Assembly: GCA_964252035.1 (NCBI GenBank)
Contig: OZ176203.1
Source: Podarcis erhardii
Taxonomy: Eukaryota
Reading direction: 5' to 3' (one strand)
Length of the DNA: 64,000 nt
Part shown: in pieces, positions 1-64,000 of the stretch
How the letters are laid out: every line of letters starts with the position of its first letter
How positions within the stretch are numbered: position 1 is the stretch's first letter
Made by a program: the position numbers and the translations under genes
Notes under the pieces: generated by a model
Database searches by the model: none
Seen by the model: only the letters and a program-made list of their open reading frames with translations
Told to the model about the DNA's origin: nothing

Positions 1-196
1 GGGCCAACTGGTCATTATAGGAACAACTGTTGGTGCCTGAGGGTTTTGCCCTCCTTTCCCCTCCCTGTCCTTTCCCCCTTGTGTGTCATATTGCTTTGTT
101 TGTTTTCTGTTATAAGCCTGCGGGTACGGACTGTCATTATCGCTTAAGCCTTTTTGGCTAAAGAGTGAAGTATAAATGCTCTAAATAAATAATAAA

Positions 197-226
197 TACA
201 ACAACAACAACAACAACAACAACAAC
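197..226. repeat. (ACA)n microsatellite
   Basis: Read directly. Confidence 0.9.
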
Positions 227-344
227 TTATAGCTAACTGGCTCATATTTCTTTATCAGCAGAAGGGCCTATTTTCACAAATCCCACCATTTTAAGGGATC
301 CATCATCATTCTGAGTAAATCATTCCCTAAATAAATAAATAAAT

Positions 345-380
345 TCATACATACATACATACATACATACATACATACAT
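345..380. repeat. (TACA)n tetranucleotide microsatellite
   Basis: Read directly. Confidence 0.9.
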
Positions 381-596
381 TTGTATTTGCTTCAGAATCC
401 GTTCAGTTATTTTATTTCATCCTCTACCCTCAACTTTTCCTGAGGTAGTTTTTATAACCAGGGGTAGGGAGATTGTGGCCCCCCCAAATGCTGCTAGATT
501 ACGGGTCTCATCATCCCTAAACACTGGCGATCCAAGCTGGGACTGATGTGAGTTGGGAGTCTAACAACATCTGGAAGGCCACAGGTTCCAGATTGT

Positions 597-745
597 TGTG
601 GCACCTTAAAGACTAACAGATTTATTATGGCATAAGCTTCCGTAAACGAGAGTCCACTGCATCAGACTCAGTCTTGTATCTGATGGACACTAGTGCATGA
701 AAGCTTATGCCATAACAAATTAGTTAAGACTTTAAAGAAAGTGCC
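597..745. mobile_element. Older, degenerate Penelope-like inverted terminal fragment
   Basis: GCACCTTAAAGACTAACAGATTTATTATGGCATAAGCTT is inverted against AAGCTTATGCCATAACAAATTAGTT…TTTAAAG…GTGC; same GCACCTTAAAGAC terminus as 7530-7735. Confidence 0.7.
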
Positions 746-1907
746 TTGTTATTTACGATACAACAGACTAATACAGCTGCCGCTCTGGAAATTATTTATA
801 GGATCACTGTTTCCTTTGGAAATGAAAGCACAGGAGGTTTGTGTTGCCCTTCCAATGAAGCTGTTGATTTAGAAGTCGCAGTGCACAGGTTGAAGACATT
901 AGGTGATCAGAAAGAACCACACAGCATTCCAGATTATTACCAGCATCAGTCAAGTCTCCCAAAATCTAACCTCAGGTTGCACATTTCCAGCTCTCCTTGC
1001 TCACACTTTGCCAGATAGCCCATTTACTAGAATGCATTTACTAATGTGCATTATTGGAACATAGGAAGATACCCTTAAACCACATCAAACTATTTTCCCA
1101 TCTATGCCAGTATTGTCCACTCTGCCTGGAAGTGGCTCTCCCCATCAACTGTCACTGGATCATGTCAACTTAGAGAGGCCATAGGATTGAATCTGGGATT
1201 GCCTGCATGGGAAGTATGTGATCTACCACTAAGATATAATCTTAGAAGAGAGCTGCTTCTGGTTTGTGAAAGAGAACATTCTGGCTCAGAACATGATTTT
1301 TCTAAACTCATATCCCAGTTCAGTTGCCTCAAAGCACACATAGGGTCAGGAGGCTCTGAAGCTTACGGTCTACATGAGAACTGCACCCCATGAATGTCAG
1401 GAAGTTCTCCATTGAGGTATAGTTCTTCAAGTGATAGACATTCAGGTCAACCTTATTTTTGTTTGGAGGAGCCGTTACTTGCCATATCTTCCTCTATAAA
1501 TATAAATGTAAGGCTGTCACCATGGAGCTCCAATTGGAAGATTTCTAGTGCACAATCCTGGATTTGTATGAAATCAGGAGGTTGGTCAGTGGAGCAAGCG
1601 GGGGAGAAGCCCTTAGTATGGTATATTTGTTTTTTAAAAGGAACAGTATTTTACATTTAGAAGTTATGGGGAGAGGAGCATAGGGTATAACAGTGTACAG
1701 GCAGAGCTGATTTCACAATTGCCCTCTAACAAGCTTTCATCACAGTAGGTGCTTCTATCATTCAAGCACCACACAGCAGCAACAGAAACACTATTTATTT
1801 TGTTTAAGATATTTCTGTGTTGCTCAATTATTTCCTGGAAATGGGACAACAAATTTGTAAAACCAAGCATTACCTTAAAATGCCTACTGTAACAAGGAAG
1901 TCTTAGT

Positions 1908-2043
1908 CAGGCATAGGCAAATTAGGCCCTCCAGCTGTTTTGGGACTACAGCTCCCATCATCCCTGACCACTGGTCCTGTTAGCTAGGGATGATGGGAGT
2001 TGTAGTCCCAAAACATCTGGAGGGCCGAGTTTGCCTATGCCTG
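1908..2043. mobile_element. Palindromic hAT-type MITE (136 bp)
   Basis: TIR CAGGCATAGGCAAA / TTTGCCTATGCCTG; 8-bp TSD GTCTTAGT / GTCTTTGT; a partial copy occurs at about 46075-46172. Confidence 0.8.
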
Positions 2044-4345
2044 GTCTTTGTTATGTTCCTGAAGTTCAGCAAGAAGGATGCCTGACTAACCTCAGCTGGG
2101 AGGGAGTTCCACAGACTTGGGTCCACTACACTGAATGCACAGCTGTTACTTTACTGAATGCACTAGATTCCCCCAACTCTGAGCTATGGAACTGGACTTG
2201 ATTCCCAGGGAAGTGTGCTATGCTTGCAGTGATTTCTGGATTTAGCTCAGTGTCCCCTTGATTGGTCAATGGCTACGGCTATGATGGAAAAAGCCATTTC
2301 CCCAAACTATGCGTCAAACTATGGGTCATTCCTTCATAGTACAAGGACTCCTTGGCTGTGCTTTTTGCTGAGGATACCAGAGAATTTGAAACAGCCTAAA
2401 ACAAAAGTGTAACAGCACTTATATAATTTGATTGATTTGTTCTTGAACATTAATTATGCTAATTGTATCTGACACTAGTCAAGGGCAGCAAAAGGCCCTT
2501 TTCTTCTATTTTGAGTTCACAACAAAAGGAAGAATACAGGACACACAAGAGATTTTGCTTTATTTTATTATACCTGACATGAGTCAAATGAGGTTGCACT
2601 AAAAGCTCTGTCTGTCTTCTGTCTGAGCATTAGCCTTTTAAAAAGCTCTACTGAAAATTAGGTCCTCATTTAATATATGTATGGGATATGCAAATACAGA
2701 AAAGTAACAGCCCTCTGAAAGCATAGAAAGATTCCTTGCTGTGTCTGAAAATCCACTTTCCCAGTTGCAACTCAAAGGACAGGAAGAAAATGGCTTCACG
2801 AAATGGATATTGGAACCTCCAGAATCAGACATAGTCGTGTCATTGAATACCAATCACTAGGTAGCAAAACTGCCCTGAGATCTTCGGATGAAGGGCCATA
2901 TATAAATGTAATACAATGTGAAACTGGGCTTTGCAGCAATGTACATTCAGCTTGCAAGATACAAGTGATGCACAGAGGCACTTAAAGCAGCCTCAGTGAG
3001 GCAGTCAAACCTGTGGAACTGCTTCCCCACAAGAGTTTCCATGCCAATGGCACCCATAATTAGATGATGATGTGGGATGTATTCACCATTCAAAAAGTTT
3101 AATTCACCCAGCACTTTTTACCTGTTGGAATCAAAGGACCATGAGACCAACAGTGCAGAGAGAGCCCAAGGCCATGCACACTTATGCATTATCATATCAT
3201 TAATTACTTAAGACTTGCTTGTGTTTGTCCAAGGCGTTTGGGGAACAATGGTCTGTTATTCCAGGACTGAGGAACCTTTGGCCATCAGGATGTTGTTGAA
3301 TGCCAACTCCTATCAACCACCATCTTCAATGGTCATAGATGATGGGAATTGTAATCCAACAACCTCTGGAGAGCCAAAGGTGTCCCAGCCCTGTATTAGT
3401 CGACCACTGTGAGAGGGATTTTTTTTTACTACCACTATGAGAGGGATGAAATTAAGATCCTGTGCATTTGGTTCCCTTAGCACCCCTTCGTCCACAGCTC
3501 TGCAGACACAGTGGTGGATCTTTCTCCCCTCCACGTGCTTGCTTAAATCTCCTGTAGGCTGCAGAAGTTATACTACAGAGGATTGGAGTGATCAGCTACT
3601 TCCCTCAGGAACAAATTGAAAGACATGTCAGTTCTTGATTTCCTTTTCAAGATGAACTTAACAATGATCAATAAAACTGGAAGATGGCTGGCACCATCCA
3701 CCTCAGACAAGAACAGTGTAACAAGCCACCTATGGAAGTTTATTTTAGAACAGTCCAGACAGCTCCACTGAATTTAGTGAGAATCATTTTAATGGATTTA
3801 ACAGGAGATCTCCTGTCATCTTTACTTCTGATTTAAACTCAGTATTCCAGTTCCTTTTTGTTTCATAATATTCATTGCACATTTTTTCCCCTGAATCTTA
3901 GCTAAAGGATATCATCTCATCACCTCTTGAATGATGCCCATGCAGAACCCACCCACAGATGCTAGACGTACCTCCACCCTCGCCTCGGCCAGCCATTTTA
4001 TTCTCAGCATAGCACAGCAGTTTTCTGCTTGTGGGTCCCCTTCACTAGATCACAGTACCCCTCTTGTTACTTGCACGAATGAGTGCTTTAAGTACAAAAG
4101 GGCTTTTCGCCACACCCCCATGGCCCATGGGCCCTTCAGGCTTTCCACATGTTCAGGGCAAACATCTGCAGGAGAGATTCTCCTGTACTCTTGTAGGCTT
4201 CCTACACGATTTAGAACCATTATCATGCAGGGACTCTACATGACACAGGGACTCTACATGAGTCCAGGAGGATCTCTGCGGCAGATGTTAGCTCTGAACA
4301 TGAGGAAGCCAAAAGGAGCTGCATGTCAGTGGGGCGAAAGTGGTG

Positions 4346-4558
4346 TGCCCAGTATGAGGTAGCAGTTAGAGTGCTAGACCAGGACTTGGGAGACATAGGT
4401 TCAAATCCTCTCTTAGTTATGAAGCTTGCTGGGTGACCTTGGGGTCATCACTGTCTCTTAGCCTAAGCTACCTCATAGAGTTGTGAAAATAAAAGGGTGA
4501 GTGGGGAACTATATATGCCACTTTGAGCTCCTTGGAGGAAAGGTGAGATATAAAAATG
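4346..4558 (+). mobile_element. Older MIR/Squam3-like CORE SINE
   Basis: Degenerate tRNA boxes (GGTTCAAATCC), GCTGGGTGACCTTGGG core, AGCCTAAGCTACCTCA…GTTGTG body. Confidence 0.7.
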
Positions 4559-7005
4559 GAGGAGGAGGAAAGGAAAGAGAAGGAATATGACAACAACAAC
4601 AACAACAACATTTTTCTTTTTTTAAAAAAGTGGCCTGGCCCCACAGTCCCATTGAACTTGTGTTGTCTATTCATGTAAGTAGGGCTAGCATTCCTCTTGA
4701 AAAGTTACAATTCTCTAAATAATCCAAGGTTATACCTCTTACTTAAAAACAACATTCTTAGATGGTTTCCTTTTTGCCCTATGCATAGGACCAAGGAAGA
4801 AAACAGAACCTTGCTTCTAGCAACGAAGTCATATTGGTGCACAGGTTAACCAATGTGATTGCCATCAACTAACTGGTTCCTTGTTATTATCCAGGTGTTT
4901 ATGCTGGATGCTGCTGCCTCACATAGCAAAAGGCGTTTGCTACCTTAGACGTAGTCTAAACACAGACAAGTACAAACTGGCCACACACAAAAAAAGAGAG
5001 AAGGATTTCAAAGTGCTTATTTTAGAAAGACAAAATCAATAGCTGTGTTCCAGGCACCAGAGGCTACAAAATACTTGGCCATTATGCTAAATGCCAAAGA
5101 ATGCAAACAAATGCCAGCAAGCATTCCACTGATACGTGCTTATATCTGTACCTTGAAATCATTCTGAAAATCAAAAATACTTGGGATTAACACTTCCTCT
5201 TAATCATCCAGAACTGGCTGCTTCCAAGAACTATGTCAGACATAATGATATTATTGCCAGGTAGGAACAAGAGACGCCCACCAGGTCAAGCTTCCGAAAA
5301 CATATGCATTCATCACCCATGATGAAAGTGTATATATGCTTTTGCCTACACTAAACAGAGATCCACACAGGGGAAATGCCATGTGGGAAGCAGTACTGAA
5401 AGAGAGAAATCCAGGTTGATTGACACATTAGGCTGAAACAGAGAGACTGCAGTCATATACTCACTTACCTGGAGGCTTAGGCAGTAAGTCTCATTTCCCA
5501 TAGCAACCATTGTGAAATGGGTTACTATTCCTTCTTAGTTCCACTGTGAAAGTGTGGCTCAAGCTACGTGTTATGTAGAATTCCATAATTCATGTCTCCA
5601 CTTCTTTCCTCCTTTTAACTCAAAGCATGATTGGGCAAGCTAGAGCCAAGGGGAAGAATGGTGGATGGGAGCAGAAAATACATTAGCAAACCAATACAAC
5701 ACACAACAAATCCACAGAAAACTCATTCCTGAGTTCATGGGTAAATAAGATTGTGGTGAAAACTCACCAGCATTGAAGCCAGCCAAATCTCAGACTTACA
5801 TCTTACCTTGGCTGCTTTAAAAGAAAAACAGGCGCAGGCAAAAAAAAAAGTCACAGAATCTCCCTTAACAGTAGTTTGAAGCCCGGGATTGAAAGAAACC
5901 TCATGACATGGAGACCAACTTTGACATGAATGACCCAACCTTGAAAAGGTGTCCTTGAAAGGCAGAGTAGTTTTACAAAAAGCACCTTGGTGCCAGTTCC
6001 CTTCATTTCAATGGGGCTTACAGGCTAAACCTGAAACAGTGGAGAGTAAAGTAGGGTTAGGAAACTTGTAGCCAACCCAACCCCCCAATGTTCTTGGCTT
6101 CCAACTTCCATCAGCTCCAGCCAGCATGGTCAATGTTCAGGGGTGATGGGATTTATAGTCCAGCAACAACTGCCAGGGCAATGCAGTAAATGGAAGACTG
6201 GAGAAGCAAGGATAACAAGGGGTGAAAGAAAGGAAATACTGTTACACATATATAGATTTTCACTCAGGTTTCAGTCAAGGGAGAAGACTAAGGAGTTATG
6301 GCAAAGTTACCCACTGATGATGAAAAGAGTACCATAAGGTGGAAATCAAAGCATCTGTTTCTCATATTCAGTATTAAGCAGGCCAATTAATGGAAACAGC
6401 TGGAAGCAAAAGGGCCACCCATGGAGACTCAGAATCCTTTGTGTCATTTGGAAATCCTATTTTTTTAAAAAAACGAGAAGCAACAGAGTTAGCCTGTCAG
6501 AAACTAGACCACCAAATGAGGCCAATGGCAGAGGGGAGTCCACTGTCGAATCTGGTAAAGGGTTAGGAAAATTCCATGAGCGAGGCAGGCAGGAGCTGCT
6601 CAAAATCCAAAGGGGAAGCCTGTTGGAAGCTGAGGAGTGAGCAAAGGAGGTGGGAGACAAGTCCAAGGCTATATAAGAACACAAGAAGAGCCTGCTGGAT
6701 CAGGCCAATGGCCAGTCTAGCCCAACATCCTGATCTCACAGTGGCCAAACAGATGCCTATGGGAAACCTTCAAGGAAGACCTGAGCACAACTCCTGCAGT
6801 CTTCAGCAGCTGGTAATCAGAGACCTACTTCATCTGACAGTGGAGGTAAAATATAACCACTGTGGCTAGTTACTGTTGATAGCCTTGTCCTCCATGAATT
6901 TGTGTAAATCTCTTTTAAAGCCATCCAGGTGGCCCTCACTGACTCCTGTGACAGTGAGTTCCATGAAGAAGTGCTTTCTTTACTCTTTCCTGCCTGTACA
7001 CAGTA

Positions 7006-7247
7006 CAGTGGTACCTCGGGTTAAGTACTTAATTCGTTCTGGAGGTCCATTCTTAACCTGAAACTGTTCTTAACCTGAAGCACCACTTTAGCTAATGGGG
7101 CCTCCTGCTGCTGCCATGCTGCCAGAACACGATTTCTGTTCTCATCCTGAAGCAAAGTTCTTAACCTGAAGCACTATTTCTGGGTTAGCAGAGTCTGTAA
7201 CCTGAAGCGTATGTAACCTGAAGCGTATGTAACCCGAGGTACCACTG
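7006..7247. mobile_element. Tigger-like (Tc1/mariner-pogo) MITE, copy 1
   Basis: TIR CAGTGGTACCTCGGGTTA / TAACCCGAGGTACCACTG, TA TSD. Confidence 0.9.
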
Positions 7248-7529
7248 TATTTAAAATGTGGTTGCACCATAGATTTGGTATAATGGCATTCTGATATCGA
7301 CAGTTTTCTGTTCAATTCCCTAGTGTGGAACTCGCCTTTTTTACATCTGCCACACACTGGGTTGACATCTTCCTTGAGCTGTCTCATACAATCCCAAGAT
7401 CTCATTCCTGCTCAGTCACCACCAGTTCTGACCTCCTGACTATATGTGAAATTAAGATATTTTGCCCCAACATGCATCACTTTACACTTGTTCGCACTGA
7501 ATTACATTTGCCATTTTAACCCCATTCAC

Positions 7530-7735
7530 CAAAATAAAAAAATTCCTTCCAGTAGCACCTTAAAGACCAACTGAGTTAGTTCTAGGTATGAGCTTTCGTG
7601 TGCATGCACACTTCTGAAGAAGTGTGCATGCACACGAAAGCTCATACCTAGAACTAACTCAGTTGGTCTTTAAGGTGCTACTGGAAGGAATTTTTTTATT
7701 TTGTTTTGACCATGGCAGACCAACACGGCTACCTA
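7530..7735. mobile_element. Penelope-like element terminal fragment forming a perfect palindrome
   Basis: 86-bp arms 7530-7615 and 7618-7703 with a 2-nt loop; end sequence CAGACCAACACGGCTACC; TSD CCCATTCACCAA at 7521-7532 and 7736-7747. Confidence 0.8.
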
Positions 7736-9803
7736 CCCATTCACCAAGTTTGGAGAGGTCCTTTTGGAGCTAGTGTAGATATTTTCGCCAACTAATGATT
7801 TTTTATGTACACATTACCTCAGCGTGTGCAGCTTTGTACCCATTACTTGGTTGGAGAACTGCACAGAAAAATTTGGAGAAGTGTAAGTTTCAGTCCATTT
7901 ATTGTTTCAGGAAGTTCAAGTTAGGTAGGCACATGGTACCTGCTTTAGGAACGGGTGCAATTTTGTCCCCTCTCCCCAGTGTATAACGATTGCTTGGCTT
8001 CTATCTTTTCACCATCTGCAACTTACTCTCAGGTAGACCCACTGACCTATAAACTGCTTCAAGCAACTTTTCACACCATTCCAATGACAGATTTGTCTTT
8101 CGAATAACACCAGCCAGTTCAAGGGCAGATACTTTAGGACACTGGATAATATTTCCCCCATTGCTAAATTATAAATGTTCTACAGGTCTCTACTTAATAC
8201 CAATGAAACTGCCACTTTAGGGCAAAATGAAATTAAAACCAGGATTATTATGCCATTTTAATGGCCAGACTCGCATAAAGTGATACTCTGTAGCCATCTA
8301 ACCTTTTCATAATCAAGTGTAAAATTCCCTTTTTCTTTGCTTTTAATGACTCATAAAAGACTTGGTGTATAAGATATATTTCTCTTTCCGTTGTAAGCGG
8401 AGCCAGGGTGGCTGTGCCTTCCCTGCCTATTGCAGGTATTTGGTGCCAACACTCTGATCCATATGCATGAACTGGATATACACATAAGAGCTTACTAAAC
8501 AAACTGGACAGAGTCCCAGAGGGAACACTCAAAAATGTATTAATCAAAGTCAAGCGGCAGAGCAAATTGAACCAGTTCATTAATTATGAAAATTCTCTCA
8601 CAAAGTGACATGTTGTTAACTGTGTGGAGACTTGACACATTTTCATCGGCAAAGGGCTTTTTTTTTAATACTGTGACTCAATATGAAGCATTTAATTTTA
8701 AAATTAAGAGAATATCTCTCTCTCTCTCTCTCCACAGTTTTTAGTCTGAATTGAAATACACATATATACTTTTACACAATATCTTCTTCACTTTGCAAGA
8801 TCCCTGCAGTATGGATTCACACTCGCTTCTAGCATACAGAGGGCACTTTAAATACACGTGTCATGCTAACACAAGTTCACAAATCTCCATAAACTGGAAG
8901 CTGCCCTGGATTCATATGCATCAACATTCAATTGCCATTTCCAGGTATAAATAAACCTTCCATTAAGCTGAAAGAAATCTCCCCTTCCCAAAAATTTCCT
9001 CATGTCAAATTTTCTGCAGATACATCCTCTGGAGTCTTTGTTGGACATTCTATAATATTTGATTTTTACATTTGATACATATCCATTGTTGGCATGCAAC
9101 AGATTCAACATCTGACAGCATACTGATATTTTGTTGTTATTTCTTATTAGATTTGTATCTCACCTATCCTCCAAGGAGATCAAGGTGGCATACACATTCA
9201 CCCCTCTCTCCATTTTATCTTCACAACAACCCTGCGATGGATCAGTCCTGCTCCCCACGAGGGTCTGCATCATTGGCATGATCTCTGCGAGAAACTAGCT
9301 GGCAAAGCAGCACTCAGCAAGGTTGAACTCTCTGCTCATCAGCTAGTAAGCAGAGGGTTCAGTCATGTCCCCACACATCAGCTGACATCACCCAGTGACA
9401 TCAACTGATTGACAGAAAGGTGTGTTTGGGGGGAAATGCCTTTGCAGGCCAGAGGTTCCGCACCTCTGAGAAGGAGGAACATCCCCTCCACTGAATCATT
9501 GTTTGCAGTGGTGCAGCTAGAGCCAGATCTTAGGCCCAGAGCCCAGAGCCACAAATCATAGGAGGGCTCCAACACCCAGAGAGCAGCAGATGAGGAGAGA
9601 GCTGCAAGTAGGCCCCATGTCAGCACCATGTTGGCCAGAAGGCACCTGGCTGGGCATATATATTGTTACATATGCTCTCTTTTTATTGTTATTATGAAAA
9701 TATTTATCTTTTTCTCAAACACAATGGTGCTTAGTCCCATCAGGGCAGCAGAAGCAACACTCATTTTATTCTGGTGGTCATGCTGCTGCTAACATTTAAA
9801 AAT

Positions 9804-10005
9804 GTAAAGGTAAAGGGACCCCTGACAGTTAAGTCCAGTCGCAGACGACTCTGGGGTTGTGGCGCTCATCTCGCTTTGCAGGAGAAGGAAGCCGGCATTT
9901 GTCCGCAGACAGTTTTTCCGGGTCATGTGGCCAGCATGACTAAGCCACTTCTGGCTCAATGGAACACTGAAACCAGAGCAGCGCACAGAAACGCCATTTA
10001 ACTTC
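9804..10005 (-). mobile_element. Sauria SINE 3' half
   Basis: Reverse-complement similarity to the 3' half of 14140-14497, with a GTAAAGGTAAAGGG tail. Confidence 0.8.
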
Positions 10006-12158
10006 TCGCCAGACCGGTTATTTAAATAAGTTTAAAATGCAAAAATGTGCATTCTCAGAGTATTGGAGAATTACTCTTTTTTTGTAAGCAGGGTTGGCAA
10101 ACTCTCTTTCTTTAACAATGCCATAGAAACATGGACTATCTCCTTTGAGTGAAGGCTTCATAAGGAGTTCTCTGATCAGTTCTAAAACCATCAAGAATGG
10201 ACCTTGCTTAGGAAGATAGGATGCAGCCTTATACTGTCTTAATCAGGCCTTTGGTCTACTAGCTTAGTACACTGACTGACAGTGGCTTCCCAGGATCTCA
10301 GACCAAGTTATCTCCCAGCTGTAGCTGGAGAGTCTGTAGACAGAAGCTGAGAACTTCTGTGTACAAAATAGATGCCCCACCACTGATCTCCAGCCCTTCC
10401 TCTCAGTCCTAAAAGCCAGACACAGACGTGTGCCTTAAAAAAGTACCACCATGTGTGAGGAATGGATTCTTCCAAATGTTATCATGCCCTGAAAGGATCG
10501 TGTCTTAAGGGAACATTTTTAGAAGAAGGAAATGTGAATGCCATTATTCATTTCTGGCAATCTGCATGGCGTTATATTTATAAAATGGGTAAAGATACTT
10601 GGGCAAAGTCTATAAGTGTCCTTTCCAGTAATTTCAGGTCTGGAAGCAAATAAGAAAACTGTAGCTTTAAGACAAATGGAAGCTTAAAGTTAGTGAAGCT
10701 GGAGGAGGGTTGGTTCCTTCCTGGTGGTGTGGGAGTCGCTTCCTTCCTTGTGGTGTGAACTGATGCCAGCACCACCCCCAGGAAGATGTTATGAAGAAAT
10801 CATGTAGACAAGGACAATTATATGGTTTCTTCCCACACAGCTGTTACCTTTTCTCCAACCCTAGTTGACATTCACATGGAAAGAAAACCTATCATTTGCT
10901 CTACCCACACAGTTCCTCTCTCCACACAATTCCCGTATCACTGTGGGCAAGTGTGAATCAGTTCTGTGTTTGCTAAGAACATAAGAAGCGTTCTGCTGGA
11001 TCAGTCTTGCGTTCTGTTTTCACAGTGGCCAATCAGATGCTGGTTTGCTGGCTTTTTTGTTTATTATGTTCATTTATTAGACACTTCATAACATGGCTTC
11101 TCTGGGTGGCATACATTAATAAGGCCAAAGCAAGATTAAAACATAATAATATAATCAAATACAACAATAAAATATAGGACTAGAACAAAACAAAACAACA
11201 GATACCAACCATGGTCAAGTGAGACCATCAGACATTGTGTCTTGCCCTGCTTGTAAATGCCAAGAATCTTATTCATTTGTTTTAAACAAAGCCAGCCTCT
11301 TAAACCAGTCCTATGTTTGGTTACCTATAAATGCAGGGCTTACCATTGTTCTTTCACTTGATGGTTTGTGCATCGCCTCATGGCCATAAAAACACTCACC
11401 TCCATGTCTGCCTCTTCCTAACTGCATTCTCCTTCTGTCAGCCTTGTGACAGAACTTGTGTGTTCATACACACACACACATACACCAATACTCAGCGCAC
11501 CACTGATATGTGTCATTGCTTCTAACCTAAATGGAAGTATATGGGAAAAGCAGGGGGTCAGTGTCCAGTTAAGTGGCTGGTGTCCCCAGAGGGCCCTGAG
11601 TATTAGTGATCCACAATTCCCTACAGAGAATTGTACTAGGCATACAGTGCTGTCTATTGTTGTTATACCAAGCAGGGAAGAAGTAGAAAATTAAGAAAAG
11701 GAGACTTAGAAGAACTGTAGGGTGTAAATCAAGCAGACATAGCAGAGGTCTCAAAAGAGACATAGCAGAACATCGGAGGAAGTGAGCTAAGCCAATGGAG
11801 TTGTGGCAGCTTCTCCCTCTGTCTCTCTCTCACACACACACACCCCACAAAGACACACTGAGAGAAGAAACGGTACTTCACACAATCACAGACAGAGCAC
11901 CTCAGCTTACCTTCCTCATTGCCTTCCACAAATGCAAGCCACTCACTGCAACCGCAGGGAGGAAGGGGTGGAAAAGGCATCTAGAAGGAATAAATAAGCA
12001 AGAACTGGCCCTCGATGAACAACCAATTAAATCTGGAACTTTCAAACCTCATAACTTGAAGAACTCTGGGGTTAATGTTGCACAATAGAGAGCTCTGCAA
12101 TCACTTTGAGTTTCTGATATTACCTAAACTGCCCAAAGAAGAAAGTGAAGAGTTAGGA

Positions 12159-12750
12159 CAGTGGTTCTCAAAGGGTGTGGCATGCCACACTGGTGTGGCA
12201 GGAGAGGATGGCAGTAAAGGAAATATTTAAACATCTCAGTGTGGTACACACACACACACACAACCAGAAAGAGTATCCATACCTCTCTTCAAGAACATTA
12301 GCTATTATTCAACAGTTCTCTATGATGATATTGTTGTGAACAGGGATTTTAAATTCTGATAAATATGAAAGATCAGAAAAGGAAAAAGCTTCTTTGTACT
12401 GAAGAGGAGATGAGCATTTGTTAATCTCAAATTAGACCTAATATAAATGAAATTACCTGGCATAAACAAGCTCACACCTCTCACTGAGTTTGAAGGTGCA
12501 TATGTAAGCGCCTCATTTATAATTATATTTTGGGAATGATTCGTATTCTGATGTAGCTGCATTGTTTTATACTTTCTGGATGCTCTGCGATCATATGTTA
12601 AAGTAATTCTGCTCTATGTTATAAATCAAGCACTGCTAATTGTTTCTTTTTGTTTTCCAATGTATTTCTTATCAATAAAAAAATTGGTGTGGAGTGAGCA
12701 AATTTTTATTCTGGAAATATGTCCCAGATAAAAAAGTTTGAGAACCACTG
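12159..12750 (+). mobile_element. Internally deleted hAT (Charlie-like) DNA transposon with a transposase C-terminal remnant
   Basis: TIR CAGTGGTTCTCAAA / TTTGAGAACCACTG; perfect 8-bp TSD AGTTAGGA; interior translates CCEQGF*ILINMKDQKRKKLLCTEEEMSIC*SQIRPNINEITWHKQAHTSH* (hAT dimerisation-domain-like end). Confidence 0.85.
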
Positions 12751-14139
12751 AGTTAGGAGGTGAACAATGGTAGGAAACATGAGAAGCCTGCGCCTCAGCC
12801 ACTTTTCATCAGGACTTTCGGAAATTTAGTCAGATTGTCATTGTCACAAGATCCTCAATGCCCAACTTCATATGGATAGTACAAAACATGTGGATATTCA
12901 GTCTTATAACATGAGACAATGCTAGAAAAATCAGCTGGCTTAATTATACAGCTGTATAATAGGTTTTCCATTACTTCCTCTATATAATAGGCTTTGCTTT
13001 AAACAACGTTTCCCAAAAGTTTCATTCTCACAGTAACAGAATGCCTCTAATCCTTCTGATTCTCTCCATACAGCTGTTGTTTTCAAAGGATGCAGCCCAG
13101 ATCCTATTGAAGTCAATGGTAAAATGTCCAGCAAATTTAATGGCGCTCTAAATATGTTGCCAGATAATGCCATCTCCCCAATGATTTTGCAGGCAAATTT
13201 GCACGTATAGCTTTTTGACCAGTACAAGTACTGGCATTTTGCAGGCCAGAATAGCCTCTGGATTTCCAATCATGCTGGGTTAAGCCATGGCCAAGGACCA
13301 GGCCCAACTGAGTACTGTACTTATTCTCTCTTTGATAGGAAATGAGTGGAAGCAGCAATGTTTAGTATAGATAACTGGTGACATCTAGTGAGCAATTTAT
13401 ATAATGCACAAAATGTTCCAACAAAATTCCGACCTTGATTAAAAGTGTGGAAGACCAGCTCTTGCAGTCACCATAGGAAAACTTATTGATCAACAGCCTG
13501 GGCCCTGATAAGTCTGCAGTTCAGCTGAAGGGGGTTTTCTGTGGATTGGCAGCTTTGCCAATAGCCCTAAGCCCATCAGCTGCTCCTTTCCTCTGGAAGG
13601 AAGAGCTTGGAACCTAGGCTGGTAAGTCATCATACACATATTTGTGATGGTTTTTAATTGTTGTGAGCTGGTTTGGGGGCCCTTCTTGACTGAAATGCAA
13701 GGTATAAATATCATAAATCACTTAACCAATTACATGAGATTTCAAGATTTGAGACCTGGGATTGCATGTGTACATTCACTCCTCCCTACTGCAAGTGTTG
13801 GAACAGGTTTGGTGGGTCACCCAGCCATGCTGTTAGGAGTTTCCTATTTAGTTGCAGAATCGAACAAGGAAAATGAAAAAGCAGCAGTACCTAGCTCTTC
13901 AGGAAAGCTTTTGTTAGTCTAGGGTTTCCTATACTATTTTAATAATCATACGATAGAGAGAGTGTGTGTGTTTCGATCCTATTAATGTTTAATTGTTTTT
14001 AAATTATTCCCCCTCCCCATGTTTTTAGCTGTTCTTATTTTATCTATGAGCTGCCTTGAGTTCCTGTCAGGGGAAAAAGTGGGGTATAAATATTATAAAA
14101 ATAATAATATTTAAGCACTTTGTCTCTGCATATAAAGTA

Positions 14140-14497
14140 GGACCATCGAACCTCTTGGGCTTGCTAATCAGAAGGTCGGTGGTTCGAATCCCCGCAATAG
14201 GATGAGCTCCAGTTGCTCTGTCCTGCCAACCTAGCAGTTCAAAAGCATGCCAGTGCAAGTAGATAAATAGGTACTGTTGAGACAGGAAGGTAAATGGCAT
14301 TTCTGTGTGCTCTGGTTTCCATCACGATGTCCCATTGCACCAGAAGTGGTTTAGTCATGCTGGTCACATGACCCAGAAAGCTGCCTGTGGACAAACACTG
14401 GCTCCCTGGTCCTGAAAGCGAGATGAGCGCCGCAATCCCATAGTTGCCTTTGACTGGACTTAACCATCCAGGGGTCCTTTACTTTTACCTTTTTACC
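14140..14497 (+). mobile_element. Sauria SINE (Squam1)
   Basis: B-box GGTTCGAATCCC, BovB-like 3' part, ACCTTT-type tail, 9-bp TSD TATAAAGTA (14131-14139, 14498-14506). Confidence 0.88.
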
Positions 14498-14862
14498 TAT
14501 AAAGTAAGAGCGTAAAAGGGCAGGGGTTGACTTTCTGATGCTCAGTGGACACAGTGACCCTGATCCAGGTTTAATTATGCCTTGTTACATGCAACCAAGG
14601 GTACCAGAAGGGAAGTGCATCTTCATCCCCATCAAGTTCTCTAGGTGTGGAATAAGTATTTGGATGCACTCATAAGGATTCCAGATGCACATCTACATCA
14701 CCTATTGGCATGGGCCCCTCTATCTGGATAGAAACATGTGTGCAGGATTTGGGAGGCCCTCAGGCTTGATACGTATAATGGAAACTCCTAACTGGAAGAG
14801 GTGAGATGTGCCTGCCCCTAGTAGTGTGTGAAGTGAAGTGTTTAACAGTTCCCATTCACCAT

Positions 14863-15168
14863 CAGGGCCGTCTAAAGCATTTCTGGCACCATTGTGCAAA
14901 GATCCCTCCAGCGCCCCCCCACCCCCCGTTTTCCAGAGTTGTTGTCAACCTTTTCCCAAGCCTCTGCGGGGATCACTCTCCTGCGGAGGCTTGGGAAGGA
15001 AGCTGCACACCCGCCAGCCATATGGTTGATGGGGCACAGCTGGCAGGCGTGCAGGGAAAGGGGAGGCTGCTGGAAAAACCACATAGCTCCCCCACTCGCT
15101 GGGGCGCCCCTGCGACGCCAGCGCCCTGGCGCAACGTGCCAGTAAGCCCAATAGGAAAGATGGCTCTG
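14863..15168. mobile_element. GC-rich hAT-type MITE
   Basis: Termini CAGGGCCGTCT / AGATGGCTCTG; perfect 8-bp TSD TTCACCAT. Confidence 0.8.
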
Positions 15169-16834
15169 TTCACCATCTTTCTTGTTCTCTAAGGCAGTTC
15201 TCCAAGTGCCCGACATACAATCCACATGAATTCCATATTTGTCAATCCCAACACACCCTGTAACTGAACATAGATTGAGCCTTGTTTCCAGTGCTGGGCA
15301 GAACCTACTGTGTGCCAGCTTCCATTCCTTTAAAGGCTTCAGAAGTCAAGCTCAATGGATGGAAATGCCATTGATGCTTTTGACTGAGGGAATGGTTATT
15401 GCTGAATGAATTTCTGTCACATTTTGCTCATCTGAATGCGGCCTCTAAGGAGTTCTCAGCAGACAAACAGCTCTATAGACTCTCTCTTTTTGATATTACA
15501 TGTGTTTTTGTTCCCTTGAAAGGCTTTTAGCCCTGAGGTAAGGATTAGACAACAACTTAGCAGCCTTAAAAGACTTCAGGAAAAAAATAGCCTGACAGCC
15601 TTGAAAGAAGGAGGCCTGTTTTGTTTTTTCAAAGGTGTAGCATTGTTTTCTGGGCTGCCACCAACAATAACTGCGGAGAAGAATCAGTTTTACAAATCAA
15701 GTAACACTGAAAGCATTACAGAAGTAACATATTTTGTAACTGTTTATGTTCGATTGATATACCCCACAAAAGACATCTCCAAACATTTTAATATAGATTC
15801 TCGGAAAGGAGCTGTGTTCAGCTGAAACACTTTGAACTAATTCAAACAAACCACAAAGAGCGGCATTTTTTTACCATCATGTTGGCAACTGTTATATCTT
15901 TGGCAAGACAAAATCAAGGGTATTCCCTTCACTGAGCAGAGCAAATTCTGACTAATGGGTTGAATCCAACAAAACCATCTCCAGGTCTGTTCTGAGGTTT
16001 CCTCTAACTCTCCAGAGCAGAGTTTTTGTTTGATTTTATTTTGAGCAGGGAGCACAAAGGAAGAGGAGAGGGATGACTTTGTTGGATATAACCCAAAATG
16101 TCTCTCAGATGTAATGGTGATGGATGGATATCACTCTTGAATGTGCTCTATTCAATGCCAATATAGCAGAGCCTGAGAATGCTGCTATACTTACATTATA
16201 AAATGTCTTTGGCTCTAACTGCTGAGCCCTTCAATTCAGAGGAGGATAGGAATCACACACAGATGAGGATAGGATTTGCAACAGGGCTTGCATGTGGTGC
16301 TGTTTAAATTGACACTGGATGCCAGCCCATTGCTTTCCATCAGGATCACATCTACCTGATGATATCAGGTGATTGACAGGTAGGCAGCCCCACCCACCTG
16401 CCAGCAGAAGCCATGGCCACTTTTTAATCTGGCTCACCAGACAAAAGTGGTTTCCCACAATGAACTAAGCATATTAGTTCTGTAAAAGAATATAAACAAT
16501 AAATGGGTCAGCATTTCTGGAATAAAACTTAACCAATAGGCTTTGGATCTTGTATATGAAACTTCAAAGGAAGAGGACAAGACAATTCACTTCAAAGCCT
16601 CTTATGAACAATCAACTCGGGCAAACCTGCAATTTTCAACAATTGCTAACTGAAATAATATAAACCTATAGCTGAGCAAATTCCAAACCACAAAATTAAC
16701 CTTTCTCAAAGTTTACCATATTGTTATTCATCAACTGAGCCATCAATGTAAACCTTCTCAGGATAATAAATATCCTGTATTGAAATGCATTGCAGGGGTG
16801 TTGTAATATACCATATTGCAAAGGATTCAACCTA

Positions 16835-17049
16835 CAGTGGTACCTCGGGTTACAGACACTTCAGGTTACAGACCCTGCTAACCCGGAAGTAGTACCTCGG
16901 GTTGAGAACTTTACCTCAGGATGAGAATGGAAATCGTGTGGTGGCAGCGGGAGGCCCCATTATCTAAAGTGGTACCTCAGGTTAAGAACAGTTTCAGGTT
17001 AAGAACGGACCTCCGGAACAAATTAAGTTCTTAACCCAAGGTACCACTG
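16835..17049. mobile_element. Tigger-like MITE, copy 2 (opposite orientation)
   Basis: Same TIRs and body, TA TSD. Confidence 0.9.
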
Positions 17050-17364
17050 TATTATGGGTTTATTATTTAAGTGTTTACTCTTCTGGGTGTTATTTGATTG
17101 TAGTTTTTGATATATGCTCCTCCTGAGCACTGCTTTTGGTTGATTTCTATCCCCTCCAATAGTGACTGGTGGGGCAGCGGATGCAAAGTGCTGCTACTCT
17201 CCCAGCTTACAAGTACAGCATGTTACTGCTGCAGTTACCAGAGGGGGAGGAGCAAGGTGTGGGGAGTTCAGCGCTGCGCAGTGGAGCACTGTGGAACCAA
17301 TCTGCTGCTCCTGCCATTATGTGCATGTACATAGGTTATTCAAAATAGGAAATGTGATGATCAT

Positions 17365-17540
17365 CTGAGGCCCTCCTTCACCTGTCACCTTCACAGGAGG
17401 TCCAGAGGGAAGCAACACGAGAATGAGCCTTTTCTGTGGTGGCCCCTCATTTGTGGAATGCTCTCTCTAGGGAGAGCCTGGCACCTTCATTACATTATCT
17501 TTAGGCACCAGGCAAAAAAATTCCTCTTCTTCCTGGCTAA
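17365..17540 (+). mobile_element. L2 LINE fragment
   Basis: GCCTTTTCTGTGGTGGCCCCTC…TGGAATGCTCTC…TTTAGGCACCAGGCAAAA, typical L2 ORF2 C-terminal sequence. Confidence 0.6.
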
Positions 17541-18389
17541 TTAAGCAATCTATGACCTTTTAAATTGGGGGGGGGAGTATTGTTTTGTTTGTTATTATGT
17601 TTGTGCTCTGTGTTTTTATACTGCAAACCACCCTGTGGTCCTCAGATGAAGGACAGTATATAAAATTTAACGGCCCCAGCAGCAACAACAGCATGTATAT
17701 GTTGGTTATTGTCCCATTTGCTTCTGCATTTAAGAGTTTGTAAGGTTTGGTGCACTGCTGAATACCACACACTAGGCCTTCAAATGTGAGGCCTTACAAA
17801 TCAACATGAAATGTGATAGGTAAAGGTAGGTCGGCAGCTAAGCCTGCTCTGGAAGCCAAGCCAGGAAAAAAATACATTGTTGTTGACAGGTCTATAATGC
17901 CGTGTTAGACAGCACCCATAGAATGGGATGGATGTGAAAAGCTCACAGAAAGCCACGTTGAATAGAGGGTGGAGGAAGATTCGATAACATTCCAAAGTAC
18001 TGAAAGATAAAGGCGTGTAAACTTGAAAAGGAGAAAGCTAAACGGATCATCAAACACTGCATTTGGGCTTGAGTGAATGCGGCATTAACATAAATATTGA
18101 AACGTTTGCCAATAGCTACACACAGGGAAGCCAGTAATTCTATAGAAAGAAGTACCTTTTCTGTATAGAAGTTAATCAGTACCATGAAGGTTAATGGCAA
18201 GGGCCCAGGTGCTGCTGATCCTGGTTGTATGGGCAATGCAGAATCGGAAGCAGTGATATTTCCAAATGATAAACTGGGATTGTTAACCAGCGACCCTTCA
18301 ACCTGCAGCTGGTGCATATTTCACCAGGTGATTATCCCAGAATAGCTGCAGTTGAAATCGGGCTTGAGAGGAAATAATGGAAAACATTT

Positions 18390-18563
18390 CTCCACATCAA
18401 AGGCAGTATGCTACTGAATACCAGTCGCTAAGAATCACAAGTGGGGAGAAACGTGGGTCTGCTTGCAGGCTGCCCATGGGCATCTCATGGGCCACTGTGA
18501 GAACAGGATGTGGGCCTAGATGGGCATTTGGCCTGACCCAGGCGGCTGTTCTTACATTCTTAA
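18390..18563 (+). mobile_element. CR1 3' UTR fragment
   Basis: GGCCACTGTGAGAACAGGATG…GGCCTGACCCAG…TTCTTACATTCTTA; reverse complement of the 6673-6780 end. Confidence 0.7.
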
Positions 18564-21500
18564 GTTTACTACCAAACAATACCATTTGGCAACAAGATGT
18601 CCTTTACACTCATATATAACCCAGCAGCTCTCCTTGGGCTCTGAGAGGAATTTGTAGGGAATACAAGATTTGCTGAAAGTTTTGAATAGCAGGGGCTTTC
18701 TTCTGTGTCAATGTCATTTGTAAACAAGGCCTGACATGAGTATCTTTTATGAGCAATCAGAAAGCACAGCTCTTCCACGCACACACTGTTGTACCGATAA
18801 CATTAATTCATTCATGTCAAGAATGAAGAACTTGTGGTCCTCCAGATATTGTTGGATGACTAGCTCCCATCAGCCACAGGCAACTTGAACCACAGTCATG
18901 GACGATGGGTGATAATGGGTCAAGCAAGATCTGGAGGGCACCGTTAGCTTGCCAGGCAATAATGATGCAATGTGATACTGAAAATCATTGGCACTGAAAC
19001 ATTTCAGGGGTTAAACACATTTTGGCTTTTAAATAAATACTGAAGTGTGATTAGGAGGCTTTCACAGGACAAAAACTTCCCAGATGGTATCGTTATATCA
19101 CCTCTACACATCTGTCTTTGATTCATTAAGCCATGTATCAAAATTGGATTTCATTTTAATACACACCGGGAGAAAGAAAAACTATGCCATGCTAGCTCTT
19201 AGACAGTGGTCTTTCTTTAGCTATAATCCCAGGAGATTTTCTGGATGATCCAGATATCTTTAGAAAGCATAACCTGCACATTTCAACACCACACCTCCAG
19301 TCACCTTCAGAAATTTGGAACCTTCAAAGAACATAAAAAGTAAGATTTGCAACAAAGGGATACTGCAAAGACCCAGGGAGGATAATGATACTGCCAGCAT
19401 CTCCCTAAAAAAGACACCATCATTCCTCTTAGCTAAGAAGCTATATAGCTGAGGAAGCCCAAACATCAATGAGAAAGGAAATAAATGTGAAAACAGTTTT
19501 AAGGTTGATCCATCATACAAGTAAATCAAACTAGGATCAGTTTCTAGATCTGGAACTAAGAACTTAAACCTGCGTTTGCTTATTTCCTCTTCGCTACCAA
19601 TTTGTATTCCTTTTTGTATCATATCTTTTTAGCTTGTAAGCCTAAGGGCAGAGTATGTCCTGTAAGCTGCTCTTTACTGTGCTGACTGGGGCTGATGGGA
19701 GTTGTAGCCCCAAATATCTGGAGGACACCATGCCAAGGGTTGTGTTATTTTGTGTGTGCCAAATGTCATAGCAGACTTCTTAGGACCAACCATCAAACAG
19801 ATCTCTTGTGATTTCTGCTTTTCCTATTTGCAGCCCTCCTTCTCTGGGGATGTGGTAGGGGTTCACGTTTAAAGCTGAATCACACTTTTTGAAACAGTAT
19901 GAGAACTGAAACACAGCCATCCTTCAAAATTAGCACTTATCCAAATTTTATGATGCTGATCTTCAACCAAATAAGATTTACAGAAATGCCTACATTAGGA
20001 GGAAGAGTGCATAAATATGCATATATGAGTGAAAAGAACATTAAAAAATATTAGGGAAAATACTTTGCAAAGATGTGTAGATTAGTCAAAACTTCATATA
20101 AATTCAGAAATTTGCCCTAAAATGCTGAAGAATTTTAATAAGGACTTTTTATTTTTTTAAAAAAAAATAGTGAACTGATATGCAATCGTGAAGAACTGGT
20201 TTATGATTGGAAAAATGAGAAACTGAGAGAACCGAAGTTGACCGATTCTTCCATCCCTAGAAGTGCGTGTTGCTCTGCAAGATTACCCTCATCCCTTGAC
20301 CTAGCTATTAGCTCAGTGGGGACAAGGGTGGCATCTGCTCCTGTCTTCTCCCCTCCCTCATAATATTGGGGGAGGGACATGAGAAGAAAGGATTAAACAC
20401 ACCCTGGATCATGGCTGTCCTACATCACCTCTGGTTTGGCTCAAAGCTGTTGGTGAACCACAGGTATTTCCTTAAAAACCACTAATGGTTCATTATTCTA
20501 GCCTTTATCTTTAAAAGGTCAGGTATTTTGTTTTGTGGATTTGTAACTTTTTGTGGCTTTTGTGGCCAGCCCTGCTTCAGAACCAACACTGTTGGCCTGT
20601 GTTGCTGCTTGTTTCTCTCTGCTCAACCTGTTCATAAGTAAATAAAGAGATACTGCCAGGTCTCAGCAAATCTCACAAAGGAAACTGACTCTGAAAATCT
20701 GTTCTGGAGCGTCTCATCGCTTGGGGAAATGGGGAACACAAACCAGTATCGGTTTTTTTGCTCTTTGCAATTGAATTATACAAAATGCCACATGTTGGGT
20801 GAATTACCATAAAGATCAACCAAGGAATTGATTTCTACACTGATTTAATAAGTGAATAATCTGTATGCCATTTGCACCAAATGAAAACAAATGTTAGTAC
20901 ATAATCTAAATGACAAATTTGGGAGGGAAAGTGGTATTTCTTTTCATATGCATAAATGTTCCTTTGCATTGCTTGCTGCTGAAGACATCTCTTAATACTG
21001 CTGCCACTATTTTTCTTCCTTCCTTTATAAATATTTTTAATAGACAAGGAGACTTAGTTTGAATGATATGCAGATCATTAATTAATCTCAAAACTAGCCA
21101 AGGTTCATATTTTGCTGTGATTGTCAAACCGGAACACCTACACGCTGCCTAAAAGCTTTGGAAAATCAACTTCCAATCATTTATCACAGGGAAAGGTCAG
21201 AACTGATTAAATTCTGATTCTTCATCATGCTCTCTTTCATATGCACTTAATCAAGGTTTGCTTGGAATATGAGAGATTCTCAACCATTTCTTTCTTTGGA
21301 ACACCACCCTAAAGCATACCGAATGAATAAATGCAATGATTGGAATTAAGATCATAAGCATGCAAGTGTCCTGCTGCATCAGGGCCAAGGCCCATCTATT
21401 CTAGCATTCTAGTCTCACAGTACAGGGCCAGCCCACCTATAAGGTCAGATGAGGCAAGTGCCTCAGGCAGCAAGATGCACAGGGACAGCAGATCCTAATG

Positions 21501-24500
21501 TCAATCTTTCTCTCCTCTCCCCCTGCCTGTTCTTGATGTAGATATTCCTTCGCCCCTTCTTCCCTGGTGGGGAGGTGGCAACATTTTGGAGTCTGCCTCA
21601 AGACAAACTAACCAGATAGAGACATTACTGATGTTTCTAACCTGAAGTAGGATCTGAGGTCCCTGCCCCTGTGTCTTCCACACCGAATGCAGCAATAAAA
21701 ACATATAATGTTAATAAAGTTATCTGTAAGTACCAGCCATGCTTTCACCCCCACCCCAACATTTCGGAATCAATAGATGCAGGAAAACCTACAGGAAACA
21801 CCTACAGCAAACTTGGACACAATGGAAGTTTCAAAACTGACTGTTGATATTTGCTCACGTATTCTTTCTAGCCACCTGTGCTGAGTTTACAAAATGGGTG
21901 TGTGGTTCTTCTATCTTTTGTGTTTGCAGCTTGCGTTGCTGAGATACGGAGTCTCAGGCCCCAGCAGTGAAAATAAGCCAAATTGTTTTCTCTTTTATTT
22001 GAAACCCAGGCGTTCTCAATCAGATCATACACCTGAGTGACGCTAATGAACTCTTTTATGTGGCTTGTCATAGGCTGTCTTTGGAAAATCAGAGTGATGG
22101 AGTACGGTCTCGAGGATTTAAGAAAGAAAGGGACTTTAAACAAACAGTACAAAGCCCAGATCTAAACAGACGGCGAGAATTGTTGTCAGTTCCCATGCTG
22201 TCTGGAGTTGCAACATTATATCACATCTGTGCAACAATAAATGATCTGCTTAGTCATCAGCCTTAGGGAGAACTGTTTGGTACCCATCTGTATCTCTTGA
22301 AGGGATAGGGTGCCACCCCTGTGCAGGCCTTGTCGTGCCACTTCCGTTGCTGAACAGATTTCCATGTTTCTCAAGTGTATGGCTGGACTTCTCTGCAAAT
22401 TTAGACTCAATGCTGAGCGATGATGTTGATCTACAATTTTTACAGAGCAAACCCAAGCAGGGGTCAGAGGGCCAAAGCAGCAGATTCACTGCAACATCCA
22501 GAGCCATATCAACAACTTTCAGCTGGGACAGAAGATGTGCAGCGAAGCTGTTTGTTTCCTTTTTGCAGCATCAGCTGCCTTATTGTCTCATATCCACCGT
22601 AATAGGAACCCGTGGGGCTTCATCAAACTTTGATAGAGTTCCACCCCGCACCCTTCCACCAAGTAAACTATTTGGACATAGTGAGCATTGGCAAACAAAA
22701 TGTGCAAACACTGACACTTTCTGTCACTTCTGCACCTAACTCGTACTGTAATATTTCTCCTGCCGGGCCCTCTCTAGACACTTACTTTATTCATATCTCA
22801 TCTTTCATTCTGTGAAATTGACACTGACATACATAGGGTCCCCTGGCACTCACCAGACCCAGTTCTGCTTAGCTTCAGCAAGTTGGCCCTGCATCCTGGA
22901 CTTTGAGACCATGGCCTGCCCTAGACACTTCATACAGTCTATGCAGAAGAATAATGGCATGGCACGCACTCTTGAAGTTTTGCCATACAGAATAAACTCA
23001 CTGAGCTTTCCTTGAGTAAGATTCAGAGCATGAGGCCAGTTCAAACAAAGCTTCGATGGAACACTTGTAGTTACACAGCCGTTTGGCTGCAAATGGAGAC
23101 ACAGAACAGAAAAGTCTTGTCTCACACAACCTGCCTGCTTCCTTGTTTGCTATGGACCCTCTCCTTCAGGCCCATGCTTCTTCAGATGCAAGCTACTTTC
23201 TTCTAGGTTTGTTTTTAAAACTTAAAGAAGCTGGATACAAAGTCTGTGCAGAAGAACAGCACAGGAACAAAAGCAGCTTGCACAAGTGGCATTTTTGAAC
23301 TTTAAAAGCAAGCAGAAGGGAAAGGGTTAAGCAGCCTCTCTCCCTACCATCCTTCTTGTGCTCAGATCCAGCCTGCCAGTGGGGTTTTTGTTTGGCTTTT
23401 TTCAAGGAGGAAATAATCATAGAACTCCATTTAACCTGTTGTTTGAGGTGCTAATACTGAAAGAAATGTTAGCTAATTCTCATGACACAATAGGGCAGGG
23501 TTTGTTTGCTTTGGAAGGTGCTCTGTGTCTTAGTGGGAGCCCAAAATAACTAATCAGAAAGTTGTTCTAGAGGGAAAGGTGGAGATTTCAAAACATTCAA
23601 CGGCAGCCAAGTTGCCAAGAGTACATGCAAATGAACTACATTCATGCTCTGAAACTACATATACTAAATAGATCAATGTATGCACACAGGCACAAAGTAC
23701 ACAAGAGTTCTCCTTTGCATCCTCAACTCTTTGCAACCTCACTGACCCTCTTTCACCCACTGAAGTACAGGCACTCCTCATCAAAGGCTGTGCTTGAAAC
23801 CATATGTATGAAGCTTTCGTTAAAATCTTGTGAAGTTGGCTTTGAGCACTCCTAGTTATTTTGCAACGAGACTAGAGTAACAGGATCTGGTTTTGTTTTT
23901 TAAACTTACCTTCATTCAAATGTTACTTTTAGTTGTGGTGTAATGACCACAAGAGAATTTTACAACCTTGATTTCACATGCAGAGCATGTCATTTGGATC
24001 ACATGGAGAAAGCTGGAATTTAGCATCCCAGAGCAAATTTCCAAAGAGTGGGCTTCACCATGTGAATCTCTCATGTGGGAAGCCACATTTGTAAACATAT
24101 TCACCAGACTTGTAAATAGCCTGGTTGCCTGTGGTGAGCAAGAATCTCCCCAACCCCTGGAAAGGGAGATTAACAACAACAACAAATGTTATTTTCTTCT
24201 TCTTCTTCTAAGTTGAGGCAATAACTGAGGAACATGGGTATATATGAGAAGACAAGGTAGTCATAGAGCATGTTACTTTTGCAAGCTGTTTTCCAAGGCT
24301 GGCATTGACCACGTGGAATCAACATACATTTGTGGCAATTGTTCAGATCCATTAAAAGTCATGCAGACATTTGATAATGAGGCATGGATTGTATTCTGTG
24401 CCTCTATCCCTTTCTGGCATGGCCATCTCAGAGGGGAAGCAAAAAGAAGCCAGGATTCACAGCTGTCTGAAGGAAAAGGCAGATGTGTTTACAAATACAG

Positions 24501-26291
24501 TCTCGAGTCACCAATGTTGACTGTGGCTCCAGCCCTCAAAGCACATAAGAGCTCCTATCCACTTTTCAGCGTATCTCCACTGAGGTTTTTGTGGTAAGCC
24601 ATGAGAAGTGTTCCTAGAGTTACACTATCTAACCACACTTGTGTTATCCCAGCATGGCTGTGGTTTGGTCTTCAAATAATCTCAGAAATCAGCAAACATC
24701 ATCATACCTTGCATGACCCCCTAAGCATAATGAATACTACTGGATGAAAGCAAGCAATAGTTTAAAACTGTGATTCATTTGATCGCTGATTCAGCTCTGC
24801 AGTTAACTATTTCTACATCCAGGTCAGACTCCCAATATACACAACCAAGAAGTTGTGCAGAGGGCAAATAAAGAATGGTCCTTGGCCTTTAAAGGGGCCT
24901 AATACTGGGATCCAAATGTCACACTTACATGTATAGGCTGCATCAACAGTTGTGCAAAAAAGCATCGCGATTGATTTTCTCCCTACCAACAATATTCAAT
25001 GGTTGAATGTTTTTTGCTATGTTAGGCTGCAGGAAACACACAGCTAATAAGACAGTTCAGCATCTGATCTGCCTGGCTTACTGCACTCGCCAAGCCTCTG
25101 AGCAAACTGGCATCTTCCTTTTCTTCAGTCACCTTGGACACATGTCCAGTTATTCCATACTGAAAATATTACATTGTTTACATTCGTTTTTAAAAAGTGG
25201 TAGTTTACTGAATTATCAGTGGCACTCACTTTGTGTCCTGTCAACTTTGTTACCCCATTCTGAATAGGATGACAACTATTATAATGGCGAAAATTTACAG
25301 CATAGCTTCATACTGTGGGGTACTTGACTATAGCTACAGTGGCAACTCCTGAGGGATGCGGACAACCTATCCCATTAAATCTCATATATCCATGGCTACC
25401 ACCAGCATAAATCAATGTAGATTTGAACGTGCATCAAAATGCAGGTGCCATCTAGCTGCTCCATACTTTCAGTGAGATGTGCATTAGAAAGCACACACAG
25501 ATGAGCATCCAAATCAGCATCTGACTTCAGATGCTCTCATTCTACTCCATCTCCTTTAATAGGATGTATATTTGGATACAGCTTGTGTAAGAGTTTCTAT
25601 ATCCTTTTGCTCTTCAAAATAATGTGTGCAAGAATTTGTGCTTGCAATAACCAATAATTTTGTGTTTATCTTGCATTTATTAATTGATAGATTTATATAC
25701 CAATGGATATATGAAAAATAAATCAGATAGAATCATACACAATTGTTCATACCAGTAGACTATGATAGGATAGAAATCATGGCATCTCTAATAAGAGAGC
25801 TGAAAACCACATTGGTCCAAAACTCGAGCTTTTCAGCTCATAGGAAATAATTTCTAGATGTCATTCTGAACCTTGACGTTTGTTATATCTTATATGCACA
25901 TTCTTGCATATCAAAGATTAAGGTTTCATTCTTCCCACACTTTTCAACCTTTGCAAGACCAACATATTGATGGTGGTACCCTTTCATTCCTTCTTCCATT
26001 CTCAGCCCCAGCATGTTCTTCTATACGATCCCCAGTGTTTCACAGGCAGCCATACAAGAATACAGCAAAGCTCTCAGTGAACAGAAATTTGGGGGGAAAT
26101 CCCAGCTGACTCTACTTTGTGGCAGGATAGGCAAGCTGTTGCCTCCAGATGTTGCCAGGCTCCAACTCACATCATCCCTGAATAGTGGCCATGCTGGCTG
26201 GGACTGATGGGACCTGGAGTCCAACAATGTCTTGAGGGCAACAACATTCCCATCCCAGTCTTAAAAAGTAAAGTATTGTTTATTTATTCTT

Positions 26292-26294
26292 ACA

Positions 26295-26356
<62 letters not shown>
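26292..26356. repeat. Compound microsatellite (CA)n(GA)n
   Basis: Read directly. Confidence 0.95.
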
Positions 26357-26359
<3 letters not shown>

Positions 26360-29300
26360 TTTAAGTATAAGGAATCCATTCCCATTTAGTTGAGTGGAAT
26401 CAGGATTTTGCTGTTTAAATCTTTTTGTTCTCTTGGGCTATGCAAATATAAAATTGTCCTTAGCAACCTAAGATTAAAATATGGTTCAGAGTCCTTTTTT
26501 TAAAAAAACCCAAAAAACATGATGATCTACAATTTCCAGTAAGCATTCCCTTTTCTTCTAAGCAACCCTTACATTGGAAATTCTTAATGATAAAAACAAT
26601 ATTCCCGGTGATTAAAATACACTTGTGATTATTTATGAAAGCACAAATAATTACCAGTGTTTCTTGCTAGAATTTCCAGGCTTAAAAAAGTATTTGGGTG
26701 AATGGATGTATTAAAAGCATGTGTATACATAAATAATACACAGTGTGTTAAAAGTTTGCCATGTCACTTAGGTCCTGTGTTTCCAATCCACAGAGCAATA
26801 AAATCTGCTGAAGAATGGGATCAGCTAATACTGTATGGAAGGTTATAAAGGAGTTTAGAGAAATGTGCCACTCACTTGGCTACCACACCCAAAAGCCATG
26901 TCTTCCACTGTCTGGTATGTTTGGGATACATCAGAAGGGGCCCTATGTATGCACTGACAAAATTCCATAGAGTTCCATAGGGGACATCCTGGTTGGTCTG
27001 GGTCCTGCACCCCTTGTAGAATGATAAGCTTCACGGAGATTATATAATTACTGAAGGGACCTTGCTGGACTCCCTCTAATCCAATGTTCTTCAATCTTGA
27101 ATCCCCAGATGTAGTTAGACTACGACTCCCAGGACGTACCATTTCTTGCATGTGGCTGAATTTCTCATTGGCACCATCTCTCCCTAATATACTTTTTCTC
27201 TGATCCATTTACTGCTGAAGACTCTTGGGAAGAATTACCATGCCTTCTCTCTTTTTACAATATATAATTATTTCCTTAAATAAAACAATGGGGAGTGGAA
27301 CCATTGGAATGAATGGCCTAACTTAGTAATAGTTATTAATTTCAATGTCTACTCTGAGTAAAACAGAGTTGAATACCAGCCCAAGGGGTGACTGTCCTAG
27401 AATGAAGCTCATAGGCCTACTGTGTATATTAGGGGAAACTGAGTGAAAAATTCATTTCAGATTCAACGCCAATTTTTCAAAGATTATGAGGAACATTGGG
27501 CCTGATTCAGTGAAGCCTCATCATGCACCTGGTCAGAATGGGGGTGGGGAAAGAGAAACCAACCCCATGCAAGCCTGACTTGTGAAAACTGTAGTATTTG
27601 TTAATCCATCTTTTGTCATTACTGTAGACAAGCACACCGACAAGAGGTGATGAAGTATTTTTCAATTTTCATTGCTGCATTAAGAGGAAAGGTGATTAAT
27701 TGCACAGAGGTCTTGGTGTGAGAGTCATTACTCAAAAAGGAAACACCCAGGAAGAAATCTATGACTGCATGAAAAAAGGGAGGGCGTCAACATGCAAGAG
27801 GTGCAGTCATCGGGCAAAATATTATACCTTTCCAAACTAGGCAAAGCCACAATAAGTGGTTGATTTAAAAAAATAAAACCTTTTGAAAAGAATTCAGAAA
27901 GTAACTGTATGTACATTGTGGTTACTTCCCAGACAATACTGTACATTACTAAAGAAAAGCTACTTCCTGAGGTTTAAGAAGGAGAACTCTTCAAGTTACG
28001 GAATGCAGACATACATCATGTCTGTAGAGATTGAGGTGGGGGGAGATCAAATGTAATATTTTCTTTCAACACAGACAACTGCTTTGAGATTTTCCACCCA
28101 GACAGCCTTGAAAACTGCCTGCAGCCTTTGCCAATTACTACTGACAAATACCACTTGGTCCTGAGTGATGTTTTAAGTGAAATAAAACAGTGAGGAAAAC
28201 TGAACATGATGAAAGGGCTCCTTCTCTTTTCTTTTCCCCCCCTTTCCTAAGAGGCGACTACAAGTTATATATTCACAAGGAAAGGTATATGCTTCCTATC
28301 CATGACAAATTCCATATGAAGTCAAGAGCCGAGGCAAACTTTGTTTGACAGTAAGAGGAAAGGAAGACTGAACTCATTTTCTTGACTTCTAAAACATATA
28401 TTCTTTTAATTTTAAACAAAGGAAGAGAAGCTAATACAGTACCCCTGTTCAACATCATTCTTCACAATATCAGTTCTCTAATGGGGTAAACTGATTCCTT
28501 ACTGTGTGTGCGTGTGTATAGGATACTTGCAGGATCTTTGCAATACAGACTCTCGATACTTTTAGCATTATAAAATGCTTTGAACACAACAAACCAGCAG
28601 CCATTTTAAGAGGCATAATCATCACGGGCAACTAAAATAAAGATACAGATATAGAAGTACAGCTCCCTTAAAGTGTACATGAACCTTTGTTTGACACCAG
28701 GAATGAGATGTCCTGTGCTTTATTCAAAATTTTAAACAAGCAGGAATTAGGGTTTCTTTGCCAAACTAAACAGCCACTATGCCTATCAACACTTGCTACT
28801 GCACCCATATCTTCAAATATACATCACTACTCATTTCTTTCTACTATTCCACTTTAGAATAGACTGTTCTAAACAAGAATAATACTTTATTCTATTCTCC
28901 CTCACACAAAAAGCACACCCCTTGGCCTGCTGCTCGCAGCTTTCATTACCAGGAAGGGGAATCAGATGACATCTGTCATTAACCCCAGTTTAGCTGATCC
29001 TTGGGCATGTAAAATACAAACCTCTGCTGGTCAATATAGCACAACCAATTGCTCCTAAATAGCAGCATAAGAAAACAAAACACATCCTGAACCTTGGGAA
29101 GATTCTGTGGACTAAACATGTTAACAAACAGGCATGGGTGTGCAAAACCACACACCACACATCCCTTGTATGAGGCACTTGTGGAAATCCACAGCAATAT
29201 GTTATTGTGAAGGTCAGTATTATAACTAACTGGGTATACAAGATCAATGGGTTATTGGTTTTCAAAGGTTATCAACATGTTGTCAATGGGAAGATCAGTG

Positions 29301-31109
29301 ATGGGAGACATGCTTCCCTGAGATAACTTACTTGCTGCTTCCAACCTGAAGGCAACAGTGGAGTTTTGTGTGCATGCTATATAGCAACGTCTCGAGTGAA
29401 CTCACTTCTCTCAGCAGTCACATACAAAATAACTTCCTCAATAAGTCAATGTGTAAAAGGTTTCCAGGTTGGTAAAGTATTTGAAAATTACTGATTACAG
29501 GTTGGAAGCAGCAAATTTACTTGTTTGTAAATAAAAGTCTTTATATACAGGCATCATCAAATATCTGCAATCAGCATGCAAAGTATTCAAGGGAAGCAGA
29601 GCTGAGGGGCTGTGTCTGCTCAACTGCCCAGGTTGATGGACAGTTGGATATGCCAGGATCTCTGTGGGATATGGGACATGTGGATTGACCCTGGACTGGA
29701 GACTTGACATGCTGACTTGCTGCCAGGTAGGCCAGGGGTTTGGGACAAGTGTGTATCAAGCAACAAAATTTAGGACTTAGATTTTTAAGAGCTGGAAGGC
29801 TCTTCTATCAAAACTTAACCCAGTGTATTTGGGTAACTGGAAATGTTGTCCAGTGAACAGGCACTTAAACTTTCTCACTCTTCCCAAACCTCAAAGAGCT
29901 ATTACGGTTGCATGCTGCAATTCCCTGCCAAGACCATTAATGGTCAATTTAACTGGACTCCACTGGAAGGAAGTGCAGGCCCCGGTGGTGAAAGCTATCA
30001 GGAATCACTATCATGTGCTTTATTGCAAATATTAAATAATGCCGTTAGGAAGGATTTGAACCTCCCGCTTTTAAGCAGTTGCCTGGTAGACTGATGGGCA
30101 TTATGGCAGAATTCATTTGAAGGGGGAGGATAAGTAGATAACCAGAAGGGCAGCCTTTTAAAGGTTGGTCATGAAGTTGAGAGCTCAGATCATCTCACAG
30201 TGAGCTTCAGATATATGTAACATTTTGTATGTCTTATCTGTGTTAAGCTTCATGTGATGTTTAACATTCCATGTTGTCTGGGGTCTGTTACTCCAGTTAT
30301 TTTACAATGAGCCCATATAAATAAATCCAATCTGACCTGACCAACCCCTAGTGTTGTCTACCTTGGGGGGACTTAATATGCTGTACGCGTATTAAAATGG
30401 GCAAACAATTCTCTTTGAAGAGGTTTCAGAAATACACTTTTGCCTTACTTTTTCTTGAATGGCAAAAGTCAGTGAAGAACTTCACTAGTGAAAGAACAAA
30501 TATATTTTCAAGCACTGTTCTTTTTAAAATAATAATAATAAACTTTCAGTAAAGGGTAGCTTCCACTGCAGTATACATGTGCCCTCTAGTGCACTGCTAT
30601 GTAAACAGCAGTGGTTTCTCAAAAATTATCTTGCCAACGCCTTCTGCATTTGTCTTGAGTTTAGCACATTGGTTCCTTTGCAAGCAAGTCATGTCTAAAG
30701 TACATTACTCCCCCCCCCCCCCAAAAAAATGCTGGGAACTGCAGTGTGTTAAAGGTGCTGAAAATTGTAGCTCTGTGATGAGTGAACAGAATTTTGGAGT
30801 GTTTGGTGTGCATGTGACCTAGGTGAAGGTCGACATGTCTTGCAATTACACCTTTTAAAAAGGTTTGTTTCTTATGGCTTGTGAGGAAGATGACACCATG
30901 ATTTAACCGTATTAAAAATATTACTGACATAGTAGCTAACAAACAAAACCAAGCTATTAGTAATAGTTTCTTCTGCACATTCAGTGGGCAAGATGCTTAT
31001 TCACTTTTGCAGTGCTTTTGCAACATAAGATGCTATGCACAATCTTCAGCAGCAGCGCTGAGGCTGGGACAGCAATTTGCTGAAAACCGGGGTCACTGTG
31101 GCTGAAGTT

Positions 31110-31233
31110 TAGAATCATAGAATGGTAGAGTTGGAAGGCACCACGAGGGTCATCTACTCCAACCGCTTGCAATGTAGGAATCTTTTGCCCAACATGGGGC
31201 TCAAACCCATGACCTTGAGATTTAAGAGTCCCA
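31110..31233 (-). mobile_element. tRNA-Lys-headed SINE with CR1-type tail (Squam2/AnolisSINE2-like), 5'-truncated
   Basis: Minus strand reads GACTCTTAAATCTCAAGGTCATGGGTTTGAGCCCCATGTTGGGC (tRNA-Lys 3' half-like), then CCTTCCAACTCTACCATTCTATGATTCTA (CR1 tail). Confidence 0.72.
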
Positions 31234-34159
31234 GTGTCGTGCTGATTCTGTGTATATATACAAGCAAAAAATATAAAACACCTCAAGGTATTTGATTTAC
31301 ATTTTTCACCATATACTGGAATCAGTAACAAGCTTCATCCAAAGGCCTTTAGTCAGTATCCCCAACCTACTAGGCCAGATCCAGAACAGACCCACCCTCA
31401 AGCGGTCTGAGCAGAGCCGTCTTTAGCCAGGGGTGCAGGGCACCTGGGCGCCAAATTCTGGGGGACACCAGGCGCCCGACACTGAAGCCGCCTAAGCTCT
31501 TAACTATCTACCTGTTATGAAATAATAAATAATTTTGATCAAGCTAGAAAAACAAAATACATATATACCTAGGTATTACTGAAATGTATACCTACTGTTT
31601 CACTAAAGGACTTTTGACTTTGTGTGGTCATTTACCAAAGACGCACCATGCCAGTGGCGGTGCTTGTCATTCACAACAGCGGCGCTTGTCAGACTTGGGC
31701 AGATCTTTGCACCCCGGTGGTGCATATGGTAAAGACTCCCCTGGGGGTGAGGGGGCCATTTTTCACAGGTAGGCGGTCACTCAGCTGTTGTCATATGTCT
31801 CAAAGGAAATGCACTCCAAGTGCTCTGCCGATTCCTCCATTCTAGCCCGTTAAATTAACCTTGTTCTACTTTCCCTGTCAAAAGCAACGCTTGTGTGAGG
31901 GGATAAACCACTCTCAGCTCAATCTCAGCAGTTGTATTTGGGGCCAAATTTAGAAGGTGCAGACTGCAAGTTCTGCTTACAGAGGGACAAGTGGATGCAC
32001 AGTGTAAGATTCCCAACTGTTCCTCTGCAGCCACAGCTGTACCTGCCCCACATACGGCATCAGGTGAGAGGCAAGTGAGCAGGGTTGGGGGGGGGGAACC
32101 CCGGCAAGCCTAATTAGTCCCGCTGGCAAGAAACAACATCATTAAAAGGCCCCAGACCCTGGGCCACTGGCAAGGGACAGGTTTCTTTGCCCTACAAAGG
32201 AAGATTCATTCTACATTCTGGTCAGAGACAGACTTGCATTGACCCAATGTCAGCCGAGCAGATAGCAGAGCACTGTCTCCTGCTGTATTAGACTTTTGCC
32301 TGGAATCATTCAGCCTCTGTTCTGATCCTGTCTTGTTTCTTCAGCCACACAGTCCAACTTTAAGGAGAGTCTAGACAAACAAACTTCACAGCTTAATTGT
32401 TTCGGCTGACTTTTGCATTCATCTCTCCGCACCACCAACATTACCCACCCACCCCACCTACAGCATGCCTTTCAGAATTCCAATATGGCCAGCACCCTTA
32501 AGCAACAAATAAGGACAAGGATTAAATTCATGCTGTGACAATAAAATTCAGCCCACAAAGTACATTTAAACTGCTTTTATGCTTATCAAACTATCTTTAA
32601 GGTTCTCCTGGCTGCACATTTCAACCATAAAATGCTAGGAATTTGTGTGTGCTATTAGCACAAAAGCAAAAATAGCCCCAGGTGGATGTGAAGCACAGCC
32701 TATGTTTACAGTCCCTGTAACAAGTCCAGCCTGCGTTTAGTTTGCAATTAAAGCAAGCTAGGCATGTTTCACTTTGCAGCAGGGCTAACCTTTTCTTCCA
32801 TTCTCCCCGTTTATCATCTCCATCTACACTCATAGATGCACCATGCTGCAAATTGCTTCATATAATTCATGCTGTAAAAAAAAAAGTCCCTTTCTTCTAA
32901 CGTGGCTTCATATTTCTAAGGAATATTTCACTTCTAAGAACAGTGAATCCTTAAAGACATCACTTACTGATCTTTTCCCCTTAGTGAGTGTCATCTTTTG
33001 ACATTTCATTCATAATGTACTTAAAAGCTTTAATTAACAGAGTTTGAAAGTTGATACTATCTTATCTTTTCCTGAATAGACAGGTCTAAAAGCACTAACG
33101 CAAGATGAATGATTCCCACATTTTATAGCTGAAGCTGGGAAACTAAAAACCATTCTAATGATAGCTGTAAAATGATATCAAGGGAGCTTCTGAGATCACC
33201 ACCCTCCCCCTTTCTTCATGAGTACCTGACTAGTAATAACCAGCAGGGGAAATAAAACACGGTGCCTTCCATTGTAGAAGGTATATACTCAGGGTAGAAG
33301 GTATATACTCTTTCCTGTAACTATATTATAGCTAACACAATTGTTTCGCTGTTAAATTTAAATAATGCGCTAAAGTCAAATGTAACAGCGTCGCACGACG
33401 TGTCAGTCCTCTTGGCATTTAAAAAATATGTAGTTGCGAAAAAAATGCTAAGTACCAGAAAAATACTTAGCTATGCAATGTGCAAGCTGCTTCATGATCT
33501 CTTCCAGGATAAATAATGCTAAAAAGAGTAAAATCTGTCTTTGCTGGGGGGGGGGGGGTTGTTAAGCCTTATAAACAGATGGAGAAAAGTCAGGTTACTA
33601 AGCAGCTCTGATGAATTCCTCAGACACAGTCAACACACAGACTGCGTAAAAGGAAAATTGCCATATTGTTAATGATGCCTTGCTCTCAAAACTAACAATT
33701 CAACCTTGTTCATGGGGATCCTAACACAAATTCTGAAATTCACCCTCCCACACGAATTCAGGAGTTTTGCTCATCTTCCAAGTCCCTTCTTGCTGTCTTG
33801 CTTCTGATGGAGGTTTGGCTGGTGGGGATAAAAAGGCCTCTTTTTATCATGGTCTCCCCACAGGCAGGTGCAGCTGACCCCTACCCTATTGTCCACTTTT
33901 AAAACTGTCTTTTTCCTCCCCACCCCCACCACCATTAATGGTAACTCTTAGGATTAACTCTTATGGGTTTGTATTTTCCCCCTCCCCCAATCTCTCTTCT
34001 ATTTTATTAAGCTCCCTTCAGTGGCTTTTAAATTATTTTACTGTGGTACTGTTCTACTCAAATTGTTGCAAGCCGCCTTGTGTCTGCTTTGCAAAGAAAA
34101 TGGGGGATACTAAGTTTTATAATTTAAGTAAATAAATAAGCAAGCTGGTGGCTTTTGCC

Positions 34160-34610
34160 AATAAATAAATAATTTATTATTTATACCCAGTCCATCTGGC
34201 TGAGTAGCCCCAGTCACACCGGGCAGCTTTCAACACATATAAAAACATAATAAAATATCAAACATTAAAAAACCTCCTGATACAGGGCTGCCTTCAGATG
34301 TCTTCTAAGAGTTGCAGTGTTATTTATCTCCTTGACATCTGATGGGAGGGCGTTCCACAGAGCAGGCTACTGAGAAGGCCCTCTGACTGGTTCCCTGTAA
34401 CCTCACTTCTCGCAGTGAGGGAACCGCCAGAAGGCCCTCAGAGCTCGATCTCTATGTCCAGGCTGAACAATGTGGGTAGAGATGCTCCTTCAGGTATACA
34501 GGGTCAAGGCTGTTTAGGGTTTTAATGGTCAGCACCAATACTTTGAATTGTGCTCAGAAACATACTGGGAGCCAGTACAGATCCTTTAGGACTGGTGTTA
34601 TATGGCCCAC
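34160..34610 (-). mobile_element. L2 LINE 3' fragment just downstream of the SETD4 stop, same strand as SETD4
   Basis: Minus strand ends …CAGCCAGATGGACTGGGTATAAATAATAAATT, the same tail type as the plus-strand copy at about 47660-47720. Confidence 0.75.
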
Positions 34611-34657
34611 TTCACACCAGGTATTCTATTCTGTGATGCAACTCTGTTCCAAGGAGG

Positions 34658-34792
34658 TCAGATTGTGGTGGAATGTGAATGCTGAAGAATCTCTGCTGAC
34701 ATTTGCAAGATCTTTAGGTCTTCTGTACGCAACGCCTCAACCAAAGTTAGCTGGCTTGCAAGATGATGGCGATCACTTTTTAACAGAGAAAT
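34658..34792 (-). CDS. SETD4: SETD4 terminal coding exon (ISLLKSDRHHLASQLTLVEALRTEDLKILQMSAEILQHSHSTTI*)
   Basis: CTTTTCACTTTTCAG| acceptor; QLTLVE.L.TE.LKIL motif; TGA at 34660-34658. Confidence 0.93.
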   Translation of the reverse strand: MSLLKSDRHHLASQLTLVEALRTEDLKILQMSAEILQHSHSTTI

Positions 34793-37215
34793 CTGAAAAG
34801 TGAAAAGGTAAAAAGATCATTAATAAAATCCTACTGGACAGAGAGGCACAGTTTAAGTTTCCCCACCTATTTGTGATGGAGTGCAGAGAACCAATATTCA
34901 TGGCTCCTGCACAATTATGCAATTGTCCACTGAAAACTATAATAGCCAAGATACAGATCATAGATTTAGAATAACATTCTTGATGGAAATCCATTAGCTA
35001 GAGGTATGGTGGGCTCTCCCTTGCTGGAAGTGTACGAGCAGATGGATTTCTTGCATCAATGAGGAGGAACATCTACATTGCCAAGAAGAAGGCCCCATGC
35101 AACTTCATTATTATTATTTGCATTTCCTTATCACTTACTACAAAAATGTCTCAAAGTGCTTAGGATTATAGAAGCACACATAGCACTAAATTATATACAT
35201 ACATACATATTTATATATGAACTTTAATTAAAATAATTATATTATACTGTTTTCTATACAAACTGAACCATCTTCATTTCTGAGTGTTAAGCTGGTATGA
35301 CAGAAATCAGTGTGCGGGATTTTCAGTCTTTTGGGGATCCTATTGCTCTTAAATGCAAGTAGGAAAGGGGTTTTTTCCCCCATGTGAGTTTCACCTCCAG
35401 CCCTTGTGTTACAGCAGGCTAATTCATTCAAACAGATACCTTCTTAAGGGCATGCTGGGTCTCCTCTGTCAATGACATACATATTTTTGTTGCGAGATCC
35501 AAACTCTTCTTTTCATTCCTCTTTGAAACTACATCACCAAGCAACACTTTCTTCCAGGAAGTACTACAGTCAATAAATGTAAACACATTTTAGATATTTT
35601 GCTTCTGATCCAGCCATCAGACAGCTAAACAAAGTCGAACAATGGCATTCAAGAAATGCAACTTTTGCATTAGCGGCCATTTTCAGCAAACATTTGCTAC
35701 TTACAATTGGTCTGCTTCCAGACATAGCAGCTTGAGAGCCGTAAGAAGTCTCCAAGATGGCCCATCCCAGTCAAACGTCAGATTACTAGAGATGAAAATA
35801 ACAAATCATTTTTAAAAGAATCTATATCCAACATATTTTATAATAGCAGCCTCGTACCCAAAACCACTTGGGAATTCTAAGCAATAATAAAAACTTTGTG
35901 CCGTTTTGAAAAGTTCAGTCCAGCCTCTTGATTCAAAATAGCAGCATCCAATTGTACCCTAACTTGGAGGAAAACCTGCTCCTTATCCACATGCAAAATA
36001 TGATTATGGTATGTCCAGAGTGAACAGACAACTTTCCAAAATATGTAGTACATACTGCATACATACAGTGGTACCTCGAGTTAAGTACTTAATTCGTTCT
36101 GGAAGTCCGTACTTAACCTGAAACTGTTCTTAACCTGAAGCACCACTTTAGCTAATGGGGCCTCCTGCTGCTGCCGTGCCACCGGAGCACGATTTCTGTT
36201 CTCATCCTGAAGCAAAGTTCTTAACCTGAAGCACTATTTCTGGGTTAGCGGAGTCTGTAACCTGAAGTGTATGTAACCCGAGGTACCACTGTACTGTATA
36301 TGACACACACATTTATTAATATTAGTAGAATTTATAAAAGGATTTTTTTACTTGATTATATTTTATCCACTTTTTGTCTAAGGTTTAAGCATGGGAGGCA
36401 CCCACTGATCAAAACATCCTAACCTATCTTCTTTGTTGACCTGAAGTTATAAACTAAAATCACAGGAGGGAGGCTATTGCGTCCCCAGATGCATATGTAT
36501 ACTTAACTCTAAAAGGTTGTTTTCTTGTAAAATTGAAAGTTTCGTATGCCTCTGCTTATCTTCTGGAAGGATATATTTGAGTAAGGTTTCTGAAGGAAAA
36601 AAATGTTTAAAGCAAACAAGTTATGAGAGTTACGGTAACGAAGAAGCCTTTTGTGTGTCTCTAGCACTATTAACTATTAGCATTTCTGCTGAAAATATTT
36701 TAAGAAACAAAGCCAAGAACACATTTGCTCTCACTTGTGGCTGGGTGCTCACATAATTTTAGCATGACTGTCTGACTTCACTGGCGTAGGGGGAATCTAG
36801 AAACACACATGTGCTGTGGTTGCTCGACTAGAGGAGGAAAAGCAGGTTTTCCTTTCCCCAAGAATGGTCATGTCCACACCATACATTTAAAGCACTCTTA
36901 CAAGTCACTTTAACCATTAGGACATTCCTACAAAGAATCCTGGGAGCTGTAGTTTGTTAAAGGTGATGAACAGTGTATTTCTGTGGCAAGCAAACTACAG
37001 TTCCCAGGATTATTTTGAGAAATCCATGACTATTATAAAGAGCCATTTAATGTATGGTGTGGATGTGATCAGTGGGAGGGAGAAGGAAATTGTGTGTGTG
37101 TATATGCTTGCTTAAAATGAATGTATTTTGATGGAATAGAATATGATCATTTTGTGGAGGGTTTGGCAGGTGTACTTTAAGTTGCCTTGTCTCTGAGACT
37201 AAAAGCCTTCCCTAT

Positions 37216-37287
<72 letters not shown>

Positions 37288-40200
37288 ATGAAATGACTGA
37301 GATACCATTCCATCAGAAAAATTTCAAAGAGATTTGCATAAAGCAATGTTTAAGAAAATACTGATAAAATCAAACTTTAAACTCAAGTAGACATAAATAA
37401 AATTTATCAGCTGAAGATACAATCTACGCTTTAAAAACAAACATGCACAATAAAATTAAGTGTCTGAGTATGCTTGCCTCCCCCTGCAAAAAAAACCCCC
37501 TATATAAAACAAGTGGCTTCAGCCTAGATGTGGAGAGTTGGAAATGAAAAAACCAAAACAAAATGCAAAACCCTAGAAAAGAAAAACCAAGGAAAACCAA
37601 AAACAAGCTGGCTATTTAAAAGCACAATAAAAAGGTGGGGAATCTGCCTACGGCTTAGATTTTCCCTGCCAGCCCTAACCAGGTTGTTATTATTTAATTG
37701 ATTTACAATCCAAGTTGAAGCAACAACATTAGCTGCAAAATGTAATAGCTGACCGCAAAGAGCACACTGCACACAAATACCAAAGGATTAAACAGAGTGT
37801 AAAAACCAGCAGCTAAAACTTAAAGGACAAACAGATGCCGAGTGGCAGAAAGCTGAGTTTTCTCAACCAATTCCATAGCTAAGCCAAGATGACCATTAGG
37901 ACTAACAGCAGAGTGCTAGGATAATGTGTGTACCAGGATAATGTCAGCTCTCAACAGCAAAGGATGATGGCATCCCCTTCAGTGATCAAAATTCGCCTGG
38001 CACATTTTGTACCTGGCTATTGGCCACTTGCGACCAAGTGAAGATGGCTGGGCACCAGGATGGTGCCTGACATCTCCATCATCTGGAGGTGCATGCCTGA
38101 GGATCCTTGGATCAGTTTTCACACACTAGCAACACATCCTGTGTAATTCTGTTATATTTCATTGGCACAATTAGAATGAATTTCAGGAACAAAAAAGTTG
38201 TATTGAAAAATATGGCTTTTGAGGCATCTGGCCCAACAATGGCAACTTGGCATTCCATTTTGGCGACTAACCCTGGTTTAAGGAGCCATTTGGCACCTAA
38301 CTTTTATGTACGAGTTTCTAACTCTGACCTCCATCATTCCCAGAGTTATAAGCCAGAGGTGGGCAGGCTTTGGGAAGATGTGATACTGCCACTAATAGCT
38401 ACAAGTAAAGGACAACCTCACTGTGGTCTTATCATTATTCTGCTACACAATGCATTGCCATGGTTGCTTTTCAAAGAGAGCCCTGCCCAAGACTTGCAAG
38501 ATGAACTGAAGTCAGGCAGCTACAGTGCAAAGCTAGCTGCAAGTGGTAGCTGGAACCCTTAAAAAATGGTAGTGGAATGATAAGCTCCGCCCACTGAGTG
38601 GCAGGTTGGCCCTGTCCTAAGCCTCCAGTAAAACTGCATCACCCATCAATGTCAAGATCAAATCTCAAATTTACCTGTCCCAACATGCACACTGCTGTGT
38701 GGATTAGAGTTCGCAACAAAACCATATTCGAGAAGCAGGCGCTGATTATCATGTGGGCCATAACAAATAAATACTTCTTTGTATTTCTGACAGCCTGAAA
38801 GTGTTCTTATTTCATAACACTTTGTCTTCTCATTAAATGCAGCTTTCACCTTGGAGGAGGAGGAGGGAGGAGAGAATAAGGCAGTTTTATCTGAAAAGAA
38901 AGTTCATGAGAACAGACCAAGCCTAAAATGTTTTAAGCTATTTGTGAACCACTCTTCTTCCCAACACCAAGGACAACAGAGAATACGAACGTGTGGAAAT
39001 GGCAAATTTAAATGCCAGTGCTGGAGGAAATGTTGAATGTTTGGTGTCCAACTCTTGATTGTGTGCCGCAAACGGCACCTTCACATCTTACTCACTTGGA
39101 GCGTCCCTGTGTGGTGCAAGGGAATTAGGACCGCAGCTCCTGGCCCATGCATTGAACATGGAGGTCTACAAAAACACAGCTATGTGAGAACTCCTGCATA
39201 GGAACTCCATACGATCACAACCACCACCACCCCAATACGCACACCATTTTGAGGATAAGCAGCTGTTCATGCAAAGGTGTATTTTTGCCAACACTAACAC
39301 ACAACATGTGTGTCCAAGGAGTTGGTAAGTTGTCTGCCCTGGTTGCGCATTCCCTGAAGGAGCAGGTGCAGAGTTTGGGGTGCTCCTAGGTCCAGCTGGG
39401 TCACTAGAGGCACAGGCATCCTCAATGGTTGGGTGTGCCTTTCCTACTAACTTCTATTGGCAAGACAGCTGCAGCTGTTACTGGGTCAGGTTAGCCCAAC
39501 CACAATTGTCCATGCATTTGTAACCTCATGGTTGGTTTGTGCTCCATGTGCCCTTGGGGTTGGTCTGGGGGCTGCAGCTGGTGCAGAACACAACTTCTAG
39601 AACCCCCAAGTGATGGTCAAGAGGGGCCTGGGGCAGATAGGAATTGTAGCTCGAAACAAGTGAAGTGCACCAGGTTGGGGAAGGTTGATCTACTTCATAG
39701 TCAAAGCAGAACATTAAACACAATGAGCCTTCCAACAACTAAAGTACTATAGTCAGCAGAACGACGGATGGCCCCTTTTGCCTTTTACCTGGGCTCTGGC
39801 AGAACACATGGATTAATTTGGGAAAGTATTAAAAGTGGATTTTTTTTGCGCAGAACACAGGGAGGAGTAATGAAAGAAGGGTACCATGAAAGAAGGCATG
39901 GCTGGCTGGAACCGTTCACACTGCACAGTTCAGTTCCTACTGTTCATGCCAATTTCCCACCCTCATATTCTAGAAACCTGGCTTCAATTAGCTTACCTGG
40001 ACAGCTGGATTGTGATTTAGCAGATCCAAGTAAGGAGCCAAGGCATATGTATTTGACTCCCTAGAGAAACAGTCCTCCTGAGAATGTTTCATATACACTG
40101 TCCTGGTATTAACGGTGCACCAAGCCCACCGAAAGGCACTATAGTTAAAGACAGATGCTATGTCTTCAGAAAACAGAGGCTGTAAGGAGAAGAAAAATGG

Positions 40201-43200
40201 CTGGGATGAAACAAACAGCTCCTGGACCCGTCTTCTTTGCTCAAGGGCTTTTCTTCTTAAGGGCACAGGGAAAAGGCTCACTGTTTCTTGCTCCAACCAA
40301 ACAGGGCAGGTATATGTTTCAGGTAGGAGATCCAGGTATGGCTTCCACAGAGATTCCTCCTTGCAAGTACACTTTTCTGCTATTAAAAATGTACACAGTG
40401 CTGCCAAAGGAGAAATGGGGGGTCTCCATCTAAAGATAAAAGAAAACATGAGAACCACAAATCCTCCTTACTACATTCCTATAGCTTTAAATGACACAGA
40501 AAGCTGCTCACGTAGCATAAAGACTGACTTACGTCACCATCGCCCATTAAATGCTATGGACGCAGAACAGAGTAGGGGCAGCCAAGATGGCAGCTTCCAG
40601 ATGTTGTAGACCTTGTGACTCTCAAATGCCCCAGCCAGGATGGCCCCAAAGATCAGGGATAATGGGAGATGTAGTCCACGGCATCTAGAGGGCACTACAC
40701 TGACTACTCATACTCCAGAGTAAGCAAATTAACCAGAGGATCCAGTTTATCCGTGTGTGATGGATGGGCCTTGGGGTCATCCTCACGGACACCCAGAAGC
40801 CAGTCATGGCTGGGCAGAGTGTCAACCACTCAGGAGGCGGTGGAGAGTTAAAAGACGGAAAGTTTAACTGTCAGGTCTTAAATAGGGCTTAGGGTGTGGT
40901 AGATTTTAGGAAGGGTTTGGCTGGGAATTAGCTGGGCTTGCTGTAGAAAGACTCAGATGCTTTATGCTGTATAAATATTTAATATTTCATTTAATCAAGG
41001 GAAATATTATGTAAGCAGCTGAAGAGGAGAGGACAGAGAGTGAAGAAAGAGCTGGCGGGGGGGGGGGGGGCTTTTCACATCTTCTGGACCCCCTAGGAAA
41101 CTCAGCAAACCTGCTGTACGGTCATACCTTGTGTTACGTTTGCTTCACGTTGCAGCTTTTCAGGTTACAAACGCAGCAAACATGCAAGTGTTTACTTCTG
41201 GGTTTGCCGTGCACGCACGCGTAGAAGAGATCTGCGTGCTTCGCACACGTGCAATAGCGGCACTCTACTTACGGGTTTTTCAGGGTGCGAATGGCACCCC
41301 AAAACAGATTGTGTTCCTAAGTAGAGGTACCACTGTACCTGGAATTGGGTGTGGAGAGTGCAACTGAATGGGACATGGCTGTGGGCAGCCTGAGGAAGTA
41401 CCATCCACCTTGGGCCTGCCCATAAAAAGCAAGCCTAGAGTGAGAAACGAGGGTGATGTCTGTGGCTTCTAGGAACAATTCTCATTGTGAGACTTTTGTG
41501 AGTGAGCCGAGAGTTTGTTTGAACCATGAGTGAGAACCCGGAGCCTGAGAAGGAGGAAGTGCCAGAAGGAAAATGAACCGATATTCTTGATTTTTATATA
41601 CTAGCAACTTTGTTTTCAAATAACATTTTTATGTCCAACTGTATTTTTGTAATATTTTGTTTAAGTCATCTGTTGTTGCTTCAGTTTTCTGTACACCACA
41701 GAGATATTTTTATTATGTCCTGCAAATATTTTGCAAGAGCATAAACAAAGAGATAGAAACCAAATAAAACCCAATTAGAGTCAATGATTTTTAACCACTT
41801 CAGTCTTGTTCATCTGCTTACACCTTAAGATACAATTCTCTAACCACTTACCTGAGTGCAAGACCTACTGAAATCAATGGGGTTTGTTTCTAAGTAGACT
41901 ATAAGGGCAAGGACATTTGCAGCACATCCCTGCCCATGGCTACTCAGAAGTATGTCCCACTGTGTCCAATAGAGCTTACACTCCAAAGTAAGCGTGTGTG
42001 AGGCTGCAACCAGTTTTTGTTCTGAAGTAAAATACTTTTCTTCTGCTTCTACAGTGGTACCTGGGGCTACATACGCTTCAGGTTACAGACTCCGCTAACC
42101 CAGAAATATTACCTCGGGTTAAGAACTTTGCTTCAGGATGAGAACAGAAATGGCGCAGCAGCAGCAGCAGGAGGCCCCATTAGCTAAAGTGGTGCTTCAG
42201 GTTAAGAACAGACCTCCAGAGCAAATTAAGTTTCTAACCCGAGGTACCACTGTATTAGTTTTTATTGTTTTGAAAGTTTAGCATATATTCTGATCAATAA
42301 TTCTAGAGAAAAAGAAGCAGAGAAAGGGTAATTTTAGTTTTAATTTCCATTACCTTTCCCTTGCTTGTTTTTCCTTATTAGTTATCATTATAAAACTGTT
42401 CTGTGCAATACAATCCTATGCATGTTTCTTCAAAAGTAAGTCTTGTCTACTGGCTAGAGTATATTCCCATGTTGAGTGCATTTAGGGTTGTGGCCTAAAT
42501 ATCTGAATTTCCTGTGGACATACTTTATTTCACTGTTTTTTTCATATATGTGGCTTCAAATATATAGCACCAAATAACTTCTCTATCTGCATGGCTATGC
42601 TGAAAGTGATAGAAATGATTCTGATAAGAAAAAGTACAGTGTGAGGAATGTTAAGAGTAGGTTCAAGGGAGAACTAGGAATTCTTGATAGACAGAATTCA
42701 AAATTGTATTAAGGGATTGTAAACTTACTTTATGATGTATTCTCCAAGGTAGCTGCTAAGGACAGTATTAGTGGTGAGCAAGCATTTTTCAGGCAATGAA
42801 ATAATCAGCTCTTCTGCCTATGGTTTTTTAAAAAGAAAGAAATCAGAGTGAACATACTCCCAAATACAATTTGCAACAAGAAATGTCAAAATGCACACAT
42901 AATTAGCACTATTGGGTCAAGAAAAAAATACTGCACTGATGAATCTAAGAAAAAATTATTATGGCTGGTCTGCAGCTTAACAAAGGGCATTAACTTCAAA
43001 GAGGCTTCCCCCCCTTCCCCCCCCAAAAAAAGACTGAAAGTTGTCACTTGAAACAAGACAAGCACTGGGCACTTTAGATACAGATTATATTACTCAATGG
43101 AGTGCTGAAAGATTAGTAGCCCTGGTTATAAATTATTGGCAACAAAAATATATTTCTGTTCTGATTAACAGTTGAGTAAAAACCAGATGAACCATACAGT

Positions 43201-45462
43201 TTTTAATTGGTTGTCAGCACCTTTCTACAGTTCTTTACAAGTTATATTTAGCCATGAATGTATGACTTGAAGGTCAAAATTTCTATTCCCATTTTTATTG
43301 TGGTCAAACCATTACAAGATTACCTCAGTTTTGTTAATTTCACACACTGAGTATTTCTAGCAAATTCACTACTAGGAGTTGACCACCTCCTATGCCAATT
43401 ATTTCAGAGGAAGTGGTAAATACCAGCTTTTACCACCTGGCGGAGCAAAATCATTCACAATAACTTTACACAACAAAAATTATGTTAAGAAACTGGCCAT
43501 ACACCAATCTACAAAGCTCAGAAATAATTGTTTTTAAATGGTTGTTCTGTTTACCCCCCCCCCCCACTTCAGAATCTGATTCTGTGAATCCAGTATAGTC
43601 TAGTGCAAAGGAAGCTTTAAGACAGTTTGTTAATACAGTGGTACCTCGGGTTAAATACTTAATTCATTCCAGAGGTCCGTTCTTAACCTGAAACTGTTCT
43701 TAAACTGAGGTACCACTTTAGCTAATGGGGCCTCCCGCTGCTACACGATTTCTGTTCTCGTCCTGAAGCAAAGTTCTTAACCCGAGGTACTATTTCTGGA
43801 TTAGCGGAGTCTGTAACCTGAAGTGTATGTAACCCGGGGTACCACTGTACTATACACAAGGATACCATGGAGGGGGTAGAGGGAGGGATCTCATATTTTC
43901 AATCTGCCCCAGAAGTTGTGCACCAGCCCCTTCTTTGGAATACAAACCTGAAGAGCTTTTGTGGTCATCAATCCTCTTCCTGTCTCTAAAAGACAAGAGA
44001 GAGAAAGCTGCAATGAAACTGGCTCCTGGACTCTCCAGAAAGCTGAAAATGGTTGTTAACTGGTGGTCCAAGAAAAGAAACAGGATCGGGGGCAAGAATT
44101 TAGAAGTGGTTTGTATCTTCACTACCACTAGGTTCCCCAGAGATATGCAGTATTAATTATTTCATTATTTGACTTGTGAAGCAACTCAAAGCAATTTGAC
44201 ATTACAAGAAAAGCATGTATAAAACAATTTCATACACATGCATACTGCATATATAAATAGACTGCTCAGGCCTCAAGGAAACAAGGCAGAAGGAGGGGGG
44301 AGAACACAGAAGACTTTTAGAAAGCAAAAAACTCATGGAATGCTTAATCAGAGTTATAAATAGGGCATGGAAGCTCCTGCCTTCAAACTTTTGCCCCGGA
44401 GGCTCTCCCCAGATCACCTGTAGTTTCAAACACACTCAAATACAGCTGCAGTTTGTCAGAAAAGTATTATATCATTACCTGAAAATTGTGCTGGCCGTAA
44501 TTTATTATCTTCATAGCCTCTTTCTTTCAGCCATTTCTTTAGCAGCACATATTCGTGTTTGTGGCTAAGATTTACTGAAATCATTACACAGAAATTATCG
44601 GGCTACGGCATTCTTTCATTAATGACAATTCACCAAAAGATGGTTTTCACAGCAGCGTAACTACTATACCTGAAAATCACAACACTGGGGGGAAAATGGA
44701 TGCCATGAAAGTACTTTGGCTTAGCGGAATAAACAGAATAACTTGGCAGTACAGTAGCAGGACTACGCTCCTCCCTGATAAACCTATTGTATCAATGTTA
44801 CCCTATACACAGGAAAAAATAGGGGATAGGAATTCCATCTTCCTATCTGCACTATACAATGTGCATTGGGGTTCACTAATCACTTAGGCTGCAATCCTTA
44901 GCACACCAGACATCGGAGTACACCCAACTGAACACAGTGAGGCCCACTGCTCAGAAAACATGTACAGGAGCATGTTGTTACACTGTGTTGGCTCAATGGC
45001 TTTTATGAACATTAACCCCAGTTGCAATACTGAATTAACTATTCCCCCACTCCTAAGCTAGTGTTGTTTTCCCATGTCACTGATAAAAAATTTCAGTAAC
45101 AATATGACACCCTGGTTTGTAAGAATGTAGATCGGCTTTCCCCAAGCGTTTGCCCTCCAAATGTTTTGTATTTCAAATCCCATTAAGTTGTATTGGCTTA
45201 GGTTAAGCTTCTTCCATTTGGGGAAGGCTAGGCTAAATGTTGGAATGCTACATCTCAAAGCATTCATTGGCCCAGCATGAGCTAAGATAGGATAAACTTC
45301 ACTTTTAGACTTTGTTTAGCTTTCCGAGGTTTGAGGGTGCCTTAATAATAAAAGGCCTTGAAACAAACAAACAAACAAAAACACATTACCACCACATAAA
45401 GACAAACTTCTCGATTGTTTTCTTCGCCTCTTTCGACATGTTCGACCTTTACTCTTCTTCAT
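34658..45462 (-). CDS. SETD4: SET domain-containing protein 4 (lysine methyltransferase), 10 coding exons, 1326 nt, 441 aa, intact
   Basis: Exons (minus): 45390-45462, 44479-44574, 43948-43985, 42729-42817, 39997-40429, 38675-38849, 36508-36589, 35705-35785, 35440-35563, 34658-34792. All introns are GT-AG with compatible phases. Peptides MKKSKGRTCRKRRRK, TGRGLM, WAWCTVNTR, LAPYLDLLNH, EVFICYGPHDNQRLLLEYGF and LTFDWDGPSWRLLTALKLLCL match SETD4. Position next to CBR1 matches known synteny. Confidence 0.96.
35440..35563 (-). CDS. SETD4: SETD4 coding exon 9 (124 nt, TSWKKVLLGDVVSKRNEKKSLDLATKICMSLTEETQHALKK)
   Basis: ACTGTAG| acceptor, AAG|GTATCT donor. Confidence 0.94.
35705..35785 (-). CDS. 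SETD4: SETD4 coding exon 8 (81 nt, NLTFDWDGPSWRLLTALKLLCLEADQF)
   Basis: Highly conserved peptide; CATCTCTAG| acceptor, |GTAAGT donor. Confidence 0.95.
36066..36291. mobile_element. Tigger-like MITE, copy 3 (SETD4 intron)
   Basis: Same TIRs and body, TA TSD. Confidence 0.9.
36508..36589 (-). CDS. SETD4: SETD4 coding exon 7 (82 nt, ETLLKYILPEDKQRHTKLSILQENNLLD)
   Basis: TTTTTTCCTTCAG| acceptor, |GTTAAG donor, phases fit neighbouring exons. Confidence 0.9.
37215..37282. repeat. Compound microsatellite (CA)n(TA)n
   Basis: Read directly. Confidence 0.95.
38675..38849 (-). CDS. SETD4: SETD4 coding exon 6 (175 nt)
   Basis: VKAAFNEKTKCYEIRT...EVFICYGPHDNQRLLLEYGF; CCAAG| acceptor, |GTAAAT donor. 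Confidence 0.95.
39997..40429 (-). CDS. SETD4: SETD4 coding exon 5 (433 nt)
   Basis: Inside ORF 39988..40458; WRPPISPLAALCTFL...LAPYLDLLNHNPAVQ; TTTAG| acceptor, CAG|GTAAGC donor. Confidence 0.96.
41119..41335. mobile_element. Related Tigger-like MITE with a different body
   Basis: Right end AGAGGTACCACTG+TA; degenerate left end TA+CGGTCATACCT; internal CAGGTTACAAAC motif shared with the family. Confidence 0.65.
42052..42252. mobile_element. Tigger-like MITE, copy 4 (SETD4 intron)
   Basis: Same TIRs and body, TA TSD. Confidence 0.9.
42729..42817 (-). CDS. SETD4: SETD4 coding exon 4 (89 nt, AEELIISLPEKCLLTTNTVLSSYLGEYIIK)
   Basis: CCATAG| acceptor, |GTAAGT donor, IISLP..CLLT motif. Confidence 0.93.
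43636..43847. mobile_element. Tigger-like MITE, copy 5 (SETD4 intron)
   Basis: Same TIRs and body, TA TSD. Confidence 0.9.
43948..43985 (-). CDS. SETD4: SETD4 coding exon 3 (38 nt, ETGRGLMTTKALQ)
   Basis: GRG SET motif; TTTTAG| acceptor and |GTTTGT donor. Confidence 0.92.
44479..44574 (-). CDS. SETD4: SETD4 coding exon 2 (96 nt, VNLSHKHEYVLLKKWLKERGYEDNKLRPAQFS)
   Basis: TTTCAG| acceptor, |GTAATG donor, translation matches SETD4. Confidence 0.93.
45390..45462 (-). CDS. SETD4: SETD4 coding exon 1 (73 nt, MKKSKGRTCRKRRRKQSRSLSLCG)
   Basis: ATG at 45462; basic N-terminus; donor G|GTAATG at 45389; candidate upstream acceptor TATCTATAG| at 45545. Confidence 0.9.
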
Positions 45463-46929
45463 GTTAATCAAAGGCCTTCAGATTTTGTACATCAAACTCT
45501 GCATGGAAACAAAATGCATTTCTTACAGTAGTTTTTTTCAGTTGCTATAGATACAAAAATGTTTTGCCCCATGATAATATTGGGAAGAAACTTTCATGGC
45601 CAACACACTCATAGATGGCTTACCACGAAAAACATCAAATGTGCAAAGAAACTAACAATGTAAATGGGAGCGGGAGACGCGAGGGAGTCCAAAGAAGTGA
45701 TGAAACCATGTTTGTGACAGAAGTAAGATTGTTTATTATTTGTGCATTTATATTTAAAAACTTTAATAAATATTTATTAAAAAAAAAAACAAATGTGCAA
45801 AGAAACAGGGAACAAAAATCTCATCCTCTTGCATCCACTGAACTAACTCATCTTGGAACAGACCAATAATAGCCAACTAGTTTTCTGGTTGCCTATCTTC
45901 ATATTGCCAAAACAGAGTCATGAGGGAGGCACTGGTAGGCTTTGGTGACCCCACAAGGTTTGAAGAAATACAACCCCCCCCCCCCACACACAACTATTGT
46001 GGGAGGGAGAAGTTCTAAGGGGGTGGGTGGGGAGGGAAAACAGAAAACAGCCAATAAACACAGACCGTGTAAATAGCCAAGTTCCCTTCATCCCTGACCA
46101 CTGGTCCTGTTAGCTAGGGATGATGAGAGTTGTAGTCCCAAAACATCTGGAGGGCCAAGTTTGACCGCGCCTGGTATAAAGCATGCACCAAAATCTATCA
46201 GAGTGGGCTTAAAAGTTCCATACTGTATTAAGTTGTTCTCTAAAAATCTGCACCAAGTTAAGATATACTGCAGAGTAGTTCATCACATATTTGTTGCCAG
46301 CTGCACTGCATGTGGGTTTACTGTTGGCAAAAATATTAAGCGTTTCCAACCATAATTGTATCTCCAAAACTAATTTCTGAACATATAAAATGAGACTATT
46401 CAGCAGGATGGCTAGGCCTTGCCACCAAATACCAGCTGCTGGGGGCCAAAAGCAGGGCAGGGTTTTGGCCTTCAACCCCTGCTTGTAGGATTGAAAGGGG
46501 GCAACTGACAGGCCACTGTAGAAAGGAGAACTAGAGACAGCCTTCGTCTGAGGGCTCTTTATTGGTCCATAAATCCATAAATATGGGGGTGGGGGGGTTA
46601 GAAAGAAGAAGCAGCAAATCCTCATTTACTATTCCCTCATTTGACTACGATCATAAACACACGAATACCAATCCTATATATTATATAACGGTGCTTTTTT
46701 CTATTAAGAAAAAAGTTTAGATACTTTCATTTTGACTCAAGAGAATCACCATTTTATAGTTCAAATCGGGGAAAATAAACACAGTACATGGACAAAAGTA
46801 CAAAGATTCACAAAATGTTTAGCCCTGCGTGCTCCCAGGAAAAAAGCCCTGCATCCAACAGAGCTCCCGCCTATGTAAAAACAGCACATGGCCAAGGCTG
46901 CAACACAGAGCAGAGACGTCTGCATTGGG

Positions 46930-47530
46930 ATTTGCTGCCTCCCTAAGGAACAAGCCGCGCGGCATCTCAGCGCCCCGGCAACTCCACTCACCGAGCTCCC
47001 CGCAGCCCCACGCGCCCCTTAGAGGGCGCCGCGCTTCCCCCTTCGGCTGCCACCGCCCCCAAACTCTCGCGGGCTCCTTTCCCAGGCTGCAAGGGGCCGG
47101 AAGAGGCGGGCCTTGTCATTCCATGGCCGCCGCCTCTCAGCCAATCCCCTGGCGATTCGAGAGACAGGGTGGAAGGAGCGCCGCTTCCCATTGAGCGGAG
47201 ACTAAAAAGGCGCACGCTTTCCTCCTTCCCCCCAGCAGCTGCGCCGTCGATTCTGGGGATCCCCGCTTAGAACAGGCGCAGCTCTTTAAGGCGCCTCCAC
47301 CCGGTATAGTTGGAAGTGGACCAGCTTTGCAGCAGCCTGGTTTCCGTAAAGGTTTTTCGCGCTAATCCTACATTATAACTTTTGTTTTCCTAACCTGTAG
47401 CCGCGCAGCGACACCAAGGAATTTATTTGGACCGCAGTTGTCGCTGGGTGGTGTTGGCACGTCTGGATCCTAATGCATTCAGCGAGTGCGCGGGTTATAT
47501 GCGGGGTGTGGCTACTGGGAAGGCTGCAGC
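46930..47530. promoter_or_regulatory. CpG island, probable bidirectional promoter for SETD4 and CBR paralog A
   Basis: The only CpG-dense non-repeat stretch in the window. It contains CCGGAAG (ETS-like), GAGGCGGG (GC box) and CCAAT near 47095-47150, and a minus-strand donor CG|GTGAGT at 46991 (SETD4 non-coding exon 1). Confidence 0.8.
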
Positions 47531-47975
47531 CGGACGATTGTGCTCTGCTCTAAGGAGCATTTTGCAGAACTGCCCTTGTTCATTTTTCTGAGCTGCTCTA
47601 GGGTGCAGCGTCACGGTAGGGAGTGGCTTGTAGCTGTACAGTAACACGAGAAGTTCCCTTGGGGAAGTCCAGCCAGATGGGCGGGGTATAAATAATAAAT
47701 TGTTATTTTTATTATTATTGACCCTGAACCTTCTTTCTTTGTAGTCAGCTATCTGTTCTATCTTTCGAGTTATGCCACTGAGAGATGTGCTTTTGACCAG
47801 AATGGGTACAAAGTGATAACACTAGAAAGCATGTTGCCAGCTTCGTGCTTTCGGCTTCCCCTCCTGCTTTGCACGACTGCATTTGTAACTGAAAGGTCTT
47901 TTTCTTCCCCCTTCGTTTGGCCTCCCTGTTCACGCTTAGGTTACCCCGTTGCAAGGTTATGGCGCTCTAAAGCGG

Positions 47976-48305
47976 TGCTTCCCAAACTTTTGAGGGCCAC
48001 TGCTCCCTTGGTTGTATAAACACATCCTCAATGCGCACTGCCCTACGCTGTGAAAAGCATTTTTTCAGAAGAGCGGTTTGCACAACCCACTAAGGAAGAT
48101 AACACAGTAAAACTCAAACCAGTAAAAATAAATAACATATTAATTGAAAATCTAATCCAAACTAGTTTAATTAATTCAACAAAGTGGATGAGGATGCAGT
48201 GGTGCCAGTATGATAGTCGTTTACACCTCCAGTGCCACCCCTGCCACCCACTTGCCTCTTTGCAACCCCCCCCCCAATAGATACAGCCCACTTTGGAAAC
48301 CACTA
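47976..48305. mobile_element. Degenerate hAT-like non-autonomous element upstream of the CBR-A ATG
   Basis: Termini resemble CAGTGGTTCCCAAA (GCGGTGCTTCCCAAAC … TTTGGAAACCACT); TSD not clear. Confidence 0.45.
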
Positions 48306-48777
48306 ATTTAAAATGTAGATGGATTTAATGTTGACTCATGACACATGGTATTTTATCAATAAAGATCTTATGTCAATGCCATGGCTAAATTGTGCTTTGG
48401 CTCATAACTGGTGCCATGGCTTACAATGCAAACAAGCCCAATGCAGTTTTCTTGAAGCACGGTCCTGTGCCTTTCTACTCAGAAGCAAGGCCCACTCAGT
48501 TCAGTAAGACTTACCGTACATCTAGGTAGGTGTTATAAGATTGCAACTTGGGACTCTGCATAGGTTCCAAAGTGGTGTACCAGTTTATTATTTTTTAGCT
48601 TACAAGGGGTAATTTATAGAACCAAAATCACACAAAATTCAAATAAAAGCCATTCAATGCTATTGTTGCAAAAGGTTTGATAGAATCACCTTTTTAGCTG
48701 TGAATAAATTAACCATCTCATTCTTTCTGATATTAATGTTCCTTTTTAGTTACTTTGAAATTTCCTTGGCAGGGAGA

Positions 48778-49063
48778 ATGTCTAGTACTCCAGTAGCTGT
48801 GGTGACTGGATCCAACAAAGGCATTGGGCTGGCCATCGTGCGGGCTCTATGCAAGAAGTTCACTGGGGATGTTTACCTAACAGCCCGGGACATCCAACGG
48901 GGCAAGGAGGCAGTGGCCAAGCTTCAGGAAGAAGGGCTGAAGCCACAGTTCCACCAGCTGGACATCACTGATCTGCAGAGTATTCAAACCCTCCGTGATT
49001 TCTTGAAGGAGAAGTATGGAGGATTAAATGTGCTGGTCAACAATGCAGGGATTGCTTTCAAAG
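48778..49063 (+). CDS. CBR1: CBR paralog A coding exon 1 (MSSTPVAVVTGSNKGIG...NNAGIAFK)
   Basis: ATG at 48778 within ORF 48700..49080; AAAG|GTAAAA donor. Confidence 0.95.
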
Positions 49064-50527
49064 GTAAAATACATTTATAGTCTTTGGCTGCAATCATGCA
49101 GTCTGGCTGCAGGTTAACTCTTCTTCAGGCTCCAGCCTTTGTCATTTTCTCTCTTGGTGAGTGGATGTGTGTCACTTTCTGGTGCTTCCTCACTTTAATT
49201 GCCTGGTTACCTGCACTATGAACAGGTTACTAGGAAGAATTGTCCAGAGTAATAGACAGAGCATTTCTAATTGCCAGCCGCAGAGTGTGGTGGAGCAGCA
49301 TAGCCATACCCACAGTGCTTCTGCTCATGCAGGCTGGGATAGAAGTTGAGGGGAGCAGGAAAAACGTCTAAACTGGCAAAGCAATCAGGTCCAGTGCCAT
49401 ATAGTGATGTGAGAGGCACTGGATCATGGTCCGGCTCAGCCCCATCACTAGTGAGGCTTTTTGTGGGACATCAGCTGTGGGAATCCTGTCAGTGGTACTT
49501 CCAGTGGGTTGATTGGAAAGCTCTGTGCTGGAAGAAGGAGGTTGGTGCCGTATCAAGGGCAGAGGATGGCTTTTGGGTGGACCCCTTCTAATACTTTAAT
49601 TGTAATGGTGTGCCATATCATCTGGATATAGTATTTTTTCTTATAAACTATTTATTTGTTTTATTGATGTTTATTCTCACCCTTTAAAAAGAAAATTTTC
49701 TAATGAATATTCAAAATAACACTAAGCTAATGAAGGAACAAAAGCAGGTTTTTACAAAGTTTATATTTTCATAATGTCCATTCTGATTTTTGTTTGCTTT
49801 CTCCCTGCCATCTGGCAAAAAGTTGCAGATACAACTCCATTTGCTATACAAGCGGAAGTCACACTGCGAACAAACTTTTTTGCAACAAGGGATATTTGCA
49901 GAGAATTGCTACCACTGATGAAACCTAATGGTAAGTGCTCCACACTGACTTTAGGGGAAAATATATTTAGATTTAGGCTGTAACCTTGCACTTAACTGGG
50001 ATCAAGGCCTATTGAACGCAACATGAGGTGGGGTGGAGGCAACAAGCTTAACTAAGGCTAGTTTCTTCTTAACATTTTCCCTTTTAATAGGCAGAGTGGT
50101 GAACGTATCTAGCATGTGCGGGGCTTCAGCGTTGTCCCAATGCAGCCAAGACTTGCAGCAGAAGTTTCGGAGTGACACAATCACTGAAGAGGAACTAGTG
50201 AAACTCATGGAAAAATTTGTAGAAGACACCAAGAAAGGAGTGCATGAAAAGGAGGGTTGGCCAAGTACAGCTTATGGCGTGTCCAAAACTGGATTAACGG
50301 TTCTGTCCAGAATTCAAGCAAGGCAGCTGAATGAGACGAGGAAAGGTGATGGTATTCTCCTGAATGCCTGCTGCCCTGGGTGGGTCAGGACTGACATGGC
50401 AGGTCCCAGAGCCCCAAAATCTCCTGATGAGGGAGCTGAGACTCCAGTGTATTTGGCCCTTTTACCCCCTGGTGCTGATGGGCCTCACGGCCAGTATGTT
50501 AGTGAAAAGAAAGTGCAGAAGTGGTAG
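48778..50527 (+). CDS. CBR1: Carbonyl reductase [NADPH] 1-like, paralog A (SDR family), 3 coding exons, 276 aa, intact
   Basis: Exons 48778-49063 (286 nt), 49823-49930 (108 nt), 50091-50527 (437 nt); GT-AG introns. TGxxxGxG (TGSNKGIG), NNAG, catalytic N113/S139/Y193/K197, CCPGWVRTDMAG. CBR1 versus CBR3 orthology is not resolved. Confidence 0.94.
49823..49930 (+). CDS. CBR1: CBR paralog A coding exon 2 (VADTTPFAIQAEVTLRTNFFATRDICRELLPLMKPN)
   Basis: 108 nt; AAAAAG| acceptor, G|GTAAGT donor. Confidence 0.94.
50091..50527 (+). CDS. CBR1: CBR paralog A coding exon 3 (GRVVNVSSMCG...VQKW*)
   Basis: TTTTAATAG| acceptor; YGVSK catalytic motif; TAG at 50525-50527. Confidence 0.95.
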
Positions 50528-52105
50528 TTGTTCAGTGTACACTGAATAATGCATTTGCAGTGTTACTACTAGCTTGATTACTAGCAGTAATAGTGCAAAA
50601 GCAGATGTGGACTCTTCCACTGGGATCTGCTGTAACAGTCGTGGCAGGCTCACTTGCAAAGGAAGAAAGTGTTTCATAAATGCTTCATATTGTCTGTTAT
50701 GCACCTGTGCAAATAACTATTTTGGTTTGGTGTGTGCATGTGGCAGTTGGTGAGCATCTTTTTGCTACATTTGCTCTTCCCCGGATTTGGGAAGCTGTCT
50801 TGGCTTAATGTGTATTTTCCAGCTATTTTGAATTATTTTTGTTTCACAATGTGTGAAAACCATTTCCTTTTTGAATTTTAAAATGTGTATACATGATTTT
50901 CTCTCCTGTGCAAGGCTGTTTTGTTTAACACAGAAATCAAGCCATTATAGCCTTCACTGCAAATATGAATGCATGAAATAAGTAAAATGGACATGATGGC
51001 TTAGCAAATTTAATTTGGGCTGCTGTGGTGGGGAGGGTGCACGTGGGCTGTATAAAGAGAACCAATTTCTACTCTTAAACCCCTAGAAATAATTCACTCC
51101 ACTGTTAGCATAGCAAAGATCCTCCAAGTTCAGGAAAACACAAAGGATCGTTATTACACATTATATAATTGTTAGAAAATAAAAGTTGAATGCTTTCTCT
51201 GTAAAAGGATCTCTTAACACCCGTACAAATGAAACTGAAACTAATATTCATGGATCTTTGTTTTTGATTAATAAAAATGTATTCTAAACAATATACATGC
51301 ATGCAATTTTCATATGTTTGATGACAAAGCACATATTTAAAAATAAAAGGCTTGACCATGTTTACCTCTGGTTTTTTTGTTATATTTTAAGGGGTCTGCA
51401 TAAAGCAGAAAGGGGAGAGATGCACTTATCCTGTATTGTTTTGTTTTTAAAAACTATACAAGTGATGGGGAAAATTGTGTTTTCTACATATAAATGATCT
51501 TATGAATGCCATATTATACAGAGCCATCTCAGTGACAATGGAAACACTACCTGTGGGAATAAATTCACCAGCAGTGCTGTACCACCTTCTCCCAATCAGT
51601 ACCAATAGACTTCAATGATTTTTAAAAACCAATAATACTTAGGCATTATTTTTGGAATAATCAATTAATTTTAATTTTGAATCTTGAGAAGTTGACCTAT
51701 CATCATACACAGTATGATAGGAATCACTTCTCCAAGTACTTGCCAAAACAGTACCATCCACACACAAGAAATAAGTAGCAGTTAGCTTGGGAAAAACTTA
51801 AGATTTGCAAAAGTGGGCTGGGGTGGGGGGGCTCAGTGGAGAAAATAGCCCAATGGGAACTTAAGTGGACATAATGCTGATTGTTGGAATGGAGGTGGGG
51901 ACTAGAATCCTGAAGTGGAATAGTCCATATGGCAACAATTAGCTGCAGATTCCACTTCCCAAGCAATGAAATGCAGGAGCATGTTTTGTTCATTTTGGTA
52001 AGCCTCCTTTTCTCGACTAATTTGGCAGCCCCACCTGCCCTTCTTTCTTACACACAGCCAGGGGCTGACTGGGCCTGTGACTGGCTTTGACCCTACTGCT
52101 GGGCT

Positions 52106-52932
52106 CCATGATCACTGCAGATGCTGACAGCAGTCCCAAAATTAAAAGAGGCCTGCTTCTTGGGAGAAAAGTGATGACAAACCTAGACAGCATCTTAAAA
52201 AGCAGAGACATTACCTTGCCGACAAAGGTCCGTATAGTTAAAGCTATGGTTTTCCCAGTAGTGATGTATGGAAGTGAGAGCTGGACCATAAAGAAGACTG
52301 AGCCAGTGTGGTGTAATGGTTAAGAGCGGTAGTCACGTAATCTGGGGAACTGGGTTCGCGTCTCCGCTCCTCCACATGCAGCTGCTTGGTGACCTTGGGC
52401 CAGTCACACTTCTTTGAAGTCTCTCAGCCCCACTCACCTCACAGAGTGTTTGTTGTGGGGGAGGAAGGGAAAGGAGATTGTTAGCCACTTTGAGACTCCT
52501 GAAGGGGAGTGAAAGGTGGGATATCAAATCCAAACTCTTCTTCTTCTACTACTGATTGCCGAAGAATTGATACTGTTGAATTATGGTGCTGGAGGAGACT
52601 CTTGAGAGTCCCATGGACTGCAAGAAGATCAAACCTATCCATTCTTAAGGAAATCATCCCTGAGTGCTCACTGGAAGGACAGATCCTGAAGCTGAGGCTT
52701 CAATACTTTGGTCACCGCATGAGAAGAGAAGACTCCCTCGAAAAGACCCTGATGTTGGGAAAGATTGAGGGAACAAGGAGAAGGGGACAACAGAGGACGA
52801 GATGGTTGGACAGTGTTCTCGAAGCTACAAACATGAGTCTGACCAAACTGCGGGAGGCAGTGGAAGACAGGAGTGCCTGTCGTGCTCTGGTCCATGGGGT
52901 CACGAAGAGTCGGACACGACTAAACAACAACA
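52106..52932 (+). mobile_element. 5'-truncated BovB (RTE) LINE, RT C-terminus and (CAA)n tail
   Basis: ORF track peptides SRDITLPTKVRIVKAMVFPVVMYGSESWTIKK and RRIDTVELWCWRRLLRVPWTARRSN…LRLQYFGH; (CAA)n tail; 11-bp TSD ACTGCTGGGCT (52095-52105, 52933-52943). Confidence 0.92.
52302..52550 (+). mobile_element. Squam3-like tRNA/MIR-derived SINE nested in BovB
   Basis: A-box GTGGTGTAATGG, B-box GGTTCGCGTC, CORE-like GGTGACCTTGGGCCAGTCAC, (CTT)n tail, ACTGA duplication at 52297-52301 and 52551-52555. Confidence 0.82.
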
Positions 52933-54379
52933 ACTGCTGGGCTGCCCTCCCAGTCCCTTTGGGCACCACCCATGGCTGCTTCTGCTAGTAAAACATGAAG
53001 CACCCAATTTTCATCAATTGTACCACTATCCACTCACCCTGCAGCCCTCTGTGCCATATCCCATACTTTTGTGGAAGATCTGGCAACTTTCGGCAGCACA
53101 GGGGGCTGCAGTGAAATAAGGAGATGAGCTTAGATGAGCAAAAATGCTTTCCATAATCTCAACTCTTCCGCTCACGTAATTTTATTTTCTCCTCATTTTA
53201 GTTACAGTACTGTACTTGTCTATAGGTTTCCCTTTCCTGACTTCCTCTGTTGCTTCATGTCAGATTTCAACTTCTTCTAGCCGCTAATCAACTTCATGGC
53301 CTTGGTGCTTCTTATCTTTGTTCCTTTTCCTCTATTCTCCTTAGCCTCTTGGCTAACCACAAATCTTCCGTTTATACCTCCCTTCCTTTGTTCTAGTTTT
53401 TATCTTCAAGGTTTATTTCTTGTGCTAACTTCTTCCCTAAGTAATTATTTTGTATTTTTATGTTGTGAACCACTCTGTGATCTTCAGATTGGCAGTGTAC
53501 AAATTTAATAAATAATACTAAACTCATTCTCTCTCTCGCATTGTCCTTGCATTGTCCCACCACCACCATTTTCTCTCTATGCCTAGGCTAATGCATGTAG
53601 TCTCTCTTTCTTCTTTTTACTTTGTTCAACCTTTGCAAAGTTTCCACACTCCCTCCAATTCCTCCTTCCCTTCTTTTCTTATTTTGAAAAATAAAACCCA
53701 GTACAAGTTCCTGTTTTCAGGCTCACCACTAAATACAGTAATAATAATAATGGTGAGCCTTCAAGCAGGAACTTATATTGGGTTTTTGTTGTTGTTTACA
53801 GCACCAAGCACATATTAGCCACATTATAAATGATGAATTATAATGAATTTGACACATATGAACTGTGCCATTTTTAGCTTGTTTACACATAGGTTTGAAC
53901 ACAGGCGCAAACTATTTTAACACATCTTCAAGTTTGTGTGAAGAGTGTGCACTTGTTGTGTTGTAGTTTGTGCATGTTGCTACACAGCTTGTACACAAGC
54001 TGAATGTAACTTGCAAACACCCCTATTGCAAGGACATTTAATTTAAGAAATGATCCACTTTGAACTCAGTGGGATTTATTTCTAAGTAAACATAAGGCTG
54101 TGGAAAGTGCTTTCCCCTTCCCTCTTCCTGAGGACATACTTGCAAACATAAAAGCTGCTTTTAGGTTTGTACGTGTCTCTTCTCCCATACACAGATAATA
54201 CTCCTGAATGTAGAATATGTTACCTAACTTCAGACTGTTGCATAAACAAACAAGAGGGCACAAAGCTAATACCCAGAGGAGCAGATATATCTTTGAGTTA
54301 CTCAACACTCTGCATCTGTTTTGTTTCAGATTCTCCTATAGGCTACATTCTAATATTCTCTCTCCTCCTTAAATGCTCG

Positions 54380-54511
54380 AGGCTCTATACAGCTGCCAGG
54401 AAAGGCGGGCCTCCAGCCTTTCCACCATAGCAACCTTGTCGTGCCTGCTCTGTGCAAGGGAAGACGGAAGAGAGTCAACAGCAGGCGCTGCACAGAATCA
54501 GCAGGGTAAGT
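54380..54511 (+). promoter_or_regulatory. Candidate promoter and non-coding first exon of CBR paralog B
   Basis: GC box AGGCGGGCC near 54405 and consensus donor CAGG|GTAAGT at 54506, about 590 bp upstream of the ATG, which sits behind AG acceptors. Confidence 0.45.
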
Positions 54512-55092
54512 TCTTGTTCTTGTTCTTTGATTGCATGAACCTGCTCAATTCTGTTGATAATCTAAAAAACCTCCAGGGTAGATTATGGCCTCCCTGCTAC
54601 GTCTCTGTAAGTTGCAGAATAAAATAATGTGTAAAACAATGTTCAAAGGTCAGGAAGAGCCAATAGGCACACCCTGGGAATGGAGGTTTCAAAGCAATAC
54701 TCCAAACCACATGCTCCAACTCAGGCAGTCCTTCATCTTTGCAACAGGTATAAATATACTCATCCAGTGAAGTTGCCATTCCATGTGTCTGGCTTCAGAC
54801 AAAAAACAACAACAAAAAAACACCCTTATGCCACAATAAATTCACAGGTTTTTTTAAAGATGCCACAAGATTTTTTGTGTTTGCTGCAAAAAAACATGTT
54901 TATGGAATTACTCCAGCAAATTGTTTTTGAAGTTTTCTTGCTGATTATGCTATGCTACCCCAGAGTAAGTGCTTTCGGGTAATGCAATAATGCTGTTCTG
55001 ACGCCATACAGAAAACATGCTCGGTTATGTGGATGTGTTTCTTCCTAAGGTGTCTCCCGTCCTACCTGATCAGAATCCGCTTGGCAGAGAGG

Positions 55093-55381
55093 ATGTCTAA
55101 GAGCATTCCAGTGGCTGTGGTGACTGGCTCCAACAAAGGCATTGGGCTGGCCATCGTGCGGGCTCTATGCAAGCAGTTCAGTGGGGATGTTTACCTGACA
55201 GCCCGGGATGTGGAACGGGGCAAGGAGGCAGTGGCCAAGCTTCAGGAAGAAGGGCTGAAGCCACAGTTCCACCAACTGGACATAAATGACCTGCAGAGTA
55301 TCCGAACCCTACGCGATTTCTTGAAGGAGAAGTATGGAGGATTAAATGTGCTGATCAACAATGCAGGGATTGCTTTCAAAG
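55093..55381 (+). CDS. CBR1: CBR paralog B coding exon 1 (MSKSIPVAVVTGSNKGIG...NNAGIAFK)
   Basis: ATG at 55093 within ORF 55027..55569; AAAG|GTAAAA donor. Confidence 0.95.
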
Positions 55382-58300
55382 GTAAAAACAGTTCAGTTTC
55401 TGGAAAGAAAGTATACGGAGATCAGGTCTGCCTGGGAGCACCACAGTCTGATACAAAATGGTATTGTTGGTCCCTGATGAGTGGGAAGTTGAACTCACTG
55501 CAGTTACTTGGTGGTCAGGAAACTTTCATTCACCTTATTTCATATATTCTGGGCTTACCCCAGGGCTAAGAACAGATGCTGAGCTGAGCCCTCTGACCAA
55601 AGTTAAGAACTGGGTAAAAGTACTTTTAACAGTGTACTTTGGACACAATGCAGTAGTTAAATATTCGCCACACTGCTTGCGACTTTCATGGGTGCTGCAG
55701 CTCAGGGCAGCTGCATACATTACTGTTTTCCAATACAGAAAATGCATCAATAGGACTAAGCGTGAGAGCTGAATGTAAATAATCCAGTGTACCAATCTTG
55801 CATATGAGTACAGTGGTACCTCAGGTTACAAACGCCTCAGGTTACAAACACTTAGAGTTACAAACTCTGCTAACCCAGAAGTAGGACCTCGGGTTGAGCT
55901 TTGCCCCAGAATGAGAACGGAAATCGCGTGCCAGCGGCACGGCAGCAGCGGGAGGCCCCATTAGCAAAAGTGCGTCTCAGGTTAAGAACGGTTTCGGGTT
56001 AAGAACAGACCTCCAGAACGAATTAAGTTCGTAACCCAAGATACCACTGTATTCACTGCATGTACACATGTGCAACTTCATTTCTGATGGGCTACACTTG
56101 AACCTATGTTTCTTAATACACGATAAATTCTTTTGCATGCAGCAAAGAATAATCTGTGATGGAAAACTGCAAAACATATACAATTAATGTTTGATAAAAA
56201 TGCAATTTGTTTCTTGCATTTCCTGTGGAAACTATAATCAGAATAGTTAGATAATCAAACAATCATTCAGAAAAAGGTACTTTGCAGTTTGATTATTGGT
56301 TAGTTGCAGAGACAGAAGCAGCTAAATGTTTGTTAGTGATCTTTCTCACTATACAATACATAACTGTCCCATGCAGAAAGTAAGTAATGAAAAACACAGA
56401 GTACCTGGTGGATAGCTGGCAACTATCTATTATTATTACTAATTAGCAGTAGTAGTAGTAGTAATAATTCTGAATGAGAGGTGATACTTTTAGCCTGCTC
56501 TTAACTTTATTCTTGCACACAGAAACCATGGGTACACAGACATAAAATCAATTGTACAGTGGTATCTCGGGTTACATACGCTTCAGGTTACATACGCTTC
56601 AGGTTACAGACTCCGCTAACTCAGAAATAGTACCCCGGGTTAAGAACTTTGCTTCAGGATGAGAACAGAAATCATGCGGTGGCAGCGCAGCAGCAGCGGG
56701 AGGCCCCATTAGCTAAAGTGGTGCTTCAGGTTAAGAACAGTTTCAGGTTAAGAACGGACCTCCGGAACGAATTAAATACGTAACCAGAGGTACCACTGTA
56801 CATATTAACAAGGCAAATATAATTTCATGTTCTACAACAGAAATGAAAATTATTCCATCTAGATTTAATGTGGGTTTGTGTGTTACTGTTATTTTGTAAT
56901 TTAAACATCTGGACACAATAAAATATATGTCATTCCCTCTCTTGGCATGTACAAGCAGCCAGAACTGCGACAAACAATGCTAACTCAAGTGAAAGCAGAT
57001 GGTGTGGGAGCTTTGCACATCTTCAACATGTTTTTTTAAAAATTATGACATCCTAGACAGTTCTGACATGTGTGTTTGTGACAGCCACCCTAGGTCTTGT
57101 GCCATCTGTGGAGAGTGTGTTCCCGGCTAGCATAGAGTACACCCCTCTACTCAGCAGAGTCTCCCCCTTTAAACAATAGGTGCCACTAGATGAGGTGTAA
57201 ATATTTCCACAGGGCTGTCCTTTATCAGCCGGCCTCCAAATTTCCCTGAGGTCCCCTTGAAGCCTCGTAAGGTAGTGTGGTATTCTATCTTCCAAGCTTG
57301 AGGGTGTTAAAAATAAGCCAAGACCACGCAGGGTTATGAAACAAGTTCTAAAGTTTACTAAACCTGGAAAAATGTGGAGATTTTAGAAAAAGATATGCAG
57401 TGGAAAAGTTACAGAAAAGCAATATATTCCCTTTAAGGCAAAATGGATTAAACCACCATCTACTTTCCCTGGACGAAACAGTCCCTTAATCCAGGTTTAC
57501 AAAGTTTTTCCTTGTCAGGTTGAGTTCCACCTTGAACTGCCCATCTCCTACTTTTATATTGTTATGAGTTGGGAGGAGGGGAGGCTGTACGCCTGACCCC
57601 CTCTTCTAATCCCTGGATCCAGCACATTTTCAGTTACTGAAATGGCTGGCTAATGAGTCATTACGGGTAGGGAGTGGCTCTGTGCCAGAGGGCCAGGGTG
57701 GAGGGTGGAGTGATATGAGCTAGAAGCTGGGTGCAAAAGCTGCAGGCTGGAAAGTCAGAGAGAAAGCCAAGCCTGATTTCTGCTGGAATCCAAGGCTGTG
57801 GCTGTGGGAGAAGCAAAGCTCTCTTAGGGCATTAATGCTGTAAACCCCTCCATTGCCTCTTGGGCTTGCCAATCAGAAGGTCGGCAGTTCAAATCCGCAC
57901 AACGGGGTAAGCTCCCATTGCTCTGTCCCAGCTTCTGCCAACCTAGAAGTTCGAAAGCACACCAGTGAAAGTAGATACCGTATTTTTCGTCCTATAGGAC
58001 ACTCCGTCCCATAGGACGCACCTAGTTTTTTGGGGGGGAAATAAAGGGGGGGAAATTACCTTTATTTCCCCCCCAAAACCAGGTTGGGGAAACCGAACCA
58101 GGTCGAGGAACAGCAGGATGGCGGCGCTGCGCCTCCCTGCTGTCCCCCGAGCTTGTGGGGCTGGCCGATGTCTGCACGGCGCGCGGGGTGCTCTGCTTCA
58201 GAACGCCCTTCCCACCGGGCGGCAGGCTGCTATCCACAGTGTGGGGAGTCCTGCGGGGAACTCCTGCAGGGCTCCCCACGCTGCAGATGTTTGCCCGGCG

Positions 58301-59901
58301 TGTGGGGCGCTCCGCTTCAGGGCGCCCCGGGCGGCAGGCTGCTATCCGCAGCAAGGGGAGCCCTGCGGGGAACTCCTGCAGGGCTCCCCACGCTGCGGAT
58401 GTCTGCCTGGCACGAGGGGCGCTCTGCTTCAGGGTACATTTCGCGCCGGGCGGCAGGCTGCTATCCGCAGCGTGGGAAGCCCTGCGGGGAACTCCTGCAG
58501 GGCTCCCCACGCTGCGGATGTCTGCCCGGCGTGAGTGGCGCTCTGCTTCAGGGCGTCCCTCGCACCGGGTGGCAGGCTGCTATTCGCAGCCTAGACAGCC
58601 CTGCGGGAACTCCCGCAGGGCTGCCTAGGCTGCGGATATGTTCCCGAAGCGCCGGGCGCTCTGCTTTCAGCACGCCCCGCGCTCCGGGAAGCAGGCTGCT
58701 ATCCGCAGCCTAGACAGCCCTGCGGGAGTTCCCGCAGGGCTGCCCAGGCTGCGGATGTCTTCCTGAAGCCTGGAGAGCGAGAGGGGTCGGTGCGCACGGA
58801 CCCCTCTCGCTCTCCAAGCTTCAGCGAAAGCCTGCATTCACCCCATAGGACGCACCCAGATTTCCCCTTCATTTTTGGAGGGGAAAAAGTGCGTCCTATA
58901 GGGCGAAAAATACAGTAAATAGGTACCGCTGCGGCGGGAAGGTAAACGGCGTTTCTGTGCGCTCTGGCACGCCTCATGATGTCCCGTTGCCCCAGTAGCG
59001 GTATAGTCATGACTCGGAAAGCTGTCTGCGGACAAACACCAGCTCCCTTGGCCTGAAGTGAGATGAGCACCGCAACCCCATAGTTACCTTTGACTGGACT
59101 TAACCATCCAGGGGTCCTTTACCTATGTATATATACTGTATATCATAAAGACATCACAGCCTCTGCCATGCCTTATTCCAAAAGGAAACATGAACCCTTC
59201 ATTGATGCGTGAACCCCTGGTATTTTCTACTACTCAGAGATTGGGGTGGTGTGCAATAATATAGGTTCCTGTCAATCACATGAAGCACCTTAGCCAGAGA
59301 TGAGGCAACTCTCACATACCAAGGAGTTTTAATTAACTTGATATTTGAGCCTTGAGGTATTTGCTAGGTTTCCAAGTTAACCCTATAATCCCCCAAACAA
59401 GCAGACAGGTTATTGAACAAGTAAAATATACAACAGCTGGTTGGGGGTTGATGGGATAGTCTAAAACATCTGGAGGGCACCAGGTTATTAAAGGCTGTAG
59501 TAAGGTTTTCAAGAATGTTACAGCTGCACAATGTAATTTCAACTGACGTTGACCATAAGTGGACTATGTTGTTTGCCTTTTTAGTGTACGTGCTGGAAAG
59601 ACTGTGTGCATTTGTACCTTAATGCATATTTTTGTATTTCCATTTTCTTTGCCCAATAAAAAGTGGAGGACCCCACACCGTTTCCTACACAAGCAGACGT
59701 GTCCATGAAAACGAACTTCTTTGCAACCAGAAATATTTGCAACGAGTTATTGCCACTTATTAAACCACAAGGTGAGCTTTACATTTTCATCCTGCAGGAC
59801 TAAATATTGTATTTTTAAATAGTCACAACCCATCCTGGGACCTTATAGTAGGGCAGGTAGGAAATAAAAATGAATAACTATTAATAACAACAGACAAACA
59901 G

Positions 59902-59937
<36 letters not shown>

Positions 59938-59945
59938 TAATAATA

Positions 59946-59978
<33 letters not shown>

Positions 59979-61439
59979 TATTATTTATACCCCGCCCTCC
60001 CCAGCCAAGGCCGGGCTCAGAGTGGCTTACAAGCAATAATAAAAACAAGATGAATGATTACAAACTTAAAACCAAAAATAAAATACAACATTAAGATAGA
60101 CAGACAGACCAACTGAGCTTTTCAAGTCTGATCCTGTTCTTTACAGCCATCATGTAAAGACGATAGGATAGCACTCTTTATGTAGTACATGAAACAAGAG
60201 ACAAATAGAAGTTGAACTAAGCCAGATAGGGCTTAGTGAGGTTTATCACATGGATTTATTGAAGAAGAAGGGGCAGGAGGAGCAAACTGGATTTGTTTTC
60301 TGCTCTGTACGATACAATATTGTACAATCAGCAGCGTGTCAGATGATTCAGATTTCTAGCTATTTTGAGAAGCTAGTGAAATTACTGGCATCATACTGCA
60401 CTATTGATCAACTCTGAGTAACTGCTGCATTCTATCTTGAAATGTCCAAACATTGTATACAGTGCTTTTTTTCTGCATACCATTGAGTACCCTCAGAAAA
60501 AAGCACTGTGTGTATGTGTTAAATGCCACTGTGATAGCCTTCAGAGCTATTAAACTCAAACTACACAGCATATATATTTTAGATTTTCCTTCAACCCTTT
60601 CTTATTTTAGAATATCTCCATGGCATCATAGAAAGGTTTCTGTTCCTGTGTATGAAACTTGCTTATGATTAATTCTTCATTATTTACTTGCTGTATGACA
60701 CTTATTATTTGTACTTGCTCTGCAGAGTATTGGGTTGAACGCAATCATGGGCATAGCCAAGGGGGGGTGGGGGTAGCAATACAAATAAATTTGGGGTAAC
60801 AATACAAATAAATACAAATCTGAGGTTCTGCCCCCCTAACAAAAATCCTGGCTACACCCATGTACCCAATGTTAGTGTTACTCAGAGGGGACCCGTTATA
60901 AATAACCTAGGTCTGCCCAGTATGTCTACTTTGAGTGCAACTGAGTTGGATATGGCCCATTGGTTATTATGGAATTATCTTTCTTTTCTTTTTTTGTCAC
61001 AGGAAGAGTAGTGAATGTCTCCAGTGTCGTGAGTGTCCGGGCATTAGCCATGTGCAGCCCAGAACTACAGCAGAAGTTTCGGAGTGAGACAATCACTGAA
61101 GAGGAACTAGTGAAACTCATGGAAAAATTTGTAGAAGACACCAAGAAGGGAGTGCATGAGAAGGAGGGCTGGCCAAATACAGCTTATGGGGTGACCAAAA
61201 TCGGGGTAACGGTTTTGTCCAGAATTCAAGCAAGGCGCCTGAATGAGACGAGGAAAGGTGATGGTATTCTCCTGAATGCCTGTTGCCCTGGGTGGGTCAG
61301 GACTGACATGGCAGGTCCTAAAGCCCCCAAATCTCCTGATGAGGGAGCTGAGACTCCAGTGTATTTGGCCCTTTTACCCCCGGGAGCCGATGGGCCCCAC
61401 GGGCAGTTTGTTAGTGACAAAACGGTTCAACCTTGGTGA
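55093..61439 (+). CDS. CBR1: Carbonyl reductase [NADPH] 1-like, paralog B (SDR family), 3 coding exons, 277 aa, intact
   Basis: Exons 55093-55381 (289 nt), 59664-59771 (108 nt), 61003-61439 (437 nt); GT-AG introns. TGSNKGIG, NNAG, N114/S140/Y194/K198, CCPGWVRTDMAG (Trp as in CBR1). Confidence 0.94.
55811..56049. mobile_element. Tigger-like MITE, copy 6 (CBR-B intron 1)
   Basis: Same TIRs and body, TA TSD. Confidence 0.9.
56557..56798. mobile_element. Tigger-like MITE, copy 7 (CBR-B intron 1)
   Basis: Same TIRs and body, TA TSD. Confidence 0.9.
57077..57850. mobile_element. Possible LTR-derived sequence in CBR-B intron 1
   Basis: Starts TGTGACAG; minus-strand TATA-like (AATATAAAAG, about 57560) and AGTAAA (about 57355) in LTR order; the other boundary and a TSD were not found. 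Confidence 0.3.
57978..58915. mobile_element. Non-autonomous Tc1/mariner-pogo superfamily (Tc2/Kanga-like) MITE carrying an internal hairpin array
   Basis: TIRs CCGTATTTTTCGTCCTATAGGAC / GTCCTATAGGGCGAAAAATACAG; TA duplication at 57976-57977 and 58916-58917; subterminal CCCATAGGACGCACC repeats. Confidence 0.88.
58167..58760. repeat. GC-rich tandem repeat, about 5 units of about 119 bp, each made of two hairpins
   Basis: The GCAGGCTGCTAT(C/T)C motif recurs at about 58221, 58333, 58452, 58571 and 58690 (spacings 112, 119, 119, 119). Confidence 0.92.
59664..59771 (+). CDS. CBR1: CBR paralog B coding exon 2 (VEDPTPFPTQADVSMKTNFFATRNICNELLPLIKPQ)
   Basis: Not in the ORF track; read by hand. 108 nt, AATAAAAAG| acceptor, G|GTGAGC donor, in frame with exons 1 and 3. 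Confidence 0.93.
59904..59980. repeat. (AAT)n immediately followed by (ATT)n
   Basis: Read directly. Confidence 0.9.
59950..60095 (-). mobile_element. L2-type 3' tail with (ATT)n expansion
   Basis: TTATTTATACCCCGCCCTCCCCAGCC…CTCAGAGTGGCTTACA, the reverse of the L2 tail. Confidence 0.65.
60746..60862. mobile_element. Small hAT-like MITE in CBR-B intron 2
   Basis: Termini CATGGGCATAGCCA / TGGCTACACCCATG. Confidence 0.6.
61003..61439 (+). CDS. CBR1: CBR paralog B coding exon 3 (GRVVNVSSVVSVRAL...VQPW*)
   Basis: Long polypyrimidine tract plus TCACAG| acceptor; YGVTK; TGA at 61437-61439. Confidence 0.95.
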
Positions 61440-61489
61440 ATTTTGGCATGTGCCCAATTTTATGGCACTCTATTCTAGTTGAGATCAGA

Positions 61490-61676
61490 CAGGCTACTGC
61501 TCCCTACTGAGCCTCCAGTGCCTACTGAAGACTAATTTTATTCCAGCAGGCATTTTAATTGTAGTTTTCTTTTATAGTTTTAACTGATTTTTATTTTTTA
61601 TATTCTTTGTAAATCACTTAAAGGCTATTGTAGTGAAGTGCTATATAAATTGTTTTAATAATAACAAATAAAATAA
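61490..61676 (+). mobile_element. L2 LINE 3' end just downstream of the CBR-B stop
   Basis: CTGAAGACTAATTTTATTCCAGCAGGCATTTT (degenerate LKT.LFQQAF end of L2 ORF2), T-rich UTR, …GCTATATAAAT…AAATAAAATAA tail. Confidence 0.6.
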
Positions 61677-63351
61677 CTGGAGCTTATCTGAGATACTGCA
61701 GCTGGCTCTTAATGAGTAGAGCTCTTGAAAAGAGGAGGATGGATGGGAAAAAAAATTAAGCTTCCCTTTTGCTCTGTGGTCAGTTACAATCACAATATTA
61801 ATTTAAACACTATACTACTCTGTACAACTTCACACGTAAGGAAACATGTACAAGTCTCTCACCCACATACACAAACACCTTCTGTCGCTACTCCCATGTG
61901 GTGGTTTTTTTTACATCTCTAGTGCTGCCTTCACCCTTAAAAAAAAATAGAGATGCTGGGTGTTTAAACCAGGGCCCATGCCCTGTAACCCCAGATTAAT
62001 AGGTGCCAGCTGTAGTTATTCAATGTGGAGGAAAATACAGACATAGCCAACATAGTTAAACAAAGTAAAATAAAGATCCCTGTCATATGAGCCCTTGCAT
62101 TGAAAACCAGCTGCTGGCTAAAATGATGCCCTATGATTAACCTCTTAATTCCTACTATTTTGTTATATCCCTCCTGTAAAAAAAAAAAAAGAAGTGGAGC
62201 CAAAAGCTTGCTGTTCCTTCTTTTACATCTCTGCTACTTGTAAGAAAATGAGAATGCAAAACCACTTTGCAGGAGAAATTAAATGCAATTATATTGGTAC
62301 GGCTAACCTATTCTATATATGTAACTCTAAATCAGGCAAATAGTATTTTACATGAACTTTTGTGAGATTTGAATAAATTATGAACTGTTACAATGACCTG
62401 CTTATTTAGAGCTTCTTAACATCATGATTAAAGTTTTTTTTATTAGGTTACTTTTTAAATATTCTTTGTTTCAAAGCCAAGTTACCGTATGATCAGCAAA
62501 CCAATCACAAACCCAGCTATCCATGTCCCTAAAGATCAAATCACCCACTACCATGGTCAGAAAAGGAAACCAGAACTGCTGCGTTAGGAGAAACAGGCAA
62601 GCTTTCCAGAGAAGCCCCCACCAGAATACTTCCCATCTCACTGATCTGTTCCAGCAGCTGGAGCAGATTTGCAGGATCAAAGCTGTTGGTGGAACAAAGA
62701 TTGAGTGGGATGCAATTATCATGTCCTATGAAGGTCTCATCTACAAACCTCTGTTTATCCAGGTCAACTACCTTGGTCCCAAGGGAGCAAACTAACTCCC
62801 TGAGGTCCAGGACTGATTTGCACTGAGTATCCCACCCCTGATTCTGTCCATCAGGAAGACATACAACATTCTGTGCTACACTGGATAGCTCCTACACCTC
62901 TGCTGGCATTCTACCAGCAGATATTGTTGTTGAGCGAGTTAATTTACTTGGGAACCTGGGGCTTGTAAGTTCACTAAGGGGAGGGACACAGTAGTCTGCC
63001 CTGTTGCTGAACTTGCTTGGCTGCCTTACTTTGGCTCAAGGCGCAGCTCTGACACTTGGGCACGCAGAAATGTATATTCAGCCTAGTCTCTCCTAGGTTC
63101 TACTTTTGTAGCCCTGGCTAAATTCCTCCAGCTGCTGATGCAGGAGGTCCTCATTTGAAAATCACAGAGAGCTGCTGCTCAGCTACTAGTTTCATCCAAT
63201 CCTAGTGAGCAGGAATATGAAAGGTGGGTTAGGTTAATATACATACAGTATGTGTGTGTTATTTCTGAGCAATGAATTATTCAAGGGATACAACAGTCAC
63301 GCAAGGTTCAGCTCACTGGAGGCTGTGATATTTTTTGCAATTTATGGTTTA

Positions 63352-63593
63352 CAGTGGTACCTCAGGTTAAGTACTGAATTCATTCCGGAGGTCCGTTCTT
63401 AACCTGAAACTGTTCTTAACCTGAAGCACCACTTTAGCTAATGGGGCCTCCAGCTGCTGCCACACTGCCGGAGCACGATTTCTGTTCTCATCCTGAAGCA
63501 AAGTTCTTAACCTGGGGTACTATTTCTGGGTTAGCGGAGTCTGTAACCTGAAGTGTATGTAACCTGAAGCATATGTAACCTGAGGTACCACTG
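63352..63593. mobile_element. Tigger-like MITE, copy 8
   Basis: Same TIRs and body, TA TSD. Confidence 0.9.
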
Positions 63594-64000
63594 TATTTAT
63601 AAAGTGGTTTACAAAAAAACCAAAAGTAGCTCTAAAAATCTACAACCATAGTTAAAACATACAAGTCCAGTGTAGTAGTAGTAGTAGTAGTAATACTAAA
63701 AAAGGGAAATCCAAATTCTTCCCCAACCCCCAAAGCACAATCCTCAATTTTGCCAATAGTGAAACATCAGGTAACATTTGCTCTTGCTCTCTTATTGTGG
63801 AATTAGCTGCCCACATGCCCCAAACAGGAAAAGCCAATGGCGGGTAGCACGGAGTAGTGACTGAGCGGAGAAAACACAGCATAGAAATATTTCATCAGGG
63901 GCCACCCACTGGTGGCTGGGGAAGTAACGGAATACCTATGCAAAACCGATGACTAAACAAATGTGTGGACAGCAACATGTCAGTCATACGTAGATAAAAA

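What the first reader, a model, noticed from the sequence alone, without database searches (positions are those of the whole stretch)
48778..61439. Two CBR1-like paralogs form a sharp sequence mosaic: signature of segmental gene conversion between ancient duplicates
Hand counts, A versus B: exon 1 from the PVAVVT codons on, 18 differences in 274 nt (about 93% identical); exon 2, 34/108 (about 69%, most synonymous sites differ); exon 3 first 65 nt, 28/65 (about 57%); exon 3 middle (50156-50467 vs 61068-61379), 18/312 (about 94%, with identical runs of 59 and 53 nt); last 60 nt, 17/60 (about 72%). Flanking introns show no similarity beyond a few donor bases. Near-identity at synonymous sites beside near-saturated blocks cannot come from purifying selection alone. 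Inference: an old duplication with recurrent conversion of the cofactor-binding and scaffold segments. From memory, mammalian CBR1 and CBR3 also share a near-identical exon 1 core, so this may be a parallel process across amniotes.
Basis: partly seen in the sequence, partly recalled or inferred. Interest (0 to 1): 0.75.

Follow-up and report, generated by a model that had tools for sequence, protein, structure and literature searches.

The report
Gene conversion mosaic in lizard CBR1-like paralogs
Two neighbouring carbonyl-reductase genes of a wall-lizard-like genome are old duplicates that have repeatedly copied parts of exons 1 and 3 onto each other while exon 2 and a substrate-pocket segment stayed distinct; this is a clean, apparently unreported example of a well-known process.

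Summary
Two intact three-exon CBR1-like genes lie in tandem: A at 48778-50527 and B at 55093-61439. The proportion of synonymous sites that differ (pS) is about 0.15 in exon 1 and mid exon 3. It is about 0.8, which is saturated, in exon 2, the first ~50-65 nt of exon 3 and the last ~57 nt. In 20000 codon shuffles, none matched this patchiness.

Ortholog comparisons give similar pS in all blocks, so synonymous constraint does not explain the pattern. Introns share no homology, and the locus holds only these two copies (SETD4 | A | B | DOP1B in Lacerta agilis).

Block-wise trees from six squamate species, a turtle and a crocodile do what conversion predicts:
- Exon 2 groups by paralog (support 99/96), and the turtle copy falls with B.
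- Exon 1 and mid exon 3 group by species or lineage.
- AU tests reject the opposite topologies.

Tracts differ between lineages. In Rhineura a recent B-to-A tract runs about 45-60 nt into intron 2. The lacertid events are old and predate the Podarcis-Lacerta split.

This is interlocus gene conversion between old tandem paralogs, a known process. I found no paper describing it for carbonyl reductases. The scan has not noted it on other DNA of this genome.

The parts
48778..49063 (+). Gene A exon 1 (start codon to phase-1 donor); NADPH-binding Rossmann start with the TGxxxGIG motif
   Evidence: Pfam adh_short, E = 3.6e-18; one search aligns it to human CBR1 residues 4-95.
49823..49930 (+). Gene A exon 2 (108 nt); never-converted block carrying A-type residues
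   Evidence: pS against B is 0.78.
50091..50527 (+). Gene A exon 3, including the TAG stop
   Evidence: 1wma residues 133-276, E = 1.5e-74.
55093..55381 (+). Gene B exon 1 (one codon longer than A)
59664..59771 (+). Gene B exon 2; never-converted block carrying B-type residues
61003..61439 (+). Gene B exon 3, including the TGA stop
48765..49069 (+). Converted tract 1, A side. It runs from 13 nt of 5'UTR to 6 nt of intron 1 and pairs with 55080-55387.
   Evidence: blastn gives 91.9% over 308 nt. pS is 0.17.
55080..55387 (+). Converted tract 1, B side
   Evidence: In the exon 1 tree, lacertid A and B form one clade (94/94).
50141..50469 (+). Converted tract 2, A side (mid exon 3: catalytic Tyr-x-x-x-Lys and the Trp229/Ala235 loop). 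It pairs with 61053-61381. The left edge lies between 50140 and 50156. The right edge lies after the identical run that ends at 50469.
   Evidence: pS is 0.15.
61053..61381 (+). Converted tract 2, B side
   Evidence: In the mid-exon-3 tree, lacertid A and B form one clade (99/97).
50091..50140 (+). Unconverted start of A exon 3 (catalytic Ser139 and the pocket-wall residue 141 = Cys). The B counterpart is 61003-61052 (residue 141 = Val).
   Evidence: The role of residue 141 comes from PMC2741203.
50470..50527 (+). Unconverted 3' end of the A coding sequence. The B counterpart is 61382-61439.
   Evidence: 17/60 differences; pS 0.79.

Best explanation
A and B are old tandem paralogs of the monomeric NADPH carbonyl reductase CBR1 type. 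They lie between SETD4 and DOP1B in a lacertid (Podarcis-like) genome. They have been partly homogenised by interlocus (non-allelic) gene conversion.

Shown:
- Two separate tracts were copied between the genes in the lacertid stem lineage, before Podarcis and Lacerta split. One covers almost exactly exon 1. The other covers about 330 nt in the middle of exon 3.
- Exon 2, the first ~50 nt of exon 3 and the last ~58 nt kept the original, saturated divergence.
- The same two regions were homogenised independently, with different edges and ages, in Tiliqua, Rhineura, iguanians, Lerista and turtles.
- Exon 2 was not converted in any of the five squamate species with both full coding sequences.

Inferred:
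- Tracts end at or near exon edges because the introns had already lost all homology, so heteroduplex DNA cannot extend far into them.
- Exon 2, at 108 bp, is too short an island of homology to seed conversion.
- Selection for paralog-specific substrate-pocket residues (for example residue 141, Cys in A and Val in B) may help keep the start of exon 3 distinct.
For: Within species:
- Block-wise pS is 0.15/0.80/0.15/0.79 in the window and almost the same in Lacerta agilis.
- The patchiness exceeds all 20000 shuffles.

Between orthologs:
- pS is similar in all blocks.
- Both copies are under purifying selection, with pN/pS of 0.12-0.17.

Locus structure:
- Homology is confined to exons, and the window holds no third copy.
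- The Lacerta locus reads SETD4 | A | B | DOP1B, and the window is collinear with it at about 90% identity.

Trees:
- Exon 2 splits A from B with support 99/96, and the turtle copy falls with B.
- Exon 1 and mid exon 3 pair A with B within lacertids, Tiliqua and Rhineura (94-99).
- The AU test rejects monophyly of the B copies for exon 1 (p = 0.0002) and for mid exon 3 (p = 0.0015).
- The AU test rejects the species pairing for exon 2 (p = 4e-8 for lacertids; p = 1e-4 for Tiliqua).
- Protein trees of 43 sequences show the same pattern and add Lerista, Emydura and Carettochelys pairs.

Tracts at DNA level:
- In Rhineura, A and B are identical over the last ~42 nt of intron 2 and differ at 2 of the first 359 nt of exon 3. 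The shared sequence is B-type.
- In Tiliqua, homology reaches about 1.1 kb upstream of exon 1.

Assembly: short-read contigs from three samples of different studies span the edges of the mosaic blocks.
Against: - No conversion event was seen directly.
- In the window itself both tracts stop within a few bases of, or inside, the exons, so non-coding support comes only from other species.
- The two lacertid tracts have the same pS. That is a coincidence if they were separate events.
- Donor direction in lacertids is only weakly indicated, as A to B for exon 1.
- The placement of the turtle copy with B rests mostly on amino-acid changes, because synonymous sites are near saturation.
- The groups used in the AU tests were fixed by the hypothesis, but I had already seen a first set of trees.
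Confidence: 0.92

Rival explanations
1. Uneven selection at silent sites: exon 1 and mid exon 3 carry splicing, mRNA-structure or codon constraints that keep synonymous sites alike in both paralogs, with no exchange of DNA.
For: The similar blocks encode the most conserved protein parts, namely cofactor binding and the catalytic Tyr/Lys.
Against: - Ortholog pS is as high in these blocks as in the others: Podarcis versus Tiliqua gives 0.36-0.44 against 0.39-0.52.
- In these blocks the paralogs of one species are closer to each other than each is to its own ortholog.
- The trees pair A with B within lineages.
Confidence: 0.02
2. Young duplication plus replacement: A and B arose recently (pS ~0.15), and one of them later received exon 2 and the exon 3 edges from a third, divergent carbonyl reductase gene.
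For: The two similar blocks have the same pS (0.17 and 0.15), as a single duplication date would give.
Against: - Introns and flanks share no homology, although a pS of 0.15 would leave about 85% identity.
- No third copy lies in the window or between SETD4 and DOP1B in Lacerta.
- Both A-type and B-type exon 2 have orthologs across squamates, and B-type also in a turtle.
Confidence: 0.02
3. Repeated unequal crossing-over (cycles of gene birth and death producing hybrid genes) built the mosaic, and not conversion without crossover.
For: Tandem, same-strand paralogs can misalign. In Tiliqua, homology extends about 1.1 kb upstream of exon 1, as a crossover product might show.
Against: - Mid exon 3 is an internal patch with divergent sequence on both sides, which needs two exchanges within about 330 nt. 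That amounts to a conversion.
- Copy number is two and gene order is conserved in every squamate that has both copies.
- Introns remain paralog-specific.
Confidence: 0.04
4. Assembly artefact: the similar blocks come from collapsed or chimeric assembly of the two copies.
For: De Bruijn contigs of sample X1 break at the shared blocks, and one contig mixes A-type and B-type letters.
Against: - The blocks are 93-94% identical. They are not 100% identical, as a collapse would give.
- The same mosaic is present in Lacerta agilis and, with other edges, in four further independent assemblies.
- Podarcis muralis database proteins are 99.6% (A) and 97.8% (B) identical to the two models.
- Contigs of three samples cross the block edges into unique sequence.
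Confidence: 0.01

Closest known systems
Interlocus gene conversion limited to parts of tandem paralogs while selected sites stay distinct, for example ATP1A1 paralogs of Leptodactylus frogs (bioRxiv 10.1101/2020.08.04.234435) and sodium-channel paralogs of Taricha newts (PMC8476164); both appeared
   Same: Tandem or linked paralogs are homogenised over most of their length. The function-defining positions escape homogenisation. The signature is block-wise discordance between paralog trees and species trees.
   Different: - The protected parts here are whole blocks (exon 2, the start of exon 3 and the C-terminal end), whereas those cases keep scattered sites.
- No adaptive trait is known here.
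- Protection may be purely mechanical, from a short exon flanked by non-homologous introns.
- The pattern recurs over a much deeper time span, across squamates and turtles.
Human CBR1 and CBR3 (PDB 1wma, 2hrb; Pilka et al. 2009, PMC2741203)
   Same: - Same enzyme family, with full-length ungapped alignment and the same genomic position between SETD4 and DOP1B.
- The human pair also has a nearly identical exon 1 core at protein level: 2 differences in about 62 residues. Its exon 3 is much more diverged.
   Different: - Both lizard copies score closer to CBR1 than to CBR3 in every exon.
- Both carry the CBR1-type Trp229 and Ala235, so B is not demonstrably a CBR3 ortholog.
- Conversion in mammals was not tested at DNA level here.
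Classic exon-restricted conversion between tandem duplicates such as the primate red/green opsin genes and the fetal globin genes (from general knowledge, not checked here)
   Same: Tracts of a few hundred bp, confined to conserved exons or their flanks, give concerted evolution of parts of genes.
   Different: Those duplicates are much younger or retain homologous introns. Here the introns are wholly unrelated, and the duplication is probably older than the lepidosaur-turtle split.

Membership tests
Monomeric NADPH carbonyl reductase of the CBR1 type (classical short-chain dehydrogenase/reductase) | Match to the short-chain dehydrogenase domain | tested here: met
   Pfam adh_short matches exon 1 at E = 4e-18 (A) and 7e-18 (B). 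The exon 3 pieces taken alone fall just below the cutoff, as expected for fragments.
Monomeric NADPH carbonyl reductase of the CBR1 type (classical short-chain dehydrogenase/reductase) | Full-length ungapped similarity to solved CBR1, including the CBR-specific helical insertion after the catalytic Ser | tested here: met
   - Exon 3 of A and of B aligns to 1wma residues 133-276 without gaps, at E = 1.5e-74 and 6e-80.
- Exon 1 aligns to residues 4-95.
- Exon 2 aligns to residues 97-131.
Monomeric NADPH carbonyl reductase of the CBR1 type (classical short-chain dehydrogenase/reductase) | Cofactor motif TGxxxGIG and catalytic Asn113, Ser139, Tyr193, Lys197 | tested here: met
   All are present in both translations at the positions aligned to 1wma. 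The residue roles come from PMC2741203.
Monomeric NADPH carbonyl reductase of the CBR1 type (classical short-chain dehydrogenase/reductase) | Enzymatic activity on carbonyl substrates | not testable with these tools
   This needs expression and an enzyme assay.
CBR3 orthology of gene B | Second CBR gene, next to DOP1B, downstream of the first copy on the same strand | tested here: met
   The Lacerta agilis locus reads SETD4 | A | B | DOP1B, and the window is collinear with it. The human gene order is from my own knowledge.
CBR3 orthology of gene B | CBR3 hallmark residues Gln142, Pro230 and Asp236 | tested here: not met
   B has Val, Trp and Ala at the aligned positions (hallmark residues from PMC2741203). 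Two of the three positions lie in the converted block, so this result is weak evidence against orthology.
CBR3 orthology of gene B | Closer in sequence to CBR3 than to CBR1 in unconverted blocks | tested here: not met
   Exon 2 of B scores 49.5 bits against CBR1 and 45.9 bits against CBR3. It shares the ATRN-x-CNELLP string with CBR3 but the rest with CBR1, so the result is ambiguous.
Interlocus (ectopic) gene conversion between paralogs | Sharp block-wise differences in synonymous divergence between paralogs of one genome | tested here: met
Interlocus (ectopic) gene conversion between paralogs | Tree discordance: converted blocks group by species and unconverted blocks group by paralog | tested here: met
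   including the AU tests.
Interlocus (ectopic) gene conversion between paralogs | No block-specific drop in synonymous rate between orthologs | tested here: met
Interlocus (ectopic) gene conversion between paralogs | Tracts include non-coding DNA | tested here: inconclusive
   This is met in Rhineura (about 45-60 nt of intron 2) and probably in Tiliqua (5' flank). In the window only 13 nt of 5'UTR and 6 nt of intron are shared.
Interlocus (ectopic) gene conversion between paralogs | A conversion tract seen segregating or arising | tested here: inconclusive
   One X1 contig carries A-type letters at eight B exon 1 sites (55275-55314). Bubble popping during contig assembly explains that equally well.

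The most novel reading that the evidence does not exclude
The mosaic may be actively maintained and shared across amniotes. Under this reading, conversion has kept homogenising the cofactor-binding and catalytic core of the two carbonyl reductase copies for more than 250 million years, in squamates, turtles and perhaps mammalian CBR1/CBR3. Selection would purge every tract that overwrites exon 2 and the pocket-wall segment after Ser139. The conversion cold spots would then mark the residues that define each paralog's substrate range.
Probability: 0.3. Interest if true: 0.55.

Novelty: new member of a known kind. Interest (0 to 1): 0.35.

Why it matters
- It is a clean, well-controlled example of partial concerted evolution. 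The same gene pair shows independent conversions of different age, extent and direction in several reptile lineages, beside one exon that was never converted.
- It warns that whole-gene trees and automatic names (all these genes are called 'CBR1-like') cannot settle CBR1/CBR3 orthology in reptiles, because most of the coding sequence has been overwritten.
- The unconverted blocks single out candidate specificity residues, such as position 141, for enzymology of a drug-metabolising enzyme family.
- It does not reveal a new mechanism.

Tried and rejected
- GC3 as a sign of GC-biased conversion: exon 1 is GC3-rich in single-copy species too, so this was uninformative.
- Polarity of the lacertid exon 1 event: both lacertid copies are nearer to Rhineura A (pS 0.25-0.38) than to Rhineura B (0.46-0.49). 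But Rhineura B is far from everything, so this gives only a weak hint of A to B.
- IQ-TREE runs: standard bootstraps and a 43-protein ultrafast run timed out. I replaced them with ultrafast bootstraps on the DNA blocks, FastTree and treekit.
- Exon 3 used alone as a protein query found only fragments and short isoforms because of the length filter. Full-length relatives were reached through the stored snake protein P0010.
- Literature: three searches found no paper on gene conversion in carbonyl reductases. The one paper naming CBR1, CBR3 and gene conversion treats them separately.
- Reads: only contigs were served, so they cannot show alleles or expression levels.
Searches were made exon by exon by reference, and exons were joined only inside local scripts to compute pS and trees.
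- Not used: no human DNA. Human CBR1 and CBR3 appear only as PDB chain alignments printed by the tool.
- A CBR3 sequence from a non-human species could not be obtained, so orthology to CBR3 remains open.
Full report
**What is there.**

Reading 48600-50700, 54800-55600 and 57000-61700 and translating the pieces gives two intact genes on the + strand. Both have three exons, the same splice phases and GT/AG at every splice site.
- A: exons 48778-49063, 49823-49930 and 50091-50527 (276 aa).
- B: exons 55093-55381, 59664-59771 and 61003-61439 (277 aa, one extra codon after the start).

Exon by exon, both genes align without gaps to human carbonyl reductase 1 (PDB 1wma), more weakly to pig CBR1, and more weakly still to human CBR3. 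Exon 1 matches Pfam adh_short. The TGxxxGIG cofactor motif and the residues aligned to Asn113, Ser139, Tyr193 and Lys197 are present in both (residue roles from PMC2741203).

**The observation.**

| Block | Synonymous sites that differ (pS), |
|---|---|
| Exon 1 | 0.15 |
| Exon 2 plus the first ~75 nt of exon 3 | 0.80 |
| Middle of exon 3 | 0.15 |
| Last 57 nt | 0.79 |

Shuffling codons 20000 times never gave as patchy a distribution of differences. Shuffling third positions alone gave the same result.

Outside the exons the two loci do not match. Homology runs from 13 nt before the start codon to 6 nt into intron 1, and within exon 3 from 50141 to 50508. The window holds no third copy.

**Where the window comes from.**

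Exon 3 of B, used as the query, found only short forms. One of these, a stored rattlesnake protein (P0010), reached full-length relatives.
- A is 99.6% identical to a Podarcis muralis 'carbonyl reductase 1-like' protein.
- B is 97.8% identical to a second Podarcis muralis protein and 96.4% identical to one from Lacerta agilis.
- The window is collinear with the Lacerta agilis locus at about 90% identity through introns and spacers.
- In Lacerta the gene order is SETD4 (-), A, B, DOP1B.

The window is therefore from a lacertid lizard close to Podarcis. The two genes occupy the slot that CBR1 and CBR3 occupy in human (human gene order from my own knowledge).

**Test of the interpretation.**

I fetched the A and B loci of Lacerta, Rhineura, Tiliqua, Anolis sagrei and Sceloporus (for Sceloporus A, exons 2-3 only). 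I also fetched a gecko, a turtle B-like copy and a crocodile, and cut out the exons by their conserved structure.

pS between A and B of the same species, by block:

| Species | Exon 1 | Exon 2 | Exon 3 start | Exon 3 middle | Exon 3 end |
|---|---|---|---|---|---|
| Window | 0.17 | 0.78 | 0.84 | 0.15 | 0.79 |
| Lacerta | 0.15 | 0.74 | 0.63 | 0.18 | 0.81 |
| Rhineura | 0.54 | 0.77 | 0.00 | 0.03 | 0.48 |
| Tiliqua | 0.14 | 0.73 | 0.41 | 0.04 | 0.25 |
| Anolis | 0.38 | 0.62 | 0.85 | 0.42 | 0.36 |

Between orthologs, pS is much the same in every block. Podarcis versus Tiliqua, for example, gives 0.36-0.52. Low synonymous divergence in exon 1 and mid exon 3 is therefore a property of paralog pairs within a lineage. 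These stretches do not evolve more slowly than the others.

Trees agree.
- Exon 2 splits all A-type from all B-type copies with support 99/96. The turtle copy falls with B. The gecko and the crocodile fall with A.
- Exon 1 and mid exon 3 instead pair A with B inside lacertids, Tiliqua and Rhineura (94-99).
- In mid exon 3 the iguanian A and B pairs join weakly (74/62). In exon 1 Anolis A joins the iguanian B pair at 72/84.
- The AU test rejects a single B clade for exon 1 (p = 0.0002) and for mid exon 3 (p = 0.0015).
- It rejects pairing by species for exon 2 (p = 4e-8 for lacertids and 1e-4 for Tiliqua).
- Protein trees of 43 sequences repeat the pattern. They add same-species pairing in Lerista, Emydura and Carettochelys.

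**Timing and direction.**

In lacertids, A-B divergence in the converted blocks (0.15-0.18) is slightly above the Podarcis-Lacerta ortholog divergence (0.03-0.14). It is below the Podarcis-Rhineura divergence in exon 2 (0.30-0.34). The events therefore fall in the lacertid stem, and nothing in the window shows that they continue today.

Rhineura shows a recent event. A and B are identical over the last ~42 nt of intron 2 and differ at 2 of the first 359 nt of exon 3. The shared intron end and the following residues are B-type, so there the copy went from B to A.

In Tiliqua, similarity extends about 1.1 kb upstream of exon 1.

These non-coding extensions show DNA-level exchange. They also rule out a spliced-RNA template, which would in addition have erased the introns and converted exon 2.

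**How it most likely works.**

Shown:
- Repeated, lineage-specific, short (about 300-500 bp) non-reciprocal transfers between two same-strand genes 4-12 kb apart.

Inferred:
- The introns had lost all similarity before these events, so exchange can start and resolve only inside exons 1 (286 bp) and 3 (437 bp).
- Exon 2 (108 bp) is probably too short an island to take part. This would explain why it is untouched in all five squamate species with both full coding sequences.
- The start of exon 3 can be converted, as seen in Rhineura and apparently in Emydura. Its persistence elsewhere may therefore reflect selection. It holds the residue aligned to human Met141, a pocket-wall determinant of CBR1/CBR3 specificity (PMC2741203). 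That residue is Cys in A and Val in B.
- Trp229 and Ala235, the other two determinants, lie in the converted block and are CBR1-like in both copies.

**Rivals.**

- Synonymous constraint is excluded by the ortholog rates.
- A young duplication patched from a third gene is excluded for three reasons. Intron homology is absent. The locus has two genes. Both exon 2 types have old orthologs.
- Unequal crossing-over cannot easily produce an internal patch while keeping copy number and introns.
- An assembly artefact is excluded by the 6-7% difference within the blocks and by five other assemblies.
- Contigs from three samples of different studies cross the block edges into unique DNA.

**Reads.**

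Only de Bruijn contigs were served. They break at the shared blocks, as expected when 31-letter words are common to both copies.

One contig of sample X1 follows B, then A letters at eight sites (55275-55314), then B again. Bubble popping between paralogs explains this, and a segregating tract is not excluded.

A run guessed to be RNA, from a related organism, covers A exon 2, exon 3 and about 70 nt of 3'UTR. It does not cover the spacer outside the high-copy repeat. One of its contigs starts at the exon 3 acceptor with 28 unplaced letters. This is weak evidence that the A ortholog is transcribed and spliced as modelled.

**Comparison with what is known.**

Interlocus conversion that homogenises parts of paralogs while selected parts stay distinct is well documented, for example in frog ATP1A1 and newt sodium channels (listed). 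I found no report of it for carbonyl reductases.

Human CBR1 and CBR3 differ at 2 of about 62 residues in the exon 1 core, fewer than human and pig CBR1 differ there, while their exon 3 is far more diverged. I did not examine human DNA.

B sits where CBR3 sits but has none of the CBR3 hallmark residues, and it scores nearer to CBR1. Its orthology to CBR3 is unresolved. Conversion itself undermines any whole-gene answer.

**Verdict.**

The finding is a new, well-behaved example of a known process, of moderate interest to people who study gene family evolution or this enzyme family.

Noticed in passing
window 57978-58915: The hairpin-rich, inverted-repeat-bounded element in intron 1 of B, noted earlier by the scan, is missing from the orthologous Lacerta agilis intron. 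The alignment jumps from 57966 to 58916 in the window against 13202-13217 in L001. It is therefore a lineage-specific insertion.
   Followed up: partly
window 51934-53097 (weaker at 53292-53679): The spacer between A and B holds a very high-copy repeat. Summed contig word depth rises from about 20 to 10^5-10^6 in all four runs, with many internal deletion joints. It is probably an abundant transposable element family.
   Followed up: no
window 55129-55387 and 50327-50495: In sample X1 (best holder, possibly the source animal), one contig over B exon 1 carries A-type letters at exactly eight sites (55275-55314) but B-type letters on both sides. A contig over A exon 3 carries B-type letters at 50407, 50409 and 50416. 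This is either bubble popping between paralogs or polymorphic conversion tracts. Contigs cannot tell these apart.
   Followed up: partly
window 44741-45470 (minus strand): The 5' end of SETD4 lies here, inferred from collinearity with Lacerta L001 1-736, whose called product has SET and Rubisco-LSMT substrate-binding domains. SETD4 runs divergently from gene A, about 3.3 kb away.
   Followed up: partly
window 59900-59990: A long (ATA)n/(ATT)n microsatellite lies in intron 2 of B, followed by a GC-rich stretch that resembles the end of a repeat element.
   Followed up: no
L009 (Eublepharis) and L011 (Crocodylus), 10 kb downstream of the CBR gene: No second CBR copy was found by tblastn within 10 kb downstream, and the single copies have an A-type exon 2. 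If the turtle B-like copy is a true B ortholog, geckos and crocodilians lost B, or it lies further away.
   Followed up: partly
PDB chains 1wma, 2hrb and 1n5d as aligned: The human CBR1 and CBR3 exon 1 cores differ at 2 of about 62 residues. That is fewer than between human and pig CBR1, which suggests conversion in the mammalian pair too. This was seen at protein level only.
   Followed up: partly

What the first reader, a model, noticed from the sequence alone, without database searches (positions are those of the whole stretch)
57978..58915. DNA-transposon MITE whose cargo is a tandem array of alternating pre-miRNA-sized hairpins
Seen: between Tc2-like TIRs are about 5 units of about 119 bp, each hairpin B plus hairpin A, giving about 10 abutting stems. 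Hairpin A, e.g. 58463-58519, is 57 nt with a 27-bp stem (1 mismatch, 2 G-T) and an AAC loop. Hairpin B, e.g. 58520-58575, has consensus CCCGGCGCGAGGGGCGCTCTG-CTT-CAGGGCGCCCCTCGCGCCGGG. The array is CpG-rich, has no transposase, and lies in a transcribed intron of CBR-B; palindromic units fold on either strand. Inference: a mobile structured-RNA or cruciform cassette. It could yield clustered small RNAs or endo-siRNA, seed methylation, or reflect hairpin-driven amplification. I do not know whether this family's internal structure has been described.
Basis: partly seen in the sequence, partly recalled or inferred. Interest (0 to 1): 0.75.

Follow-up and report, generated by a model that had tools for sequence, protein, structure and literature searches.

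The report
Lizard mini-transposon carrying hairpin minisatellite
A 938-base non-coding jumping-DNA element in an intron of a wall-lizard carbonyl-reductase gene carries five tandem copies of a 119-base unit made of two palindromes; the structure is real and striking, but it is best read as passenger repeat DNA of a known kind rather than a small-RNA gene cluster.

Summary
57978-58915 is a 938-bp non-coding cut-and-paste transposon. Its 25-nt terminal inverted repeats match 23/25. The TA target duplication is proven against an uninterrupted SINE copy in the same window. It sits in a SINE in intron 1 of the expressed CBR1-like gene B.

Its core is a 119-bp x 5.1 minisatellite whose unit is two palindromes. 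All five A hairpins (z -7 to -10) and three of five B hairpins fold far better than shuffles.

It belongs to a multi-copy wall-lizard family with variable unit number. The scan has already flagged this family on other DNA of the same genome (at least 8 notes). Two follow-ups called it a known kind.

I read the array as passenger DNA:
- **Symmetry:** kept by replication template switching (three compensated pair changes between unit subtypes, one exact loop flip).
- **Size:** changed by slippage.
- **Decay:** neutral in this copy (14 of 62 substitutions are CpG transitions, 6 wobble : 6 mismatch).

RNA-seq depth merely tracks genomic copy number and shows no discrete ends. Rfam gives nothing at threshold. 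The 3-5 nt apical loops are unlike Drosha substrates. Small-RNA output is untested.

Tandem-repeat MITEs and MITE-derived miRNAs are both known, so this is a new member of a known kind.

The parts
57976..57977 (.). left copy of the TA target-site duplication
   Evidence: joint 57975->58916, 2 shared letters; uninterrupted SINE copy has one TA
57978..58000 (+). 5' terminal inverted repeat
   Evidence: (I17, 25 nt incl. TA, 92%)
57991..58019 (+). two direct copies of the 12-nt motif CCYATAGGACRC (57991-58002, 58008-58019), a putative transposase-binding site
   Evidence: 5 matches in the window, all in the element; 0.55 expected
58028..58078 (.). perfect 20-bp hairpin (G7/C7-rich) in the 5' arm
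   Evidence: I18; DNA fold z -6.3
58110..58143 (.). short GC-rich hairpin in the 5' arm
58167..58760 (.). minisatellite: 5.1 units of 119 bp; each unit = hairpin B (~47 nt) + hairpin A (~74 nt)
58174..58221 (.). hairpin B, unit 1 (decayed, z -1.4)
58222..58295 (.). hairpin A, unit 1 (subtype 1)
   Evidence: z -7.3
58293..58333 (.). hairpin B, unit 2 (7-nt deletion, z -1.5)
58334..58407 (.). hairpin A, unit 2 (subtype 1)
   Evidence: z -8.5
58405..58452 (.). hairpin B, unit 3
   Evidence: z -4.2
   Evidence: (z -9.4 on +, -10.5 on -)
58524..58571 (.). hairpin B, unit 4
   Evidence: z -5.6
58572..58645 (.). hairpin A, unit 4 (subtype 2; loop AACT at 58608-58611)
   Evidence: z -9.6
58643..58691 (.). 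hairpin B, unit 5
   Evidence: z -4.1
58692..58764 (.). hairpin A, unit 5 (subtype 2; loop AGTT at 58727-58730 = reverse complement of the unit-4 loop)
   Evidence: z -7.7
58763..58824 (.). 31-bp, 94% palindrome in the 3' arm; not detectably related to the array unit
   Evidence: I13; z -8.9
58837..58907 (.). terminal hairpin formed by an internal + strand copy of the subterminal motif (58842-58863, a direct repeat of 58008-58029) and the 3' TIR
   Evidence: (D3, I19)
58893..58915 (-). 3' terminal inverted repeat
   Evidence: (I17)
58916..58917 (.). right copy of the TA target-site duplication
57795..59124 (+). host: a very high-copy SINE split by the insertion (about 57795-57977 and 58916-59124)
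   Evidence: (depth profile, loose ends at 59124)

Best explanation
This is a non-autonomous cut-and-paste DNA transposon of the Tc1/mariner superfamily type: TA target duplication, 25-nt TIRs, four copies of a 12-nt subterminal motif and no coding capacity. It was mobilised in trans and landed in a SINE inside intron 1 of a CBR1-like gene. Its interior is a passenger minisatellite of five 119-bp units, each made of two abutting palindromes. I infer three things. (1) The palindromes were created, and are kept symmetrical, at the DNA level by intra-strand template switching between the arms during replication or gap repair. That process copies one arm onto the other and can invert the loop. (2) Unit number changes by slippage or unequal exchange promoted by these hairpins, possibly during the gap repair that follows excision. 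(3) The array spreads only because it rides between functional transposon ends. In this copy the array is now decaying neutrally, mostly by methylation-type CpG transitions. Shown: the transposon anatomy, the TSD, multi-copy status, unit-number variants, hairpin stability, compensated arm changes, the loop flip, the CpG-biased uncompensated decay, and the lack of conspicuous RNA. Inferred: the template-switch and slippage mechanism, trans-mobilisation, and the absence of function.
For: Transposon anatomy. TA TSD shown against an intact SINE copy and against thousands of SINE reads. Multi-copy family: in the same-species run X1 (unique flanking contigs with 0 differences), summed word depth is ~5e5-1e6 over the element's arms and 3e4-1.4e5 over the array, against ~100-130 on unique intron. 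Structural variants appear among copies: joints skip 173, 273, 385 and 598 bp inside the element, and the last (58162->58761) removes the whole array. Arm symmetry: 89.6% of cells are paired (94% in hairpin A). Five pairs changed on both sides, against 2.7 in shuffles. The covariation score is 0.130 against 0.098 (0/500 shuffles reach it), and slid controls pair only 35-49%. The compensated changes are transversion pairs (GC<->CG at alignment columns 69/107 and 74/102) that separate units 1-3 from units 4-5. Loop flip: AACT in unit 4 against AGTT in unit 5, an exact reverse complement, while the A.C mismatch further out in the stem keeps its orientation. Arm homogenisation and spacer inversion are the published signatures of template switching (PMC8604942 abstract, seen; PMC8794818). 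Neutral decay: 14 of 62 substitutions against the array consensus are CpG transitions (13 of 24 in units 1-3). In stems they give 6 wobbles and 6 mismatches on the + strand, so there is no strand-specific rescue. 53 of 70 consensus CpGs are retained. RNA: depth over the array is 0.5-11, on both strands, against 23-27 on the arms. This parallels the DNA ratio. There are no places where molecules begin or end, and nearly all reads carry the family-majority letters rather than this copy's. Precedent: tandem-repeat-containing MITEs with up to five ordered core-repeat variants and a palindrome at unit junctions (PMC3879986).
Against: No other full copy could be fetched, so unit number and order across the family rest on contig joints and on unchecked scan notes. 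The autonomous partner was not found, and the superfamily subgroup (Tc2/pogo) is untested. Five units give few independent events: essentially one subtype split plus changes in unit 5. The compensated changes and the two-transition loop flip could also arise under selection for a hairpin. Standard RNA-seq under-represents GC-rich perfect hairpins and cannot see 20-30 nt RNAs, so lack of signal is weak evidence. The RNA came from a species about 4% diverged from the window's. Scan notes (unchecked) report sequence-unrelated arrays of the same design in other MITEs and stems that stay paired between two species, which could point to constraint.
Confidence: 0.72

Rival explanations
1. The array is a source of small RNAs: miRNA-like, endogenous shRNA/siRNA or piRNA precursors. 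It would be transcribed as part of the CBR-B intron or from other copies and processed from the abutting stems, either as a by-product or as a self-silencing device of the family.
For: The hairpins are very stable on both strands. The element lies in a transcribed intron, and family reads occur on both strands. A human mariner-type MITE (Made1) gave rise to the mir-548 family (PMC1784062).
Against: The best Rfam score is 39.9 bits against a gathering score of 57. Hits are scattered over unrelated miRNA families on both strands, which is generic hairpin matching. Apical loops are 3-5 nt and the stems are near-perfect and GC-rich, unlike canonical Drosha/DGCR8 substrates (my knowledge of pri-miRNA features, not tested). 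RNA depth is proportional to genomic abundance and there are no discrete ends. CpG decay is uncompensated, with 6 wobbles to 6 mismatches. No small-RNA data were available.
Confidence: 0.15
2. The CpG-rich array acts as a CpG-island-like regulatory module (alternative promoter or first exon) or as a nucleation site for DNA methylation that affects CBR-B.
For: CpG o/e is 0.73 and GC 70% in a 0.26-0.30 background. A Podarcis muralis gene model (UniRef A0A670K7T9, peptidase S1) starts with 77 residues translated from array units of another copy.
Against: The high CpG content is explained by youth: the array consensus has o/e 0.79 and this copy has already lost 17 of 70 CpGs by transitions. That implies germ-line methylation rather than a protected island. 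There is no pile-up of read starts and no strand-specific transcription from the element. The gene model is an automatic annotation and may simply extend an ORF into the repeat.
Confidence: 0.08
3. The hairpin chain is selected because it helps the element itself. For example, cruciform or fold-back extrusion could bring the two ends together, shorten the effective length for the transposase, or promote replicative gain of copies.
For: The whole element is a chain of about 14 hairpins from end to end. Scan notes (unchecked) report sequence-unrelated arrays of the same design in other MITEs of this genome (s1-220723).
Against: There is no direct evidence. The element arms are 5-20 times more abundant than this array at 90% likeness, and array-less joints exist, so the array is not required for spread. 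The B stems decay freely.
Confidence: 0.05

Closest known systems
Tandem-repeat-containing MITE-like elements (DTC84 of Donax trunculus; pearl family of oysters; DINE-1/MINE-2 of insects), PMC3879986
   Same: A short non-coding mobile element whose centre is a short array (up to about five) of core repeats. Repeat variants lie in a fixed order, unit number varies between copies, and palindromes are implicated in array length change. The flanks act as a 'cassette' for different internal repeats.
   Different: Those elements have an AA target duplication, an adjoining microsatellite and ~160-bp units with only a 12-nt palindrome. To my knowledge several are now assigned to Helitron-like elements. 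Here the ends are Tc1/mariner-like (TA, 25-nt TIRs), there is no microsatellite module, and the entire 119-bp unit is two long palindromes.
Made1 (human mariner-derived MITE) and the mir-548 family, PMC1784062
   Same: A TA-flanked mariner-type MITE whose palindromic structure folds into a pre-miRNA-sized hairpin.
   Different: In Made1 the hairpin is formed by the element's own TIRs (one hairpin per 80-bp element), and mature miRNAs are documented. Here the hairpins are an internal tandem array with 3-5 nt loops and no small-RNA evidence.
Template-switch mutations at inverted repeats (quasipalindrome correction), PMC8794818 and PMC8604942
   Same: It explains multi-base compensated changes, perfecting of stems and inversion of the spacer or loop without selection on RNA. 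The same three features are seen between unit subtypes and between units 4 and 5.
   Different: It is a mutational mechanism, not an element family. Its action here is inferred from the pattern, not reconstructed on a phylogeny.

Membership tests
Tc1/mariner-superfamily non-autonomous element (MITE) | TA target-site duplication | tested here: met
   TA on both sides; an uninterrupted SINE copy has one TA; joint 57975->58916 with 2 shared letters
Tc1/mariner-superfamily non-autonomous element (MITE) | terminal inverted repeats | tested here: met
   25 nt, 92% complementary; pattern unique to the two ends
Tc1/mariner-superfamily non-autonomous element (MITE) | no transposase coding capacity, small size | tested here: met
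   938 bp; internal ORFs are translations of the repeat with no Pfam family above cut-off
Tc1/mariner-superfamily non-autonomous element (MITE) | many dispersed copies in the genome | tested here: met
   summed contig depth over the arms is thousands of times that of unique flanks in a same-species run, with tens of distinct contigs per variant site; the depth is not an exact copy number
Tc1/mariner-superfamily non-autonomous element (MITE) | autonomous partner with matching ends and a DDE/D transposase | not testable with these tools
   no Repbase/Dfam library; literature search for the TIR strings found only unrelated oligonucleotides
pearl/DTC84-type tandem-repeat MITE-like elements | central array of core repeats between flanking modules with inverted repeats | tested here: met
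pearl/DTC84-type tandem-repeat MITE-like elements | AA target duplication and a microsatellite abutting the array | tested here: not met
   the TSD is TA and no microsatellite lies at either array end. It works like one but is not a member.
pearl/DTC84-type tandem-repeat MITE-like elements | unit number varies between copies | tested here: inconclusive
   contig joints skip 173-598 bp inside the element; other copies of 429-951 bp are known only from unchecked scan notes
animal miRNA precursor / miRNA cluster | match to a curated family at its gathering score | tested here: not met
   best 39.9 bits against 57 (mir-142); 34 sub-threshold hits to unrelated families on both strands
animal miRNA precursor / miRNA cluster | about 35-bp imperfect stem with a sizeable apical loop and single-stranded flanks | tested here: not met
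   27-bp near-perfect core plus a 5-bp outer stem, loops of 3-5 nt, and stems that abut or overlap by 3 nt; the criterion itself is from my own knowledge
animal miRNA precursor / miRNA cluster | discrete 21-23 nt reads with 2-nt 3' overhangs | not testable with these tools
   no small-RNA run was offered; ordinary RNA-seq shows no discrete ends

The most novel reading that the evidence does not exclude
The alternating double-hairpin array is a selected module rather than junk. It could be a Drosha-independent source of endo-siRNAs or piRNAs that targets the family's own copies. Or it could be a cruciform-forming device that aids mobilisation. Either would explain why arrays of the same design but unrelated sequence are said to recur in several MITE families of this lizard, and why stems stay paired between species.
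Probability: 0.1. Interest if true: 0.7.

Novelty: new member of a known kind. Interest (0 to 1): 0.3.

Why it matters
As it stands, this is a clean vertebrate example of a Tc1/mariner-type MITE carrying a palindromic minisatellite. It is useful for repeat annotation: such arrays get translated into gene models, as in one Podarcis peptidase model. It is also a natural test bed for template-switch mutation. The same short palindromes exist in many dated copies, so arm homogenisation and loop inversion rates could be measured. If the array turned out to yield small RNAs or to aid transposition, it would link minisatellite birth, transposon spread and RNA silencing in a vertebrate. Nothing found here requires that.

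Tried and rejected
1. Fetching other copies failed.
- The TIR pattern gave 0 matches in genome contigs, viral contigs and metagenome contigs.
- A 19-nt array word gave 72 single matches in metagenome contigs. None extends beyond 24 nt, so they are chance matches and I analysed them no further.
- The ORF-as-protein trick found one protein only.

2. Rfam gave only sub-threshold generic hairpin hits.

3. I tested whether the flank hairpins (58031-58166, 58755-58840) are diverged array units. No similarity exceeds shuffles (z <= 2.2).

4. ARAGORN finds no tRNA in the host SINE head. The SINE identity (Sauria-SINE-like) rests on my recollection only.

5. Literature searches found no description of this family. 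I tried the TIR strings, 'TcMar-Tc2 lizard', and squamate MITEs with tandem repeats.

6. I could not decide whether the insertion is present or absent at the orthologous site in related species. All joints across the site have 43-55 nt sides lying inside the high-copy SINE, so they cannot be assigned to this locus.

7. Locus-specific expression could not be assessed. RNA reads on the element carry the family-majority letters at 58115, 58176 and 58672, so they come from other copies or from the other species' ortholog.

8. I checked whether the exon-2 reads come from the paralogous CBR-A exon 2. The two exons are only ~72-80% alike, so the reads belong to CBR-B.
Full report
**Observation.** The stretch 57978-58915 is bounded by 25-nt inverted repeats that match at 23 of 25 positions (I17). 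Their pattern occurs nowhere else in the 64-kb window.
- The element is flanked by TA on both sides.
- The flanks are the two halves of a very high-copy SINE.
- A second copy of that SINE, at about 14140-14480 of the same window, runs uninterrupted through the site and has a single TA there.
- Reads and contigs from other SINE copies join 57975 to 58916 with two shared letters.

The insertion and its TA target duplication are therefore shown, not assumed.

**The array.** Tandem Repeats Finder reports a 119-bp period, 5.1 copies and 82% matches at 58167-58760.

**Hairpins.** The whole element folds at -681 kcal/mol on the + strand and -687 on the - strand. The z-scores against dinucleotide shuffles are -25 and -33.
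- Each unit is a 47-nt hairpin B followed by a 74-nt hairpin A. Hairpin A has a 27-bp core, an internal loop and a 5-bp outer stem. Neighbouring stems overlap by 3 nt.
- All five A hairpins are far more stable than shuffles (z -7.3 to -9.6).
- B is significant in units 3-5 (z -4.1 to -5.6) but not in units 1-2 (z -1.4, -1.5). Unit 2 has lost 7 nt.
- Four further hairpins lie in the arms, so the element is a chain of about 14 stems.
- A 12-nt motif, CCYATAGGACRC, occurs four times, only in the element's ends. It is a plausible transposase-binding site.
- The 3' end holds a direct copy of the 5' subterminal segment (D3). That copy pairs with the 3' TIR.

**Context.** The element lies in intron 1 of the second of two CBR1-like genes on the + strand.
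- In two stranded RNA-seq runs of a related species (about 4% diverged; X15 contig with 39 differences in 934), exon 2 has 37-61x depth and the unique intron 1-5x on the same strand.
- Those exon reads are not from the paralog, whose exon 2 is only ~72-80% alike.

**Family.** In run X1, whose unique contigs match the window without a difference, summed contig depth is ~100-130 on unique intron. It is 5e5-1e6 on the element's arms and 3e4-1.4e5 on the array.
- The tool warns that this is not a copy number. It still shows a highly repeated family whose ends are more abundant than this particular array.
- Joints inside the element skip 173, 273, 385 and 598 bp. The last removes the array exactly (58162->58761).
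- The scan's own notes list at least eight other stretches of this genome with the same kind of element, 429 to 951 letters long. Two follow-up reports filed it as a known kind of repeat-carrying mini-transposon. These notes are unchecked leads.
- One protein search hit, a Podarcis muralis peptidase S1 model, begins with 77 residues that are translated array units from another copy. This also names the likely genus.
- I could not fetch further copies as DNA.

**What keeps the stems.** On the alignment of the five units, 89.6% of pair cells are standard pairs (94% in A).
- Five pairs carry changes on both sides, against 2.7 in shuffles.
- The covariation score exceeds all 500 shuffles.
- Slid controls pair only 35-49%.

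The compensated changes are mainly transversion pairs (GC to CG at two positions, GC to AT at a third). They separate units 1-3 from units 4-5. The loop of unit 5 (AGTT, 58727-58730) is the exact reverse complement of the loop of unit 4 (AACT, 58608-58611), while an A.C mismatch further out keeps its orientation.

Homogenisation of arms and inversion of the spacer are the published footprints of replication template switching at inverted repeats (PMC8604942, abstract; PMC8794818). No selection on an RNA is needed to explain them.

**What breaks the stems.** Of 62 substitutions against the array consensus, 14 are CpG transitions (13 of 24 in units 1-3). In stems they produce six wobbles and six mismatches on the + strand, so neither strand's RNA is being protected.
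- The array keeps 53 of 70 consensus CpGs.
- CpG o/e is 0.73 against a consensus of 0.79 and a background of 0.26-0.30.

The CpG richness is thus best explained by youth, and the decay pattern by germ-line methylation.

**RNA.** Depth over the array is 0.5-11, similar on both strands, against 23-27 over the arms. That ratio resembles the DNA one.
- No place shows many molecules beginning or ending.
- Almost all reads carry the family-majority letters at sites where this copy is private.

This is what passive transcription of many intronic copies would give. Rfam gives 34 sub-threshold hits to unrelated miRNA families on both strands (best 39.9 against 57 bits), which is generic hairpin matching. 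No small-RNA library was available, so the small-RNA reading is unsupported but not refuted.

**Comparison with the known.** Short mobile elements with a central array of up to five ordered core-repeat variants, variable unit number and junction palindromes are described (DTC84, pearl, DINE-1; PMC3879986).
- Those have an AA duplication and an adjoining microsatellite, which this element lacks.
- It works like them but is not a member.
- Its ends meet every testable criterion of a Tc1/mariner-type MITE.
- The Tc2/pogo label and the autonomous partner could not be tested.
- MITE-derived miRNAs are also known (Made1/mir-548, PMC1784062).

I found no published description of this lizard family. 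Repbase and Dfam were not available.

**Verdict.** This is a real, well-structured and recently inserted member of a multi-copy lizard MITE family carrying a palindromic minisatellite. It is a new member of a known kind. The most likely mechanism is selfish spread between functional ends, with DNA-level creation, symmetrisation and resizing of the hairpin units. Interest is modest, and functional readings together have about a one-in-four chance.

Noticed in passing
P0001 (UniRef A0A670K7T9, Podarcis muralis); compare window 58084-58710: An automatic gene model for a peptidase S1 protein begins with 77 residues that are a translation of this family's array units (69% identity to the ORF across the window's array). 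Either a mis-annotated first exon or a copy that really supplies a start.
   Followed up: partly
window 58608-58611 vs 58727-58730: The 4-nt loop of hairpin A is exactly reverse-complemented between units 4 and 5 (AACT vs AGTT), while a mismatch further out in the stem keeps its side.
   Followed up: yes
window 58837-58915: The last ~80 bp look like a miniature fold-back version of the element: an inner 5'-end segment (a direct repeat of 58008-58029) faces the 3' TIR across a 33-nt spacer that is itself a small hairpin.
   Followed up: partly
window 14140-14480 and 57795-59124: Two copies of the same very high-copy SINE lie in one window; the second is the MITE's host. Their 3' halves are highly similar, and RNA-seq depth on them reaches hundreds of reads with a strand bias.
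   Followed up: partly
window 48700-50527 and 55027-61439: Two tandem CBR1-like genes, three exons each. Their exon 1 and exon 3 translations are highly similar, but exon 2 is only ~72-80% alike at the DNA level. This is the subject of another note of the scan (s1-229653).
   Followed up: partly
window 52087-52988: ORFs with a reverse-transcriptase C-terminal flavour (LINE remnant, by eye) lie between the two CBR genes; not examined.
   Followed up: no
window 59902-59985: Adjacent (ATA)n and (ATT)n microsatellites in intron 2 of CBR-B; reads seem to be cut there.
   Followed up: no
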